Of a stretch of DNA of 64,000 nucleotides, positions 1-64,000 are shown piece after piece. Under the pieces are notes generated by a model, which worked only from the letters and a program-made list of their open reading frames with translations, was not told the DNA's origin and ran no database searches. Numbering within the stretch: position 1 is the stretch's first letter; each line of letters begins with the position of its first letter. The position numbers were made by a program, and so were the translations under genes. Origin of the DNA: an uncultured virus (IMG/VR IMGVR_UViG_3300037067_011710) (taxonomy: Duplodnaviria; Heunggongvirae; Uroviricota; Caudoviricetes); IMG/VR virus record IMGVR_UViG_3300037067_011710; one strand, 5' to 3'.

Positions 1-2293
1 CCTTTTCGATGTCGCTGTGAACCGTTCCTCCTTCGTTCACCCCGTTGAATACGCATTCACCGGAAAGTGCTTGCCGCGACGTGCCGGAAGACGCGCTGAT
101 GGTATATGAAAACTTTCCTCCTTCTGCGCTCCCGCTTGCAACAGCAATCTCAAACATCGTCGTCGCAGATCCGTCAGTAAGCGCCTGCTGTGCAACAAGA
201 GTTTTATCTACGAAAGCAAGCTCTGCCGTTGATACCGTAGAGCTCGCCTGCAGCCCTTTATCGGCGTCGAAATATGCAACCATATCTGCAGTTGCATAAT
301 TAAATTTATGCTCAACTAGGCTTGTGATCGCTGCAGACCCGATAGACATTTTTGTAGTCGGTAATTGATCCGCAGAAGCGTCACGAGTCTGAAAAACCAT
401 GCTTCCTATATGACTAGCATTTCCGACTTCTTCAGCACCTATTCTTACTGAAGGGTAATTATTACCAGTAAAATGATCAATACCTATATACGTTTTTCCC
501 TGTGCGCTTCCGGAGCTTCCCTGACTCTGCACGCGAAAGAGCTCTAAATCAGTAGACGCTGACGTCACAACAGATCGGGTATTGGCAGCATCGTAAAACA
601 TGTTGCTCTCGTTGAATGCTGTTGACGAAGAAGCGTATGGAAAATAATTAGTTGTAACTCCATGAGCTGCTGCTGCTTTAGCATTAAGCTGCGTCTGCAC
701 GGCAGACGTCGCACCGGAAAGGTATCCGAGTTCTGTTGATGTCACAGTGCTCGCTTGTAATCCTTTATCGGCGTCGAGGTACACAGCTCTGCTTGCGGTC
801 GAGTAATCAAGCTTGTGTTCGTAATAGCTGATTATTTTTCCATCTGAAGCGATACCAAATCTATTTGTTCCTGTCAAAGTATTATTGTTTGCCGCAGTAT
901 AAAAACCTATTGAGGTAGCTGCATTGAGTAAATTCGATCCTCCACCGATCAATAACTGATTGTCAATATCATCATTAAAAATAACAAGTGCAGCCGACCC
1001 TTCCTCATCATTGTCATATTGTATAGCTGCTATTCTTGCCTCTTTAGGATTATCGTCTGTACGTGTGGTTGCTCCGGACGGATCAGCTCCGAGAAACAGC
1101 GTTTTTCCGCTCGATGAAATATCAAATTTTCCTTTAGGGATTGTGGTATTTATCCCGTCATTTGTTCCGTCATAATAAATATTGCTCGTTCCCCAGGTGG
1201 ATGTAGTAAGCGAATATGGGGTATATCCTGCGGTTACTCCGTGGTATGATTTTCCGGAACTGTCTGAAGCTTCGGCACTGTCGGCCTTTCCATGAAGCGG
1301 TAACCGATCATTAAGCGTATCCCTGATAATGTCGAGGGAGTCTGAAATATTTACGGTAGAAGCCGCACCTATCCCGGTGCGAAAAGACGAGGCAGATATT
1401 CCGCCAACTTTACCATCACCTCGAATAATAGGAACTGTATCGGTCATAGCAATAATAGGAAGATCTTTAATAATCAGAGAATCTTCAACCTGCAATCCGC
1501 CATGTTTAATCCATACCGGCTTCCACGTTCTCGAAGGGCTATTTTCCATACTATCATTTAATGACAATTGTGCCGTCTGCTCATCTATTGCTAAATGATG
1601 AATGCTTTTATCAGGCAATGCATCTTCAGACGTAATCAACGCAAACCTTGAAAACCCTGAATAAAAACCTGTTGTTAGCCGTTCCCAAACCATCCTACAT
1701 ACACCAACATTATATCCGTATTGTGTTCCCCCGTTGTAAAAGTTAATATCAGCAGAAGTACCAGCGTCTATTGACGCATTATATATTAAAAAAGTAGGAT
1801 TAGTTAATGAATAGGTTCCAAAATAAAGAACCGGTCCACCATCGTAATAATTCCAGTTTCCCCACATTAGAGCACTATCGCCAAGAGTTGTTGGTCCGGT
1901 CGAATGCGTCAGATAATTTTTTGGCACACCATGAACAAATCCTCCTGAAACTCCTGCACTGTCAGCATACCCAACGCTGTCAGGGGTATTAAAAGCAGTG
2001 TCGGCAACCCCTGAAACACCGGAACTGTCGGAGTATGTTGAATGCGCTGTTATCGAATCGAGCGGCCATGTTTTGAGCAGGTTTGATGCGCTGTCGAAAA
2101 CCGCCGAATATTTCGGATTGGTGGAAAGAGGCTTTTTACCAACGTAAAGAGCAGAGTCAACCCTTAATCCGCTTTTATGCGTTATGGGGTTAACCGCAAT
2201 ATGAACACTATCATTAAATTCTTTAACAGCAACCGCAGTAAAGAACAATAACAGAATCAATGTTCCGGGTCGGACGATTCGTATGTCACCCAA
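1..2293 (-). CDS. Tail fibre/spike-like protein, partial (runs off window start), with N-terminal signal-peptide-like segment
   Basis: Not in the ORF track, consistent with no stop inside the window. I translated both ends in the same frame: TTG start MGDIRIVRPGTLILLLFFTAVA..., and an internal repeat (Y-[LF]-DADKGLQAS-x-V-x-x-x-EL) at about 220-320 and 720-830. Ser/Thr/Gly-rich, downstream of tail genes. Confidence 0.6.
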   Translation of the reverse strand, partial: MGDIRIVRPGTLILLLFFTAVAVKEFNDSVHIAVNPITHKSGLRVDSALYVGKKPLSTNPKYSAVFDSASNLLKTWPLDSITAHSTYSDSSGVSGVADTAFNTPDSVGYADSAGVSGGFVHGVPKNYLTHSTGPTTLGDSALMWGNWNYYDGGPVLYFGTYSLTNPTFLIYNASIDAGTSADINFYNGGTQYGYNVGVCRMVWERLTTGFYSGFSRFALITSEDALPDKSIHHLAIDEQTAQLSLNDSMENSPSRTWKPVWIKHGGLQVEDSLIIKDLPIIAMTDTVPIIRGDGKVGGISASSFRTGIGAASTVNISDSLDIIRDTLNDRLPLHGKADSAEASDSSGKSYHGVTAGYTPYSLTTSTWGTSNIYYDGTNDGINTTIPKGKFDISSSGKTLFLGADPSGATTRTDDNPKEARIAAIQYDNDEEGSAALVIFNDDIDNQLLIGGGSNLLNAATSIGFYTAANNNTLTGTNRFGIASDGKIISYYEHKLDYSTASRAVYLDADKGLQASTVTSTELGYLSGATSAVQTQLNAKAAAAHGVTTNYFPYASSSTAFNESNMFYDAANTRSVVTSASTDLELFRVQSQGSSGSAQGKTYIGIDHFTGNNYPSVRIGAEEVGNASHIGSMVFQTRDASADQLPTTKMSIGSAAITSLVEHKFNYATADMVAYFDADKGLQASSTVSTAELAFVDKTLVAQQALTDGSATTMFEIAVASGSAEGGKFSYTISASSGTSRQALSGECVFNGVNEGGTVHSDIEK

Positions 2294-2538
2294 TTAGGTG
2301 CTCCTACTCCAAAGTTTGAATCATATTGCCAGTGCAAAACATGTCCCACCTCTATTCGTCTCCAGTATTTCAGCGCCGGAAGGTCGCCGCCGGCTTCAAG
2401 TGCCTGAATCAATGAATCGAGTAACCGTTTATCTGCTTTCTTGTCGAGTTCTCTTTTCAACCAGTTCAGAACACCGGCAATCTCACCAACCACCTGATCG
2501 GTTTTTTGATTGCCGGTTAATTGAAAAGAGTAGGACAT
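2257..2538 (-). CDS. Hypothetical protein (tail module)
   Basis: 93-aa ORF co-oriented and packed in the structural operon. Confidence 0.55.
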   Translation of the reverse strand: MSYSFQLTGNQKTDQVVGEIAGVLNWLKRELDKKADKRLLDSLIQALEAGGDLPALKYWRRIEVGHVLHWQYDSNFGVGAPNWVTYESSDPEH

Positions 2539-2567
2539 AATTTTCCATGATAATTAAAAATACAATA

Positions 2568-3239
2568 CTATGGTAACTTACCAGTAAAATCTAATCGCAT
2601 ATTTATCGGTGCCGTAGCAAATGGCTCACCGGCATTCCTATATACCTCATTAGAAATATGACCTGCTATATATCTAAGATATCCATCCTCCCACCCACCA
2701 TTTCCTATACCAGCTTGCTGTATCAAAACAGGTATAGTAAAAGGACCATTTATCCAATATGGGCCGCCCGATGGGATTTTAAAAGCAAAGGAATTTGAAC
2801 CGCCGTCATAAGAAAGGCTTGAATCCGGGACAAAAAAGAAATTAAATAATTTTCCAGCAATTACAGTATATTCAAAAGTTCCCCACGCAGTATCTGAATT
2901 GTGATTACAATAAACAAAGGCCGGTCCAGAAGTTGTTGTCGATAAGCTTTTATATGCTCCTCCATTTTTGTAATAAAAAGAATCACATCTAACAGCTTCA
3001 CTAAATGTACCATTAACCCCATTATACCCACCGGTATTGTTGATCGAATCAGTAACTAATTCTACTAAAGCATTTACAGTATCAGCAATAACCTTATCAC
3101 ATTCCACTGTTTTTCCAACCGTTAAGCCACTATCAATTTTTACACCGCGTTTAATATGGGCAGAATCGATTCTCGCAGTCCACCCGAAAGACATTCCAAT
3201 CATCACCAACACCAAGAAAATAGTTTTCATACCGGACAT
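2568..3239 (-). CDS. Signal-peptide-bearing fibre-like hypothetical protein
   Basis: MKTIFLVLVMIGMSFG-W resembles a Sec signal; beta-rich body. Confidence 0.6.
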   Translation of the reverse strand: MSGMKTIFLVLVMIGMSFGWTARIDSAHIKRGVKIDSGLTVGKTVECDKVIADTVNALVELVTDSINNTGGYNGVNGTFSEAVRCDSFYYKNGGAYKSLSTTTSGPAFVYCNHNSDTAWGTFEYTVIAGKLFNFFFVPDSSLSYDGGSNSFAFKIPSGGPYWINGPFTIPVLIQQAGIGNGGWEDGYLRYIAGHISNEVYRNAGEPFATAPINMRLDFTGKLP

Positions 3240-4570
3240 ACTGCTTTTCCTCCTGCTACAATGTCGTCATATAGGTACTCAAGCGCGTCGGCGCTGAGCT
3301 GTTTGCTGTATATTCTAATCCCGAAATACTCTCCAGACAGAAGAGTGCGATTCGCTGCAAGGCCGCTCGCCGCTCGTTTATGGTACATCAAAAAACCACT
3401 ATGAGTACCGTATAGCGTCATACCGGCAACCCCGGAGATACCTGAACCTGATTTTATCCAGATCACAACCGTATAGTCGGAAACTGCCGCTGCGTTATCA
3501 AGCGTTGTGGCCCCACAGGAGACCGCAGAATAGCTTTGGCCGTCCGGTCCGGCTATCGCAGTACCCGACCCAAGGTTAAGGCCTGTAACGCGATTCAGAA
3601 GCGGCAGGATGCCCCGGCAAACATGAAGCAACATCCCGGTAGCCAGCTCAAGCTGTATGGTATGCTCGGTCATCGTACGCTTTGCAGTAGACTTTGCCTC
3701 GTCGCTTCCAAGAAAGTTATGGATGTGATTGAGCACTGTAATCTCCGAAGCCGTCCCACTTACCGCCATCTGCTGGCGATTGCTCTTCATTTTCCTGCCA
3801 CTGAATACCACCTCCCCGCCTTCAGGGAAGTTCTCTGCGGTTGCCCCTGCATCGGTCTGCTCACCATCGGCGTAAGCCTTCAGGGTAAGCTGTTGAGCGT
3901 TACGAAGGCCCGTTGCGGCATATCCTTCGGCCCCGCGATTTCGAACGTCATCCGGACGGACATCGATAGAAGAATCCTCATGGGTGATAAATTTTCGTTC
4001 CTCGATGATACTGAATACCGTTTCGGCCTCTCGCTTCTCCCATGAAATTTCAGAGTTCTGTATACCTTCCTTGTCCACTGGCGCCGGACGGTCGTGAACT
4101 ATCCGATCGCTGGTATCTATTTCGTACACCCTGAAATCAGTCTGATCATGGCACACAACCCTGTCCTGGGCGTTGTCGTCTAGAATGCTTGATACACCGA
4201 AGTTATCAGCCGGATCAATCCAGTTTGTCCCGGTTAATTTAGACCACCCGCGACCCTCATTTTCTTCGGTTGCAAACCTCAAACACGTCTCTTCTGCCGT
4301 GGTTTCTCCGGGTACTGAAATTATGAAATGAGTTCTGGTCACCGTCACCGTCGTAGTATCGGAGAGTGTAACCACCTGAACAACAGTGTACGAATTCTCG
4401 GTATAAAAAGTATGCTTCGGATTCTGCTCTTCAGAAGATGTCCCGTCACCGAAATCCCACTCCCACGCCACGGCATCAACGGTGGTATCGGTGAACTGAA
4501 TCACCAGCGGGGTTTCCCCGATTACTTTATCAACGATAAAACTCATGCCAACATCTCCGCCTCGTTCCAA
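3227..4570 (-). CDS. PKD-domain tail protein with C-terminal LamG/ConA-like segment
   Basis: PKD signature IQFTDTT..AWEWDFGDGTSSEEQNPKHTF; C-terminal YTVVIWIK...IRIYSKQLSADALEYLY is LamG-like. The start is probably at 4546. Confidence 0.75.
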   Translation of the reverse strand: MERGGDVGMSFIVDKVIGETPLVIQFTDTTVDAVAWEWDFGDGTSSEEQNPKHTFYTENSYTVVQVVTLSDTTTVTVTRTHFIISVPGETTAEETCLRFATEENEGRGWSKLTGTNWIDPADNFGVSSILDDNAQDRVVCHDQTDFRVYEIDTSDRIVHDRPAPVDKEGIQNSEISWEKREAETVFSIIEERKFITHEDSSIDVRPDDVRNRGAEGYAATGLRNAQQLTLKAYADGEQTDAGATAENFPEGGEVVFSGRKMKSNRQQMAVSGTASEITVLNHIHNFLGSDEAKSTAKRTMTEHTIQLELATGMLLHVCRGILPLLNRVTGLNLGSGTAIAGPDGQSYSAVSCGATTLDNAAAVSDYTVVIWIKSGSGISGVAGMTLYGTHSGFLMYHKRAASGLAANRTLLSGEYFGIRIYSKQLSADALEYLYDDIVAGGKAVCPV

Positions 4571-4965
4571 ACTCCTGCAACTCGTTTGCCGAAATAAATG
4601 CCATCAGTGGTTACACGTATCCTCATGCTACCGTTGGTATCCTGATCTCCGAATGCCAGAGTAAACGGTAATGGGAACTCAATACGGGCATTTGCAATAT
4701 CAATTTTGAATCCAGTGTCATATGTCGCCTTTCCATCGGAGTCCACGAAAACAACACTGTTTTCCGGGATAACCCCGTCCTCGGTGGAATCCTGAAAGGT
4801 TTTGTGAAAATTGCCGTCCTTGTCCGCGAATACAATAGCGTTCCGGTCATTGGCAATACCCATCATTCCCTCGGTCAACTTAGTGATAAGCGTCGCATAC
4901 GGATCGTTCATTCTCACGACAAGCGCTTTTACGTCGGGACTGGCATGTTCATATTCACTAGCCAT
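4543..4965 (-). CDS. Hypothetical tail-associated protein
   Basis: 140-aa ORF overlapping its neighbours; fibre-like motif SVVFVDSDGK. Confidence 0.55.
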   Translation of the reverse strand: MASEYEHASPDVKALVVRMNDPYATLITKLTEGMMGIANDRNAIVFADKDGNFHKTFQDSTEDGVIPENSVVFVDSDGKATYDTGFKIDIANARIEFPLPFTLAFGDQDTNGSMRIRVTTDGIYFGKRVAGVWNEAEMLA

Positions 4966-7258
4966 TGATTACTCCGATTTCCTGATAAATTGTATCCTCT
5001 TCTCCGTCTTCAACATCTTGAATAATGGTATCCTCTTCTCCGCTCTCAACTTCCTGAATCACCTGATATACAGTAGCCGATGGAGTTGTATTCGGAAGAT
5101 TGCGCGTCATCCATAGTTTGAATCCTCCATACGGAGAATAATGGCTTACAAGCCTTGTCGCCTGGTCAAGCTTCTGAAGATAATACCGTGATACCGCATC
5201 TCTTCCTGATTGGTATGCGAAATTCTGCACACTCCACGCCGTGCCATCAAAACTCCTGAAAGCACCGTCGTCTGTGAACGCATAAAGGAGCCCCTCATTT
5301 TTAAACTGTAGTGTCTGCCACAAATTGACACCACGCTTCGGATCAACAATCCCCATTTCAGGAAGTTCGAAAATATTTTCTCCGACTTCTGAATTTCCGA
5401 CGTTCTGTGAATTATTGAGTGCCAGCGATCCAGTCTGCTTCCGCATCAAAACGATTGCCCTGAACGGGAATTTAACGATATGCCGAATGGTTCCCCCGAC
5501 CTTCTTTGCCTGAGTAGGATCCCGATAATACCCTATGTGGTAATCCTTATCCCCGATCTGCGAGTAATAATACCGCATACCGTCTCTGGGAGCGGCCACC
5601 ATGAACCCGTTTCCAATCATTCCGCAATCTGAGCTCGGTATTGGCTTACACTGCCTCCTGGGAACATAAATATCTGTTCCGTACTCGTAAAAATCCTTCA
5701 GGCTTACCGTCGAGATATCGGTAGGATCGTCGGGAACGGTGTCGTTCCACTTGCGACTAAAATTTCCCGACAACGGTTTCATTGTTATCGCCAACTCGGT
5801 AAAATCGTCACTGTCCAGTACTTCGACTTGTACGGTACTGATATACCTTTTAACATACCGGTAAGTTCCATCACTGACAAACACCATTAACCCGACATCA
5901 CCAGACACAAAAGTATCAGTTCCGTCGTTTATGGTCAAAATATTACCGGTCTGACTGGCCTTCATCACACGACCGCCGCCAATTGCACAAGCCAATGACG
6001 TACCATTAAGACCGGCTCCCAGGTCAGTAGATGTCCCGCTATTGAAAACGCTTATACTTGCGGTATTTCCGTTATGGTCCTTTAGAGTACACGAAACATC
6101 TCCAAGTACAAATTCATTCCCCGAAAGAAGCGTTGCCACATTAGCCGCCACATCGATTAAAAACGCTTTTGCCACAGGTATATCAGCGGTATAGATAAAA
6201 AGATCCCGACGATTTCCAATTCCATTTATCGATGATGATACTCCCCCGCTTGATTCTCCTATATTGCGACTGCGATAATCGGTGAAGTGCGTAACGCAAA
6301 GTACTGTATCGGGAAGCGTATACGTTCCAACTTCGTGAGTCACCGCAAGGTCAGCCCCGGGTTCGGTATCGTAATAAACTTCACCATAATCCTTTATCTG
6401 GCCATCCACAAGGTTCATCGCCGATTCAAAAAGGATTTCACTGTCCAACCGGCTCCTATTCCCGGTTCCGGCAAGAATAGAAAAGGAATATCCATGCAGA
6501 TACCCGTATATTTTAGTCACTGTCTCAACCACGTCGACAATCAACACCGAAGGTACCGGGAGGTTAACCGGATGCATCCATGGTTCGGTATCCAAAATAA
6601 TTTTGAATATCCCACCGATTGCCGAAAACAGGAAAACATCATCACCATGCTTTTGCATCCACGACACACCATCAGGGTTTGTGCCGTGAACATTCAATAC
6701 CTTCTTCATAGTGGTCATTGCCTTGTCAAAAATATAAACACATTGCCCATACATTCTGACAAGAACACCCTTCGAATCGTGGTCCTCTTCGGCGTTTATT
6801 TCTCCCCAAAAAACCCAACCATCTCCATCGGCAGTGATATTTATTGCAGTTCCGGCTATGGCATTGGCATAAGAAGTTGCCAGTTTAACCTTATTTGTTG
6901 CAGTAGAAATAATCCAATAAGCGGTACCCTCAGCGAATGGCGACGGCAAAGCTACCCCGGAAAGATAAACGATGTCCCCGGTAATCCAATCGTGGGTATT
7001 CTTGAGGGTAATTTCGTTACCCGAAACATCTACACTCGATATCTCTATTCCCCAACGCCATGAGGTATACGGTCGGCTTCCGCTACGCACCTTATAATAG
7101 TCGCCGAAATCGATAACATTTTCATTGAGTGCAGAGAATTGATTCGGAATCTTCGACGCCGGTTCGCCGGTAAGCATTCCTTGAAATGATGTGATAGCCT
7201 TCGGTATGGGTTTATCACTCGTCCGTGGTTCTCTCGGGATTCTGTTTCTCAAGCTCAT
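4958..7258 (-). CDS. Tail nozzle/DNA stabilisation protein (podovirus-type)
   Basis: N-terminus ITSFQGML...ALNENVIDFG...KVRSG is typical of tail tubular/stabilisation proteins; beta-propeller-like; follows the adaptor. Confidence 0.6.
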   Translation of the reverse strand: MSLRNRIPREPRTSDKPIPKAITSFQGMLTGEPASKIPNQFSALNENVIDFGDYYKVRSGSRPYTSWRWGIEISSVDVSGNEITLKNTHDWITGDIVYLSGVALPSPFAEGTAYWIISTATNKVKLATSYANAIAGTAINITADGDGWVFWGEINAEEDHDSKGVLVRMYGQCVYIFDKAMTTMKKVLNVHGTNPDGVSWMQKHGDDVFLFSAIGGIFKIILDTEPWMHPVNLPVPSVLIVDVVETVTKIYGYLHGYSFSILAGTGNRSRLDSEILFESAMNLVDGQIKDYGEVYYDTEPGADLAVTHEVGTYTLPDTVLCVTHFTDYRSRNIGESSGGVSSSINGIGNRRDLFIYTADIPVAKAFLIDVAANVATLLSGNEFVLGDVSCTLKDHNGNTASISVFNSGTSTDLGAGLNGTSLACAIGGGRVMKASQTGNILTINDGTDTFVSGDVGLMVFVSDGTYRYVKRYISTVQVEVLDSDDFTELAITMKPLSGNFSRKWNDTVPDDPTDISTVSLKDFYEYGTDIYVPRRQCKPIPSSDCGMIGNGFMVAAPRDGMRYYYSQIGDKDYHIGYYRDPTQAKKVGGTIRHIVKFPFRAIVLMRKQTGSLALNNSQNVGNSEVGENIFELPEMGIVDPKRGVNLWQTLQFKNEGLLYAFTDDGAFRSFDGTAWSVQNFAYQSGRDAVSRYYLQKLDQATRLVSHYSPYGGFKLWMTRNLPNTTPSATVYQVIQEVESGEEDTIIQDVEDGEEDTIYQEIGVING

Positions 7259-7911
7259 CGTGACCCCGGATAATCAAGATACTGAGGCTGAAACGGAGTA
7301 AGTCCCGATGTACTTCCCATTCCAGAGTTCAATTTCTTTCGTATCTCCTTGGCAACCTTTTCTATCACCGCAGAATCATACGGTGATTCTCCATACCCTT
7401 CGGTAGTAAACATTGAGACCACACCTTTTCTCAAAAGATAATGCGTCTCCTCCGGAAGAGTGAGTTCAATAGAAATGTCAGTAATTCGCGTCGGTTTGAT
7501 GTAGTACAGGTGATGGTATTTATCGGTTGTCGTTCCAGGATTGCTTCTGAATCGTATTTTTGCTACACTGCTGATATTTGCGTCCCTGCCTTCACAATCG
7601 GCCTGAACATACGATTTATTGCTGTAATAGTATTGCCGTTCGTTTCCGACATTCCTTGAATACCCCTTTGCCGGACTCTCTGAAAATACCGCGGCGGTCT
7701 TTCGACAATCACTCGGGCAATCGTACTCATACACGCTATCATTCGTTACAAGAAGCGGCGGCATTCCAGTCGAAAGAATCTTCTGCGTCTGAAAGCAGTT
7801 CTGCGAATACACAATAAGCTGAACTTCATCAAACGCGTCTATAATCTCCTGCAGGGATGCATTAGAGACGCGCCGTTGAATCATCGTGACATTTGCCTGA
7901 GTAGTCGGCAT
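7255..7911 (-). CDS. Head-tail adaptor protein
   Basis: YEYDCPSDC...YYIKP...LPEETHYLL pattern; position between capsid and nozzle genes. Confidence 0.6.
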   Translation of the reverse strand: MPTTQANVTMIQRRVSNASLQEIIDAFDEVQLIVYSQNCFQTQKILSTGMPPLLVTNDSVYEYDCPSDCRKTAAVFSESPAKGYSRNVGNERQYYYSNKSYVQADCEGRDANISSVAKIRFRSNPGTTTDKYHHLYYIKPTRITDISIELTLPEETHYLLRKGVVSMFTTEGYGESPYDSAVIEKVAKEIRKKLNSGMGSTSGLTPFQPQYLDYPGSR

Positions 7912-8767
7912 TTAATCTTCCAAGGTTGCTACCGGTTCAGGATCAAGCGCTTTTCCCTGTTTCTCAAGAATGGCCTGAATCATTTCCGGTATGTCCTTCG
8001 TCGTTTTGTTGTCACCGTTTTTCAGTCCTATCTTTCGATAGTGCTTTTTGAGTTCGTGAAGCTTCATTGACCTCAAAGCCCCCTCACCTATGGTGACGAT
8101 TTCTTTTCCATCACTAACGGCTATTACTTGGCGTTCAACCAGGTCTTTTTCTTTCTCGTTGAGATTGGCTTCGCGCAAATCCTGATCCTGCTTCTTTCTG
8201 GCAAGCTCAAGGTTCTGGTCGGCGATATTCTTTTCCTCGATTTTAAGATCGGTCACCTGCATTGCTTCGGGCTTGTCGACGTCCCGCTGGAAGGTGTGCA
8301 TCAGCTTGAACCATGCCTCATTAAACTTCTTCGTCTTCGGGTCCATAATCTCAAGTTTCTTTTCCCACATCTTTTCGACAATCTGCCGAATATCGTCATC
8401 AACGATAAACCACGTCTTGTTTGGAAAACACGATGCAAGAAGCTTCATATTTCTTGGTGTAACCGGGCATTCCGCTCTAAACCCGCCGACGCCGCCAATC
8501 GGTCGATGCCATACTATGCTTCCGGGAGAACGATATCGAACAGATAATTCTCCACTGCCCCTGTTTTTACTGATAATGGCATCCTCAAAACCTTCTGTTT
8601 TTTCAAACTCCGCCGTCTTGTTTAGGTCGCTCCAGTTCCACCTCAGGGTAATTACCCGAAACGGATTTCCGTACTCGTCCATCACTCCTTTTGCTTGGCT
8701 TATCCAATACTCACGGGTAAGCACGGTATTTGCCTTAACCGGGATTGTATTGTCTGTGTAAATCATA
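7912..8767 (-). CDS. Hypothetical protein with coiled coil and C-terminal Rho-N/HeH-like motif
   Basis: LRSMKLHELKKHYRKIGLK...IPEMIQAILE motif. Start set at ATG 8767 because the ORF-track GTG lies inside the terminator hairpin. Confidence 0.6.
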
Positions 8768-8790
8768 AATAGTCCTCGTTTGACATCATG

Positions 8791-8821
8791 AAAAGTGCTC
8801 CCCACTTACAGGGCGGGGAGC
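8791..8821 (-). terminator. Intrinsic terminator after major capsid gene
   Basis: Minus strand GCTCCCCGC-CCTGTAA-GTGGGGAGC-ACTTTT. Confidence 0.65.
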
Positions 8822-8833
8822 TTACCCTATTGG

Positions 8834-10129
8834 TTACGTTGCCTGCGTGTAGTAGTTCCCGGTCGGCGGCACTGCGAACGGAATAACAGCAGAACCATCC
8901 TGCTGCATGGTCGTCGCGTCACCACTGGTCACGTCAAATCGAACCTGCTCCATGCCGACACTGCAGAAGATCCCGGCACCGAAATACTTGTCGTACATTT
9001 CGTACTCGTACTCCCAATGGAAATCTTCGGGCATTACCTCACCCATTGCATTCGCAGCAAGCAGAAAACCGATCTGTCGGGCATTCGCGGTCTTATCCCT
9101 CGGATCGCTCGTACCGTCGTCGGCGCGTCCACACCCGTAGTACTTGCAGGTTATGGTGTAATCCGCCCCACCGTCGCTGAGGTAGCTTCCGCTATTGCTG
9201 GCGCTTCCACCAATGGTAATGGTCGGATACCGTGAGTCCTCAACGAAATGAAGTCCCTGAAAGCGTCCGATGGAGTTCGGATACTTCTTCAGAACATCCT
9301 GGCTCATACTGGCTGCTGCGGTCCACAGATACCCGACGTTTCCGTCCTGTATCAGTTTAAGCAGCCATGTTTTCTGCGGTGTCGGGAGGGTAATGACATA
9401 CCCGTCACTCCCGTCGGGGAACAGAATCGGGGTTTTGTGGCCGTCTCCACGCGCCCAATCCTCAAGTTCCATGAAAAACCCAAGGCTGGCACACGCGCTT
9501 ATACCGGTCCCTGCCGCTGTTACCGCGGCCGCAACGGTATCAACCCAATCCTGCGGGTCGGTCACCCACACGGGCTGCTGCGCTGCGCTGCGGTTGGGAA
9601 TAAACCAACTCGGCGAAAGTCCGGAGGGAAGAAAGTGCGGTGCGTCTTCAAGGTTTTCACTCTGAAGCTGAAGAAGGGTCTGCCGGCGCATTTTCCCGAA
9701 ATACTGTTTGTACCACGTCGCCATACCTTCAACTCGATACTCGAACACATTGAAAGGCTTCTTCTCAATGGCACCAATACCATAGTTCTGGTTGGCGGTG
9801 GTTTTCGACAGGTCGGTATACCGGATGGTCCAAAACTTCAGTTCCGCATCTTCCTCGGTAAGCCTCGGGTCCGCATTCGAACCAAGGTTCGGAGCTCCGC
9901 TGAATTCCTTCCGCATTGCCACTTTAATGGTGCGGGACTTAGTTGCATCTGCCTGAATTTTCAGATAAACCTCTTGCGGGATCTGCATTGGTTCATCCGC
10001 TGTCGGATTGATGAAATTGGCTGAAAGCGAGTCGAAAATATCATTGGGAAGATATTCCGACCGTACTTTGGTCAGAATCGTCTCAATGTATAGTCCCTCG
10101 TCAATTCCAGCAGGATAATTGATACTCAT
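8834..10129 (-). CDS. Major capsid protein (N4 gp56-like/HK97 fold)
   Basis: 431 aa after portal and scaffold; SIGRFQGLHFVE and EYEMYDKYFGAGI motifs; followed by a terminator. Confidence 0.75.
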   Translation of the reverse strand: MSINYPAGIDEGLYIETILTKVRSEYLPNDIFDSLSANFINPTADEPMQIPQEVYLKIQADATKSRTIKVAMRKEFSGAPNLGSNADPRLTEEDAELKFWTIRYTDLSKTTANQNYGIGAIEKKPFNVFEYRVEGMATWYKQYFGKMRRQTLLQLQSENLEDAPHFLPSGLSPSWFIPNRSAAQQPVWVTDPQDWVDTVAAAVTAAGTGISACASLGFFMELEDWARGDGHKTPILFPDGSDGYVITLPTPQKTWLLKLIQDGNVGYLWTAAASMSQDVLKKYPNSIGRFQGLHFVEDSRYPTITIGGSASNSGSYLSDGGADYTITCKYYGCGRADDGTSDPRDKTANARQIGFLLAANAMGEVMPEDFHWEYEYEMYDKYFGAGIFCSVGMEQVRFDVTSGDATTMQQDGSAVIPFAVPPTGNYYTQAT

Positions 10130-10132
10130 AGG

Positions 10133-11473
10133 TTATCCCCTGAACGTACCGGCCTTCTGGTATCCGAGATCGATTCCCAATTTCTTGAACTCAGCATAAG
10201 GAGCACTCGCTTCAAAGTCTTTCATTGCCTGAGTTCCATTCCTACAGGCTACTTTGTAAGCATCCATCAGGTCCTTATATCGCTTCGTTTTTTCTTCCTT
10301 GGTCATCGTACTGGACGCCGATGCATCCCCGTTCGCCAGCTTGCTGCCAGGTATCGGAGATACGGTCGATTCGTTTTCTTTGTTTTTCTTCTCTCGAAGG
10401 GCTTTTTCCTCTTCAGGTGTAAGAGAAGTTGGTTTTACAATGTTAAAGGCTTTGCCTTCGCCAAGCATGTCATGATCGATTATCGCGGTCTCCATACCCT
10501 TGGCGTACTTGGAAACCGGGCCTTTCGACGTAAAATCATACGCCATTTCGACAGCCGTCCTTACCTTAGCATAAATCTCCATATCGCGCTTTGGAACACT
10601 ATCGATAAATGCTTTTCCTCGCGCCATTTCAGCAGCGTCCTTGGTTGTTATACCATTCTGCTTGTTGAGATTCTCGCTGATAAGGCCAATCGGTACAGTA
10701 GTTTCAACACCGAATTTCTTTTGAAATGCCGGAATGTCTTCGTCGTACAGTTTCTTCCACGCGCTGACAGCACCATCAGGTGTTGACTCACCTTCCGTAT
10801 CTTCCTTTTTGGGAATTACAGTTCTGAGTTCGTCAATCCTTTTCTGATTCTCCTGGCGCTCAAATGCAAGAAGCTGCTCGTTGTAGACCTCCATGGCGTC
10901 AGTATACTCATCCCGTTTTTCCTGATAACCAGGATCGAGCACACCCTCGTCAAAATCCTTCGGATTTGGCCGTACCGGTTTTGTCGGCTTCTTCACTACT
11001 GGCGTACTTTTGGCTTTCAATTCATCAAGCTCTTTCAGGATTCGATCTTTCTCCTCCTTCAGCTCTTTGAGTTCCCTGCCACGCTTTCCTTCTTTGGCAT
11101 TGATGTTGTCGAGTGTGGTCTGTAGTTGCTGATTGAGGGCATAGATTTTCTTGTGAGAATCAATGGCCTCCTTCGCACTTGCATGTCCCAACTCTTCCCA
11201 CCACTTACCCGACGTATCGTCGGCTATGCTTCCGTCCTTATCGTCCTTGTGCCCATCTTCAGCAGGCGGGACAGGTGTGACAGGTACGGCCTTCGCCGGA
11301 TCGTCGTTTGATACGGAAACGTCTCTTTCTTCGGGCTTCTTCGACGCATAGAGCAGAAACTCGTCGCGATCTTTTTCATTCGCTGGAACTACGATTTCTT
11401 TGTTTTTGATCATAGCTTTGATCTCTTCCGTCGTTTTGCCCTTGACTGCTTCTTTGACCTCGTTTGTCATCAT
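10133..11473 (-). CDS. Capsid scaffolding protein
   Basis: Charged coiled-coil protein between portal and capsid genes. Confidence 0.6.
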   Translation of the reverse strand: MMTNEVKEAVKGKTTEEIKAMIKNKEIVVPANEKDRDEFLLYASKKPEERDVSVSNDDPAKAVPVTPVPPAEDGHKDDKDGSIADDTSGKWWEELGHASAKEAIDSHKKIYALNQQLQTTLDNINAKEGKRGRELKELKEEKDRILKELDELKAKSTPVVKKPTKPVRPNPKDFDEGVLDPGYQEKRDEYTDAMEVYNEQLLAFERQENQKRIDELRTVIPKKEDTEGESTPDGAVSAWKKLYDEDIPAFQKKFGVETTVPIGLISENLNKQNGITTKDAAEMARGKAFIDSVPKRDMEIYAKVRTAVEMAYDFTSKGPVSKYAKGMETAIIDHDMLGEGKAFNIVKPTSLTPEEEKALREKKNKENESTVSPIPGSKLANGDASASSTMTKEEKTKRYKDLMDAYKVACRNGTQAMKDFEASAPYAEFKKLGIDLGYQKAGTFRG

Positions 11474-11655
11474 TTAAAAAACTCCTTCAGAACGTATCTT
11501 GATAGGTTAATTGCGTTTCGGCATTCCTGCCGGGTTATCGTTGTTCTCAACTTTTTTTGCCGTAGTCATCCGGGCGTGTTGAGTTCGCCCCGAAGACTGT
11601 TTGGAAGATAGCGGCCTCTTGCCACTCTCTCCCGGTGTCTGACTGTTTAAATTAT

Positions 11656-13695
11656 TCATGCCGCCTCCATAAGTTGTGGTTGTTCCTGTAATGTTCCACG
11701 TTGAGCTTCTATCTCATCAAACTTTCCTTCGGTTACATCCGGCTGATTGTCAATGACCTGTTGTTGAGGTTGTACTACCGCCGGACCCTGAAGTTGCATC
11801 ATCAACCTTCTTTGATTAAGAGTAAGCGCCAGTGCCGCATTTGCCTTCAGCATCATATACGCTTTTCTCAACTCCTCTTTCGTTTCATCACTGTAATCCA
11901 TAGTCTGTGCCAGGGCCTCCATTATAATCAATTTTGCCAATCGATCATTCGGATCATTGAATTGCTGAAGTGAGCCAAGGTAGTTATCCCTGAGCTCGCT
12001 TCTGATATTCAACCCTGAAAGTGATTTTACCAGAGTACATTTCATTTCCGGCATTTTTGAGATGTTGTTGATAATAATGCGTCTTCCGATCGGATCAACT
12101 CCCGGAGTATTTATTTCAAGCGGTTCACCCTTACCCTCTGACTTGGCGAACGTGCGGGGATACCCGGAATATGTAATCTTTGACTGAAGAGCATACGCCA
12201 TCATCTTTTCAGTTTCATTGCGCTCGATAATCGACATTGGATACTGCTGCCCGACAAGTCCGACCTGAACCTGAGATTGAAACAATTTTCCAGATGCGTT
12301 GGGGTTATCGTTACGAGAATCCATCGCCGCCGGTGAGGTAAGCCAGTCAGCAAGATCAAGCTTCCTCCCTGAGTAGTTGAACATATCGGTGGGAATTGGC
12401 TGGTGCGGAAGTTCAATTATCCCTCCGTGCGGACCTAAATCCTGTGTGGTTCCCTCGGCAACCCATATCTTTGAACCTGGAACATTCGACCGCATTTCAA
12501 TTTCGCGCTTTTTACCCTCATCACCCCCGGCAAGAGCCTCGTCCATTATGTATGATCCCTTGGCGGCGGTCAACATCATCTCGTTTTCATTCATCTGCTC
12601 TTTGTTGAAATCGATGTTGATGTCGTACAGATCATCAACCACTCCTCTGAACTGACCGTACATGCTATTTCCAAGCGGATAGATATTGCAATTATTGGTT
12701 TGAATTCTGTCTTTACCGGCAGCAAGAAACATTTCAATATTCAGTGTAGGACATTTGACTTCAATGCGCTTCTCACGTTTCTTTTGCTTGACTACGGTAT
12801 AGTCACCCTCGTTGAGTCCGGCTTCGACTATATACTGACGCTTTGCTTCCGCTTCTTCTTTTGACCCTTCAGGGAATCCGGTTTCAGGAAACGGACACTT
12901 GTTGATCAAATCATACTCCCAATCCCGTGTATACTTTCGCAGGCTATGAAATGTAATTACCTTATGATAATCTCCCCACTTCTGTTCAGTGGTTTGCCAC
13001 CGCTGGACACCCGCATTATAATCTCCAAAATTTATCCCGGTAAATTCTTCACGCTCTTTCCACTCCGCCAACTCATCAGCAACATTCGGAAACATCTCAA
13101 TTATCTGTGACGGTGTGAACATACCCCACTCGAAATAGTTGTCGATGTCCCATGCATGGGGAGTTTTCCAGCTTGGATCAATGTAAATGTGCGTCGGCGG
13201 CAATGGTTCAAACCCGATATTACCAAACGTGGAATCAAATCTATCACTGATAACCATTCTCTCGTACCCGACACAGACCTTCATGTCCCTCATGGCGATA
13301 ACCTTTGAGGTCTGCCAATCGCAGTTTCGTTTATCGGAGAGAGCCATGTCCGTCAGGTAATTAGCCCAATTGCTATTTTTCCCCGAAACTGTTTCCCATT
13401 TCATGTCAAACCCGTTGGCAATGAAGCTCCCAAGCTCCTTCTCGATCTTTGCTGCCGTGATGTTGTACGTCGGCGGGGTACGTCCCTGATTCTTCAGAAT
13501 CTCGATTACATAGGAAGGCCATTGACCATAGTCGCGCCCCCAATAAAACCTTTGGTTGCGGATGATATGGGTTATCTCTGACTGATAATAATCCTCATAC
13601 CGATTAAACATGTTCTGCAACCACTGGCTGCGAATATATTTAGGCTCCTCTACTGAGGTGGGCCTCGGCTTGGAATAGTCGTATCGGGATTTCAC
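11656..13695 (-). CDS. Portal protein (P22-like)
   Basis: FYWGRDYGQWP...GRTPPTYNIT N-terminal motif; 679 aa; Gln-rich C-terminus. Confidence 0.85.
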   Translation of the reverse strand: MKSRYDYSKPRPTSVEEPKYIRSQWLQNMFNRYEDYYQSEITHIIRNQRFYWGRDYGQWPSYVIEILKNQGRTPPTYNITAAKIEKELGSFIANGFDMKWETVSGKNSNWANYLTDMALSDKRNCDWQTSKVIAMRDMKVCVGYERMVISDRFDSTFGNIGFEPLPPTHIYIDPSWKTPHAWDIDNYFEWGMFTPSQIIEMFPNVADELAEWKEREEFTGINFGDYNAGVQRWQTTEQKWGDYHKVITFHSLRKYTRDWEYDLINKCPFPETGFPEGSKEEAEAKRQYIVEAGLNEGDYTVVKQKKREKRIEVKCPTLNIEMFLAAGKDRIQTNNCNIYPLGNSMYGQFRGVVDDLYDINIDFNKEQMNENEMMLTAAKGSYIMDEALAGGDEGKKREIEMRSNVPGSKIWVAEGTTQDLGPHGGIIELPHQPIPTDMFNYSGRKLDLADWLTSPAAMDSRNDNPNASGKLFQSQVQVGLVGQQYPMSIIERNETEKMMAYALQSKITYSGYPRTFAKSEGKGEPLEINTPGVDPIGRRIIINNISKMPEMKCTLVKSLSGLNIRSELRDNYLGSLQQFNDPNDRLAKLIIMEALAQTMDYSDETKEELRKAYMMLKANAALALTLNQRRLMMQLQGPAVVQPQQQVIDNQPDVTEGKFDEIEAQRGTLQEQPQLMEAA

Positions 13696-13973
13696 AACTG
13701 GTCATCCACCTCATCAATCAGTTTGTTCACGTATTCCACGAACGCCGACCTGTCGGTGAATTCTTTTTGAAGCGGCTGTTTCTCCGGCTCTTTTGAGTCG
13801 ACAGTAGCACAACACGGACCATTGCTGTACATTTCGCAGGTGTATGTCATCTGCGGTGTCCCGTTGATCTCTTTGCGCTCAATCCTTACGTTGATGTTGT
13901 ATCGGTTTGACGCCTTGTCATACTTGGTCAGTTTGGCAAATTTTGCGGCTACTTTTTCTCTATTTGAACCCAT
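13692..13973 (-). CDS. Hypothetical protein
   Basis: 93-aa ORF translationally coupled to portal. Confidence 0.6.
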   Translation of the reverse strand: MGSNREKVAAKFAKLTKYDKASNRYNINVRIERKEINGTPQMTYTCEMYSNGPCCATVDSKEPEKQPLQKEFTDRSAFVEYVNKLIDEVDDQL

Positions 13974-13977
13974 ATCG

Positions 13978-14253
13978 TTACCCTATCTGGTTAAAAACTT
14001 TTTCCTCGGTATAAAGCAACTCATCAAGTCCTTCTTTCGGCCTTGATATGACTTCTATTACAGGGCCTTGGCCTTGGTCGACAATCCTCATCCATCTTTG
14101 GTCAGGGGGACATGAAGAACATCGGAATATCGGTCCGCCTTCGGGGTCGGTCTTGAGTGCAGCTACTTGGGAGTCGGTGAGTATGGCAAAAAAATGACCG
14201 CACTTGCCATTCTTTACGTCGAGAAATCCATTTCTACAACGGACAAGCTTCAT
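13978..14253 (-). CDS. Small Cys-rich zinc-finger protein (Mu Com-like N-terminus)
   Basis: MKLVRC...KCGHFFA...FRCSSC; first gene after leader and terminator. Confidence 0.55.
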   Translation of the reverse strand: MKLVRCRNGFLDVKNGKCGHFFAILTDSQVAALKTDPEGGPIFRCSSCPPDQRWMRIVDQGQGPVIEVISRPKEGLDELLYTEEKVFNQIG

Positions 14254-14263
14254 TTTTCACCAT

Positions 14264-14310
14264 AAAAAAAGACGTTGAAATCACCACAAAATAATGACTT
14301 CAAACGTCTT
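14264..14310 (-). terminator. Leader terminator hairpin just upstream of the head operon
   Basis: Minus strand AAGACGTTTGAA...TTCAACGTCTT-TTTTT. Confidence 0.6.
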
Positions 14311-14419
14311 CGGCTTTGCGTCCATGCTGCCATTTTGCCATCCTTGGCTATTTTGAACGGATTTCGGCATCCGCTGCCGGACTTATATAAACCTCATAAC
14401 GGTTCGCCGTTCATCTATA

Positions 14420-14448
14420 ATAATACTACAATTTTATCGTTAAAGCAA
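14420..14448 (-). promoter_or_regulatory. Sigma70-like promoter for the head operon
   Basis: TTGCTT-17 nt-TATTAT. Confidence 0.5.
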
Positions 14449-14449
14449 C

Positions 14450-15181
14450 TTATACTCTCGTTTTCAAAAGTGCCTCGTACTCCCGTCTGCTATTTCCCAA
14501 TTCTTTTCCGATATACTTCTCATCCCTAAATTGTGCCATACTCTGGACGTGTACCCGATATGGTGATACGGCGCCACCCTTATGGTAGCTCACCATCTTA
14601 TCTTCCTGAACCTGATTTCGCTTCACTTCATACCGTTGCTTTCGATATGCCCAATCAGGGTATAGGTGGTCGAGAATGGCTCCGGGAAGTCGGGGAACGC
14701 TTATCTTTGCCATCTGGTTGATTCCAGGCCACTCTACAAGCCGTGTCTCTCCAATTGCTGATTCAGGTACACCCTTGAACCAATAGCCCGATGGCGGTAC
14801 TCCTTCGCCATGTACCTCGAAATTCTGGTCATGGCAGTAATACCGAATACCTTTATGGAGATACCAGAAACTTAAACAGATATGCGGAAATCCTTGGGAG
14901 CTATTGAATGAGCAATGTAACGCCTTTGATCGATCGGTGTCATCGAGCATCGCATGAGCCATAGTGTACCCGCCCGGGCAGCTTGAAAACGATTTTTGAA
15001 TCCTCTTGTAGTCCTCACCGTATAAAACACAGATATCGAGATCCCCGTCGGGTATTACTCCCTTATTCATGATCAATCCCCAAAGACCACCAAAGCATAG
15101 CCAGTACTGGACCTTGGCATACCCCATGGCCATGTTGATTATCTTTACGGCAGTTTCAATACCTTTTCCTGGCTGTAGCAC
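14450..15181 (-). CDS. LicD-family nucleotidyltransferase-fold protein
   Basis: YWLCFGGLWGLI...IPDGDLDIC and ILDHLYPDW motifs. Confidence 0.75.
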   Translation of the reverse strand: MLQPGKGIETAVKIINMAMGYAKVQYWLCFGGLWGLIMNKGVIPDGDLDICVLYGEDYKRIQKSFSSCPGGYTMAHAMLDDTDRSKALHCSFNSSQGFPHICLSFWYLHKGIRYYCHDQNFEVHGEGVPPSGYWFKGVPESAIGETRLVEWPGINQMAKISVPRLPGAILDHLYPDWAYRKQRYEVKRNQVQEDKMVSYHKGGAVSPYRVHVQSMAQFRDEKYIGKELGNSRREYEALLKTRV

Positions 15182-15575
15182 AATACCTTCTTTGATATGA
15201 TTCCTCGAAAATTGTGTTCTGCAATCTCATTATTAACTTATGAATTTGATCGCGTTCGAACCATGCACCGTGAATCTTTGAAACCGAATCCCCCAATTCC
15301 CAGGTCAAAAGCTCAAGCGCCTCATGAAATGCTGACCGGCATAGCATCTTGTGTGATACTTCATCAAACCCCCAATGAGTAGAAAGTATCATCTGCGCCA
15401 TATGTTCTGACCGGTCATTGTTAACTTGGGTAGCGGCAAGCCCTTCCCTTTTTACGTGAAAAAAAGTAACGCAGTATTCATACATACCGAAATACTTTAT
15501 CCAATATTCACATTCTTTCTTGAATACTTGGAAGTCTTTTTCAGTTGTCTTGTTTGATTTTTTGATCACACGCAC
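15156..15575 (-). CDS. Hypothetical phage protein (AFHEALEL motif)
   Basis: 139-aa ORF in operon. Confidence 0.6.
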   Translation of the reverse strand: MRVIKKSNKTTEKDFQVFKKECEYWIKYFGMYEYCVTFFHVKREGLAATQVNNDRSEHMAQMILSTHWGFDEVSHKMLCRSAFHEALELLTWELGDSVSKIHGAWFERDQIHKLIMRLQNTIFEESYQRRYCATARKRY

Positions 15576-16248
15576 TCCAGTTCCGATCCTTTATCTGTTC
15601 TGCCGGTTTGACTTCGTTTTCGCGCACCACCTGATAATGGTTTGAACTTTTAAACGTTCGCCTCACTATACTCTTGCAGATCATTCCCTTCACTACATTG
15701 ATTACCATACCGTTTTTCAGGCAAGAGTAATTTACCGCAATCATAGTGTCGTTATCGGATACCCTGTCCAACCACACCTTACGATTAATAACACAATTCA
15801 TACCACCAACAAGGCTTTCAAAGTCCGCCTCTCCGGCATGATCAATAAAATACTCCTCATCGATATCCACTCCCAAAAATTGAGAGTATCGAGCATTCAG
15901 ATGTTCATGTTCCGGATAATAGATTTTGTTTTCATTCAAGCGTTCTGTGAGAAACGGTAAAAAAAACTGGGTTCCGACTACGGTATTCTCATCAACTATC
16001 GCAATCCAATCACCGACACACAAACAGGCCAGGATGTTAAGCGGATTCATCGACAACAATCCTGGTGTAATCATTACCTTTTCTGATAATTTACACATCG
16101 ACATAACATCTTTTCTGTCATTACAATAAATTGCTATTTCTTCCACCGGAACTATGCCACGGCAATTCAAAATCGTTTTATGAATGGCATTGAGAGTACC
16201 ACCAGTGTAGACTATTAGAATAGATATTTTCAATTGCACCTCCTGCAT
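15541..16248 (-). CDS. Divergent GT-A glycosyltransferase-like protein
   Basis: KISILIV...EEIAIYCND...GDWIAIVDEN, with a degenerate DxD. Confidence 0.5.
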   Translation of the reverse strand: MQEVQLKISILIVYTGGTLNAIHKTILNCRGIVPVEEIAIYCNDRKDVMSMCKLSEKVMITPGLLSMNPLNILACLCVGDWIAIVDENTVVGTQFFLPFLTERLNENKIYYPEHEHLNARYSQFLGVDIDEEYFIDHAGEADFESLVGGMNCVINRKVWLDRVSDNDTMIAVNYSCLKNGMVINVVKGMICKSIVRRTFKSSNHYQVVRENEVKPAEQIKDRNWSACDQKIKQDN

Positions 16249-17108
16249 ATTCCCAATTCCATCCTGCGACCTAATTCCAATTTCTTTTGATAACCAGGAC
16301 TATTGATTATGGAATCCAGAGATCCAACCTTCAGGACATTCCAATCGGATTCATGATACAACATATCATGGCAGCAAATGGTAACGTTCCCGGTCGGACC
16401 TATCACAGGCTTAATAAAGCTGCCACATTGTTTCATCTTGCTCACAACATGCCCGTCGACCACCGAAAACCGGGTGCTTTTTGCCGGCGCCATGTCGGCA
16501 ATCGTCGCCTCGTCCTCCGGAAGCATCCGATATCCCATGTAGTACCCCATCGGCTTTGCTGCCCATCGCGTTACCCCGCAGTCATTCACGCGCCTCTTAA
16601 TCTCTTTCAGGTGCCATTCGTTATATCGATTAACCACGGTTACAACCGATATGGTGATCCTTTTTGTACGCGCCTCAGTTGCTAACTTATCCAAATTGGA
16701 AAACACCAAATCGTTATTGATGTGCTTCGCAATGTTGTCCTGAATTGTCTGGTCAGGTGCATCGATAGTAACATCGAAATACAACTGACAATTCATTCTC
16801 TTGAATGCTTCGCGCATCTCATACTCATCGATAACGAAACACAGCTTAGTAGCCGTATTCGTCACCATTGCAGAATTCGACATCCTGATTATCATTTTCC
16901 AGTAATTAGGATGTAAAATAGGTTCCCCCGACAGATACGGATAAACATAATCGTATCGTTCACGCTTCAGGATATCCACTATTTTAACGAATGCTTCCCA
17001 AACCATGAACTGCGGCTTCACCATATTTCGATATTGATGAAGACAGTATTTACACTTTGCTCCGCAGGCCGTGGAAATATCGAGCATTACAATTTTCATT
17101 TTCTTCAC
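16230..17108 (-). CDS. Radical SAM/SPASM protein
   Basis: CGAKCKYC; SGEPILHP; C-terminal CGS...GNVTICCHD...CRRC. Confidence 0.85.
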   Translation of the reverse strand: MKKMKIVMLDISTACGAKCKYCLHQYRNMVKPQFMVWEAFVKIVDILKRERYDYVYPYLSGEPILHPNYWKMIIRMSNSAMVTNTATKLCFVIDEYEMREAFKRMNCQLYFDVTIDAPDQTIQDNIAKHINNDLVFSNLDKLATEARTKRITISVVTVVNRYNEWHLKEIKRRVNDCGVTRWAAKPMGYYMGYRMLPEDEATIADMAPAKSTRFSVVDGHVVSKMKQCGSFIKPVIGPTGNVTICCHDMLYHESDWNVLKVGSLDSIINSPGYQKKLELGRRMELGICRRCN

Positions 17109-17841
17109 CTTTCAAACAGTAATTTTTCTCTTTTTTCAAAAAAGATAAAACGTTTTTATTCACCATGCAATATTGGCATGCCGACTGCATGTATTTCTTT
17201 TGAATACATTCACTGGTCGACAGCCTATGTAAAAATCCTTTTCTTACCGGTATCGTCAAACACAGGTCAGCATCAAGCCCATGCAGTAAATTCAGAAATC
17301 TCATTCCACCACATATATCTATCCTGTCTCCGAATATCGTAGGATAGTTACAAGCACACTCTGCCGGCAACGATGCCCTGATCGGCTTATCAGCTTGAAT
17401 AACGAATTCTGTTTTGTCTGAAATATGAACGTTACTCCGGTCGCCAAAATATTTTTCTATGAGTTCAATACTCTTTTCGTTTCCGATGTACCTTGATATC
17501 CTCATGTTATCAACCAAGGAAAGAACATCATTCAGCCACTCAAGGTTTTTACTGGTTATCGCTATTGAATTCGTAAGCATTTTGATCTGATCGGTTATCC
17601 CCGCTTCCTTAATCAACTTCATTGCCTCGATAAGGTTTTTCCATAACAGGGGTTCTCCGCCTGAAAGCAGTACAATTTTGAAATGATATCCGCTTGCTGT
17701 ACATGCATCGATAAACCTTTTAACGCTCGGAATAGACCAATGAAAGTTCCTGTTCTTCTCCATCCATGGAATCACAAAACAGTTTTTACATCGCAACTGA
17801 CATACCGATGTGGTTTTTATTGAAATAATGGGAAAATTCAT
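17050..17841 (-). CDS. Radical SAM protein
   Basis: CQLRCKNC; SGGEPLLW; Cys-rich C-terminus. Confidence 0.85.
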   Translation of the reverse strand: MNFPIISIKTTSVCQLRCKNCFVIPWMEKNRNFHWSIPSVKRFIDACTASGYHFKIVLLSGGEPLLWKNLIEAMKLIKEAGITDQIKMLTNSIAITSKNLEWLNDVLSLVDNMRISRYIGNEKSIELIEKYFGDRSNVHISDKTEFVIQADKPIRASLPAECACNYPTIFGDRIDICGGMRFLNLLHGLDADLCLTIPVRKGFLHRLSTSECIQKKYMQSACQYCMVNKNVLSFLKKEKNYCLKGEENENCNARYFHGLRSKV

Positions 17842-18545
17842 TTATGCAGAAACCTCTTGATCGTCTTCAGCTTGTTCATTCCATGCAGTTCTTCACTGAA
17901 TCTTGGTGGTCTCACTATTGTGGAGTGATTCATTTCGTGAACATTCACGACGAAATGTCCGTCTTCCAGCACAACAGCTCCGAAACTTTTGATATATGTG
18001 TGCTCAACCGGATCAAACCGATACATCCCTTTAACATATTTCTGCACGTAGAATGGTCCACTGCCACAGCAATCATACTTCCACATCTTGCCATTGTAAT
18101 AGCAATATCCATATCCGCGTTGAAAATATCCGTACTGTTCTGATACTGGAAACTCATTTAAAATGTATTCAAACGTATCCCGAGAATACATATCATCAGA
18201 ATCGATACGAACTGCATAGGTAGTATCGTAATTCTCCCTTAAAAGCTTCATAGTATCATTGTAATTTTTAGTCCCGAAATAAAGAAGTTTAACTCTGGAA
18301 TCTTCTTTCATTACTTGGCTAAAAATATTGTCGGTAATATGCTTAGTTTGAATGTTACACATCAAATAATAAACAAATTTTCCATTCTGTACTGCTATGC
18401 TTGGATACGTGAATTTTCTCCATATCATATATCGATCATTGATCCATCCTTCTTTCAGTACCGGATGAACTTCTTGAGTCTTCCAATCTTTGAATGGAAA
18501 TAAGAAAAAATTAAATGGGGTCCAGCACACCACCAGATCATTCAT
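17838..18545 (-). CDS. Putative rhamnosyltransferase-like glycosyltransferase
   Basis: WINDRYMIWRKFTYPSIAVQ...VRIDSDDMY...NVHEMNHST. Confidence 0.7.
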   Translation of the reverse strand: MNDLVVCWTPFNFFLFPFKDWKTQEVHPVLKEGWINDRYMIWRKFTYPSIAVQNGKFVYYLMCNIQTKHITDNIFSQVMKEDSRVKLLYFGTKNYNDTMKLLRENYDTTYAVRIDSDDMYSRDTFEYILNEFPVSEQYGYFQRGYGYCYYNGKMWKYDCCGSGPFYVQKYVKGMYRFDPVEHTYIKSFGAVVLEDGHFVVNVHEMNHSTIVRPPRFSEELHGMNKLKTIKRFLHK

Positions 18546-19255
18546 ACCTCAACAAACTCCATCTTGGCACCTTCCCAATAATACTTTTCATGCTCCTCAT
18601 GCAGCGTTTCTTGAAACAATTCCAGCCTGCCGTAATGTTCCGGTCGAAATATCAAATCTGTACACGGTTCCTGTCGAGCAATTTCACGGTATCCGTCAGC
18701 ATCCGATTTTACCCCATGCACCCTCGGTCGATACGAAAAATGCCTGCATCCCTTCGGGTAATACTCCGGCAGCTTCTTTTCGAAGTACCGATACCAATAC
18801 TTTTCATACTCTGTGTCGTGATACATCGTAATCCCGGCGTGTCGGGCCATAGCCATCAGTGAGTACACTCTTGTTCCGGCGAAAGAATCAACGAACAGCA
18901 AATCAATCTTCAGCTTCTTCGGCAGCAATAGATACCAGTAGTATATTTCCTTACGCTGCTTTAGTATCAGCTTTTCAGGGTATGTGCTGAATACCAGGTT
19001 TCCGAACTGCTTTGAAACGAATACCACGTTTTTTCCGCACTTATCAGCTATGGCATCAATCCATTCCTGGTTGTGCTCTATCCCTACAACCGACTTGCAT
19101 CCTGCCGACCATATCGGGGTGCTGTTCGGTCCACACCCACACTCTACAACAGCTTCAGGCTTGAATACCTTGATTACTGATCTAATCACCGGCTGGTGTG
19201 ACGGCCGCATTTTGATGACTTTCATTCCATGCCTCTTTAAATGTTTTATGAGCAC
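18542..19255 (-). CDS. SAM-dependent methyltransferase-like protein
   Basis: VVECGCGPNST, IEHNQEW, DLLFVDS, HDTE motifs. Confidence 0.7.
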   Translation of the reverse strand: MLIKHLKRHGMKVIKMRPSHQPVIRSVIKVFKPEAVVECGCGPNSTPIWSAGCKSVVGIEHNQEWIDAIADKCGKNVVFVSKQFGNLVFSTYPEKLILKQRKEIYYWYLLLPKKLKIDLLFVDSFAGTRVYSLMAMARHAGITMYHDTEYEKYWYRYFEKKLPEYYPKGCRHFSYRPRVHGVKSDADGYREIARQEPCTDLIFRPEHYGRLELFQETLHEEHEKYYWEGAKMEFVEV

Positions 19256-20069
19256 GCAATGGCGCTTCAGGATTACCGAATTGCTGTTTTGATAAAAACG
19301 TATTGAATTCTTTCAGGTGTCTGCACGTTGATTTATAGAGTTTAACATTTTTCAACCTGATCGGATTCTTCAAATTTCTACATTTGGGATGCCATAAATG
19401 ATACACAGTTTGGTTATGCATAATATAGGTTTTTGATGCAAACTGAGCACGTCTGGCGATTTCATTATCTGGGCCTCCCAGCTCTTCAAACCATTCATTG
19501 CATCCACCAATGGAAAAAAAGAATTTTTTGTTGAATAAAACCATCCCGCCTTCACTCGCTCCGATGGTAGGATGAACGAACATTGACCCTCTTCGTTCTG
19601 CGATATCATTACTAACTGCTATCCCGGATAGAATCATCTTTCGATGAACTTCCGACGTGTAGCAAAGGTTATCCCATGCAATAATCCAATCGCATTCAGT
19701 TATTTCGTTGAGATATGGTTTAGGTGCCCACATATCAGACTCGGCGATAGCGATGGTGTTAAACCGTGCGGCCTTAGCTCCGACATTACAGCACCACCCT
19801 TTGTTGAAGGTTTTATATTCTATTGGTATGATTTTTGCATATCGCTTACCGAGACACATAAATTTATTGATGACATCCACTACCTTTCCGGGCATCATAG
19901 TGTCCTGCAAAACAATCACCAGCTCCAAGGCCTTATGCTTGGCGTAGAATGTGCGAATAGAGAATGCCAGTGCTTCCCATCGATCGGGCATAGCCTTGCC
20001 ATTGTAGGCGTCTCCTATGGGGATTATGACAGAAACTTCATTCATACTTTGGTTCCGTTGGTAAAACAA
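19182..20069 (-). CDS. Glycosyltransferase (GT2 with GT7 C-terminal-like domain)
   Basis: VSVIIP, FNKGWCCNVGA, IGGCNEWFEELGGPDNE, YHLWHP. Confidence 0.8.
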   Translation of the reverse strand: MFYQRNQSMNEVSVIIPIGDAYNGKAMPDRWEALAFSIRTFYAKHKALELVIVLQDTMMPGKVVDVINKFMCLGKRYAKIIPIEYKTFNKGWCCNVGAKAARFNTIAIAESDMWAPKPYLNEITECDWIIAWDNLCYTSEVHRKMILSGIAVSNDIAERRGSMFVHPTIGASEGGMVLFNKKFFFSIGGCNEWFEELGGPDNEIARRAQFASKTYIMHNQTVYHLWHPKCRNLKNPIRLKNVKLYKSTCRHLKEFNTFLSKQQFGNPEAPLRAHKTFKEAWNESHQNAAVTPAGD

Positions 20070-20115
20070 TGTTGTTTTAATTTGATATTCATTTTTCTAA
20101 CTCTACTTTTTTATT

Positions 20116-20340
20116 TTACCCGAGATTTTTCTCACTTTGGTATTCAATTTTCTGACTATTGGCATTTTTTTTAATACTTTTTTTACCCTCTAATTTTACC
20201 AATTGATCAACCATTCCCTTTGTTATTTCTACCTCATACACTGGCAGCCCGGCCATTTTTTTGATTTTTCCAATCACTGGCAAAAAAACACTATTTTTCC
20301 CTTTACCATAGATTAAACTTATTCTTATCTGATTCATCAT
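20116..20340 (-). CDS. Hypothetical protein
   Basis: 74-aa ORF coupled to the upstream gene. Confidence 0.45.
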   Translation of the reverse strand: MMNQIRISLIYGKGKNSVFLPVIGKIKKMAGLPVYEVEITKGMVDQLVKLEGKKSIKKNANSQKIEYQSEKNLG

Positions 20341-21092
20341 ACCCTCTCATTACATTTCTGACAGCAAAACTTCTCAATTTGGTGCAATTCCCATGCAATC
20401 TGCCGGTCAACGTTATTTATCTTGTTAAAAATCGCTCGATATTCTTGCGTATTAACTATCCCCAGCCATCGTTCGGCCCGGTCCCGCGGTATCCTGGCAC
20501 GAAGCCTTATTTTGGCTGCATCAGCGTCGGTCATACCCCTGATTGCTCCGGCGTGGATACCAAAATGCCTTCTCACAAGGGAGTCCCTTGCTGGCAACTG
20601 CATACCTGATTCGGTTATTATCTTGGCGAGAATGTATTCATCTTCTCCCACTGCTTTCCCGATTTCTCCCCGGCGTAACGCCCAATAATACTTCTCTCTG
20701 GCCTCTTTGGTGCGCTTAAACCATGATACGTGCCCGAAGTGCAGGCCGGTCACCGGTCGCCCACCCTTGGCGTTGGAATAGCATTGACCGGTCTGCTGCA
20801 TGCTTTGCAGGTGATACTCCATGAGAGTAGGTTCACTGCGTAGAATAAAGAGATCCACGTCACCGATATAGAAATACTGAAATCCTTCCCGGTAATACTC
20901 GACTGGTGGCTCCATGACATATCTCATGACTGCCCCATAGTACGGTCCCCATCCGTGGCTTTGTGGCGGTCCCCAAGTAGTAAACACCATCGGTCGATAC
21001 TCCGGATACTCATGGTGAATACAAAAGCGCCACAGGTCGGAGAACGCTTGATATCGACCTGTGGCGAACGTGTAGACGAAAAGCTTGTTCAT
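20337..21092 (-). CDS. Glycosyltransferase-like protein
   Basis: YFYIGDVDLFI DxD motif; TGLHF; DEYIL. Confidence 0.55.
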   Translation of the reverse strand: MNKLFVYTFATGRYQAFSDLWRFCIHHEYPEYRPMVFTTWGPPQSHGWGPYYGAVMRYVMEPPVEYYREGFQYFYIGDVDLFILRSEPTLMEYHLQSMQQTGQCYSNAKGGRPVTGLHFGHVSWFKRTKEAREKYYWALRRGEIGKAVGEDEYILAKIITESGMQLPARDSLVRRHFGIHAGAIRGMTDADAAKIRLRARIPRDRAERWLGIVNTQEYRAIFNKINNVDRQIAWELHQIEKFCCQKCNERV

Positions 21093-21601
21093 GCAACCCT
21101 TCCAAAATCACCATGCAACATGCGACTTGCTTCAGCATATGCTTCAGCGGCTTTCTCACGATTATTAAAATATCCAAGAAATTTTAATTTTCTTTTTAAA
21201 TAAATTTGTGCACGCCATTTTTTATTTTGTTTATACCAGTATACACCCTTGAACCCAGATGTGTTATTTTGATGAATTTTCTGATTATGTTGATTTTGAG
21301 AAGCAGTAGCAAATCGTAAGTTTAATCTTCTATTATTCAATCCATTTCTGTCACGATGATCAACTTCAACATCGAAAGGGGCATTTGTAATAAATCGATG
21401 CATGGAAATTGTGTGTCGTTTTCCATTCTCATCACTTCTGGAACAACAACAAGCATACACGGTGTTCTCTGCCGGTACAGCAAACCAATTACGTTTTTTA
21501 ATCAACGAAACATCCATCACATCAATAACCGCCTCATGTCCCCTCGTTAATGGAACATATGCAATATCTCCTTCAATGCGAATATGACGAATTTCGTTCA
21601 C
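21089..21601 (-). CDS. HNH endonuclease with AP2 domain
   Basis: VDHRDRNGLNNRRLNLR; NTSGFKGVYW...KWRAQI...LGYF. Confidence 0.9.
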   Translation of the reverse strand: MNEIRHIRIEGDIAYVPLTRGHEAVIDVMDVSLIKKRNWFAVPAENTVYACCCSRSDENGKRHTISMHRFITNAPFDVEVDHRDRNGLNNRRLNLRFATASQNQHNQKIHQNNTSGFKGVYWYKQNKKWRAQIYLKRKLKFLGYFNNREKAAEAYAEASRMLHGDFGRVA

Positions 21602-21619
21602 AATAAATTGTTTTTTATT

Positions 21620-21919
21620 TTATTCGGAAGGTTTAAAGGCATCACGATTTTCAACCATAATTATGTATTCCTCTTTTACGAATGCATATTGTATTCCATT
21701 TATAGTCTCCGTGAACCCGTCCTTTTGCGTTCCAACCCGGTCAAACCTTACAACATCATCCTGCTGAACCCATTGATTATCAACGCCAGCCAATGAAACA
21801 ACTCCGCGAAATGGAGTTCGGCTGTCTTTAGCACTGTCGGGAATAATTATTTTACCAGTAGTCGATGTTTCTGCACTCTCATCTCTTCGAATAGCGTTCC
21901 ATTTACCTGGACAGAACAT
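21620..21919 (-). CDS. groES: GroES-like co-chaperonin
   Basis: TTGKIIIPDSAK...GVV...G...DVVRF...INGIQYAFVKEEYII. Confidence 0.75.
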   Translation of the reverse strand: MFCPGKWNAIRRDESAETSTTGKIIIPDSAKDSRTPFRGVVSLAGVDNQWVQQDDVVRFDRVGTQKDGFTETINGIQYAFVKEEYIIMVENRDAFKPSE

Positions 21920-22193
21920 GCAAATCCTCCTTTTTTATGTATTTCAAATCGGATGCCTCAAAATTATCTCTTCCGCATCCAAGACATTTCTTTACCGGCT
22001 TACTACTGACCAACAAGACATGGATTGATGCTCCACATTCACATTGCGTCTGATAATCAATGTTTCGTATCCCGTTTATACGACGAATCAAATACTTGCG
22101 CTGATCGTCATTCAGTGTCCTTACCGTTAATTCCTTTTCCAGTTCTTGGCGTGTACTGTTCGTCATCCCATCGATCCAAGCCTGCCTGTTCAT
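21903..22193 (-). CDS. Hypothetical zinc-ribbon protein
   Basis: CECG...CLGC. Confidence 0.55.
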   Translation of the reverse strand: MNRQAWIDGMTNSTRQELEKELTVRTLNDDQRKYLIRRINGIRNIDYQTQCECGASIHVLLVSSKPVKKCLGCGRDNFEASDLKYIKKEDLHVLSR

Positions 22194-22443
22194 GAAGTAT
22201 TCCTTCCCCTATTACCTTATAAATTTCCTCTTTTACTTTGTTATCCACCGCCGCAATCTCTGCGTTCGCTATTTCGGTGAGTTGTTCGCAGAGTTTAACC
22301 ACATCAATCACGTTTTTTAAAGTTCTCTGATCCCGCGGTGCATCCTGCATAAATGCATTGGCTATCAGCTTGATAACGTCAAAATCAATATGAAACTCTG
22401 TTTTTGAGTTCAACCCGACCACAGTGATGATGCTGGTTTTCAA
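22108..22443 (-). CDS. Hypothetical protein
   Basis: 111-aa ORF in operon. Confidence 0.55.
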   Translation of the reverse strand: MKTSIITVVGLNSKTEFHIDFDVIKLIANAFMQDAPRDQRTLKNVIDVVKLCEQLTEIANAEIAAVDNKVKEEIYKVIGEGILHEQAGLDRWDDEQYTPRTGKGINGKDTE

Positions 22444-22982
22444 TTCTTCCCCGGCTCCTTCTGGCGTTCGAAAACCAATTTATCTTCTTCCCTATGAAAT
22501 CCACGATTCAGCAAGAATTTACGCCCCTCCTCGGTACTGTCATCCCAACTGGTTTCAAACCATTCCACTCGGTTATCCTGAAAAGCGCATATTAATAACC
22601 GGTCCATAATGCCTTGCTTACGGTACTTCGGTTTGGTGTGCATGTCCCGGATCGATATGTATATGCGCGGTCTCGGCTTCGACAACGGGGTATCCCTTAC
22701 CTCCAAAACCTTTCCGTTATCGGTAATCGGTCGCACCCATAACTCTAATGTGGCTATGGGCTTATCATTTTTAAATTCCTGCCATAGATAAATTTGAGCC
22801 GGTACGTGTACGCTGCGTATACCATCGGGATCAAGTGGATCACGCGGCTTGATACCATGGCATTTGGGACATACCACTCGCATTTTCTTTGCGTTGAGGA
22901 TGTCCACCTTGATCACATATCCGGTATCCTTGCACTCTTCGCAGTTAAACGTCATCCCGTCTCCTTGTCTTCGGTCGATCAT
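22440..22982 (-). CDS. GNAT-family acetyltransferase with N-terminal Zn finger
   Basis: CEEC..CPKC; IRDMHTKPKYRKQGIMDRLL; FLLNRGF. Confidence 0.75.
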   Translation of the reverse strand: MIDRRQGDGMTFNCEECKDTGYVIKVDILNAKKMRVVCPKCHGIKPRDPLDPDGIRSVHVPAQIYLWQEFKNDKPIATLELWVRPITDNGKVLEVRDTPLSKPRPRIYISIRDMHTKPKYRKQGIMDRLLICAFQDNRVEWFETSWDDSTEEGRKFLLNRGFHREEDKLVFERQKEPGKN

Positions 22983-23169
22983 ACTCGTATGCGAGATTTA
23001 CGGCGTGATTTATCACATCACAATTGTTGACCTGCAAGCAGTCATCAACATGAATTTCATGCATCAGTTTTCTCTCGAAATAGGCAAGCGCTTTTCGATT
23101 TTTTTCTATCACCGAATACACAATATGCTTTGTCTGAGAAATAGGTGTTTTTTTCTGTCCTCTGGGCAT
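22945..23169 (-). CDS. Hypothetical protein
   Basis: 74-aa ORF. Confidence 0.5.
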   Translation of the reverse strand: MPRGQKKTPISQTKHIVYSVIEKNRKALAYFERKLMHEIHVDDCLQVNNCDVINHAVNLAYEYDRPKTRRRDDV

Positions 23170-23199
23170 GCTATAAATATATATAAACCTATATTAAAT

Positions 23200-25239
23200 T
23201 CATAATAAATTTTCGTATTCTGATACCTTTTTTACGGTATCTTGCTGATTACCTATCAACTTCTCCCTAATCTGCATTTTTTTGCGAGAATACGGGACAA
23301 TAAACATCCCCTGATCCGACTTTCGCGTCTCCTCTTTTATATGAGCCTCGATCATCATCAGTGATCTTACCAGTGGATAACCTTGAGGTATCTTTTTATT
23401 CTCATAGCACATCCGGCGCAACTGCACATCAGTCTCAACACAGTCAGAGTGCAAGAGAAGTATGTTGTCGGCAAACATCTTGTTTACCCGAAACACTGAG
23501 GAATGCTCATCATACATAGCCCCCTCAAAAATTCGTATGCCGCATTTCTGCAATTCCTTCTTTATGTTCGACTTTCCCTTCTTTGCCATGGCTTCGTTGC
23601 AAAATATTTTCCTTACTGTGACAAAATGTTCCTGCGATTCCAGTTGAACAATTGCTTTCTCCCTGATTTCCTCTGCCAACAACCGCGGAATCGGATACGG
23701 CTGAAAAATTTCGTTATAGACCTTCAGCTTACGTTTGGCATGAGACCATAAATAGCATCCACCATACACGCCCCCGGTTTCTTCCAACCACAGAACGATG
23801 TATACGCTGACATTTTGAGGTTGAATCTTATCAAACTCGGTTTTCTCTTTATTAAAACTGGAAACATGAACCAGCGGATTGTAATATTCAATAATTGGTT
23901 TCGGGCCTACCAACTTTTTAAACAATCCTGATATAGCATCAGCCCTGTCTTTTTTCCCATATGGGAATCTGGCACATTGAGATAGTGTAGGTTTATTCCA
24001 CGACCCCCGCAAAAATTTAACCCGTCCAAATTCTGCCCATGCTGCCCATGGCCTAAACCTCTCTTCCTTCTGCTCTTTAACTGGATCAGCCTTTGCACTA
24101 AAGCCCTTGAATATCTGAAGAAGATATTCTGACCCCCATTTTCCTGTAGCCTTTGATTCTTCCCATTCTATTTCTACATCCCGTCCGTCTGTCTCTGCAG
24201 TCTGGCGCATTATGTTTTCAGCTTGCCCTGGGGTTTTCTGGAAAGCCTCTATGTCGGTTACATAGAATATCCCATCATATATCCCTCCTTTAGCTCCGGC
24301 CGTTTCACACGGATCATTTTTCTTTTCCTCATCCTTTTCAGTTTCTGCAAGATCCCAATATCGAGATTGTTTCAATTCTGGTGGAATACTATCGACAATC
24401 TCTATCCATGAAGGATCAAATAAATTTCCAGCTTCAGTAATAAGCCAGTTTCCTTTTCCTATTCGTTCCCTAGTTACCCGGTCAGTTCCCATTACCTTTG
24501 CTTTATATTCTTCCCGGTTGGGCATCAGTTCGTTGGTATCAAGAGGAGCATCGATATAGGTTACGCTTGTCGGTGGTCTTCTATCCTCATCTCTTGCATC
24601 AGGAGATACCCATTCTATTTCATCGGTATTCCTGTCCCTTAAAAAATATCGTAGTTTTCCGCTTCTTTCGGGTATAGCATATCCTGTTTCGGGGTCCCAC
24701 CACCATTGAAAAAACTCCGCACACCAGGTATCAGCATCAGCGTTTCCTGTACAAAATGTAAATGGTTTTATTCTACATTCACCATAATTTCTATTCCTGG
24801 TTTGTAAATAAAAAAACTGACTTTTAGTAAACTGTGGAAGTTCATCAAATACTTCACATGTCCAAGCCAATCCTTGGTGATGAAATTTATCCGATTCATT
24901 ATTTAAATGTCCTATTTTTATATAAGCATTTGAAGGAAACGTCCATTCGGTTTTTCCCCTTACACCGTACCCATTGATTGCGGGATAAATATCTTGAGTA
25001 ATATCCCACAACCCACCCCCACCAACAATATCGTTATATTGTCTCCTAAAAATTACTGCGGTATAATCTTTGATATGAGCGTATCGACAAGCTGCAAGAG
25101 TAGAAACAACACTTTTCCCTCCCCCTCCTGGTCCTCCCATAAATGTAATATCGGCAGATGAAAGCAGTGCTTGGGTCTGCGGTCCGGGTTGTGGTCCAAT
25201 TATAGGCCTTCCATCTCCGGAATATCCTACAGGTTTCAA
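23200..25239 (-). CDS. terL: Terminase large subunit
   Basis: PQPGPQT Q-motif, GGPGGGGKS Walker A, VFDELPQF Walker B, RYWDLAET nuclease motif. Confidence 0.92.
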   Translation of the reverse strand: MKPVGYSGDGRPIIGPQPGPQTQALLSSADITFMGGPGGGGKSVVSTLAACRYAHIKDYTAVIFRRQYNDIVGGGGLWDITQDIYPAINGYGVRGKTEWTFPSNAYIKIGHLNNESDKFHHQGLAWTCEVFDELPQFTKSQFFYLQTRNRNYGECRIKPFTFCTGNADADTWCAEFFQWWWDPETGYAIPERSGKLRYFLRDRNTDEIEWVSPDARDEDRRPPTSVTYIDAPLDTNELMPNREEYKAKVMGTDRVTRERIGKGNWLITEAGNLFDPSWIEIVDSIPPELKQSRYWDLAETEKDEEKKNDPCETAGAKGGIYDGIFYVTDIEAFQKTPGQAENIMRQTAETDGRDVEIEWEESKATGKWGSEYLLQIFKGFSAKADPVKEQKEERFRPWAAWAEFGRVKFLRGSWNKPTLSQCARFPYGKKDRADAISGLFKKLVGPKPIIEYYNPLVHVSSFNKEKTEFDKIQPQNVSVYIVLWLEETGGVYGGCYLWSHAKRKLKVYNEIFQPYPIPRLLAEEIREKAIVQLESQEHFVTVRKIFCNEAMAKKGKSNIKKELQKCGIRIFEGAMYDEHSSVFRVNKMFADNILLLHSDCVETDVQLRRMCYENKKIPQGYPLVRSLMMIEAHIKEETRKSDQGMFIVPYSRKKMQIREKLIGNQQDTVKKVSEYENLL

Positions 25240-25838
25240 TCTTGATTCCTGCCATTATCAGGTATGCATAAAAGTGGAATAATAACAGTATTACCTCCTC
25301 CACTCCCACCCTCGGTAATCTTATGATGTTCTGCCAGCAATCGTATCATGGCTTCCTTTGACCACAACTCGTATTCGTACACGTTCTCTATCAGCTTATT
25401 GGTATTTCCATCCTCATCTTTTCCGCCAATGTCAGTAACCCGCTGAGTGTGCTTTATTTTTTTAATCGCCCGACGCCCTGGTCCCATTTCAAAAATATTC
25501 TTCAGAGCAATCCCGCCACCTTCATCTTTTACAAATAAATTGGCAGGATCAGAAAAGGCTATCAATGCTGCCTCTTCCAGAACATTATCAGCAGTTTTAT
25601 TATATCTTTTTAATGCAACATCGACTTTTAGCGCTAAAAAATCTTTTGCCTTTTGAGTTTTTAACAGGTTGTATCCACTACGTTGAGCATTGGATGGACG
25701 ATAACCAGCATCTATAAAAGCCTTTTTTATATCATTACCATTAGAAATATATAAACAAAGAGCTTTTTCTTCTTTAACAGAAAGATTATCTTTTTTTTCA
25801 AATCTATTTACTGCGATTTTTTTCATACCTGACCTCAT
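25236..25838 (-). CDS. terS: Terminase small subunit
   Basis: AFIDAGY, ADNVLEEAALIAFSD, KEAMIRLLAEH; directly upstream of terL. Likely start is 25826 (GAGG SD). Confidence 0.85.
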   Translation of the reverse strand: MRSGMKKIAVNRFEKKDNLSVKEEKALCLYISNGNDIKKAFIDAGYRPSNAQRSGYNLLKTQKAKDFLALKVDVALKRYNKTADNVLEEAALIAFSDPANLFVKDEGGGIALKNIFEMGPGRRAIKKIKHTQRVTDIGGKDEDGNTNKLIENVYEYELWSKEAMIRLLAEHHKITEGGSGGGNTVIIPLLCIPDNGRNQD

Positions 25839-25904
25839 AACGTACTATGCATGCTGACGTTTTGCTTCAAAATGTGCGGAGCGAACAGCATGCGACTGTT
25901 GTAC
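25835..25904 (-). repeat. attC-like site 1
   Basis: TCATAAC..GCATGCTG...CAGCATGC..GTTGTAC. Confidence 0.75.
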
Positions 25905-26050
25905 GAAGTTCGCCCCGCTTCCTTAGTGTTCCCGTGGCGGCATTCCGCGCACAGGACGTGCGCAATCTTAAAAGCAATGGCCTGCTCCGCAGTGCCCACC
26001 GCGAATAGTATTTGTGGTAGTTATGATCCATCTCACGATTTTAGTAAACA

Positions 26051-26908
26051 TTACACCCATCCTTTCGATAAGGTTCCGTTTGCATATACAACCCCGTACA
26101 TATTTCTTGCCGGAGCAAAAATTTTATATAACCCTTTTATCCCGTCCATAAACGATGCTGATAAAGTTTTTTCACACATAAAGCATGATCGCTTCAAAAG
26201 TAGTTTAGCTTTAACGCCGGGAATTATGTTTTTTAATTCAACAAAAGACTGGCACCCACCGTAAAATGGTGATGGCAATTTAATGTCAAATGTGTTTTCG
26301 AAAGAAACGAAGCAATCTTTGCCGTGTTGAATTTCGGATAATTTTATTTCATCAAAACCCATTCCGTCATAATGACGAATGCAGTCCGAAATATCGGAAC
26401 GAGTATACAAATATGGTTTTACTATGTTTAAATTTATCCGCACTTTTTCTTTGGGTAACGAAGCATAAAAAGACTGCCGATCATATTTAGATTTGGTTTT
26501 TCTTATTTCGTCTGCTATCTTTTCATCGTGAGACTGTACTGATAAATTTATTCCGTCGATCAAGGAAATCAATTCTAAAAACAACGCCCTGTTGTCAAAG
26601 CATTTTTTAGGCACCGCAGTTGTTACAAACAATTTCAACTTAGTTTTGTTTTTTAATTCCTTGATGCACGAAACAAGTTCTTCAAGAAATAGGCATGGCT
26701 CCCCTCCAAGAAAAAGAACATCGTCGTATCCGTTGCAATGTTCGACTATTGTTTTTACAATTTCCGGTACATTAGGAACTGCTGCACCAACCCCGTGGAA
26801 TCGAGTGTCAATACAGTGGGCACATTTATTATCACAAGAACTTGTAAAGTGTACATCGAATGAATTATACAGGCCATCACAACAGTTCTTTTTGAAAGGA
26901 TTTTGCAT
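26051..26908 (-). CDS. Radical SAM protein (cassette 1)
   Basis: CDNKCAHC, LGGEPCL. Start reassigned to MQNPFKK because the ORF-track N-terminus lies in the neighbouring att site. Confidence 0.85.
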   Translation of the reverse strand: MQNPFKKNCCDGLYNSFDVHFTSSCDNKCAHCIDTRFHGVGAAVPNVPEIVKTIVEHCNGYDDVLFLGGEPCLFLEELVSCIKELKNKTKLKLFVTTAVPKKCFDNRALFLELISLIDGINLSVQSHDEKIADEIRKTKSKYDRQSFYASLPKEKVRINLNIVKPYLYTRSDISDCIRHYDGMGFDEIKLSEIQHGKDCFVSFENTFDIKLPSPFYGGCQSFVELKNIIPGVKAKLLLKRSCFMCEKTLSASFMDGIKGLYKIFAPARNMYGVVYANGTLSKGWV

Positions 26909-26987
26909 TTTCTTTTCCTCTTCGGCGCACGACGCGCCGTCTTTTTTCTGCCGCCACCTACAATTCAGATTTTGCGGGGCGAATTTT

Positions 26988-27124
26988 GTACAACAGACTC
27001 GCAAATGTGTGCTGGCATCCGGGGGCGTAACCGTACAGCCGATCGGTTCTGTAAGCACCTTCATACAAGGTACACCCTATGCATAAAAGAGACCCCGGAT
27101 GCTTGAACACTTTGCGTGTTAGCG
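26988..27124 (-). repeat. attC-like site 2
   Basis: AAC-AGACT-CGCAAA-T-GTGT..GCATCCGGGG...CCCCGGATGC..ACAC-TTTGCG-T-GTT. Confidence 0.8.
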
Positions 27125-27425
27125 GCTGTTAACCGCGATTCCACAACTCACCTTTCCGGCGCGTGTTTCTGCAACGTACTTTCGAACGGCAGACCGGTAA
27201 CACTGAAAACAAAGCTCCCTGAACTTGGTAAACACAGGCTTCCACGATGGCCTCGGAACACCCTTTGAATCCTTATCGACACACGGTACGATATGGCTGA
27301 ACTCTGAAAAATCACGGATCTGTGTAGAATGGCTGCCGCAACAATCGCAAATTACCTGCTCCATTTTATCTCCTATGTAAGCGCCGGAACTTTAATGCTC
27401 CAGAGCGGTTTATTGACGCTAACGT
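26991..27425. repeat. 435-bp direct repeat, copy 1 (cassette 2)
   Basis: Identical by eye to 28524-28958 (offset 1533); the ORF translations are identical. Confidence 0.95.
27119..27364 (-). CDS. Small Cys-rich protein (cassette 2)
   Basis: CDCC...LCFQC; AGGAG SD. Confidence 0.7.
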   Translation of the reverse strand: MEQVICDCCGSHSTQIRDFSEFSHIVPCVDKDSKGVPRPSWKPVFTKFRELCFQCYRSAVRKYVAETRAGKVSCGIAVNSR

Positions 27426-27590
27426 GCTCAGGCACCAGCCCGAAGTTGACCGACAATCCAATCGTAACAAAACCTCACGATATCAAACTCCTCTTCCGTG
27501 GCACGATGGTTAGTATCTTTAATACTCTGCTGATCATATGCAAATTCCAAATTCTTAACGTCGGGCAATTTTGGGCTGCCTGTGTTATCG
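27417..27590 (-). repeat. attC-like site 3
   Basis: AAC-GTGCT-CAGGC..AGCCCGAAGTTG...CAATTTTGGGCT-GCCTG-T-GTT. Confidence 0.75.
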
Positions 27591-27751
27591 GTCTGTTGCT
27601 CGGCGCTACCCTTGCTCTGCCGGGCATGCTGCAAACCGGCAACAATGTCTGATAACGCAATAACGGCATTTTCAATATTATCGCCCGAACAGCACTCCAT
27701 TAACTAATCGCGAATACTGCCTGCATCTTGTTCAAATGTTGATATTGACAT
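27428..27751 (-). pseudogene. Cassette 3 ORF with in-frame TAG at codon 16
   Basis: AAGGAG SD then MSISTFEQDAGSIRD*LMECCSGD..., continuing in frame into the 90-aa ORF. Confidence 0.55.
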
Positions 27752-27803
27752 AAATGCTCCTTAAATCCACGCCCGGCCTTTAACATGGCCGCCGAGCAAT
27801 TGC

Positions 27804-27931
27804 CGATAACGGCTTGCGGTACGCATGAAGTAAAGTACGACCGCATACCGCTTACCTTTATTTTATGCTACCGCTGTTAGTTTCCGTTTTGCGGCTTTCC
27901 AATTCGGCATGTTGGCCTTGCGTTGTTGGGC
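27804..27931 (-). repeat. attC-like site 4 (composite)
   Basis: AAC-GGCTT-GCGGTA-C-GCATGAAGTAAAG...CTTTATTTTATGC-TACCGC-T-GTT (27876), plus a second core GTTGGGC at 27925. Confidence 0.75.
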
Positions 27932-28118
27932 GTATGTGCCCGTTTTGTACCATAATACCCTGCGGTGGCCTTCTTTGTTCGTAGCGAATAGCCGCCAGCA
28001 TAGCACACTCACGAATCTCTGAGGGTGTAAGCTGCAACGCGTGAATATGATGCTCCAAAGAATCCACCAAAGCCTTAATCAGGGGGTCGTGCATATAACG
28101 ATACTCGATTGACTGCAT
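27858..28118 (-). CDS. Hypothetical protein (cassette 4)
   Basis: RYMHDPLIKALVDSLE...LTPSEIRECAMLA; start set at MQSIEY inside the cassette. Confidence 0.65.
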   Translation of the reverse strand: MQSIEYRYMHDPLIKALVDSLEHHIHALQLTPSEIRECAMLAAIRYEQRRPPQGIMVQNGHIRPTTQGQHAELESRKTETNSGSIK

Positions 28119-28160
28119 TGGCCACCGCCTATAATAAATTGTTTTCAAAACGGGCATTTC

Positions 28161-28298
28161 GCCCAACCTTTACGCAATGGTAGCTGCTCCGCGCCACTTG
28201 CACGGAACTTTAGGCCACCAACAATTTACACCATTACAAAACGGGCTGTCGCTTGCTTTACAGTATCTGCGCGGAGTTGATACCTTGCGTTGTTGGAT
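28161..28298 (-). repeat. attC-like site 5
   Basis: AAC-CTTT-ACGCAA-T-GGTA..CTCCGCGC...GCGCGGAG..TACC-TTGCGT-T-GTT. Confidence 0.8.
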
Positions 28299-28493
28299 GC
28301 TCGTAACCTTTGCCACCTTAATATTGGCGCGGTTTATTCTACGCCAAATGGTACAAAAGCTTGCACAACAAGCGTATCCCGAATAAAATGAATTATCATC
28401 GCAAATAGGCAATAATTTTGCACTATGTGGAGACTTTTGAAATTTACAATGCTCCGAGAACTGTTTAAAACTTACTTGTCTATATCCGCGCAT
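28170..28493 (-). CDS. Cys-rich hypothetical protein (cassette 5)
   Basis: Start MRGYRQ inside the cassette; the ORF-track N-terminus derives from att site 6. Confidence 0.55.
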   Translation of the reverse strand: MRGYRQVSFKQFSEHCKFQKSPHSAKLLPICDDNSFYSGYACCASFCTIWRRINRANIKVAKVTSIQQRKVSTPRRYCKASDSPFCNGVNCWWPKVPCKWRGAATIA

Positions 28494-28523
28494 TATAACT
28501 CCAAAGCAAAGGTTATTGCATTC

Positions 28524-28958
28524 CAACAGACTCGCAAATGTGTGCTGGCATCCGGGGGCGTAACCGTACAGCCGATCGGTTCTGTAAGCACCTTCATACA
28601 AGGTACACCCTATGCATAAAAGAGACCCCGGATGCTTGAACACTTTGCGTGTTAGCGGCTGTTAACCGCGATTCCACAACTCACCTTTCCGGCGCGTGTT
28701 TCTGCAACGTACTTTCGAACGGCAGACCGGTAACACTGAAAACAAAGCTCCCTGAACTTGGTAAACACAGGCTTCCACGATGGCCTCGGAACACCCTTTG
28801 AATCCTTATCGACACACGGTACGATATGGCTGAACTCTGAAAAATCACGGATCTGTGTAGAATGGCTGCCGCAACAATCGCAAATTACCTGCTCCATTTT
28901 ATCTCCTATGTAAGCGCCGGAACTTTAATGCTCCAGAGCGGTTTATTGACGCTAACGT
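28524..28958. repeat. 435-bp direct repeat, copy 2 (cassette 6, includes attC-like site 6 at 28521-28657)
   Basis: Identical by eye to 26991-27425. Confidence 0.95.
28652..28897 (-). CDS. Small Cys-rich protein (cassette 6, identical to cassette 2)
   Basis: Same 81-aa translation as 27119-27364. Confidence 0.7.
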   Translation of the reverse strand: MEQVICDCCGSHSTQIRDFSEFSHIVPCVDKDSKGVPRPSWKPVFTKFRELCFQCYRSAVRKYVAETRAGKVSCGIAVNSR

Positions 28959-29082
28959 CAAGCGAATATGTGAAGTGGCGGCACAGCCCCTCCCGACCGC
29001 GTTAAGCTCTTGTCGGGGCCAACACCACATGTTAACAGCACATAAGTCTGCTTGCCGCCATTTTATATATTCGCTGTTGTGT
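28950..29082 (-). repeat. attC-like site 7
   Basis: AAC-GTCAA-GCGAATATGTGAAGTGGCGGCA...TGCCGCCATTTTATATATTCGC-T-GTT. Confidence 0.8.
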
Positions 29083-29221
29083 GAACGTAAAGAAGGCTTC
29101 CATAGTGTAAGCGCGTGCTCGGTCGTCTTGACTAACTACCATTACGAATACACACTGGACGGTAAGCCCCAGGAACCAAACTAATAACGCGCCTACAACC
29201 ATAAAAGCCTTCTTTATTTCC

Positions 29222-29300
29222 ACACAACGTTTACGCAGTGCGAAGTCGGCGCTTCGCCGATTTGTGCGGAGTCTTCGGAGCCACACTGCGTTTGTTAAGC
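29222..29300 (-). repeat. attC-like site 8
   Basis: AAC-GTTT-ACGCAGTG...CACTGCGT-TT-GTT. Confidence 0.7.
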
Positions 29301-29464
29301 GAAGTTTTGGCGGCTACCGCTGTCTTCAGAGGTTTGCAAACCTCTGAGCCACACCATACTGTTTCTTCGTTTTCAAGTTTAACCTTGTAGGGTAAATCAC
29401 AATCTTCATCGTCAACAGCAACAATGACGCCACTTAATACAACTTTTGTTCCTATCTCAAGCAT
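29231..29464 (-). CDS. Small SH3-like beta protein (cassette 8)
   Basis: GGAGG SD then MLEIGTKVVLSGVIVAVD...PYKVKL. Confidence 0.6.
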   Translation of the reverse strand: MLEIGTKVVLSGVIVAVDDEDCDLPYKVKLENEETVWCGSEVCKPLKTAVAAKTSLNKRSVAPKTPHKSAKRRLRTA

Positions 29465-29500
29465 GTAAACCTCCTCCAATTTAAGAGCCGACAAAATTTT

Positions 29501-29632
29501 GTTTAACGTGTGCCGTGTTATGCTCGTGCCGACCTATACGATGGGCACTCAACTCCATCATTCTCTAAGTCACAACCCTCTGCACGTAAAGCACATGATG
29601 GGCAAAGGCATGGCATAACGCGGCTGTTGTGC
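29501..29632 (-). repeat. attC-like site 9
   Basis: AAC-GTGT-GCCGTGTTATGC...GCATAACGCGGC-T-GTT. Confidence 0.8.
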
Positions 29633-29745
29633 GAAGGTTTTAACTCCTCCGCAGATTTAGCGCATTTGTGGTCAACTGCTAATTCACGAGTCGGAAACTT
29701 CGCCTCGCACTTATCGCACTGATAAAAAGTAAGTATTGTTCTCAA
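29518..29745 (-). CDS. Zn-finger-like small protein (cassette 9)
   Basis: AGGAGG SD, TTG start; YQCDKCEAKF...HKC. Confidence 0.6.
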   Translation of the reverse strand: MRTILTFYQCDKCEAKFPTRELAVDHKCAKSAEELKPSHNSRVMPCLCPSCALRAEGCDLENDGVECPSYRSARA

Positions 29746-29778
29746 ATGCGCCTCCTAAATAAAAGCGTTAAAACTTTT

Positions 29779-29918
29779 GTACAACGGGTTGCTAAACGGG
29801 TTTAGTTTGCCCGTTGGTTGACACAGGGTTTATCGAAACATTTAAGCGTCGTCATCTCGGAAAAGCACTTCTCTCCGTGTTTGAAAAAAGGGCAAATTGA
29901 ACCCTTTGGCTGTTGCAC
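29779..29918 (-). repeat. attC-like site 10
   Basis: AAC-GGGTT-GCTAAA-C-GGGTTTAGTTTGCCC...GGGCAAATTGAACCC-TTTGGC-T-GTT. Confidence 0.85.
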
Positions 29919-30098
29919 GTCTGTGGCCGGTGACTCCACCTGTTGCCGGGCGACAACCTCAGCCCCGATAATAGTATAGTGCGGATACTCAGCGATTAGG
30001 CGCTCCACCTCCGGAAGTTGTACGTCTACCGTTTTAAGCGAAAACTCACTTTGATCGAATCCGCACTGGTGGCACTCTCGTAAAATGATTCTTAACAT
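29802..30098 (-). CDS. Hypothetical protein (cassette 10)
   Basis: 98-aa ORF filling the cassette. Confidence 0.6.
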   Translation of the reverse strand: MLRIILRECHQCGFDQSEFSLKTVDVQLPEVERLIAEYPHYTIIGAEVVARQQVESPATDVQQPKGSICPFFKHGEKCFSEMTTLKCFDKPCVNQRAN

Positions 30099-30151
30099 AT
30101 AAGCTCTTTCGTTTTAGCCCGGCTTACAATCGTGATCTCACCGGGCATTGC

Positions 30152-30240
30152 GTGCAACGGTTTGCCGCACAGCCGAAGCTGGCGACTACAATTTATCTTC
30201 CACAGCCGACTTCGCCAGTTTTGGCTTGCGGCTGTTGGCT
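30152..30240 (-). repeat. attC-like site 11
   Basis: AAC-GGTTT-GCCGCA-C-AGCCGAAGCTGGCGA...TCGCCAGTTTTGGCT-TGCGGC-T-GTT. Confidence 0.85.
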
Positions 30241-30917
30241 GTTGTAAATCGCGCTTCCGAAGTGTTCTCCGGGGCGCTCCTCGCGCACACGATGTGCGCT
30301 CTTAATTGTTTTCCAATGTACTCGGTGTACGCAGGTGGGATTGCCTCAGAAAGCTCTTCCCGAGTAACCCACCAATCTACGCCCATTGCCAATGCTCCAT
30401 CAGCCCGCTTATAGTTATGCCCTGCGCATGTGATGAAATCGTAGTTCTCTAAAGTGTGATAGCACCCCTTCGATGGGGCCATACGACCCCAGTGGTTACA
30501 GGAGCCGGGAAGCATGATCAGGAAATTCGATTCGAATTTACGATGTCGAAGCACCCGCAAATTAAACATTGTTCCGCACAAAGTTATAGCGTTGATTAGT
30601 GGGGCATCGGGGACGTTTTCTATAACGAAAGGGACTCCGGATTGCTTTAGTCTTTCGCGAACAGGAGCCACCAAATCCGGGTAGTCAATTTCTGGATGCA
30701 GATACGCAAGTCTGGAATATTTTTGACATGGCGGGCTGGCGTGTATTGCATCAAAACCTGAAATAGGATACGTTGTTGCGTCTGCCTGGTGAAACTCGAA
30801 CGGGTAATGCGGCTGCGGGTTAATATCCACCCCGACCACGTCGAAGCCAGCGCGGCTATAGCCGACACTGCAACCGCCAGCCCCGCAGAACAAATCAAGT
30901 AATTTTGGTTTTCGCAT
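30186..30917 (-). CDS. DNA (cytosine-5)-methyltransferase, short phage type (cassette 11)
   Basis: LLDLFCGAGG, HASPPCQ, IENV, EAIPPAYTEYIG. Confidence 0.9.
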   Translation of the reverse strand: MRKPKLLDLFCGAGGCSVGYSRAGFDVVGVDINPQPHYPFEFHQADATTYPISGFDAIHASPPCQKYSRLAYLHPEIDYPDLVAPVRERLKQSGVPFVIENVPDAPLINAITLCGTMFNLRVLRHRKFESNFLIMLPGSCNHWGRMAPSKGCYHTLENYDFITCAGHNYKRADGALAMGVDWWVTREELSEAIPPAYTEYIGKQLRAHIVCARSAPENTSEARFTTANSRKPKLAKSAVEDKL

Positions 30918-30996
30918 TTTGTCTTTCGCGGCCCCGGACGGGCCGATTCTGTTTTGCGCCCCGGCTATAATAATTTGCCTTTGCGCGATTTATTGC

Positions 30997-31069
30997 AGCT
31001 AACGTGTTGCGGCATAGGTGACGTTCGGCTTTGCGAATGTGCGAAGCGAACACCTTGCCGCTGTTATAC
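30997..31069 (-). repeat. attC-like site 12
   Basis: AAC-GTGTT-GCGGCA-T-AGGT..GTTCG...CGAAC-ACCT-TGCCGC-T-GTT. Confidence 0.85.
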
Positions 31070-31093
31070 GGCGTTTGAAAAGTTTACCACCAG

Positions 31094-31675
31094 TCATAAT
31101 GCGCCCCACTGTTCCGCCATGGCACGCGCGATTCCGCTGTACGTGATGGAACGAATGAGATGCCGGTTGGGACTCGGCGGCAACTTGTGAATACGACCAA
31201 CTCTTCCGGAGACAATATCGGTTGCCCGGAGAGCCGGAAGCCCACTTAACCACAAACAAGTTGCTTTAGTTTCACCATGACCGAACTGCCACGGATGTAC
31301 TATTTGCGTATACCGTTTACCAATGATCTCAAGTGCCTTTCCGTGAGGAATGGGATTTTCGACGCAGATGCTTTTTGCGTTGGCATTAAGGCACTTCTCA
31401 AAAAAATGGCAAGCCTGCACCATTTTGCACCATCGACCCGGTTGAGTATAAAGCCAACGCACACCGCTGTTGCAGAGATAAGTACAATCCGGGTGTGCAA
31501 TAACTAAATCCCATTCCTCGCATAATAACTCGGAGACATCCCCATGGATATGCGAACCCCGCTCCGAACTGGATGGAAGTAAATCGCAAGATACGGCATG
31601 GTGACCGTACTCAAGAAAGGAATCGCGCACCGTTCCGCTGAACTCACACGCTACGAGAATTTTTTTAGGGCGCAT
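31094..31675 (-). CDS. DNA cytosine methyltransferase-like protein, minimal phage family (cassette 12)
   Basis: ILVACEFSGTVRD, WDLVIAHPDCTYL, ENP, PWQFGH..KATCLWL, RSITYSGIARAMAEQWG. Confidence 0.8.
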   Translation of the reverse strand: MRPKKILVACEFSGTVRDSFLEYGHHAVSCDLLPSSSERGSHIHGDVSELLCEEWDLVIAHPDCTYLCNSGVRWLYTQPGRWCKMVQACHFFEKCLNANAKSICVENPIPHGKALEIIGKRYTQIVHPWQFGHGETKATCLWLSGLPALRATDIVSGRVGRIHKLPPSPNRHLIRSITYSGIARAMAEQWGAL

Positions 31676-31707
31676 TTATAATCTCCAGAAACTTTTCAAA
31701 TGTTGTA

Positions 31708-32061
31708 TAACTACTTCAAAGCCGTAATGGCCCTGCGTATCTCGTTGATCCTGTTAATATCTCTTTCTTTAAGAAAATCCATTTTCTTTCCAATCTTTCT
31801 TAAAAACGAAGCTACTATCGCATGTACGTTATCCNNNNNNNNNNNNNNNNNNNNNNNNNNNNNNNNNNNNNNNNNNNNNNNNNNNNNNNNNNNNNNNNNN
31901 NNNNNNNNNNNNNNNNNNNNNNNNNNNNNNNNNNTAACTACTTCAAAGCCGTAATGGCCCTGCGTATCTCGTTGATCCTGTTAATATCTCTTTCTTTAAG
32001 AAAATCCATTTTCTTTCCAATCTTTCTTAAAAACGAAGCTACTATCGCATGTACGTTATCC
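31708..32061. other. Scaffold gap (100 N) flanked by a 127-bp duplicated overlap
   Basis: 31708-31834 equals 31935-32061. Confidence 0.9.
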
Positions 32062-32183
32062 GAAACAGTTCCTCCAGCAAACCCATAAAGAATATTTATC
32101 TCTGCCTCATATAAATAAACTTTGTGCTGTATTCGGACACGATTTCTAGCCATTTTAATGGCAGTGTGATCAGTTGCAATCAT
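31938..32183 (-). CDS. Hypothetical protein whose TAG stop overlaps the array entry GTT
   Basis: 81-aa ORF; TTGAAG-TAG-TTA. Confidence 0.65.
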   Translation of the reverse strand: MIATDHTAIKMARNRVRIQHKVYLYEAEINILYGFAGGTVSDNVHAIVASFLRKIGKKMDFLKERDINRINEIRRAITALK

Positions 32184-33010
32184 TTTAGAGGATCAGCCTG
32201 TCGTTGCGTTATCCGAAATGCTTCTATCATCGCCCGATATTTCGCCCGGTCTTTGTCACTAGACTTGGGAAGCGAAAAATATTTGTCCGCAATTTTTATT
32301 TGCGCTTCAACCTCTTTGGATGTCATTGGCGACTGCTTGCCATCGTTGAAATCAACGTCAGTGTTCTTCACACGCTCACCACGAGCAATCCGGTCGATAA
32401 CCTCAGTTTGTACACCCCTACGTGCTCTGGCCGTCTTAAGTGCAGCCGTTGGGCTTATAGCTCCTTCTTTTACGGCCTGCCTGATATCGGCAGGAGCTTC
32501 GAGCAGTTTGATAAGGTCCCTGATGTGCTGGTCACTACACCCGAGTCTCTTTGCAATATCTGATTTTTTCATTCCACCATCAACCAATTCTTTTATGGCT
32601 GATGCCTTATCGTCTGCACAAAGAGGCTCTGTGGTGGTACCATAGGAAAGCTGTTTCAGTATCAGATCAGCTCCAGAAAGCTTTTTTCCGCAAACTTTCT
32701 CTTCGAGTTCACAGTACAGCTCTGTTTTTTCCCATGATAAATTGGCAATTGCATAATTTGCAGCCCTGTGACGACGTTCTCCGTCAGTGTACTCGAACCA
32801 TTCCTCATCGTCCGACAGATATCCCCTTACAGGATCGCGCTGCCCCTCAAGGACTAGGCTATTCGCCAGTACCGCTATCGACTCTTGCGGGAATTGAGTC
32901 CGTATGTTCCGTTCCCCTCGGCGTATCTTGGATATCTGTATCCAATACCCGTTTCCGTCCCGGCGCACCCATGTCTTGTCCCTGATCCCCATCGTTTTTA
33001 TCCTTTCCAA
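32180..33010 (-). CDS. ParB-like nuclease/HTH protein
   Basis: GQRDPV...TDGERRHRA; HTH KKSDIAKRLGCSDQHI. Confidence 0.8.
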   Translation of the reverse strand: MERIKTMGIRDKTWVRRDGNGYWIQISKIRRGERNIRTQFPQESIAVLANSLVLEGQRDPVRGYLSDDEEWFEYTDGERRHRAANYAIANLSWEKTELYCELEEKVCGKKLSGADLILKQLSYGTTTEPLCADDKASAIKELVDGGMKKSDIAKRLGCSDQHIRDLIKLLEAPADIRQAVKEGAISPTAALKTARARRGVQTEVIDRIARGERVKNTDVDFNDGKQSPMTSKEVEAQIKIADKYFSLPKSSDKDRAKYRAMIEAFRITQRQADPLK

Positions 33011-33281
33011 AAAGATTCAACTGCTCAACCCCTCCGCGAACTATAACCATTGCCTCGGCAATCATGTTCGCCTTTCGATTGATTACAGCATCGAATTCCA
33101 TCTTTATCTCATTTCCCCACTCTTTCGACGGCACGGTGAGTAAGTCGAGTTTCTTTCCCCACTTCACTTTTATGGTGCCATCCTTCCGAGCAACAACAAG
33201 TATTCGTATACCTCGAAGAGTCTTTTCCAGCTTGTTGAGGTCACGTACTTGCTTATCAATACTATTCATTTGTTCCTCCAC
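32859..33281 (-). CDS. Hypothetical protein
   Basis: 140-aa ORF in operon. Confidence 0.55.
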   Translation of the reverse strand: MEEQMNSIDKQVRDLNKLEKTLRGIRILVVARKDGTIKVKWGKKLDLLTVPSKEWGNEIKMEFDAVINRKANMIAEAMVIVRGGVEQLNLFGKDKNDGDQGQDMGAPGRKRVLDTDIQDTPRGTEHTDSIPARVDSGTGE

Positions 33282-33471
33282 ACTTTATCCGATGCGCCAC
33301 CGTGATGGCATCGTTAATAATGTCGGCGTTCGGAATATCTTTAACTCCATCAACCCGACGTTCCCGAACCATTACTTGCTCAAGATCAGCAAGTTTACCA
33401 CTGTTTGCTCCAGTGATGGTAACCATAACACCAGAGCATTTACCTATTGACATTTCTTTTTTTGCTGGCAT
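33262..33471 (-). CDS. Small DNA-binding-like protein
   Basis: 69-aa ORF. Confidence 0.5.
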   Translation of the reverse strand: MPAKKEMSIGKCSGVMVTITGANSGKLADLEQVMVRERRVDGVKDIPNADIINDAITVAHRIKCGGTNE

Positions 33472-33498
33472 AATTTAAATATAATGAATAATTGTTAT

Positions 33499-35523
33499 CT
33501 ATGCAAATATTTTGTTGTAAATATTTTCAGGTATTTGCCGCTTGTACTTTTTCAAAATATGCTTAGCAAGTACCGCCTGTTTTGCGGTAATCGATTCGCG
33601 CTCCGATAGCTCATGCCCTATCTTGGTATCAATTTTATTATATCCAATGTCGTTCAATGACCGCGCGTAATCTCCGTCCATACCGCTCATATATTTCAAA
33701 GCGGCGTGAATCTCTTGAACTATTTCAGTGGTCAAACCATGCGCCTCTTCGATAATCCGTTCACGCTTCAGCCACCGTGTCGATTTCTCAACTTTTACTT
33801 CCCGATTCTGCACGGTATTCAGTGCCGATTCTACTACCTCCTGTTTTTCAATGAGCGTTTTTGCCATCAGAACATCAATTGAATCCTTGAGTACCAGGTG
33901 ATACACATTTACCGTGTCGGTCTGACCTATTCTATGAAGTCGGTCTTCGACCTGAGAAAGGTCGCCAGGGGTCCAAGGAAGCTCTACAACGTCGATCACC
34001 GATGCCGCGGTAAGGGTTATCCCTACTCCTGCAGCCTTGATCCCCAAAACGGCCACGCGACACTTTGGATCAGTTTGAAACCAGTCCACCAACTGCTGAC
34101 GCTGGTCTATTGGAGTATCACCGTAAATGGCAACTGATTCGTCTTTCCAATGGTTTGCAATCGCCTCGATCATTTCGTGGTGCCATGCCGCGATAACCAC
34201 TTTGTCAGAATTTTCAAGTTGATCTTCAACGAATTTTATCACATAGGGAATCTTTGCGATAGCCGTGGATTTTCGCATTGCAGCCATTTCGTCAAACCTA
34301 AATTTATTTTCAGACTCCAACCGTTCGATTGCCACTTTATAAGCATGTTCATCATCGTCGGCCTTGGCAATCTCAACAGCTACTTCAAGAGCTTCGGTGT
34401 TTGTTCGTTCGATATATTCCTTCTCCCGGTTGATCGCTGCCACTACCGTGCTGTCGGTTTCGTCGTATTCGAGTTCGATAACCTGCCTCACTTTTGGAGG
34501 AAGTTCGGTAAGCACATCTTTTTTCAGTCGGCGTATCATTATCGTCTCACGAAGTTTAACCTGAAGTTCCTCAAGCTTTTCATCTGAAGCGTGGCCTTTA
34601 AAATCCATGCCATACCCGTTACTATGTACGTCGCAGTACCGTTTATGAAAATACCAAAACGTCTTTTGATTCCAGTGCTCCGGATCGAGTAGGGAAATCA
34701 ACGGCCATAACTCTGCTGGTCGATTGCATACTGGCGTCCCGGTCAGCCCGATAATGTGCGCTGCATCCAATTTGTTGTACACCCGCTCGTCGTCTTTTTT
34801 ACTTCCCCCGGCTATCGACCTGAAGCCAAGTGTTCGAGTATTCCTGATAAAATGCATTTCATCCAGAATAACGAGATCCCACTTTATACTCGTTACCCGC
34901 TGGTTGTTTTCCAGCTTCCGCAGCACCTCATAATTGATCACCACAAAATCGTACCCGTCTTCAGGCATCGGAACCCTCTTTGAATCCCCTATAGCCATTT
35001 TAAATGACCTGGTGAGCCACCGTTCAGCTTCGTTGATCCAATTGGTTTTAATCGATGCTGGACACACTACAAGAACGGTTTTAACACTCGGATTGCAGTT
35101 GATAAACCCAAGCGCCTGAATCGTTTTCCCGACGCCCATTTCGTCACAATTGAGAGTATTCACACGCTGCAACGAATACTCGATTCCAGCTTTCTGAAAC
35201 GGATAGTAGTCATATCCTTCAGGATGCGGAAATTCCATTTTAGAACTCGCCGCTCTGCTTGCTGCGAGGCTTACCGTCTGGTGAACTTTTATCCCGGCAA
35301 GTTCTTCACGAAGTTCGGTGGATACTGCATACTCCGCCAGTTTCGCGGCCTTGTCCCGGTCAATGGTATACCACACTTTTTTCGTCGGGCACCATCCAAA
35401 CCCTGCAGTTTTTGGAATCATCCGCTCATCGTATGTGGATTGCAGATAATAAACAGTGTCGTCTTCATGAACCCACCGAGCCCAGTCACCATTTCCATTA
35501 TCGATAGTAGTAAGGAGTTTCAT
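33499..35523 (-). CDS. SNF2-family helicase (HARP/SMARCAL1-like)
   Basis: DEMGVGKT, ILDEMH, LTGTP, GVGITLT, QVEDRLHRIGQ. Confidence 0.92.
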   Translation of the reverse strand: MKLLTTIDNGNGDWARWVHEDDTVYYLQSTYDERMIPKTAGFGWCPTKKVWYTIDRDKAAKLAEYAVSTELREELAGIKVHQTVSLAASRAASSKMEFPHPEGYDYYPFQKAGIEYSLQRVNTLNCDEMGVGKTIQALGFINCNPSVKTVLVVCPASIKTNWINEAERWLTRSFKMAIGDSKRVPMPEDGYDFVVINYEVLRKLENNQRVTSIKWDLVILDEMHFIRNTRTLGFRSIAGGSKKDDERVYNKLDAAHIIGLTGTPVCNRPAELWPLISLLDPEHWNQKTFWYFHKRYCDVHSNGYGMDFKGHASDEKLEELQVKLRETIMIRRLKKDVLTELPPKVRQVIELEYDETDSTVVAAINREKEYIERTNTEALEVAVEIAKADDDEHAYKVAIERLESENKFRFDEMAAMRKSTAIAKIPYVIKFVEDQLENSDKVVIAAWHHEMIEAIANHWKDESVAIYGDTPIDQRQQLVDWFQTDPKCRVAVLGIKAAGVGITLTAASVIDVVELPWTPGDLSQVEDRLHRIGQTDTVNVYHLVLKDSIDVLMAKTLIEKQEVVESALNTVQNREVKVEKSTRWLKRERIIEEAHGLTTEIVQEIHAALKYMSGMDGDYARSLNDIGYNKIDTKIGHELSERESITAKQAVLAKHILKKYKRQIPENIYNKIFA

Positions 35524-35735
35524 TTCGTCGGACTCCCAAAAGATACAGAGTGTTCTCCTTCAGAAATATGGGTGCGACACCACCGAAAATGATCTCGATG
35601 GGCAATATCTAAAATTTGTTCTTCAGTTTCGTTTTCTGCCGAAACAATTAAAACCATCGTTCCCTGCGCCTTATCGTAATCAACTCGTACTTTCATGTTC
35701 ACCACCCTTTCTTGATTAATATCAAATATAATCAA
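35520..35735 (-). CDS. Hypothetical protein
   Basis: 71-aa ORF coupled to the helicase. Confidence 0.5.
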   Translation of the reverse strand: MIIFDINQERVVNMKVRVDYDKAQGTMVLIVSAENETEEQILDIAHRDHFRWCRTHISEGEHSVSFGSPTK

Positions 35736-35741
35736 TTAAGG

Positions 35742-36239
35742 TTATGGTGTCAATAGTTTTTTATACTCTTCTGCAATTTTTTCAAATTTGTCGATTTCTT
35801 TTATGGCTTCATCCACGCTTCGACACACCTTCCATTCCTCACCTTCCCACTTCTGCTTGCCGTGGAGCTTGCCGATCGCTCTACCCTTACTGTCCTGGGT
35901 CTTTAGTTCCAACAACAGCGCCAGAGCCAAACCGTCGCCCAGCGGAATTATCACCGTGTTGTCCGGTTGTCCTCCGAACATACCGAAAAACCATTTCTGT
36001 ATACCAGCCGGAGCTTTCATCTTTATCCAGCGAAAAAAGCCGTCCGGTATCCGATAGTACTTCAACCGCTTCAACGCCAAGTATTCGTCCACCGCTCCCT
36101 GCATCAGCGATTCGGGGCACTCTGCCACCATGGTTTTACTCTCGTCGGGTTGACTCCATCGTTTTTTTGGGAACATCATACCTTGTCCTTTTAAAAAACC
36201 CCCTACGCCGTATTCCGCCACGCATCCGGCCGAGTACAA
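35742..36239 (-). CDS. VRR-NUC-like PD-(D/E)XK nuclease (putative resolvase)
   Basis: GQPD...LELKT...GKL..KQ...VCRSVDEA. Confidence 0.7.
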   Translation of the reverse strand: MYSAGCVAEYGVGGFLKGQGMMFPKKRWSQPDESKTMVAECPESLMQGAVDEYLALKRLKYYRIPDGFFRWIKMKAPAGIQKWFFGMFGGQPDNTVIIPLGDGLALALLLELKTQDSKGRAIGKLHGKQKWEGEEWKVCRSVDEAIKEIDKFEKIAEEYKKLLTP

Positions 36240-36286
36240 TCATCACTAATCACATCTATCACTGGCAGTTATTTTATAGGGGGAAA

Positions 36287-36679
36287 TTATTGATATCCAA
36301 ACGTTAAATCACTTGTTTCGTTTTTTTTGATTACGTACTCAAACTTTATTCGAGTAATCTCTATATCATCAGGACACTTGTTTGCATTGCAGAACATTTT
36401 AATAAATTGTTTTGGTGTCATTTTTGGAAACCCTTCGAGAAAACAGTCTCTCTGTGTTATTTCGTTCAACATTTGCCTTGCGGTCGATACCACTTTTATA
36501 ACGGTAATCTTTTTTATCTTCTCACCCTTTTTCAATCCTTGACATTTTTCAACAACCTGAACGTATTCTCCAACCTTTAAAAATCTCCATCCAAGTCGTC
36601 TGGTAACAAATTTAGTTTTATTCCGTATCTGTTCAGTCGTCAGAGAAAAACTCATATTCCTCATATTTCCTCCACACAA
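36287..36679 (-). CDS. ASCH-domain protein
   Basis: MRNMSFSLTTEQIRNKTKFVTRRLGW...EGF...RIKFEY. Confidence 0.8.
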   Translation of the reverse strand: MCGGNMRNMSFSLTTEQIRNKTKFVTRRLGWRFLKVGEYVQVVEKCQGLKKGEKIKKITVIKVVSTARQMLNEITQRDCFLEGFPKMTPKQFIKMFCNANKCPDDIEITRIKFEYVIKKNETSDLTFGYQ

Positions 36680-36846
36680 TCAAATTTGACCATTATAGCA
36701 ACCGACCCGTTTCCTTTGGTAACATCTTTATACTCATCAAACATTTTTTGACTTACTTCCCTATCGGCAATAGGGATTATAAAATGTTCGTTATTCTTTG
36801 GAGATCCTTTTAGCCTGTAATGGTGATAGGCTTCTAATTTTGGCAT
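36661..36846 (-). CDS. Hypothetical protein
   Basis: 61-aa ORF in operon. Confidence 0.45.
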   Translation of the reverse strand: MPKLEAYHHYRLKGSPKNNEHFIIPIADREVSQKMFDEYKDVTKGNGSVAIMVKFDCVEEI

Positions 36847-36995
36847 TTAATTTTTACTTGGCATTGGTAAAAAAACATCTGATATTTTAACATTCGTTGC
36901 AATACCATACCTATATCTACACTCGTCGCACAACCACGTACCATCAGTGCATAGGTGAGGGTATTCCGCCCCACAATTAGGGCATACTGGATAAC

Positions 36996-37355
36996 TCATA
37001 ATTGTCCCTCGTGAGTAAAATCTGGAAGCATATCATTGTCACAATTATAAAGATGTAAACAGTACGGATGAATATTTACATAATCTTTTTCATTTGGAAG
37101 AATCTGAATTGCTTTTTTGTTTCTTCCAATGAAAGTATTTTTTACTTCCTTTAAATCTTCCCACGTCGGTAATCGATCTGGTTTAGCACACGATACATGC
37201 AGCCACCATTTTCCGTCATGGTTCTCCATTCCACAAATAACCGACATACCATCGTTTCGCAAATATCGTTTCTGAATATTCATGTAATTATCTATAAAAC
37301 GATATCCCGACAATAAAATTGTAACCCTATCAGGTAATTTCCAATCTGCTATCAC
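36996..37355 (-). CDS. Conserved phage hypothetical protein
   Basis: WLHVSCA..RLPTWEDLKEVK..F...YVNIHPYCLHL. Confidence 0.75.
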   Translation of the reverse strand: MIADWKLPDRVTILLSGYRFIDNYMNIQKRYLRNDGMSVICGMENHDGKWWLHVSCAKPDRLPTWEDLKEVKNTFIGRNKKAIQILPNEKDYVNIHPYCLHLYNCDNDMLPDFTHEGQL

Positions 37356-38687
37356 TCAAAACCCCTTCGCTATATTTTTAAACTGTACCGTCGTTTTATC
37401 AAACATTACATTGGCTATACCTATCGGTCCATTCCTACTTTTATCAACTATCAGTTCGGCCATTCCCGACAGCTCCAGCTTGTCGTCATACAGTTCCGGT
37501 CGGTGCACAAAAATGATTGTTTCAGCATCCTGGTGCAGTGCTCCGGTTCCTCGGAGGTCAGCTGAGTTTGGTCTTCCGGTTTTCTTTTTCCGGTCCGGCT
37601 TATCGAGCTGGCACAGTAAAATAATAGGGATGTTGAATTCTTTTTTTGTTTTGAAAATCCACCCCGATATCTCACTCAACTCCGCGTACTCTTCACGCCT
37701 CTTATAATCCATCATGTGCAGGTGGTCTATAAAAAATATCTGACAGCCATACTTGCGAATCATTTGCCGGATCACGCTGCGGACCTTCATTATTCCCACT
37801 CTCGCCGTATCGTCTATCCATATCGGGAGTTCAGAGATTGTTGAGAAAGCTTTCTGAACCTCGGGTAAATCATGTCTTGCCGTGAATCCGTGCATCATTT
37901 TAAAAACAGATACGTTTGAAAACATTGAGTTTAGTCGATATCCCAGCTGTTTGCGCGTCATCTCAAGGCTTATTATTCCCACCTTTATCCCGGCCAGCGC
38001 CATATTGACTGACATAGTGAGCATCATTGCCGTTTTCCCATTGCCCGGCCTGCCGGCAAGTATGATATATTCCGACTCCGAAAAATAACCAACGAGTCCA
38101 TCAAGGTCAGCGAGTCCCGTCTTATATCCATATTCGCTATCCGGATCGTGACGTATCGACATATCATCTATGGTGTCACGTACCACATCAGTCATTGAAT
38201 AAATGGTGTTTCGTTGCAGATCGTTTTTTGACGAAATATCAAATATTTTACCCTCGGCGTAATCTATCAACTCATCCCTGTTTTTGCCCTCATAGCATTC
38301 GTTGGTTATTTCAGCGGATGACTTTATTAAACTTCGTGCAGTTTCTTTTTCGAGAAGAATTTCACAATAGTACTCCATATTCGCTGATGTCGCTACAGCC
38401 TCGGCTATTTCCCCAAGATACGGTTCCCCTCCAACATCCCCAATGCTTCCGTTTTTCCTCAGCGCTTCTGCTAGGGTAACAAGGTCAATGCTGATATTTT
38501 TTTCGAACATATCAGCTATGGTGGTAAAAACTGTTCGGTTGGCCGGGAGGTAAAAACTGTTCTCGGTTAGTTGTTCAACGGCTATGGATGTACAATCGCT
38601 GTCACTTATCATTGATCCAAGAACAGTGAGTTCTACATCAATAGCCTGGGGGGGTATCCGTTCGGTTGCGTAATCGAGCTGATTCAC
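37356..38687 (-). CDS. dnaB: Replicative DNA helicase DnaB
   Basis: PPQAIDVE, AGRPGNGKT, SLEM, IDHLH, DLRGTGALHQDA, KSRNGP. Confidence 0.95.
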   Translation of the reverse strand: MNQLDYATERIPPQAIDVELTVLGSMISDSDCTSIAVEQLTENSFYLPANRTVFTTIADMFEKNISIDLVTLAEALRKNGSIGDVGGEPYLGEIAEAVATSANMEYYCEILLEKETARSLIKSSAEITNECYEGKNRDELIDYAEGKIFDISSKNDLQRNTIYSMTDVVRDTIDDMSIRHDPDSEYGYKTGLADLDGLVGYFSESEYIILAGRPGNGKTAMMLTMSVNMALAGIKVGIISLEMTRKQLGYRLNSMFSNVSVFKMMHGFTARHDLPEVQKAFSTISELPIWIDDTARVGIMKVRSVIRQMIRKYGCQIFFIDHLHMMDYKRREEYAELSEISGWIFKTKKEFNIPIILLCQLDKPDRKKKTGRPNSADLRGTGALHQDAETIIFVHRPELYDDKLELSGMAELIVDKSRNGPIGIANVMFDKTTVQFKNIAKGF

Positions 38688-39142
38688 TTGTATTTTACTT
38701 CCAATTCTTCCATAGCTTCGATTACGGCCTGCTTTCTCATCGACTCCGGCTTACGGCATATCTGGTCATAGAGTCTCTTCCATGGTGCCAGCTCTTCGTC
38801 TGTAGGTGGATCTGAAGGCTCAGGTGGAAAATGAGGATAGTTCTGCCTTTCAGGGAACTCGGTTATGACTGAACACCATAGAGCTGACGGTATCGGGTAT
38901 TCGCTGCGTCGGCTATTGGTATATTCATCGGCAAGCTGCTCAAGAGCATAGGTGATCTTACCTGGTGCCGGTAATGTGCTATACTGATCGTGTTCAATGT
39001 GCCAATCAAAAGCCTTTTGCAACTCGTCAGGCTTCAATTTACCAAATATTTTAAACCATACACCGCACTGAAGTTGTGTCATTACAACACCATAAAACTC
39101 AAGAAACCAATTAATTTTTACATCAAATTCAATTCTTGTCAT
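38684..39142 (-). CDS. Putative helicase loader/inhibitor-like protein
   Basis: Position between initiator and DnaB; W...F...LQKAF...PAPGKI. Confidence 0.45.
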   Translation of the reverse strand: MTRIEFDVKINWFLEFYGVVMTQLQCGVWFKIFGKLKPDELQKAFDWHIEHDQYSTLPAPGKITYALEQLADEYTNSRRSEYPIPSALWCSVITEFPERQNYPHFPPEPSDPPTDEELAPWKRLYDQICRKPESMRKQAVIEAMEELEVKYK

Positions 39143-39948
39143 ATTATTCGTGATCCTCCTGGTGGAATATCTGTATGTTTTTTCCCGTTATTATTCATTC
39201 CAATATAGATTTTTCCTTCATTCCATCTCATTCGGCAGGTGTCCATTGAAAGGATATTATCGCGCCACGTAAAACCGTTCGGCCGGGGCGGCATGTCATG
39301 ACACTCATTTATTATTTTTTTAATATCCTCCAGTGCCCGTTCATCCCTCTGTACCATTAACCGAACAGTGTTGTCCCATTTAATAAGTGTCTCTTCAGTT
39401 ATCTTCTGCTGCCTCGTTTCTAATACACGCTTTTTTAGAAGATCAGAACATTCACGATATTCAGGGACTATCTCTTTTATTTGATCTTCTTTTGTTACTA
39501 GGTTATTTGTATTAGGATATATGGCGGAACTTTCTAAGGCAGGGCCTGCACTTTTTTGGGCAGGGACCGCTGCACTTTTTTGGGCAGGTGCTTCCATTTT
39601 AGTACCGCGGTCGTATTGTGGAAAAGAAACAAGGGCTTTTATTTTTTCTTCAATGAACCGGTAATAAGTCCTATTCCCCAACTCAATATATCGCTCCATT
39701 AATCCGTTTTGAACAAGCTTCGACATTATTCTTCCAACCATTTTACTGCTGCTTATTTCGCATATCGGAAGTTCGTCTATAAGCCACTCATAGGATATCC
39801 AGAAATACTCTTTGTCGTTCACCCGGATAGTTTTCATTTTACCGGTGTCGCGGAAATCCACGATACACCTGATTATTTGAACATCCACACAATCTATTTT
39901 GTTGAGAAGTAATTCGAGATGATTGAATCCGCAAATAGAGTGTTTCAT
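39139..39948 (-). CDS. Replication initiator protein (winged HTH)
   Basis: YFWISYEWLIDELP...; linker with repeated PAQKSA; C-terminal FTWRDNILS; upstream of dnaB. Confidence 0.7.
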   Translation of the reverse strand: MKHSICGFNHLELLLNKIDCVDVQIIRCIVDFRDTGKMKTIRVNDKEYFWISYEWLIDELPICEISSSKMVGRIMSKLVQNGLMERYIELGNRTYYRFIEEKIKALVSFPQYDRGTKMEAPAQKSAAVPAQKSAGPALESSAIYPNTNNLVTKEDQIKEIVPEYRECSDLLKKRVLETRQQKITEETLIKWDNTVRLMVQRDERALEDIKKIINECHDMPPRPNGFTWRDNILSMDTCRMRWNEGKIYIGMNNNGKKHTDIPPGGSRII

Positions 39949-40220
39949 TGCATTCTCTTTTCCCGTTCCCGTAGCATGGCAACAGCGATATCAAATGATT
40001 TTTTAGCAATTTCATCATTTCTGTAAAAGTGTCCGTCTTCACCATACTCTGTGAAATACAAATAAGATATCATACTTTTCATCGCTCTTGCTGCAAAATA
40101 GTCGAGTAATGTAACTCCAGGTTTTAACGGATCTGTAATAACAAACCCGAAATCAACCTTTAACTGCGGAAATACCGGTTGGTTGTTTGGTTTATCGGGC
40201 ATATCATTCTCCTTTCCCAT
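39945..40220 (-). CDS. Conserved phage hypothetical protein
   Basis: PVFP...GVTLLDYFAARAM...IAVAMLRERE. Confidence 0.75.
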   Translation of the reverse strand: MGKENDMPDKPNNQPVFPQLKVDFGFVITDPLKPGVTLLDYFAARAMKSMISYLYFTEYGEDGHFYRNDEIAKKSFDIAVAMLREREKRMQ

Positions 40221-40453
40221 TCCAGTAGCATAGCTTCTAGTCGCTTTGTTTTATTTTTTTCGTCCTCTAAAATATCGGTTAAAAATTTAATCTCGGAATT
40301 ATACCGTTGCTTTAATAGACTTATTTCGAAACTCTTAGCAAGCTCACCTATTTTTATACTCATTTCAAAATTATTCCTGAATAACTCACAACGATATGTA
40401 ACTTTTTTTTGAACCATTAATTCAATTTTTTTCTTTGATATAAAAAATGGCAT
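40160..40453 (-). CDS. Hypothetical protein
   Basis: 97-aa ORF. Confidence 0.5.
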   Translation of the reverse strand: MPFFISKKKIELMVQKKVTYRCELFRNNFEMSIKIGELAKSFEISLLKQRYNSEIKFLTDILEDEKNKTKRLEAMLLEWERRMICPINQTTNRYFRS

Positions 40454-40628
40454 TATTACTCCAAAATAAAAAAAACCCGCGCTCTGTTTCAGGCCAACTC
40501 ACCCGCCCGGACTCACACGGGCAAGGCAGTTTAAAACAAAACACGGGTATTAATTTCGTGTCTGTGAGTCATGTCAAATAGTGCTATCCGGGCCAACGGG
40601 TAGCACTGGTGATAAATATACTAGAAAA

Positions 40629-41388
40629 TCATTTCACTTGCAATGGAAATTCATGTCCGCATTTCGGGCATTTGATAAGGTTCTCAATTTTTTTCTGAAG
40701 CTGAATGTTTTCATTCCGGACCGCTTTGATCTCTTCATTCTTTTTTTCCTGAACAATCCTTGTCCGCTCTATAGCCGCTTTCCGGTCAGCTTCGGCCTTA
40801 CGTTGCGCCTCCTCAGCCTGTCGAGTTTTCAACTGTTCTTGCCGAACCTTTTCATCGGCCTCTCTGCGCAACCGGTCGGCCTCTATTTTTTCTGCACGTA
40901 GCTTCTCATTCTCAAGCCTTATCCTTTCACGTTCTGCGCTGTCTGTGGCTTCCTTGGCGATACGATAGGACTCTGCCTTGGCTTCCGCTACCTTACGGTC
41001 GCGTTCAGCCTGCTCTGCGGCTTCTTTGGCGGCCTTAAGCTCAACGAAGTGTTCCTGCTGATCGAGATATTCCTCGATTGGTTCAATGAGCCCTTTGAGT
41101 GTATTCGCAATTAGGTAGGTCGATCGCTTTACCTTCCCGGAGCGACGATTCTTTCATTTCTTTGCGCGTCTTCTCGATGGCAATACGCTTCTCTCGTAGA
41201 AACAACCGGCCAACCCTCGCCATTTTCATGTCCGCAGTCTGGTTGGCATCGGTGACTTCAATAGCACACGCCTTCTCTTCCCATTCTTTGGCGATTTTAA
41301 AAGCTTCACCGAACTTCTCCGTCATCAGATTCTTTTGAATCTGGCTGAGTCCGCTTTTTTCGATCAATACCACCAAATCAGTTCCCAT
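40629..41388 (-). pseudogene. Coiled-coil phage protein split by a 4-bp duplication
   Basis: CCTACCTA at 41112-41119; removing one CCTA joins ...GKAID to LIANTLKGLIEPIEEYL... and reads open to the stop at 40629. Confidence 0.75.
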
Positions 41389-41617
41389 TCTTTAACTCCA
41401 TTTCAAACGTTCTTAACATGATACAACGGCCATTATCAAATAATATCTTATTGTGAATAGCCATCTTTTTTTCTTCTTCACTCCAAAGTTCATATATTGG
41501 ACATCGAGCGGCCATTAAATAACACTTTGAACACGAATACTCAATGTGCTGTGTCTTCATTTGACTTATAAAAATTTCCTGATATTTTTCTTCCAGTAAA
41601 TTCTCTCCGGAATACAA
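41378..41617 (-). CDS. Cys-rich hypothetical protein
   Basis: 79-aa ORF. Confidence 0.45.
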   Translation of the reverse strand: MYSGENLLEEKYQEIFISQMKTQHIEYSCSKCYLMAARCPIYELWSEEEKKMAIHNKILFDNGRCIMLRTFEMELKNGN

Positions 41618-42222
41618 TGATCAGTTACGCTTTTAATCCAATCCTTGTGCGGTGGAACCGCTCCCTTTCCGGTCTGTGCTCCGACGATAACCGGATCAAC
41701 CTTGAACGGTATCTGAATCCGGATGCTTCCGAGTAGTGGCTCGATTGAAAAGAACGTCCGTGGGAGATCCATAGAGTACAGTATTTTGTATCTCTGACGC
41801 TCCAAGTCCTCGGCTCCGGTAATGGTGATACCCTGCCGGGTGTTATCGGGCCACTCGAATCCTTGGTACGAAAGCGGCTCTTTGGTGAGAAACATAAAAA
41901 TGTGCTGTGGATACTGCGCCAGAATACCAAGCGTATAATTCATATACTTCCTTGAGCAGTATTCAATGTCGGTGTATGGGCCAATAAAAAACGTAGATGG
42001 CTTTTTTATCTTCTTCAGTCGATTAAGCTGCTCAGGAAGTTCAGTTACAACATTGAAATTGTTGCCTCCGTACAGATGTCTTACTCTGGGCCATACACGA
42101 TTACGAACCCAGCAGTAGGAACAATTTCTTTGGCAACCAACTTGCTGATGAATCGTATAGTCAAGTCCAGGCCAATCAATTGATGTCTTCATACCCTTGA
42201 GACTCTTTCGCACGGTCCGCAT
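41566..42222 (-). CDS. DUF5131/Gp37Gp68-like radical-SAM-related protein
   Basis: KTSIDW, GCQRNCSYCW, HIFMFLTK, FSIEPLLG, IVGAQTG. Confidence 0.8.
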   Translation of the reverse strand: MRTVRKSLKGMKTSIDWPGLDYTIHQQVGCQRNCSYCWVRNRVWPRVRHLYGGNNFNVVTELPEQLNRLKKIKKPSTFFIGPYTDIEYCSRKYMNYTLGILAQYPQHIFMFLTKEPLSYQGFEWPDNTRQGITITGAEDLERQRYKILYSMDLPRTFFSIEPLLGSIRIQIPFKVDPVIVGAQTGKGAVPPHKDWIKSVTDHCIPERIYWKKNIRKFL

Positions 42223-42536
42223 AAAGAAGTTTTGGTTATCGTCCTATCAGGAAGATTACTTTCGGGGTTAAATAGTATGACTCTATGCCTGGTTTTGTGG
42301 CATTGTGGACACCAGTATTCTATAATTACTTTTCTTGTCTGGTGGTTGTACACTCTCATTAACTGCTCATCATGTACCTTTCTAATTTTTTCTTCGCACC
42401 AGTGATCAACGCAGTCTGTTATATCCTCATGGCAATAGTGACATATCTCCTTTTTCTTCGGTTTGTTAACGAATACGATCATTACAATTGATACAACTGC
42501 CAGAAAGACAAACCATGGTATAAATGTTCCTTCCAT
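42189..42536 (-). CDS. Membrane-anchored Cys-rich hypothetical protein
   Basis: N-terminal TM segment; CxxC pairs. Confidence 0.55.
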   Translation of the reverse strand: MEGTFIPWFVFLAVVSIVMIVFVNKPKKKEICHYCHEDITDCVDHWCEEKIRKVHDEQLMRVYNHQTRKVIIEYWCPQCHKTRHRVILFNPESNLPDRTITKTSLCGPCERVSRV

Positions 42537-42537
42537 A

Positions 42538-42972
42538 TCATCCTCCGTACTTTAAAATAAAATCATCATATCCCATATCGTCGGGCCAAGGTAGATAATA
42601 CCCCTGCTCAAGCGCATCTTGGTGAACAAGATCAACAAAATCTTTGAATTCTCCAGTAGTAAGTTCGGATGTTCCGGTTACCGTTTCTATTTCTTTTCCA
42701 AAGCAGATATCGTGATAAACGGTAAGGAACTTTTTTTTGAAATATTCCTTCCATACTGCTGCGCTTGTTCCTGTCTCATCTTCAAGGCACTTAAACCATA
42801 GGTGAATTAATTTGTTCTGAGAAAGACTTCTTTTCTTCTTGACAGGTTCGAAAACGGCGGTAAACGGTTTAGAAATATCAATCTGTTTTATCAGATCAAT
42901 AAACCTATCCCGATCACCGCTGTTTCGAACTATTAACTTCATTTCGGCATTACCGTCTTGAGTACCGGCCAT
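42538..42972 (-). CDS. NinB/Orf-like recombination accessory protein
   Basis: KRSLSQNKLIHLW...TSELTTGEF..F. Confidence 0.75.
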   Translation of the reverse strand: MAGTQDGNAEMKLIVRNSGDRDRFIDLIKQIDISKPFTAVFEPVKKKRSLSQNKLIHLWFKCLEDETGTSAAVWKEYFKKKFLTVYHDICFGKEIETVTGTSELTTGEFKDFVDLVHQDALEQGYYLPWPDDMGYDDFILKYGG

Positions 42973-43325
42973 TCACCGGGTTCAAATACCCATTTCACCC
43001 CGTTATGAATAATACAGTGCTCTTCGTTCAGAGGTCCCGACTTGAAAGCAGCAAGAGCCATCCTGCATAACCACGCATGTAGCCCTTCGCCGTTGTGCTT
43101 GGTTCCGGTCCACAATCCGAGCAGCCGGTTACTGGCCGAATCAATTGCGTGTCCGGAAACGTCAATCTCCGGGGTAACAGTTCCACGCCGGTCGAGTTCG
43201 GCTCTGGCAATGTCGGACTTTGAGTGATTTGACTGCACCATCCATTTGAGGTATGGCACAGGTACTCTCGTATAGAGAGTACCGATATGCTTACCGAAAT
43301 CGACAACGAGATTATGGCTATTCAC
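42939..43325 (-). CDS. Hypothetical protein with DUF3820-like N-terminus
   Basis: FGKHIG...VPVPYLKWM. Confidence 0.65.
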   Translation of the reverse strand: MNSHNLVVDFGKHIGTLYTRVPVPYLKWMVQSNHSKSDIARAELDRRGTVTPEIDVSGHAIDSASNRLLGLWTGTKHNGEGLHAWLCRMALAAFKSGPLNEEHCIIHNGVKWVFEPGEWPVLKTVMPK

Positions 43326-43663
43326 CAGCTGCCTCCACTCTGGTCAACATTTTCACTTCCTGCCGCATTGTCAGCTTTAAACTTCGTCACTCCGACTTTG
43401 AATGCCAGCATGTAGTGATAGTGCTTTCCGTCGTTTTCGTCATGGCAGTACTCTCCGGCACACATTACCCTGTCTCCTTTGCGAACCTGCTTGCATGTTT
43501 CAACAGCTCCGCCGATGGCCTTCACGTTCACCCATGTAGTGGGCCAATCGTCGCCTTTGTTCTTGGGAGGCTTTGACACGGCCACCGAAAACCGTGCCAT
43601 CGTTCCCTTGTCATTCATTTCTGGATCTCGCCCTACATTGCCTTCAATACACCAATTGTTCAC
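43322..43663 (-). CDS. ssb: Single-stranded DNA-binding protein
   Basis: MNNWCIEGNVGRDPE...FSVAV...TTWVNV...KGDRV. Confidence 0.88.
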   Translation of the reverse strand: MNNWCIEGNVGRDPEMNDKGTMARFSVAVSKPPKNKGDDWPTTWVNVKAIGGAVETCKQVRKGDRVMCAGEYCHDENDGKHYHYMLAFKVGVTKFKADNAAGSENVDQSGGSW

Positions 43664-43709
43664 AATTCCTCCTTTTTAGTTTCAATCCAAGCGTCCGTAA
43701 AGAGCACGA

Positions 43710-44624
43710 CTAGAAACATTCGCCCGGATCAATCAGTTCCGTATGATTATAAATTACATCTACGATTGCGTTTTGCTGCTCCTCGGATAGACCTTGGGCA
43801 GAATCGGCCTTATATTCTTCCATCAACCATTTTCGCCAATTATCAACCTTTATTTTTTTCAGCTTGATGCCGATAACGATGCGGTCATAGGCTGTCTTTC
43901 CCACCAATTTGTTTTCATCGGGTAGCGGTGGAGCTTTAAATCCGTCCGGATTCTGCTGTTCGTTTGGGTCCCACGGTAGATCATCAGTTGCAGGAGTTAC
44001 TCCTACCGGAAGTGCCGACGTTACCGGTGTGGCCGTCTTCTGGGGCTGCTGCGGGGCTGTCGCCCTACGGGGGTTGCCCCGGGTCGGTCGCGGTCCCGGC
44101 TGGCTTGCAGGGGCTGGTTGCTGCGCCGGAGCGAGTGGCTGCTGGGCTGGTCTCCCGGTTGCTGGAGGTCGGCGGTCGGCGGGTAGTCGCTGGTCCATAT
44201 CGTTTCCGTTACCGGCACTTCCGTCGTCGTCATCTTCAGTAGAAATCCCCAAAATAGCAGAAATAGAATATCTCTTGCCATAGGTTATTGTGCTTCCAAT
44301 GGATTGAATTTTTACATCCGCAGGTTTCATCTTGAGAGTTTCTTTGATAAACTGGCCACTCGTGTGAAACAACATAGTCTGCACAATAACCTCGCCTTGA
44401 TCAACGGATGGAAATTGAGATATTGCCAATCCGCTTTCAGATAACGGCTTTCTGATAGCTTCGAATATTGCTCCAAGGTCAGCGTATCGATAACTTTTAT
44501 CTATCCACTTACCGTTTTTTTCAAAGACTATTTTTGCCTCTTTATTCATAACGACCGGAGAAACTGCACCCTGAAATTTTACTAGAGCCGTAATCAACTC
44601 GTTAATCTGTTCACTCTTTTCCAT
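43710..44624 (-). CDS. erf: ERF-family single-strand annealing protein
   Basis: SEQINELITALVKFQ, YRYADL, HTSGQ, IGSTITYGKRYS...EDDDG; start reassigned to MEKSEQ. Confidence 0.88.
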   Translation of the reverse strand: MEKSEQINELITALVKFQGAVSPVVMNKEAKIVFEKNGKWIDKSYRYADLGAIFEAIRKPLSESGLAISQFPSVDQGEVIVQTMLFHTSGQFIKETLKMKPADVKIQSIGSTITYGKRYSISAILGISTEDDDDGSAGNGNDMDQRLPADRRPPATGRPAQQPLAPAQQPAPASQPGPRPTRGNPRRATAPQQPQKTATPVTSALPVGVTPATDDLPWDPNEQQNPDGFKAPPLPDENKLVGKTAYDRIVIGIKLKKIKVDNWRKWLMEEYKADSAQGLSEEQQNAIVDVIYNHTELIDPGECF

Positions 44625-44760
44625 ACCATTTTCTTTTCTATGCCGGGATCGGCTACTCATTATTAAACCGGGAATGGGGATTGTTTGTATGGTAGCCATC
44701 TCTGGACCTATCTCATACAGCGAATCCCCTTGTATTATCTCCCGGCTGATCCGGTCGGTG

Positions 44761-45447
44761 TTATTTACCCCACTTATCGAATTTCATCAGACGCGCTCTC
44801 GAATCATACGTTTTTCGAAGATCAAGAAAGAGTTCTCTGGCAGCGCTGGCCTCCTCCTGCAATACTGGAACTTCCTCGAAACCTTCCACGTCGTTACGGC
44901 CAACACGAGTGATAATTATCTTATCGATGTTGTGGCCGTGTTCTCTGGCGAGAATTCCATATCCGCCAGCAACCTGTACTTTATGCTCCATGAAAATGCC
45001 CTTACAGGTTTTTATGTCAACAAGAACGGTTTTCCCTTTGATGGTACCGATAATATCGATAGTGCCTCCAAATCGATGCTGCTCACTGACAAGTTGCAAC
45101 TCGTTGTGAGTCGGCACAAACCCTTCTTTATCCTGCCAGAGCATCCATTTAATATATGAATTCTCTGCAAGCTCAATCTGGTTTTTGGTGTAGTCGTCGA
45201 GGTTGGGTTTTTCATTTTTACAATGGCACTCAATCATGTAGTGTGCCAGAGTCCCGATAGTCGCCAACTCATCGACGTACTTGGTCGAATCGATACCTTT
45301 CAGGCCCAACCCGTTCGCCCACTTCACAAGCGCAGGCTTGTCGAGGATTCCGGTGATTGTAGTGGTTCCCGGCACCCTGGTTCCATCCGCCAACTTGTAG
45401 ACGGTATGAGTTTTTGCCACTTTCGCAGCCTGTTCGTGTTCGGTCAT
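44761..45447 (-). CDS. PD-(D/E)XK exonuclease
   Basis: VPGTTTI, IGTLAHYMIE, FGGTIDII...VDIKT, QVAGGY. Confidence 0.85.
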   Translation of the reverse strand: MTEHEQAAKVAKTHTVYKLADGTRVPGTTTITGILDKPALVKWANGLGLKGIDSTKYVDELATIGTLAHYMIECHCKNEKPNLDDYTKNQIELAENSYIKWMLWQDKEGFVPTHNELQLVSEQHRFGGTIDIIGTIKGKTVLVDIKTCKGIFMEHKVQVAGGYGILAREHGHNIDKIIITRVGRNDVEGFEEVPVLQEEASAARELFLDLRKTYDSRARLMKFDKWGK

Positions 45448-45614
45448 TCTGCACTTCCTTCCGTTGATGTTTATTTTCCAACCCTCTCAGGTAATGGATA
45501 TACTGAGCCATTGCCAGAGCATTATAATACTCCTCGTGCTCTTTGGATATAATACCCACTACCAACAACTGGTTATTTACCTGTAAAAATAGAAGTAGAT
45601 TTCTGAGTGACATA

Positions 45615-45806
45615 TCAGCACTTGTGATGCTTGTCTTTCACCGCCGTTGACTCATAGCATTCAGGGCAATGGTACTTCTCGTAAAACTTGAGAAGTTCCT
45701 CCATGAATCCCTGCTTTGTCATATTGGGTTCCATTTGCTTTAAGGCATTAAACCTTTCAGCAATATCCAACCGAACATTTAGCGATGTAAAACCTTTACC
45801 CGGCAC
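45615..45806 (-). CDS. Small ribbon-helix-helix-like regulator
   Basis: FTSLNVRLDIAERFNALK...; AAGGAG SD; first protein gene of the early operon. Confidence 0.55.
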   Translation of the reverse strand: MPGKGFTSLNVRLDIAERFNALKQMEPNMTKQGFMEELLKFYEKYHCPECYESTAVKDKHHKC

Positions 45807-45825
45807 TTTATCTCCTTATTGAAAA

Positions 45826-45948
45826 GGTCACGGGGTAGGGATTCAAACCCTACAGTTTCCGGGTCGCTCGTCAGCAACCTTGAGAGAATGCCCGTCGGAC
45901 TCTCTTCCGGTTTGATATCCGGTCCCTTACTCTCTTGGATACACCGTG
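45826..45948 (-). ncRNA. tRNA-like RNA with expanded anticodon arm
   Basis: Acceptor CACGGTG/CCCCGTG-ACC; D-arm TATCCAAG..GTAAGGGA; T-arm TAGGG-TTTGAAT-CCCTA; about 60-nt multi-hairpin insert. Confidence 0.6.
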
Positions 45949-45956
45949 TTGTTTTA

Positions 45957-46120
45957 ATTGTTTTGCGAGAGGCCGGACATCACTCCGGAACTCTCTCCCG
46001 CATTCTTCCGCCTCTCGTTGCCGTTGGGCGAATCATTTCACCTGTGGTATGGTCGCGGTATTGAACTGTGATTTTTCGAACGGCGATGTATTCCGAACGA
46101 TTAACCCCTCGCAAAACAAT
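45957..46120 (-). ncRNA. Second structured, tRNA-like RNA
   Basis: 13-bp closing inverted repeat ATTGTTTTGCGAG; CCGGA-GTGATG-TCCGG hairpin stacked before the 3' strand. Confidence 0.45.
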
Positions 46121-46140
46121 CAATCAAAGAACGTACTGTA

Positions 46141-46169
46141 AATATACGGTAGTTTAAAGTTGTTGTCAA
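46141..46169 (-). promoter_or_regulatory. Consensus sigma70 early promoter
   Basis: TTGACA-17 nt-TATATT with AT-rich upstream sequence. Confidence 0.85.
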
Positions 46170-46196
46170 TAGTTAAATAAAATTATTTTTGGAAAT

Positions 46197-46226
46197 AAAA
46201 AAGCCCCGGCTTTGAGGGTCCGGGGC
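46197..46226 (-). terminator. Intrinsic terminator ending the virion operon
   Basis: GCCCCGG-ACCCTCAAAG-CCGGGGC-TTTTTT. Confidence 0.85.
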
Positions 46227-46270
46227 ACATCAACGGATCGGTCAACAAGAAAGGATGGTTTTAATATACT

Positions 46271-49200
46271 TTATTCATTAGCCGACTGCAATTCTTTTAC
46301 ATACTTGCCGTATAGCCGCTGCTGTCCTGCGGTCAGTTTATTGATACGCATTTTAGCTCTGGCACGATCAATTTGTTTTTCAGAATCCTGAAGCTTCTTT
46401 ATCGTTTCAAAGCTTCCAGGATAATCCTTTTTCAATTCTTTCTCATAATATTCTTTTACTTCAGGCACACCATCGGCAATCATTTTCTTGAGAACTTCTT
46501 TTTGCTTGTCCGCATTTTTAGTATCTCCAGCCTGCGTATAGTTGCGGATTATTTTTTTCTGCCTGATAATATCACGCTTGAATTCTGCGGGTGGAGCATT
46601 GCGTTTCTCGCGCTTTAATACCGATTCGTGCCCTCCTCCATACCACCAATATAATTCCTGACCAATAACTGGAAGAACGCGAATACTCTGAAGGTCTTTC
46701 CACGCAAAGTCATTCGGTCCCGGTGTGGTTGCTGCCTTCTGTATTTTGGTAACATCCTTTCCGATGTAGTCAACCCAGCTTATTTGAGGAGCAATTAAAT
46801 TTAAAACAGTATTTTTTATTCCATCGGTACGAAATTTCCAAGTAGTGTATCTGCTGATAAGGGCAAGTTTAAGCATGTTATCGGTCAAGTATTCTCCGAA
46901 ATTTGCCTTCCGTCGAAACAGGTAGTCCTTAAATGCATCCGTGCCAATTCCGCAGGCAACAAGGAACGCCATCAGTGTCGCTACTCTCAAGGCTGCTTCT
47001 TTGAAATCCTTCTGTGTGGTTGCCGTAGCCATCCCTCGCTTGGCTTCGTCTATAATAGCATTAAGCTGGTTTATCTGGTACGTCTTAAGTGCATAAGCAA
47101 TCCTACCCCTCGGCATGTCCAGGTACGCCTGGGGCACTTGTAGGAGCGTTACAGGCTGAAATTTGCTCATCTGATTCAGCATGAGAAGTTTAACGTTGTC
47201 GGAGTCAACACCGTTCGATAAATCATTAATAACGGAATCCGTCTGGTCACCAAAAATATTTTTCAAATCGTTTTTTAAATCCTTACTCAACTTTCCTGAC
47301 TTCGCCATACGCTGATACTTTCTCAGGTTAGCTTCAAGAAAAGCATTTTTGAAAATACTGTCACCCCATTTAATTCCTACTGCCTTAAACAGTTTATCAA
47401 CCGCATCAGCTATCTTGCCGGGATCTCTAAACTCTCCCGCGACATTGTCTACTCCAAGGTCTTTTACCGTGAGCCCGGTCTTACCAAACAGCGCCTTTAC
47501 CACTGCCGGTATCTCTCCGACGCCAGTGGTGTAAAATCCGAAAGCAGCATCAGCCATCTGGCTGAACATCGAGCTGAATCCGCTTCCCATGGTTGTCATG
47601 TACCCAAGGTTTTTAATAGCGGCAAACGATTTGTTTGTCGGTTTGTAATTGAAAAAGCTTTTCAGTATCCCGATAAGTTCATCTTGCTTTCGAGGGTCTA
47701 ACTTCTTATCCTTGATCAGTTGCGAAACATATTCTCCGATACTGTCATCGATGTTGTTAATTTCAAGCTCAGTGTCTTTTTGCTGTGGATCAAAGAACTC
47801 TTTTCGAGCAGCCTTCTTAATCATGCGCTCAACATATAGCGGAATGGCAACCATCGTATCTTCGAGAAGGCTGTTCATCTCGTTGCTGATAAGTTTTACT
47901 TTGCGTTCCTTTAAATTTCCCGGCTTTGCGGCGTTCATCCTGTCACTGTATCCGCGGATGTATAGATCGAGAAATTCTTCCTGCTCTTCGTCGGTCATCG
48001 TCCGGCCGATTTTCTTTTCCTTTTCTCGAATAGCCTCATCAATGCTTCCCCACTCAGGGACACCCCGTATAAAGTTCCGGTAAGCATCACGGTCCTTGCT
48101 CATGCGCGGGAAGTAGTCTTTCAAGTACCCGGTTTCATACCCTGCCGCCATGAGTCTTTTAATGAGTCCGTTGAACGTATCCCGGTAGGATTTCAGTGCC
48201 TCCTCAAAACCGTACTGCTTTGCCAACTCGTTTATTTTTTCGGTATCCGCCTGCTTGGCTGCAAGGTCGAATACCCGATAATCTGCATTCGGCATTTTCT
48301 TGAGAGCGTTGAGCAGTGGGAGAATCTTGCGTGTGGCCTTGGCGGTATCGAGCGTAATCCCGCTCACGTGCTTCTGCACCTGGTCCCTGATTACCGGGGA
48401 AATATCCATCAACCTGCCGGTAGTCGTCCGGAGTAACCACCGTGCCGTTTCTCCGGCGTTACGTTTGTTGGCGTAGATTTTTCGTATTTCCTTGGCGGAT
48501 TTCTTTTTATTGAAACCCTTGGCTTCTTCGTAGAGTTCGGGAAGGTCAGCCTCGGTCACCTTCTTGGAGAACATTGGTTGACCTTCTCCGGATTTCTTTG
48601 AGTATCGTATATCAGGGTATCCTCCAACTGCATCAATGATTTTTTTATCTACTTCTCTGGCGCTCTCTTTTCCCTCGTACTTGTCGCGACGTTTTTGGTA
48701 TTGATATTCTTCCCTGTCCTTATTTCCATGTCTATCAATCCATTCTTTTTTTGCCGCTTCTTTGGCATCAGCGTCATCGACTTTTCCCGGCACTGTGGTT
48801 TTATGGTAGTGACCATCATAATAAAATTCAATGACGGTTTTTGGTATAGCTTCTTTTTCTTTGATTATTGCCAACTCGTCCAATACTTTTTTGTCTATTT
48901 CTCCATTATAGCTATCAAACAAATTACGACTTTTTTTTGTGTCTAAAAAGTTTCTCCAGTATGAATTGTTCTTATTTTTTTCAGCCCACGAAGCAGCCTC
49001 TACAGCATTATCAACGTTATACGAATATTTCCATCCTCCGGTATCCTTTGGATTTTCAACAGTAAATTTATCGCCGTATAAATAAATTTTTTCTTTCTGC
49101 ACAGGTTCATCATATTGGATCTTTGTTTTTATATTATTCCAATCGGGTTCCCCTTTTATCGTTACTTTCTTTCTCGTATCCCCATGCAAAACGTCTCTTT

Positions 49201-52200
49201 CTTTTACTATTGGAGCTTCTTTCTTCCAATCGCCATACAAATTAGCAACGTTGTAGTTGCCAAAAATATCTTCAATTGGCATTATATAATCATTGTTTTT
49301 ACCTTTCATTAATATGGAATCAATACCCATTTCTTTAAGTGATTCAACTACATTACCATCCCCTATTTCTTCACCAATACTCGCTAAAAACATGATGTTT
49401 GGGTTATAGGCTTGTTGCCTAATCTGACTTTCCCTGCTCATCATTGCTTCTGTCTCTTCGGTAGACGATGAACGGGCCTCTATTTCTAATTCGTTTGGCT
49501 GCTTCGGATTTACAAGGGCGTCGTAATATGCATTAAAAACACCTTCAAGCCTATCCCTCTTACCTTTAAACTTCGCCCAATCGCTACCATTAGGCAAATC
49601 ATCAACCAATTTTTCTACAACATTAATAGACATCTTATAACTTAAATCAAGAGGATTTTTATACTTAACAACATAGGGAGTATCCTTTGACCCAACTTTC
49701 TTTCCGACAACAAACCAGCTTCCAATACCAAATCGATATTTCATAGGAAGTATTTCATCGGCAAATTCAGGAGAATAAACCAAAGCGGTTTTTGGAGTAT
49801 TTAATTCTTCTATTTCATTTGACTCTATACGCTTTTCTCCACTGGTTATATTTTCGATTTCATTTTCATCGTATAAGTCTTGAATCGTTCTGGTTATTGC
49901 ATCCATTCCAGCTTTTAAGTGCTTCGGTATCTCAACCCACTTTTTAAAGCCCGGTTGTTTTTGAATTGATTTAAAAAGGTCCTCCTGAAATCGTTGCTTC
50001 AATTGATCTGGAACTTCGGGATCGTCGTAATCAACTGTCGTTGCGGAAAGCTCTAGTTGTATTTCATCGAGCCTGTCCTTTTCTTTTTGAGAAAGTTTTG
50101 TTCTCCATGAAGTAAGGAAATCGTCGCCGCCAAGCCTTCTTTGTCCCGCCTCCATTATTTGTTGAGCTTCATTTTTTAAAATGTACGAAGTAGGCATTCC
50201 CTGTAATTTTTTTATTTTATAAGAAAGTTCTCTCCATTCATCCGATTCTTCTGAAGTGAGGTTATCCATCCAATCTTCATTGTACATAACATTCATTCGC
50301 TTAAAAACGCCCTGTTGAATGTCATACATTCTTTTTTCGAGAACATCTATTTCCTTTTCAGTTTCCGGCCCCCACTTAAAACGTCTCGAAGCCGCCATGC
50401 GCTGCTCCCCGGTCGCCTGTTCCCCGCCATACTCCCGGAGAATACCCTTCAGTGTATCGCGCAGTCCTTCTACGTCCTCAACGTACTGCGCGTACCTCTT
50501 TGTGTCCTTGCGGCCTGTAAAAGCCTTGGCGAGCCTGTCGAGTATCTCAATGAGTTTATTGATAAACGCTTGAAGTATGGTCTTGTCTTCGGCAATCGAT
50601 TTCCAGAAATTCGGTTCGGCCATCATCTCGCCGGCAATGTCGGCCATCGTCTCGTCGCGGCCTTTTCGCGCTACCAGTTCCGCACCCTTCGGTGTAAGTT
50701 TTACGGCGTCCCAGAATGCAGCTGTATAATCAGGGTTCTGCTGAATGAAGTGGGCAAATTCGTGGTAGGCAACAAACTGAATAGGCTTCTCTGCGGTTGT
50801 GGAAATGAAGATGCGGTTCGCCACTTCGGGCACCTTCGCGCCCTTGATCATGAATCCATCAAAGGCGTACCCGAGATCCCGTTGAAGCTGCCGGTCGTCT
50901 ACGTCGAGCCAGACAACCTCTTTACCGGTTACCTTTTTTATGACTTCGGAGAGTTCTTTCTGCTCTGCGGTTCCTTCGACAATGCGGATGGCTCCCGGTG
51001 CTGGCTTTTTTCCTTCACTGGCATAAACAGCTCTTGCCACTTGTTCCTCATCACGAGTAGGGGCTGTTGATTCTTTGGTCTGCCTTTCACTTGGCTTCCT
51101 CTTTTTGGAGAAGCGAACGTCCTCACCGCTCAGATACGCCTTGATGTAACCTTCTGGGATAATGCCCTTACCGCGGGGTCCACTTGAAAATTCGTCGCGC
51201 ATCATACGCCGGGCAATCTCTTTGCCGAACAGTTTGCTGAGTGTTTCCTGGTTCCACTCGGCCTCACCGTTTTTCTCGGTGTACCCGGTGCCTGTTTTTA
51301 TGGAGTAGGTGAATCTTTCGCCTGCGGCATAGCGGTAAAACTCTATCTGTTTGACGCCCTTGAGCTTTCTTTCGTCGGCTGCGGATACCGAACTAAAATT
51401 TCCGGCTTTGGTACGAATAGATTTTCCTCGCTGATAGGATATCTCGTCATTGAATTCTCGTTTGAAATTATCGTAAAGTCGTCGGGTTTCTTCATGATCG
51501 CCTTCTTTGATAGCCGTTTCGAGATCGGCTTTATACCTGTCCGCCAGATAGTAATATACTTCCTCTTTGGAATTTTTGAAGGATTCTCCGTCATCGAGTG
51601 CATCAAACCTGTCTTCGGTGATACCACCGAATAGTCGGGTAAGTACTGGTTCTAGGTCCTTTGCAGCAATCAGGTCATCAACGATAACTTCCTGTTTCTT
51701 TGAAGACTTACTCGGTGTTTCCTGTGCAAAAAGATCGATCTGGTCGGGATTCTCATATCGCTTCAAAAAAAGCGTTTGCTGACTGCCTTCGATATTCTGA
51801 TTCTCGAACATAGGCAACCCGGACATATCTGCTTCCCCGCCACGTCTTCGTTGTATCCGGCCTTTCACTTCAGCGCGTTCGATGCGCTTCTTTTCTTCAC
51901 TCTCAATTTCTGACAGTGATTTTTCTCCGCCGAATACGTTTTGCTGCATCGGTTCTTTTTTGGAGAACATCACTTTCCCACTCGTATCTCTCGCCATTGT
52001 AATCTCATTGTAAACATCATCAACGGTCTGGTTGTAGAGCAAGCGGGGAGCAATGGCAGTAAGTACCTTCTGTGAGACTTCAGTACGCTTACCTGCCTTT
52101 ATGTCAGCTACCGCGGTCTTTGCTTCATCCTCGGTAATCCCGGATGCCTCAGCAAGGTCTACGGATGCAGCGCGGTCGATAAGCTGAACCACGTTGTTGT

Positions 52201-54736
52201 GCAACTTGGTCGCCGTCTTACCTTCGACCAATCCTTTTTTGATGTAACGATTGAGAATAACGTCGGTCACTCGGGTGTGAAGCTTTGAAAACGGCTTCGT
52301 CTTTGGAAATTCCACCTCAAGTTTTTTAAGGTCTTCCGGGCCTTTGATTATCGGTTCTTTCTGAGTAGGAGCCGTCACGGTGGGCGGCTCCAATGTTTCA
52401 CCTTTTAACAGGGCTTCGGCTTGCCCTTCGGGCCTTTCGGCGGTCGTCCTCTCGGCATTTGCCCCTCCTTTCTTGCTTTTAAGGTAAGATTTAATTCTCT
52501 CAACGGTATCACCTGGGTTAATGGTAACCGGTATTCCGTCTTCGGTTTTAAACTGGTAAGTATTCTCTGTCGTATACGCTCCACCCTGCTTTGGCTGGCC
52601 GATGATCGGCTTGCTTCCAACATATTCAAGACCCCCCACTTGTCCGGCGATAGATTTTGCTACCGCTTCGGGATCTGCCTGGCGTACGTCGGCAATCTTT
52701 TTCTTCAACTCTTCAAGTCCACCTTCGCGTGTGATATTCACGTTGCTGCCGGTAAATTCATCCCGGAAAGTCATGGTTGGCTGAACTGCCTTACCCGGTC
52801 GGGCAATCCCCTCCTGTGCTCCGCCGTACTTTATGCCATCGATCTGCTTTTCGAGTTCCGGGCCGAGCTTATCAAACTCTTCGTTTTTGTTGAGGATTAT
52901 TCCACGTTGTTTCCGTTCGACTTCAGGCAGCGCCCCTCCCTCATACTGCCTTCCGCCGATCGATCGCCCTTCTTTGCCGTATGCTGATACCTCCCCAACT
53001 TCTTCTTTTGAAAGCTTCGACACGTCGGCCTTGGGTATTCCTTGCGCACGGCGTAGTACCTCCTTGGCTTCTTCTCCGGTAATACCCTCTACGATAGCCT
53101 GCTTCTCCTGGGCTGTCCCTGCTGCCTTCAGGCGTTCAACCATGCCAACTATACGATTCTCGTCAAGAGGTTCAATTACTTCGACGTTCGCTTCTGCTGG
53201 AGCTTCAGGAGCCCCCGCTCCTGCATCGTCCCGTAGATGTACGCCTTTCGCTTGTTCCCCACCAAGCCCAGCCTGTCCGCCTGTCGCTCCAATTTCTGTT
53301 CTACCTTCTTCGGCATTTGGTCCTCCTTTTGGATATTGCATTGCTGAAAAATCTTTTTCAACTTCGGATATCGGTTTCTGTGACGATGCTGGCGCTGCCG
53401 GTTGCTCTATCTGCTTACCCTGAATTGCTCCTATGCCCTTGGCGGCGGCACCGGTAACCCCACGGATAGCCCCGCCGCCGATCGCCCCGAAGTATGCCTG
53501 TTCGAGTGCGCTCTTTACCGACTTGTCGAGGTCAATAGCGTCACGCTGCTTTCGGTAGAACTCCGCCTTGCCCGGGTGCTTCTTTTCGGCCTGTACGAAC
53601 GCTGCGTACTTCATGGCGTCGCTCAGCATTGCCTGGGTGAACTCTTCGCCACCTTCAGCGAGAGCACCTATCCCAACGTCTCCGAGTTCCCCGGCAATTC
53701 CCTTAAGCACCTTTTTAAAAATAAGCCCCTTGGCTTTATCGCTTACCACTTTCTCAAAGGCTTTGGTCGCAACCTTTCCCTTCATCACACCTTTCACCGG
53801 AGCAAATAGGATCTCGCCGCCCATCCGCTCTACTCCGCCGGAGAGTAGACCATAGACATCGCCGTACTTATTCAGCAAATCGGGGTCATCAAGTCCCGAC
53901 GCTTTGGCCTCGTCTATCCATCCGGTCTTTTCTACAAGCCCGGGAACGGCCACTCCTGCCACCGGAACGGCGCTGAGCAGATTGGTCGCCCCCGATTCGG
54001 CGGCAACCGTAGCGGCTGCGGTAACCGTCCTGCCAATGTTTTTAGGATTCAGAGCGTCTTTGTGCTTCAGCCATTCATGGGCATCCTGTAATTCCTGTTC
54101 GGTCTGCTGAGTTTCGGGTGTGGTCGGGCCTTTGATCTTCTCGGCTGCGCCAATCATCTTTTCACCGACAGGTTTTAGAACCTTTTCGCGGATTCCCCCG
54201 GCAATCTTCTCGGCTTGTGGTTTGGTTACCGCGAGATTCTTGTAATACTGAACGTATCCCCTCTCGGTTGCGTCGACCGGCTTTTCACCACTTTCGACAA
54301 TCGATTTTCCCATGTCGTACATGGTACGTTGATTTTCGTCCAGTTCTTCATACGTTAAGGCCTTCTTGCCTTCCCCCTGAAATTCATATCCAATACCCGA
54401 CATTACCCCGGCACCAGCTCGTCTCACATCTTTTGCAAAAGCTTTACCTACTGTTTTTGGGGTGAATCCTGCAGGGGTTACCGAAGTAGGTTCAAATGGC
54501 TCTTCGAACGTCGTTGAAGTCTGGGTAGTGGAAGGTTCGGCAACGTTCGCCGGTCGGCTTACCGTTATCGGCAAGGGTTGACCAAGTCCACTTTGCGGAG
54601 GTTCTTCAGGTTCAAACTGATCTGCGGCAGAAAATATTTCCTCAAGGTCTGCATCGGTCGGGTCGTTTTCGTCATCCCAATCAAATGTAATCTCCCTTCC
54701 GGTTTCACTATTTAATACCGTGTATTCTCGCGCCAT
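46271..54736 (-). CDS. Large polyvalent (ejection/internal virion) protein with zincin-like HExxH motif
   Basis: 2821 aa; AYHEFAH; recurrent [FY]SKK linkers; helical C-terminus; last gene of the virion operon. Confidence 0.8.
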   Translation of the reverse strand: MAREYTVLNSETGREITFDWDDENDPTDADLEEIFSAADQFEPEEPPQSGLGQPLPITVSRPANVAEPSTTQTSTTFEEPFEPTSVTPAGFTPKTVGKAFAKDVRRAGAGVMSGIGYEFQGEGKKALTYEELDENQRTMYDMGKSIVESGEKPVDATERGYVQYYKNLAVTKPQAEKIAGGIREKVLKPVGEKMIGAAEKIKGPTTPETQQTEQELQDAHEWLKHKDALNPKNIGRTVTAAATVAAESGATNLLSAVPVAGVAVPGLVEKTGWIDEAKASGLDDPDLLNKYGDVYGLLSGGVERMGGEILFAPVKGVMKGKVATKAFEKVVSDKAKGLIFKKVLKGIAGELGDVGIGALAEGGEEFTQAMLSDAMKYAAFVQAEKKHPGKAEFYRKQRDAIDLDKSVKSALEQAYFGAIGGGAIRGVTGAAAKGIGAIQGKQIEQPAAPASSQKPISEVEKDFSAMQYPKGGPNAEEGRTEIGATGGQAGLGGEQAKGVHLRDDAGAGAPEAPAEANVEVIEPLDENRIVGMVERLKAAGTAQEKQAIVEGITGEEAKEVLRRAQGIPKADVSKLSKEEVGEVSAYGKEGRSIGGRQYEGGALPEVERKQRGIILNKNEEFDKLGPELEKQIDGIKYGGAQEGIARPGKAVQPTMTFRDEFTGSNVNITREGGLEELKKKIADVRQADPEAVAKSIAGQVGGLEYVGSKPIIGQPKQGGAYTTENTYQFKTEDGIPVTINPGDTVERIKSYLKSKKGGANAERTTAERPEGQAEALLKGETLEPPTVTAPTQKEPIIKGPEDLKKLEVEFPKTKPFSKLHTRVTDVILNRYIKKGLVEGKTATKLHNNVVQLIDRAASVDLAEASGITEDEAKTAVADIKAGKRTEVSQKVLTAIAPRLLYNQTVDDVYNEITMARDTSGKVMFSKKEPMQQNVFGGEKSLSEIESEEKKRIERAEVKGRIQRRRGGEADMSGLPMFENQNIEGSQQTLFLKRYENPDQIDLFAQETPSKSSKKQEVIVDDLIAAKDLEPVLTRLFGGITEDRFDALDDGESFKNSKEEVYYYLADRYKADLETAIKEGDHEETRRLYDNFKREFNDEISYQRGKSIRTKAGNFSSVSAADERKLKGVKQIEFYRYAAGERFTYSIKTGTGYTEKNGEAEWNQETLSKLFGKEIARRMMRDEFSSGPRGKGIIPEGYIKAYLSGEDVRFSKKRKPSERQTKESTAPTRDEEQVARAVYASEGKKPAPGAIRIVEGTAEQKELSEVIKKVTGKEVVWLDVDDRQLQRDLGYAFDGFMIKGAKVPEVANRIFISTTAEKPIQFVAYHEFAHFIQQNPDYTAAFWDAVKLTPKGAELVARKGRDETMADIAGEMMAEPNFWKSIAEDKTILQAFINKLIEILDRLAKAFTGRKDTKRYAQYVEDVEGLRDTLKGILREYGGEQATGEQRMAASRRFKWGPETEKEIDVLEKRMYDIQQGVFKRMNVMYNEDWMDNLTSEESDEWRELSYKIKKLQGMPTSYILKNEAQQIMEAGQRRLGGDDFLTSWRTKLSQKEKDRLDEIQLELSATTVDYDDPEVPDQLKQRFQEDLFKSIQKQPGFKKWVEIPKHLKAGMDAITRTIQDLYDENEIENITSGEKRIESNEIEELNTPKTALVYSPEFADEILPMKYRFGIGSWFVVGKKVGSKDTPYVVKYKNPLDLSYKMSINVVEKLVDDLPNGSDWAKFKGKRDRLEGVFNAYYDALVNPKQPNELEIEARSSSTEETEAMMSRESQIRQQAYNPNIMFLASIGEEIGDGNVVESLKEMGIDSILMKGKNNDYIMPIEDIFGNYNVANLYGDWKKEAPIVKERDVLHGDTRKKVTIKGEPDWNNIKTKIQYDEPVQKEKIYLYGDKFTVENPKDTGGWKYSYNVDNAVEAASWAEKNKNNSYWRNFLDTKKSRNLFDSYNGEIDKKVLDELAIIKEKEAIPKTVIEFYYDGHYHKTTVPGKVDDADAKEAAKKEWIDRHGNKDREEYQYQKRRDKYEGKESAREVDKKIIDAVGGYPDIRYSKKSGEGQPMFSKKVTEADLPELYEEAKGFNKKKSAKEIRKIYANKRNAGETARWLLRTTTGRLMDISPVIRDQVQKHVSGITLDTAKATRKILPLLNALKKMPNADYRVFDLAAKQADTEKINELAKQYGFEEALKSYRDTFNGLIKRLMAAGYETGYLKDYFPRMSKDRDAYRNFIRGVPEWGSIDEAIREKEKKIGRTMTDEEQEEFLDLYIRGYSDRMNAAKPGNLKERKVKLISNEMNSLLEDTMVAIPLYVERMIKKAARKEFFDPQQKDTELEINNIDDSIGEYVSQLIKDKKLDPRKQDELIGILKSFFNYKPTNKSFAAIKNLGYMTTMGSGFSSMFSQMADAAFGFYTTGVGEIPAVVKALFGKTGLTVKDLGVDNVAGEFRDPGKIADAVDKLFKAVGIKWGDSIFKNAFLEANLRKYQRMAKSGKLSKDLKNDLKNIFGDQTDSVINDLSNGVDSDNVKLLMLNQMSKFQPVTLLQVPQAYLDMPRGRIAYALKTYQINQLNAIIDEAKRGMATATTQKDFKEAALRVATLMAFLVACGIGTDAFKDYLFRRKANFGEYLTDNMLKLALISRYTTWKFRTDGIKNTVLNLIAPQISWVDYIGKDVTKIQKAATTPGPNDFAWKDLQSIRVLPVIGQELYWWYGGGHESVLKREKRNAPPAEFKRDIIRQKKIIRNYTQAGDTKNADKQKEVLKKMIADGVPEVKEYYEKELKKDYPGSFETIKKLQDSEKQIDRARAKMRINKLTAGQQRLYGKYVKELQSANE
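53176..53316 (-). CDS. Nested 46-aa basic protein in an alternate frame of the polyvalent gene
   Basis: AAGGAGG-5 nt-ATG; MPKKVEQKLERQADRLGLVGNKRKAYIYGTM. Confidence 0.5.
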   Translation of the reverse strand: MPKKVEQKLERQADRLGLVGNKRKAYIYGTMQERGLLKLQQKRTSK

Positions 54737-55905
54737 TATCTCACGCTCTTGATTACAAATTTCGATTTCTTTGTTGGTGTCGGCTGCGCTCCCGGTCGTG
54801 TGGTTACCGTTCCACCCTTTTCCTTGAGTAGCCCCTCATAGTCGCTGTTGATATCTTGAAGGTCTTTAAGTTGAAACTTCAATTCGTTGAGTTCTTCAAG
54901 AAAACTTTGGGTATCTTCCTGAGAAATAAGCGGCATAAACGTATTGGGATCGGTTTTGCCGGAATTTGTTTTCAGGTTCGTTTCAAGAGCTTTTATCTTC
55001 AGCTCAATATTAAGCCGGTCAACTTCGTTTTTAGACTGTGACTTGAGAATATCACGCCGTTCGTCGCTGGTCAATCTGTTCTGCTGAATAGATGCTCTCC
55101 ATGACGCTATCCGGTTACGTTCAGCGTCATTTAATGCCTTCTGTGCTGCTGCTGCTTCAAGACGTTTATTTATTGCAATCTGATTAGCCGTCTGTTGTGC
55201 CTTTATTGGTCCTTCCATTCCTTTTACCGGCTGTTCGCCTATGGCTTTATACGTCTGTGCTTGTGTTTGGCCGGGAACAAATTTACCCATTTGCCTCGCG
55301 TACTGTTCGGCTTCGGCAGTTTGCATCTGAGGACCAAGTTGTTCTTTGGTCACCCCGTATTTCTGGCCGATCGCTTCTACCTCGGTAGGTGTGACAGGTC
55401 CCTTATCTGCTGTACCTTTGGCACCAATGGCCTGTAACGTTTCGGGTGTCATACCCTCTTTGTAAACACCCATCTTATCGACTTCGGTATCGGGAGTAAC
55501 CTTACCCTGTGATCGCGCTTCGATGTCACCAATTGCCTGTTGAATTCTCTTTCTGGCAGCGATTTTATTGTAGCCTTCAAGCGCTTTTACTATACGGGTA
55601 TTGTATTCCGGCCCTTCCACTTTTCCCGGCTTAGCTATTTTTAGAAACGTTGATTTGTCCATATTAAAAGCATCTGAAAACTCATCGTCAGGAATATCCT
55701 GTACAAAAGCGCTTACTTCGGAATAAACCTGCCCATTGGTTACCTGTCCCTCTTTGATGGCGTCGTTGAAAAGCTGCATCTTCTCGTATTCCATTTTTTG
55801 CTGCGGATATTTTGCAATCCTGTCGGCAAGGTCTATTCCGAGAGACGCTATCCAATCGTACTGAGGAACAAATTGAGCTGTATTATGGCCGTAGAAATCG
55901 CCCAT
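54736..55905 (-). CDS. Putative ejection/internal virion protein
   Basis: Helical Gln/Ala-rich 389 aa directly upstream of the polyvalent gene. Confidence 0.55.
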   Translation of the reverse strand: MGDFYGHNTAQFVPQYDWIASLGIDLADRIAKYPQQKMEYEKMQLFNDAIKEGQVTNGQVYSEVSAFVQDIPDDEFSDAFNMDKSTFLKIAKPGKVEGPEYNTRIVKALEGYNKIAARKRIQQAIGDIEARSQGKVTPDTEVDKMGVYKEGMTPETLQAIGAKGTADKGPVTPTEVEAIGQKYGVTKEQLGPQMQTAEAEQYARQMGKFVPGQTQAQTYKAIGEQPVKGMEGPIKAQQTANQIAINKRLEAAAAQKALNDAERNRIASWRASIQQNRLTSDERRDILKSQSKNEVDRLNIELKIKALETNLKTNSGKTDPNTFMPLISQEDTQSFLEELNELKFQLKDLQDINSDYEGLLKEKGGTVTTRPGAQPTPTKKSKFVIKSVR

Positions 55906-56360
55906 TAACCCATCCTTGTCGGGGTGCTTTTTCCATATAGAGAAGAAATAAATTGTTGCATGTCAACACCATTCTTTGAAAGCATACTCAGTGAAGTCCC
56001 GAGATTGGCGATCGATGATTTATTCGCTACCTCACGGTTCATCATTTTTTCGTAACTGAATTGATTCTCATTCAGCTTCAATTGACGTTTCTTCAATCCA
56101 GTCTGTATTGCCTGTTCTTTCAGGGTATCACTCCTGGCAATTCCTGCAAGCTCTAGAGATTGTTCTCCTGCCTTTTTTTGCGCCCTGTTACTGGCTACTC
56201 CCGCAGCAGTGGTTGCCGTAGCTGCTATAATGGCAGCAATAATGGCGCTTATTCCAAAATCAGCATACAAAACACCTTCTGGTGGCTTATCGAATATTAC
56301 AAGTGCTACTGCCGACAAAAAAAGAATATTTAAAAAAATATCTTTAACTGTAACTTTCAT
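55905..56360 (-). CDS. Putative small ejection protein with hydrophobic N-terminus
   Basis: ISAIIAAIIAATATTAAGVASNRAQKKA. Confidence 0.55.
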   Translation of the reverse strand: MKVTVKDIFLNILFLSAVALVIFDKPPEGVLYADFGISAIIAAIIAATATTAAGVASNRAQKKAGEQSLELAGIARSDTLKEQAIQTGLKKRQLKLNENQFSYEKMMNREVANKSSIANLGTSLSMLSKNGVDMQQFISSLYGKSTPTRMG

Positions 56361-56361
56361 A

Positions 56362-59124
56362 CTACGCCTTTCCTATCGTTCCATCGTCATCGAAGTAATA
56401 ACTTTGATTTTTACCATCCGGCATTTTTAATGTGAATCCAACCGCTTTCGGAGTCTCAAGATAGCTTACAAGCTGACCGGTTATAGACGTTCCCATCTTT
56501 GCCGTCGATCCAAGCGGATCAGTTATTTTGAATCCAATTATTTTACCAAGACTTTCATCCATCGTTATTTTAAACGCCGATGAAAGCGTGGTACTCCTTC
56601 TGTTTTTATTGTCAGTTTCCTGTGTAACATTACTTGATAAATATTTTGTATCAGGTAATTCAAGATAATAATCGGATTTTTTCAAAGCAGTTGGATCGTT
56701 CTTCAATACTTCAAACAACTTTTTTGAATTATTGATGGAAAGTAATTCCGAATAGTTTCCGACATTCAATGCGTTCAATCCGCTAACCCCGGTCTTATAC
56801 GCTTCGATAGTCGGATATCCCGACTTCTCCCATTCCTGACGATCAACGGTTATTCCATATTTATCGGCATCTTTCTGAAGCGTATTCCACGCCGTAGTTT
56901 CCTGCGAAGTAGAAGCGAATTTATATCCCGTAGTTCCCCTGTCAACTGAAACTTTAGTTGCGGCTACCGTGGAAGCTTCTTCGGGTATGGTCCATATCTG
57001 ATTACCTTGAGAATCATTCAGGCCTATAATGTTACCCTTTTCCCCATAAACAGGTACAGCCCCTTGGGTAACGCTCAACATTGCTGCGAGTTCGGCAACC
57101 TGCTTTATCTGCTTCGCCTGCTTCGGATCGCTTATCACAAGTTCCTGGTACCATTTTTCTTTTTCAAGACCAGCAAGCGCAGCATCGGTTTGAGAAATAG
57201 TGGTTGCCGCATACTGGTTGTCGGCCCATGACGTATCATACATCCCTGTATTTCCACTGGCCTCCCAATATGCCTGAAGTAATTTATCAGCCTGCTTATC
57301 TGTTTTCGGATTCCACCCGGCTACATTTTTCATCGTCCCGAAATAATTGGCAAGAGCTGTTCCGGCCTCACTGTCTTGTTGTCGCTGTGCTTCATCCCTT
57401 ATGATATCAAGTTTATCGGCTTCTATCTCAAGACTTCCCGAAACATGTTTGCCATCTTTTTCGTACCCAAACAGTTGAGCTTCATCCAGAGTAAGCCCCT
57501 GCTTTTTTATGGCAAGTTCGTCTCCCATTATTTCGAGACTTCCGGCAATATGCTTACCGGTTGTCTCGTCGGTATATCCATAAAGTTGCTGCGCGGCCCT
57601 CTGATCCTCGGCATTAAGTATACCCATTCTGCCTTTAACAACCTCACCGGTGGTTTCATCAGTATAGCCCTCCAATTCTCTCCGCTGCAATTCCACCGTT
57701 TTTTCGTTAAGGCCAAAACTTTTGGCCGATAAAGAAAGAGCACCATCAACATGCTGAAGCTCGGTACTCCGACGCGAAATCTCGCTCGGATCGGATATTA
57801 CTTCTCCGGTTTCCTGATCGTAGTAATACCCGTAGAGCGAACTCACTTCCTGTCCCGCTCTCTCGGCCGCAATCTGAACGCTACCCTTTACCCATTGCCC
57901 TGTCTTGGTATCAACATAACCTTTGATTTGTGCTTCGGTCAAATTAAGTCCCTGCCGGTTGATTGCATCAGCGCTATTCGCAAGCTCAAGAGTTCCCATA
58001 ACATGAACTTTATTTCCCAACGCATCAGTCGTATCATACCCGTATGCTGCATCGGCGGCTCTTTTATTTTCGTCGGAAAGAAGATCATACCGCCCGGCAT
58101 GCTTTACTCCATCCTCGTCGGTCCATCCCCACATTTCTTTTTTCTGTTCCTCAAAAGTCTTTCCCTGAAGATCAAACTGTCCTGCTGATATTTCAAGGCT
58201 TCCAGCAATACGATTACCGTTTTCATCGGTATACCCATAAAGGGTTGCCTCTTGCATATCGATACCCTTTGACGTGAAATAAGTATCGGTATTTTGACGC
58301 ATCTGTGCATATTCTTCCGGAGTCAGATCGGTTCCAAGCTCCTTATTTATTCTGTCTACCGAATAACCAGAAGCGATACGCGACATTATTGACCCCTGCT
58401 GCTGATCGAGCGTCGTCTGTTCCGCCTGGGTAACTCCTATTCCACCCATTTGAACATCCTGCTGCTGCTTGGTACGGGCATAGTTGCGCTGTTCGGTCAT
58501 AGTATTGAGATCGGGAGCCACTCCACCGAACATCGATGTGTATGCCGTTTGTAGCGACTTAAGACCTTCGGGTGTACTCGGGTCATACGTGGTGAGCATA
58601 CGCTCCCAATCAGTTTGCTTCTGTGCTTCTGCCGTCGCCTTTTCAGCCTGTGTCTGCTGACGTTCGGCGAGTTGTTGTCCCATACCCGACAGTCCTCCGC
58701 TTACCAACTGGGTTGCCGCCGTATTCGCAAGGCTTTGCTTCTGGCTGGCAATTTCTCCCATCATTTTTGACCGTTCACCGCTCAGGTTTCTGGCGGTGGT
58801 CTGGGCAACGCTTCCGATACCCTCTTGAGTAAGACCTGCCTGTGCCCCTTCCTGTTTGGCTGCTCCCATAGTCGCCATTGCTGCGCCACCGAATTGTTGT
58901 CCAGCACGGTTCTCAAGGTTCTGAAAAATCGGACTGGTTCCCGCCGCCATCTCTCCAATAGCACGCATACCCTGATCATAGTATGTCTTAGGGTTACCCA
59001 TTCCTACAGACGTGCTCGAAGATTTCGGAGCTGTAACCATTCCGGTGCCAATGGCTGTTGTGGCTGGTTTTGCGTCACCACCCCAAACGTCATCTGGAAT
59101 ATCATCCATCCAGCTTTTTGCCAT
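56362..59124 (-). CDS. Repeat-containing putative internal virion protein
   Basis: 920 aa; Gln/Ala-rich N-terminus; about 8 GY-D..G....G-L repeats. Confidence 0.6.
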   Translation of the reverse strand: MAKSWMDDIPDDVWGGDAKPATTAIGTGMVTAPKSSSTSVGMGNPKTYYDQGMRAIGEMAAGTSPIFQNLENRAGQQFGGAAMATMGAAKQEGAQAGLTQEGIGSVAQTTARNLSGERSKMMGEIASQKQSLANTAATQLVSGGLSGMGQQLAERQQTQAEKATAEAQKQTDWERMLTTYDPSTPEGLKSLQTAYTSMFGGVAPDLNTMTEQRNYARTKQQQDVQMGGIGVTQAEQTTLDQQQGSIMSRIASGYSVDRINKELGTDLTPEEYAQMRQNTDTYFTSKGIDMQEATLYGYTDENGNRIAGSLEISAGQFDLQGKTFEEQKKEMWGWTDEDGVKHAGRYDLLSDENKRAADAAYGYDTTDALGNKVHVMGTLELANSADAINRQGLNLTEAQIKGYVDTKTGQWVKGSVQIAAERAGQEVSSLYGYYYDQETGEVISDPSEISRRSTELQHVDGALSLSAKSFGLNEKTVELQRRELEGYTDETTGEVVKGRMGILNAEDQRAAQQLYGYTDETTGKHIAGSLEIMGDELAIKKQGLTLDEAQLFGYEKDGKHVSGSLEIEADKLDIIRDEAQRQQDSEAGTALANYFGTMKNVAGWNPKTDKQADKLLQAYWEASGNTGMYDTSWADNQYAATTISQTDAALAGLEKEKWYQELVISDPKQAKQIKQVAELAAMLSVTQGAVPVYGEKGNIIGLNDSQGNQIWTIPEEASTVAATKVSVDRGTTGYKFASTSQETTAWNTLQKDADKYGITVDRQEWEKSGYPTIEAYKTGVSGLNALNVGNYSELLSINNSKKLFEVLKNDPTALKKSDYYLELPDTKYLSSNVTQETDNKNRRSTTLSSAFKITMDESLGKIIGFKITDPLGSTAKMGTSITGQLVSYLETPKAVGFTLKMPDGKNQSYYFDDDGTIGKA

Positions 59125-59133
59125 AGTAGAGCC

Positions 59134-59556
59134 TTATGCTGAAAAGTAAATTTCTGTAAATGTAGAACTTGACCCCGCCAGATAAACAGAATGGACGCAA
59201 CACTGGTGACGTGTACGGGTAGTAAGAGTATTAACTATATGCTTCTGATATCGTGTAGCCCCGTTTCCCCACTCCGCTCCGTATCCAATTTCGTCCATCT
59301 CAATCACCGCATCGGTATAAGTTGTCTCACCGGATACTCGATGCATGTAAATACCACGACAAGAAAATGGAACATGCCACTCTGCTTGATTCGGACACAA
59401 TTGCCATCCTGCTCCATCCCATAGATTAAATTGCCATCCGGCAATGTTTGACCGTATCGCAGCTTGTCCGTGTTCTCCCAATATGGCATGAACCGGATTC
59501 CCGCCCGGAACTGTCGAGTGGTACATAATCGGTACTTGGTCATTGTTCATCGGCAT
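59134..59556 (-). CDS. Hypothetical protein
   Basis: 140-aa ORF with GAGG SD. Confidence 0.6.
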   Translation of the reverse strand: MPMNNDQVPIMYHSTVPGGNPVHAILGEHGQAAIRSNIAGWQFNLWDGAGWQLCPNQAEWHVPFSCRGIYMHRVSGETTYTDAVIEMDEIGYGAEWGNGATRYQKHIVNTLTTRTRHQCCVHSVYLAGSSSTFTEIYFSA

Positions 59557-59568
59557 AACTACCTCTTT

Positions 59569-59985
59569 CTATAAAATATACGCAAATTCAGTGAAAGCAA
59601 ATGAATTATTTACACTAATCACTTCTGCAGGCATTTCAGTAACCGTATATGTCTCACTTACAATTGCCGCTCCCATCCCGGAACTGAATCCCGCCGGTGT
59701 CAGCCGAATGGTAAACGTATCTCCAACATTGAGCGTTACCGGCAAGGTGTACCCAAAGGAAAATGTATAGACAAGACGTTCCGTGTCTCCGCTTCCAGCC
59801 GTCACCCTTGGGCAAAGCCAATAAATATCATTCGCAACATCAGAATATGGCCCTATCGGTACTTTAATCGGATCGTTCTCGGTGAGTTCGGTGTATCCAC
59901 CACCGTTAATATTTATCTCGGCCATCCAATACCGAACGCCCTGTACCACATTGGCAATCGTTATCCTGTCTCCAATTGCTGGCAT
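59569..59985 (-). CDS. Hypothetical beta-rich protein
   Basis: 138-aa ORF coupled (TAATG) to the upstream gene. Confidence 0.6.
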   Translation of the reverse strand: MPAIGDRITIANVVQGVRYWMAEININGGGYTELTENDPIKVPIGPYSDVANDIYWLCPRVTAGSGDTERLVYTFSFGYTLPVTLNVGDTFTIRLTPAGFSSGMGAAIVSETYTVTEMPAEVISVNNSFAFTEFAYIL

Positions 59986-62567
59986 TAGTTTACCCTCCCG
60001 ATCACATGCATCGTGTGCGCTGTCGGATCATCGTTCATTATTCCGTACCTGTTTTTTACCTTCGACCGGTAATAATAGTTCAACGGAACTCCTGCAGGAA
60101 TTCTGATCTGAATTGAATCCGTTCCTGACTCATTAAACCACCCTATCATTGGAGCAATAATCGTTCTTCCTCGGTTTATCCATGTAGTGCATGCCTCCGC
60201 AGAATCACCGATATCAGTAGAAAATTTCAGTGTCCCGGTATCCCCTATACGAACGTAATCCCAATCAACATCACGCTGCACCCGGGCCGCGAAGGAAGAA
60301 ATGATAGGTTTGATCGAAAATATCACGCTGTCGGTATGGTTTCCGGTGATCACATACGATCCGGTTGCCGATGTCCCGCTGTACGTGCCGCCGTACCGCA
60401 CGAAGGTCCATCCTGACGTTGGTACAGACACATAATTTATCGTAGTCCCATAAGGTCTAGAAAGGCCTCCTGCGATAGTCCACGTACCCAATCCTATTAT
60501 GGTAGTGTCGACGGTAAACGAATCAATATCAAAATACGCCGTAACCGTCCCGTCACCGCTTGCCGTGGCAGTGGTGGTCGAATCGGTGGTATCGGCTATT
60601 GCGATATCGGTAGTCGATCGAGTCCAGCGTACAAAGCCGTAATGTGCGTCGCTGGTGGCAGTTATATTGGTTGCCACGCCTCCTTCTACTGCCGTCGGTC
60701 CTGATGGAGTAGTAGATCCGTTCCCAGCGTCAGTAACGGTGAGAGTGCGTATTACAGCGGCGATATTAAGGGTTGCCGCGGTAGAGGTATCGGCCCCCCT
60801 TGGATCGGTCGCTATGCACCGGTATAGATATCCGTCCTCTGCTGTCGCCGCGGCCCAAGTGAGAGTATCATTGTCAGATGATGCAACATCGTCGTATCCT
60901 CCCCCGTCATTTACCTGCCATTTATACGTTATGGCCCTTGTGCTGGTTGCGGTAATATGAAATATCACTGTCTGACCATCCGACACGGTGGTGTCGTGCG
61001 GATCAAGTGTGATCGTCGCGGTGTCATAAATACCACCAAAATAAATTGAGTCCGACGAATCGGCTGAATACTGATCCTCCACATACGGAGTAAACCACCC
61101 TACCGGTACATTCGAACCTGGAACGTATACTATTTGGGTGTCATTCGAACTGACAGTCGTCACAATAGTGTCATTAATTTTCAGACTGTCTTTTGTCCTA
61201 TTACCGTACCAACCGTGATTAATCAACGTGTCATTTGCGTAAACTGTATCACCGTCAACTTTTACACCACCGCAGGTAACCGAGTCCTGCTTAATCGAAT
61301 CAAGGATAACGTCGATTATTGCATACCCAGTATCGACTGAATCGCCGTCGCAGTTATAAGCGATGAGCGGAATCGAATCTCTTTGAATGTCAACAAGAGA
61401 GTCATCAAATACAAACGTGGTATGATTAAGAGAGATGTGATCAGGCAGCGTCCCGATAGGTGCAACCGAATCGCACGAGTCACACTTTCCTGTAAATTCA
61501 AAAGTAACCCCAACGGTACACGGTGCAAATGTCGTATCATGCCAAAGTGGATCATCGCAAGATTCCTCTGAACCGTATTCATACGGACCGATCTCCTGCG
61601 TCGTTCCGTGACTTACTCCGTCTTTATCAGTAGTAAAGTTAAACGGAGCGGCATCAGAGTGAGTACTTGTCCCGGAATCGATAAGATTCGAACCGGAAAG
61701 CAAATGAAAGTCCTCACTTCCCTCAGTGATAGAAGTGAACTTTGCTCCGGAAGATATTGAGTAAGCTATATTTCTTAATCCATCAGATGATCCTGTCGTA
61801 TCGCTCGCTGCGCATGTGGTCATCGTTCTGGTTCCATAAAATCCATAACCGCCTTCTGAGCGGGAAAAATGACCGTAAGTATTTTTCATGGTGAGAGTAC
61901 CGGCGTCGTTGAAAACTCCGAACCATCCACCTATAATAATGGATGAATAAATGATGCATATGCCAGAGGTTACTGCTACACCTGCGTTGTCAAAAGATAC
62001 ATAAGTCGCTTCGTTTGGAGACGTGGTCTCTGTGTTCCATATTCGCACTAAAGCAGGAGATTGTACCCTTACTGCTTGACATGCAACTGTCGATGTTCCG
62101 TTCGTCTCAAACCGGCACCCTTCAATATTTACCGTATCTTGAGCCACGATACAAGCCTGCAATGCGGTAACACCCTGAACTTTTATAGTAATATTCTTAA
62201 GCCATAGGTGTTCTTGCGTAATCGATATTCCAGACTTGTCGGTATAAATTCGTGGATGATTTAACGAATCATTTATTATCATCACGTAACACGTATCACT
62301 TGTTGTCCAGTCATTGTTGAATGCAAACGGTATCGAGTCTTTCTTTGTTCCGCGGCAATGAATATGCATTATATTCCCACCGTCGTCAGTTAGGTTTTGA
62401 GAGAGGGTGTCCATTGCTGCGCTGTCTGTGGCAATAGCATTTGTCCATGAAGTTCCGTCGCCAAGCCCTCCGGAAACGTCAGTGTCTACATACCTGTCAA
62501 TAACGGGAGGGGTAGCGGTAACTGCAAAAGCAAACAAGAAAAAGATAATCCCTATTACTATTTTCAT
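59985..62567 (-). CDS. Signal-peptide protein with beta-helix, Ig-like and InlB-B-like repeats
   Basis: MKIVIGIIFFLFAFAVTA; GDGTSWTNA; DFHLLSGSNLIDSG..IGPYEY; Ig domain TYKWQ...DGYLYRC; GFVRW/WTFVRY repeats. Confidence 0.75.
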   Translation of the reverse strand: MKIVIGIIFFLFAFAVTATPPVIDRYVDTDVSGGLGDGTSWTNAIATDSAAMDTLSQNLTDDGGNIMHIHCRGTKKDSIPFAFNNDWTTSDTCYVMIINDSLNHPRIYTDKSGISITQEHLWLKNITIKVQGVTALQACIVAQDTVNIEGCRFETNGTSTVACQAVRVQSPALVRIWNTETTSPNEATYVSFDNAGVAVTSGICIIYSSIIIGGWFGVFNDAGTLTMKNTYGHFSRSEGGYGFYGTRTMTTCAASDTTGSSDGLRNIAYSISSGAKFTSITEGSEDFHLLSGSNLIDSGTSTHSDAAPFNFTTDKDGVSHGTTQEIGPYEYGSEESCDDPLWHDTTFAPCTVGVTFEFTGKCDSCDSVAPIGTLPDHISLNHTTFVFDDSLVDIQRDSIPLIAYNCDGDSVDTGYAIIDVILDSIKQDSVTCGGVKVDGDTVYANDTLINHGWYGNRTKDSLKINDTIVTTVSSNDTQIVYVPGSNVPVGWFTPYVEDQYSADSSDSIYFGGIYDTATITLDPHDTTVSDGQTVIFHITATSTRAITYKWQVNDGGGYDDVASSDNDTLTWAAATAEDGYLYRCIATDPRGADTSTAATLNIAAVIRTLTVTDAGNGSTTPSGPTAVEGGVATNITATSDAHYGFVRWTRSTTDIAIADTTDSTTTATASGDGTVTAYFDIDSFTVDTTIIGLGTWTIAGGLSRPYGTTINYVSVPTSGWTFVRYGGTYSGTSATGSYVITGNHTDSVIFSIKPIISSFAARVQRDVDWDYVRIGDTGTLKFSTDIGDSAEACTTWINRGRTIIAPMIGWFNESGTDSIQIRIPAGVPLNYYYRSKVKNRYGIMNDDPTAHTMHVIGRVN

Positions 62568-62576
62568 TTAAACCCC

Positions 62577-64000
62577 TTATTTGTGGGTACAGTACACACG
62601 GCCGTATTTTTTTGTCGAGCCATAATTAGACTCATGTGCCCCGGCGTCAGGTGCTGTCCCATATAATACCACGGTTCCGTCAGAATCTTTGTATAGCCAT
62701 ATCGATGCATTGTCAGACCATGTTTTGTTCGATGTCAAGAAAAGGGTATCATCATATAGTGAATCAGTCCCATAACTAATTGATTCGATTTGTGCCGTAT
62801 TCGATACCGTACCTACCGATATCCAATCTGCGGCAACTACTGCACCGCCTCCTGCACCATTACCCCAACCAGGCTGAAAATGCTTTGCATCATCAACGAT
62901 TAGTGTATCGGTATTGTTCCCGGCTCCGTATGCTTGCGTCAAACACGTCCCTGAATCTATAGCGTTTGATGTCGATTTCAAAGTGAAGTCAGGTTCATTA
63001 TTTACCGTTGTTATATCAGATCCATCCGGTGTTGACGGCCAATACCAGTCTACGTTTGTGTTATTTACTACAGGCGATGCATAATCGTTTTCTGCAGTAA
63101 AATCAGGTTCAGTGGTATAATTGGGTGATAGTATCCAATCTCCGCACACATCGTATCCAGTGCAGGAGTCCATCATCCATCCTTCGTTATACATATGGGA
63201 TACTGCAATCGTGTCTCCGGTGTAATTTTTCCAGAAGATGTTGTTTTTGATAACTCCACCATAGGAGTTAACCGGGAAATGTTCCTCATTTGCGGCGATA
63301 TATATTGTGTTTCTGTCGGGTGGATTTGACCGTCCAGGTGGATTTATTGCATCGGGAAAATTTGCTCCGAATCCGTTTGCAAAAAATGAATTATTGTAAA
63401 TGTGATTATAGCTCATCCTGCCATCAGTGGCGATTGAATGAGATTCAAAAAGAATTGCAAATGCTCCGTTGGCATACATATCGTTGTATCGAACGATATT
63501 GTTAGCTATTCCGAGGTGCATGGCTGCGGCATCGTTACTGTTGTTTACATTTTCCGATCCGTGTGAAATACGGTTTCCCTCAATGAGATTGTACCCGTGA
63601 TGAAAATCGGCATTATGGACCCCCTGCATCTGTATAATGCGGTATCCGTGCCAGATATCGACCTCATATTTTTCCTGAACTGCGTCATAGATCGAATCAA
63701 CAAAGTACCATTGCTCATTGTGTAGAATATTATTACGCAACACATTTTTATAGTTTAAAATTAAAACAACTTGGTGGCCACCTTGAGACATATCATTGTT
63801 TTCAATCACATTATCGTGAGTCTCGTCTTTACAGGTGTCTCCGGTGGTATTCCCGCAATCCTCCCACCCAATATCGAGACAGGAGGAAACATCCTCAAGC
63901 GTATATCCTCCCATTTTCTGCCATTTACAATGATGAACCCAATTGTAGCTAGAATTATGTTGAATCTCAGAAGCCGCCATCGCCGGGTTATTCGTAATCC
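62577..64000 (-). CDS. Right-handed beta-helix (pectin lyase-like) protein, partial
   Basis: NVIENN, NVLRNN, NLIEGN, IKNNIF; DFTLKSTSNAIDSG; APDAGAHE; likely starts beyond the window. Confidence 0.75.
   Translation of the reverse strand, partial: ITNNPAMAASEIQHNSSYNWVHHCKWQKMGGYTLEDVSSCLDIGWEDCGNTTGDTCKDETHDNVIENNDMSQGGHQVVLILNYKNVLRNNILHNEQWYFVDSIYDAVQEKYEVDIWHGYRIIQMQGVHNADFHHGYNLIEGNRISHGSENVNNSNDAAAMHLGIANNIVRYNDMYANGAFAILFESHSIATDGRMSYNHIYNNSFFANGFGANFPDAINPPGRSNPPDRNTIYIAANEEHFPVNSYGGVIKNNIFWKNYTGDTIAVSHMYNEGWMMDSCTGYDVCGDWILSPNYTTEPDFTAENDYASPVVNNTNVDWYWPSTPDGSDITTVNNEPDFTLKSTSNAIDSGTCLTQAYGAGNNTDTLIVDDAKHFQPGWGNGAGGGAVVAADWISVGTVSNTAQIESISYGTDSLYDDTLFLTSNKTWSDNASIWLYKDSDGTVVLYGTAPDAGAHESNYGSTKKYGRVYCTHK

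What the first reader, a model, noticed from the sequence alone, without database searches (positions are those of the whole stretch)
26988..31069. Non-canonical att hairpin geometry: 5/1-nt asymmetric bulge and an extra base on the crossover arm
Seen on the plus strand: AAC-N5-[6 bp]-extra C/T-[stem]...[stem]-[6 bp]-T-GTT in sites 2, 4, 6, 10, 11 and 12. Site 5 has N4; sites 3, 7 and 9 keep the 4-5/1 bulge; sites 1 and 8 deviate. Most stem mismatches are G:T on the plus strand, so that strand is the one selected to fold. Established: classical attC has a roughly symmetric unpaired spacer, extrahelical bases on the R''/L'' arm, and folds on the bottom strand. Inference: a distinct class of ssDNA recombination site that standard attC models may miss.
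Basis: partly seen in the sequence, partly recalled or inferred. Interest (0 to 1): 0.85.

Follow-up and report, generated by a model that had tools for sequence, protein, structure and literature searches.

The report
Unusual integron-like hairpin sites in phage
A phage genome carries a row of small swappable gene cassettes separated by folded-DNA recombination sites that resemble bacterial integron sites but are built differently, and related phages carry the same sites next to a short recombinase that lacks the part thought to define integron integrases.

Summary
I find 11 hairpin sites in 26992-31065, not 12, and a 12th just outside at 25839-25900. All read AAC...GTT on the plus strand. 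Most follow AAC-N4/5-[6 bp]-(0-3 extra bases)-stem...stem-[6 bp]-T-GTT.

The geometry is family-wide. In eight arrays (this window and seven other viral contigs), 52 of 98 hits have a 5/1 or 4/1 spacer. Extra bases lie on the AAC-N5 arm 39 times and on the other arm once.

Vibrio attC sites fetched for comparison have a 5/5 spacer and carry their extra bases on the opposite arm.

Cassette ORFs are on the minus strand, so the plus strand is the integron "bottom" strand. G·T pairs outnumber A·C mismatches there.

Every mapped breakpoint falls at the AAC beside the long spacer:
- a 435-bp duplicated cassette;
- a cassette shared with another phage;
- a 708-bp methyltransferase cassette present or absent within two metagenomes.

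The window has no recombinase. In 5 of 5 related loci with enough flanking DNA, the same arrays follow a Xer-like tyrosine recombinase that lacks the IntI-specific insertion.

Verdict: a real, apparently undescribed integron-like variant. Earlier notes of this scan report the same kind on other DNA. IntegronFinder and HattCI could not be run.

The parts
25839..25900 (+). S0: a tail-end hairpin site between the radical-SAM gene and the small terminase gene.
   Evidence: R2 covariance model hit at 25832-25907, E 0.0046. Fold -14.8 kcal/mol on plus against -11.7 on minus. Its GTT flank GTTGTAC is complementary to the flank before the S1 AAC.
26051..26911 (-). Radical-SAM gene, the cargo of the cassette bounded by S0 and the S1 AAC.
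   Evidence: Pfam Radical_SAM and Fer4_12. Contigs of other runs skip this stretch (table 5).
26992..27120 (+). S1 hairpin site: 5/1 spacer, extra T.
   Evidence: R2 E 1.2e-5
26991..27425 (+). Cassette copy 1 (S1 plus an 81-aa minus-strand ORF), identical to 28524-28958. Both ends lie at site AACs.
   Evidence: blastn 435/435 identical. In runs X1 and X2 it is a separate 435-nt unitig at about twice the depth of its neighbours.
27421..27586 (+). S2 hairpin site: 5/1 spacer, 3-nt bulge.
   Evidence: R2 E 4.8e-5
27808..27878 (+). S3 hairpin site: 5/1 spacer, extra C.
   Evidence: A contig of run X6 diverges at 27812, just after this AAC.
27925..28167 (+). Cassette body about 96% identical to L101 6068-6310. 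Homology starts at a GTT and ends exactly at the S4 AAC.
   Evidence: In L101 the left end is the AAC-N5 end of an inverted site.
28165..28294 (+). S4 hairpin site: 4/1 spacer, extra T.
   Evidence: R2 E 9.2e-6
28525..28653 (+). S5 hairpin site, an exact copy of S1.
28954..29078 (+). S6 hairpin site: 4/0 or 5/1 spacer, no extra base, three G·T pairs.
   Evidence: R2 E 0.039
29226..29296 (+). S7 deviant hairpin site (4/2 spacer). The short unit between S6 and S7 has 31-nt complementary ends.
   Evidence: (I1). The R2 model did not find it.
29505..29628 (+). S8 hairpin site: 4/1 spacer, extra T only after 12 bp.
   Evidence: R2 E 0.34
29783..29914 (+). S9 hairpin site: 5/1 spacer, extra C.
   Evidence: R2 E 2.8e-8
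30156..30236 (+). S10 hairpin site: 5/1 spacer, extra C.
30186..30917 (-). DNA methyltransferase cassette gene. The region is 79-92% identical to a cassette in L095 that carries a different hairpin.
   Evidence: Pfam DNA_methylase, phrog_363, blastn
31001..31065 (+). S11 hairpin site: 5/1 spacer, extra T.
31003..31710 (+). A 708-nt cassette (S11 plus the methyltransferase gene 31094-31675) that is present or absent within populations. The deletion runs from TAAC to TAAC.
   Evidence: Joint 30999->31708 with 4 shared letters, in X1 (depth 11.3) and X2 (depth 40.6). Depth over the cassette falls. phrog_757.
31709..31711 (+). Head-of-array crossover AAC with no hairpin (attI-like). On the sense strand the G of the stop codon of the upstream 81-aa ORF is the G of G|TT.
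   Evidence: The same position follows the recombinase gene in L168, L169, L170 and L171.

Best explanation
What it is. The sites are recombination sites of an integron-like gene-cassette system carried by phages. They are related in logic to attC sites but form a structurally distinct class.

Cassette layout. On the plus strand each cassette reads: C, 4-5-nt spacer, hairpin, T-GTT, 7-9 nt, a minus-strand ORF, the complementary 7-9 nt, then AA.

What is shown:
- The strand antisense to the ORFs (the plus strand here, the bottom strand in integron terms) is the better folder.
- The hairpin presents two duplex boxes. The outer box is closed by AAC/GTT. The inner box is 6 bp, consensus GCSGCA/TGCSGC.
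- The two boxes are separated by 4-5 unpaired bases on the 5' arm and a single T on the 3' arm.
- Zero to three extra bases usually follow the inner box, on the 5' arm.
- Exchange happens in the AAC next to the long spacer.
- Related phages encode a Xer-like tyrosine recombinase directly upstream of such arrays, in the same direction as the cassettes. It lacks the insertion that marks integron integrases.

What is inferred:
- This recombinase binds the two boxes of the folded strand and cleaves within AAC.
- It exchanges only that strand. The opposite strand has almost no central region, so no homology test of the spacer is possible and no second exchange can occur.
- The junction is then resolved by replication, as in integrons.

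This window. It has the array and a hairpin-less head site, but no recombinase. Its cassettes would have to be moved in trans, by a co-infecting relative or by a host element.
For: Geometry
- Spacers of 5/1 or 4/1 in 52 of 98 hits across eight arrays. The other 79 spacer combinations sit at background level.
- Extra bases on the 5' arm in 39 sites, on the 3' arm in 1, and absent in 17.

Structure rather than sequence
- In a sequence-only alignment of 12 sites, 93.5% of cells pair against 70.8% in shuffles (0 of 500 shuffles reach it).
- 48 cells carry changes on both sides, against 17.2 expected.
- Controls with the partner slid by 1-3 columns give a covariation score of at most 0.098, against 0.62 observed.

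Strand
- G·T 92 against A·C 6 in the stems.
- G·T 47 against A·C 17 outside the zone used for detection.
- The longest ORF lies on the opposite strand in 41 of 47 units.

Crossover
- Both ends of the duplicated 435-bp unit lie at AACs.
- Its unitig has about twice the neighbouring depth in two runs.
- Homology with L101 ends exactly at the S4 AAC. It begins at the AAC-N5 end of an inverted L101 site.
- A 708-nt TAAC-to-TAAC cassette deletion is seen in runs X1 and X2.
- A contig of run X6 diverges at the S3 AAC.
- Unit ends are complementary over 7 nt or more in 32 of 47 adjacent pairs, against 10% of shuffled pairs.

Family and partner
- The R2 model gives 49 hits, all in 12 array-bearing loci. 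It gives 0 in the Vibrio integron, TJE1, L252 and 35 other loci.
- Arrays lie directly downstream of the recombinase in 4 of 4 viral loci of the clade, against 0 of 76 loci with more distant tyrosine recombinases.
- The one metagenome contig with enough downstream DNA also has an array.
- The recombinases lack a stretch of about 40 aa present in Vibrio IntIA, and keep conserved active-site positions, including the HxLRHS and GH...TT.IY motifs.
- They score below every NCBIfam cut-off: XerA 130-163 bits against 220, and IntI 125-137 bits against 265.
Against: - No recombination was observed directly. All mobility evidence is comparative or comes from contigs. X1 and X2 may be the samples the window was assembled from.
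- The window encodes no recombinase. Activity in this phage depends on an unidentified partner.
- The sites used for the statistics were chosen by a scan that requires pairing. The pairing percentages are therefore partly circular. The clustering, the strand specificity and the breakpoints are not.
- Five recombinase-linked loci is a small number.
- S6, S7 and S8, and 17 of 57 sites overall, lack the extra base, so it may not be essential.
- Standard attC detectors were not run, and IntI1 is known to tolerate diverse attC sites (Qi et al. 2023, PMC9892861, section 3.4 read). A host IntI could still be the enzyme.
Confidence: 0.75

Rival explanations
1. This is an ordinary CALIN. The sites are divergent but genuine attC sites, acquired from or serviced by a host integron with a true IntI. 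The 5/1 geometry is then just one taxon-specific attC flavour.
For: - The overall logic is the same: AAC/GTT cores, a crossover at the 3' GTT of the sense strand, a folding bottom strand, variable loops of 48-166 nt, and co-oriented promoterless-looking ORFs.
- CALINs with methyltransferase cassettes are known in virulent phages, and IntI1 recombined 5 of 6 tested phage attC sites (PMC9892861, section 3.4 and tables read).
- The window has no recombinase.
Against: - Spacer symmetry and the arm that carries the extra bases both differ from the Vibrio attC sites.
- The TJE1 CALIN does not show this geometry.
- The neighbour in 5 of 5 informative related loci is a recombinase without the IntI insertion.
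- No IntI was seen next to any array of this type.
- The reciprocal covariance models do not cross-hit.
Confidence: 0.15
2. The hairpins act at the RNA or transcription level, as terminators, processing sites or stabilisers between phage genes. The breakpoints at AAC would then reflect homologous or illegitimate recombination at conserved motifs.
For: The sites lie between co-oriented genes. attC sites themselves are thought to act as weak terminators (statement in PMC9892861).
Against: - The mRNA is the minus-strand sequence, where the G·T pairs become A·C mismatches.
- No T-run follows the stems.
- The deletion and duplication ends share only TAAC or CAAC, too short for homologous recombination.
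- Each unit carries its own complementary ends.
- There is a specific association with a tyrosine recombinase.
Confidence: 0.04
3. The hairpins are ends or targets of another ssDNA-dependent mobile element: IS200/IS605-type, REP/RAYT-type, or XerCD-exploiting elements of the CTX-phage type.
For: These are folded single-strand sites with a fixed short cleavage motif. Xer recombinases act on folded ssDNA in CTX-phage integration (recalled, not checked in a paper here).
Against: - No HUH or Y1 transposase appears in the window or next to the related arrays.
- The sites bound single-gene units in long co-oriented arrays rather than flanking one element.
- The linked enzyme is phage-encoded and sits at the head of the array.
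Confidence: 0.04

Closest known systems
Integron attC sites and cassette arrays (IntI, attI, attC); sedentary chromosomal integrons such as the Vibrio array in phage record MK672802
   Same: - Single-gene cassettes in one orientation.
- An imperfect hairpin closed by AAC/GTT.
- Exchange at the GTT at the 3' end of the site on the sense strand, which is AA|C on the bottom strand.
- The bottom strand folds best.
- The loop is variable.
- Each cassette's start is complementary to the outer box of its own site.
- A hairpin-less head site sits after the recombinase gene.
   Different: - The spacer is 4-5/1 instead of 5/5.
- The inner box is 6 contiguous bp.
- Extra bases lie on the crossover (R'/L') arm instead of the R''/L'' arm.
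- The linked recombinase is about 270-307 aa, lacks the IntI insertion, and is co-directional with the cassettes.
CALINs in phage genomes (Qi et al. 2023, Front Microbiol, PMC9892861)
   Same: An attC-type cluster without an integrase in a phage that shows no lysogeny genes. Methyltransferase cassettes are present.
   Different: Those were found with IntegronFinder or HattCI. TJE1, the one I scanned, shows no 5/1 cluster. The family here is linked to a non-IntI recombinase.
Xer recombinases acting on folded ssDNA (XerCD with the CTX-phage attP hairpin; recalled, not read here)
   Same: A Xer-type enzyme without the I2 helix could use a folded single strand with an imperfect central region. One strand would be exchanged and the junction resolved by replication.
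   Different: That system integrates a whole phage at dif using host enzymes. Here a phage-encoded enzyme sits at the head of an array of many sites bounding gene cassettes.
Mobile stem-loop cassettes (PeSLs) of T4-type phage hyperplastic regions (recalled, not read here)
   Same: Small accessory phage genes flanked by conserved stem-loops and shuffled between genomes.
   Different: As I recall, PeSLs are promoter-bearing elements thought to act through homologous recombination. They have no AAC/GTT core, no strand-asymmetric fold and no dedicated tyrosine recombinase.

Membership tests
Integron attC site | Imperfect inverted repeat with AAC...GTT cores, with exchange at AA|C of the bottom strand (G|TT at the 3' end on the top strand). 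| tested here: met
   Breakpoints of the duplication, of the shared cassette and of the 708-nt deletion lie at the AAC. The canonical position is taken from PMC7439510 (passages) and PMC9892861.
Integron attC site | The bottom strand, antisense to the cassette ORF, is the folded substrate. | tested here: met
   ORFs lie on the opposite strand in 41 of 47 units. G·T against A·C is 92:6 and 47:17 beyond the detection zone. This shows folding preference only, not recombination.
Integron attC site | Roughly symmetric unpaired central spacer between the R and L boxes. | tested here: not met
   5/1 or 4/1 in 52 of 98 hits, and 5/5 in 1. Vibrio sites are 5/5.
Integron attC site | Extrahelical bases on the R''/L'' arm, the 3' arm of the folded bottom strand. 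| tested here: not met
   Extra bases on the 5' arm in 39 sites, on the 3' arm in 1, absent in 17. Vibrio sites carry two extra bases on the 3' arm of the bottom strand.
Integron attC site | Detected by the standard attC models (IntegronFinder CM, HattCI). | not testable with these tools
   The models were not available. Rfam gave no hit. A Vibrio-type attC model built here hit 18 places in L083 and none in the window or in 7 other arrays, but it is taxon-specific.
Integron attC site | Recombined by an IntI integrase. | not testable with these tools
   Needs a recombination assay.
Integron (complete platform) | An integrase of the IntI clade carrying the additional domain (I2 helix). | tested here: not met
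   No recombinase in the window. The recombinases beside related arrays lack the roughly 40-aa insertion of Vibrio IntIA and score 125-137 bits against TIGR02249 (cut-off 265). The role of I2 is taken from the PMC7790495 abstract (listing).
Integron (complete platform) | An attI site next to the integrase gene, with the cassette array starting there. | tested here: inconclusive
   A G|TT preceded by a purine-rich run lies 30-60 nt after the recombinase stop codon in L168, L169, L170 and L171. The equivalent head site in the window is at 31709-31711. The gene is co-directional with the array, not divergent.
CALIN (cluster of attC sites lacking an integrase) | Two or more attC sites called by the standard model, with no integron integrase nearby. 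| tested here: inconclusive
   No integrase in 64 kb. Whether the standard model calls these sites is untested.

The most novel reading that the evidence does not exclude
Phages carry their own integron-like gene-shuffling platform. Its enzyme is a short Xer-type tyrosine recombinase without the I2 helix. Its folded single-strand sites are built as a mirror of attC: the extra bases sit on the cleaved arm, and the central region is almost deleted on the uncleaved arm. If so, hairpin recombination does not require the IntI innovation. Either it arose independently or it represents an earlier stage. Phage accessory and anti-restriction genes would then circulate through a cassette pool that current integron surveys do not see.
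Probability: 0.55. Interest if true: 0.85.

Novelty: new variant of a known kind. Interest (0 to 1): 0.75.

Why it matters
The field holds that integron integrases became able to recombine folded single strands by acquiring the I2 helix (PMC7790495, abstract). It also treats the extrahelical bases on the R''/L'' arm as the features that set strand choice and orientation.

Here is a site family with the opposite asymmetry, tied to a recombinase without that helix. It gives a natural counter-example that can be tested directly in the established suicide-conjugation assay.

It also points to a pool of phage gene cassettes that attC-based surveys may overlook. Methyltransferases, a radical-SAM enzyme and many small unknown genes are among them. 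In two metagenomes one methyltransferase cassette is visibly present or absent within one phage population.

Tried and rejected
- Rfam scan of the window: no family reached its threshold.
- megablast of 23000-35600 against the phage collection: no match.
- The nearest held records, G001 and G002, are fragments of the same phage. They stop at the array and add no variant of it.
- The 80 loci found through the widespread methyltransferase (31094-31675) carry no such arrays.
- Model R1, built from two sites, was too specific. It recovered only S11 beyond its training sites.
- MAFFT alignments of all ten sites, or of S3, S10 and S11 together, were structurally wrong and were dropped.
- Single-protein searches for the recombinases in viral contigs returned only the query loci themselves.
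- The genome-contig scan found only 30-34% identical recombinases (Weeksellaceae, Treponema, Thermoanaerobaculaceae, Mariniphaga) and no 5/1 arrays. The host stays unknown.
- Metagenome contigs L256, L257 and L258 have at most 457 nt after the recombinase and gave no hit, which is uninformative.
- A permissive scan for canonical geometry was noisy. It gave 20 hits on the Vibrio bottom strand against 3-5 in the window, and I do not lean on it.
- A motif search for the head-site flank in the window was at chance level: 12 hits against 11.2 expected.
- Runs X4 and X6 hold only parts of the stretch. Uncovered parts are not evidence of absence.
- Literature: four full-text searches found no description of a phage or Xer-like integron-type system with this site geometry. 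Subscription journals are not covered.

Full report
Context

The window is a phage scaffold, with nearly all genes on the minus strand. Annotated genes:
- large terminase, 23200-25239
- small terminase, 25236-25838
- P22-type portal, 11656-13695
- ParB-like protein, 32180-33010
- SNF2 helicase, 33499-35523
- DnaB, 37356-38687
- ERF, 43710-44699
- SSB, 43322-43663

Pfam scans of 70 ORFs found no tyrosine or serine recombinase. tblastn with 19 recombinases found none either. The two held fragments of the same phage also lack one.

The finding lies between the ParB module and the terminase genes. This stretch holds small minus-strand ORFs, two DNA methyltransferases (30186-30917 and 31094-31675) and a radical-SAM gene (26051-26911).

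The observation

The coordinates are listed under parts.

Their layout is AAC, 4-5 unpaired bases, a 6-bp box, often one extra T or C (three bases in S2), a stem with G·T pairs, a loop, the return stem and box, a single T, then GTT. S7 deviates. S6 and S8 lack the extra base at that position. I could not place its site 1.

The strict scan found 11 plus-strand hits: ten sites plus one pairing between the flanks of neighbouring sites. All lie within 26992-31065. There were none on the minus strand and none elsewhere in the window. The same scan gave 51 scattered hits in 1.14 Mb of other loci.

The family model built later (R2) adds a twelfth, deviant site, S0, at 25839-25900, next to the small terminase gene. 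This makes the radical-SAM gene a cassette too.

A family, not a local oddity

A pattern taken from the sites retrieved 80 viral contigs. Most carry a single match that chance could explain. Several, however, hold arrays with the same geometry:
- L141: 11 sites
- L101: 10 sites
- L130: 8 sites
- L095: 6 sites
- L128: 6 sites
- L161: 4 sites

I then left both spacers free from 0 to 8. In eight arrays, 52 of 98 hits are 5/1 (30) or 4/1 (22). Every other combination occurs 1-4 times. The background is flat over all 81 combinations, with 2018 hits in 4.37 Mb of strand.

Among the 57 hits with spacers of 4-5 and 0-2, the extra bases are distributed as follows:
- on the AAC-N5 arm, 39 sites (1 nt in 26, 2 nt in 2, 3 nt in 11)
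- on the other arm, 1 site
- absent, 17 sites

A MAFFT alignment of 12 short sites from six loci supports the structure by compensatory change:
- 93.5% of cells pair, against 70.8% in shuffles (0 of 500 reach it).
- 48 cells carry changes on both sides, against 17.2 expected.
- 11 of 14 inner-helix pairs carry such changes.
- Slid-partner controls give a covariation score of at most 0.098, against 0.62 observed.

These sites had been chosen by a scan that requires pairing, so the percentages are partly circular.

A covariance model from that alignment (R2) finds 10 of the 11 window sites plus S0, all on the plus strand only. Over 50 further loci it gives 49 hits, all in the 12 array-bearing loci. 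48 of the 49 are on the array's strand. It gives none in the Vibrio integron, in phage TJE1, in L252 or in 35 other loci.

Which strand, and where the exchange happens

In 41 of 47 inter-site units the longest ORF lies on the strand opposite to the AAC-N5 reading. The plus strand here is therefore the bottom strand in integron terms.

Stems hold 909 Watson-Crick pairs, 92 G·T pairs and 6 A·C mismatches. Beyond the 12 bp used for detection, with a strand-neutral extension, the counts are 47 G·T against 17 A·C. Part of this bias is a conserved motif, GAAG opposite TTTT, at a fixed place in the stem.

Five lines of evidence place the exchange at the AAC beside the long spacer:
1. A 435-bp unit (26991-27425 = 28524-28958, 100% identical) begins at the S1/S5 AAC and ends at the S2/S6 AAC. 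In two runs it is a separate unitig at about twice the depth of its neighbours: 37 against 16, and 124 against 70. The duplication is therefore real.
2. Window 27925-28167 is about 96% identical to L101 6068-6310. The identity stops exactly at the AAC of S4 and of the L101 site. It starts at a GTT that in L101 is the AAC-N5 end of an inverted site.
3. In runs X1 and X2 a contig joins 30999 to 31708 with four shared letters (TAAC). This removes S11 plus the second methyltransferase gene, 708 nt in all. Depth over that stretch falls to about half to two thirds.
4. A 9.3-kb contig of run X6 follows the window up to 27812, just past the S3 AAC, then carries 408 other letters and rejoins at 31087.
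5. The 7-9 nt after each GTT are complementary to the 7-9 nt before the next AAC in 32 of 47 units, against 10% of shuffled pairs. This is what a circularised cassette needs to close its own outer box.

X1 and X2 may be the samples the window came from, so they are not independent of it.

Comparison with attC

Fifteen or more attC sites of the Vibrio integron carried by phage record MK672802 were aligned as bottom strands. They read AAC, 5 unpaired bases, 3 bp, 3 bp, 3 bp, and so on. On the return arm they read 3 bp, one extra base, 3 bp, one extra base, 3 bp, 5 unpaired bases, GTT.

The spacer is therefore symmetric, and both extra bases sit on the 3' arm, away from the cleaved AAC. This agrees with the description in PMC7439510 (passages read). 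In the family studied here the spacer is 4-5/1 and the extra bases sit on the cleaved arm.

A model of the Vibrio sites (R3) finds 18 places in that record, including sites not used to build it. It finds nothing in the window, in seven other arrays or in TJE1. That model is taxon-specific. The standard IntegronFinder and HattCI models could not be run.

Phage TJE1 is one of the virulent phages with IntI1-validated attC sites (PMC9892861; section 3.4 and tables read). It shows no cluster of the 5/1 type.

The likely enzyme

In L095 and L128 a tyrosine recombinase gene lies directly upstream of the array, in the same direction as the cassette ORFs.

A profile of its clade retrieved 80 viral loci. 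Four belong to the clade: the two query loci themselves (100%, and L095's at 32% to the L128 query) plus L169 (51%) and L170 (40%). All four have arrays starting within a few hundred bases downstream, on the expected strand. None of the 76 loci with more distant tyrosine recombinases does. The one metagenome contig of the clade with enough downstream DNA (L259, 61% identity) has four sites there.

The proteins are 268-307 aa. Their best NCBIfam matches are XerA (130-163 bits, cut-off 220), XerC and IntI (125-137 bits, cut-off 265). None reaches a cut-off.

Aligned with Vibrio IntIA they lack a stretch of about 40 aa, the region of the IntI-specific domain. They keep conserved active-site positions.

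About 30-60 nt after the stop codon of each recombinase gene lies a G|TT preceded by a purine-rich run. The window has the equivalent head position at 31709-31711, directly after the stop codon of an 81-aa ORF. It is one end of the 708-nt deletion.

Mechanism

Shown: the anatomy, the strand preference, the position of exchange, the cassette logic and the linkage to the recombinase.

Inferred:
- The recombinase binds the outer and inner boxes of the folded bottom strand and cleaves in AAC.
- It exchanges that strand only.
- On the cleaved strand, the C plus the 4-5 spacer bases form a central region of Xer-like length.
- The other strand has one base there. No homology check of the spacer and no second exchange are possible.
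- A replicative resolution, as in integrons, would then be needed.
- The window's phage, having no recombinase, would depend on one supplied in trans. Loose ends in X1, X2 and X6 show other genomes with the same kind of site in the same samples (table 7).

Novelty

Phage CALINs are published (PMC9892861). Four full-text searches found no description of this geometry or of an I2-less recombinase heading such arrays.

Earlier AI notes of this scan report integron-like arrays with short Xer-type recombinases on other DNA. These include phages of Bacteroidota, a jumbo phage and a CPR bacterium. I read them after forming my view, and they are not independent evidence.

I rate the finding as a new variant of a known kind.

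Noticed in passing
window 31835-31934, with 31708-31834 = 31935-32061: A run of 100 N is flanked by an identical 127-bp stretch on both sides. This looks like two contigs overlapping by 127 bases that were scaffolded without merging. The break sits exactly at the head of the array, where the population is polymorphic for the methyltransferase cassette.
   Followed up: partly
window 25839-25900 and 26051-26911: The radical-SAM gene is itself a cassette with its own deviant hairpin site (S0) next to the small terminase start. Contigs of runs X2 and X4 skip about 1.0-1.5 kb here.
   Followed up: partly
all arrays; for example window 27830-27837/27863-27870 and 30178-30185/30219-30226: There is a conserved stem motif at a fixed distance from the inner box: GAAG opposite TTTT (two G·T pairs), or GCTG opposite TTGC. 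It may be a recognition feature rather than drift.
   Followed up: no
cassette starts, for example rc of window 27407-27423, 30987-31003, 28511-28527: On the sense strand, cassettes begin TT + 5-6 variable bases + (C/A)AAT(A/T)A. The same motif follows the G|TT after the recombinase genes in L168-L171. It is a shared 5' element of unknown role.
   Followed up: no
L101 5984-6077 and 4185-4275 (minus strand): Two sites in this otherwise plus-oriented array are inverted. One abuts the cassette shared with the window, which suggests inversion or head-to-head insertion events.
   Followed up: partly
L252 11297-13736 (Thermoanaerobaculaceae MAG): Downstream of a 30%-identical recombinase lie five AAC...GTT hairpins with short (2-3 nt) and long (3-8 nt) spacers, read on the sense strand. 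This may be a bacterial cousin of the same asymmetric architecture.
   Followed up: no
window 29079-29225: The unit between S6 and S7 has no convincing ORF. It consists largely of 31-nt complementary ends (81% complementary), so it is an apparently empty cassette.
   Followed up: no
window 23200-25239: The large terminase ORF is 679 aa, but relatives and Pfam cover only residues 25-444 or so. The C-terminal third is unexplained.
   Followed up: no
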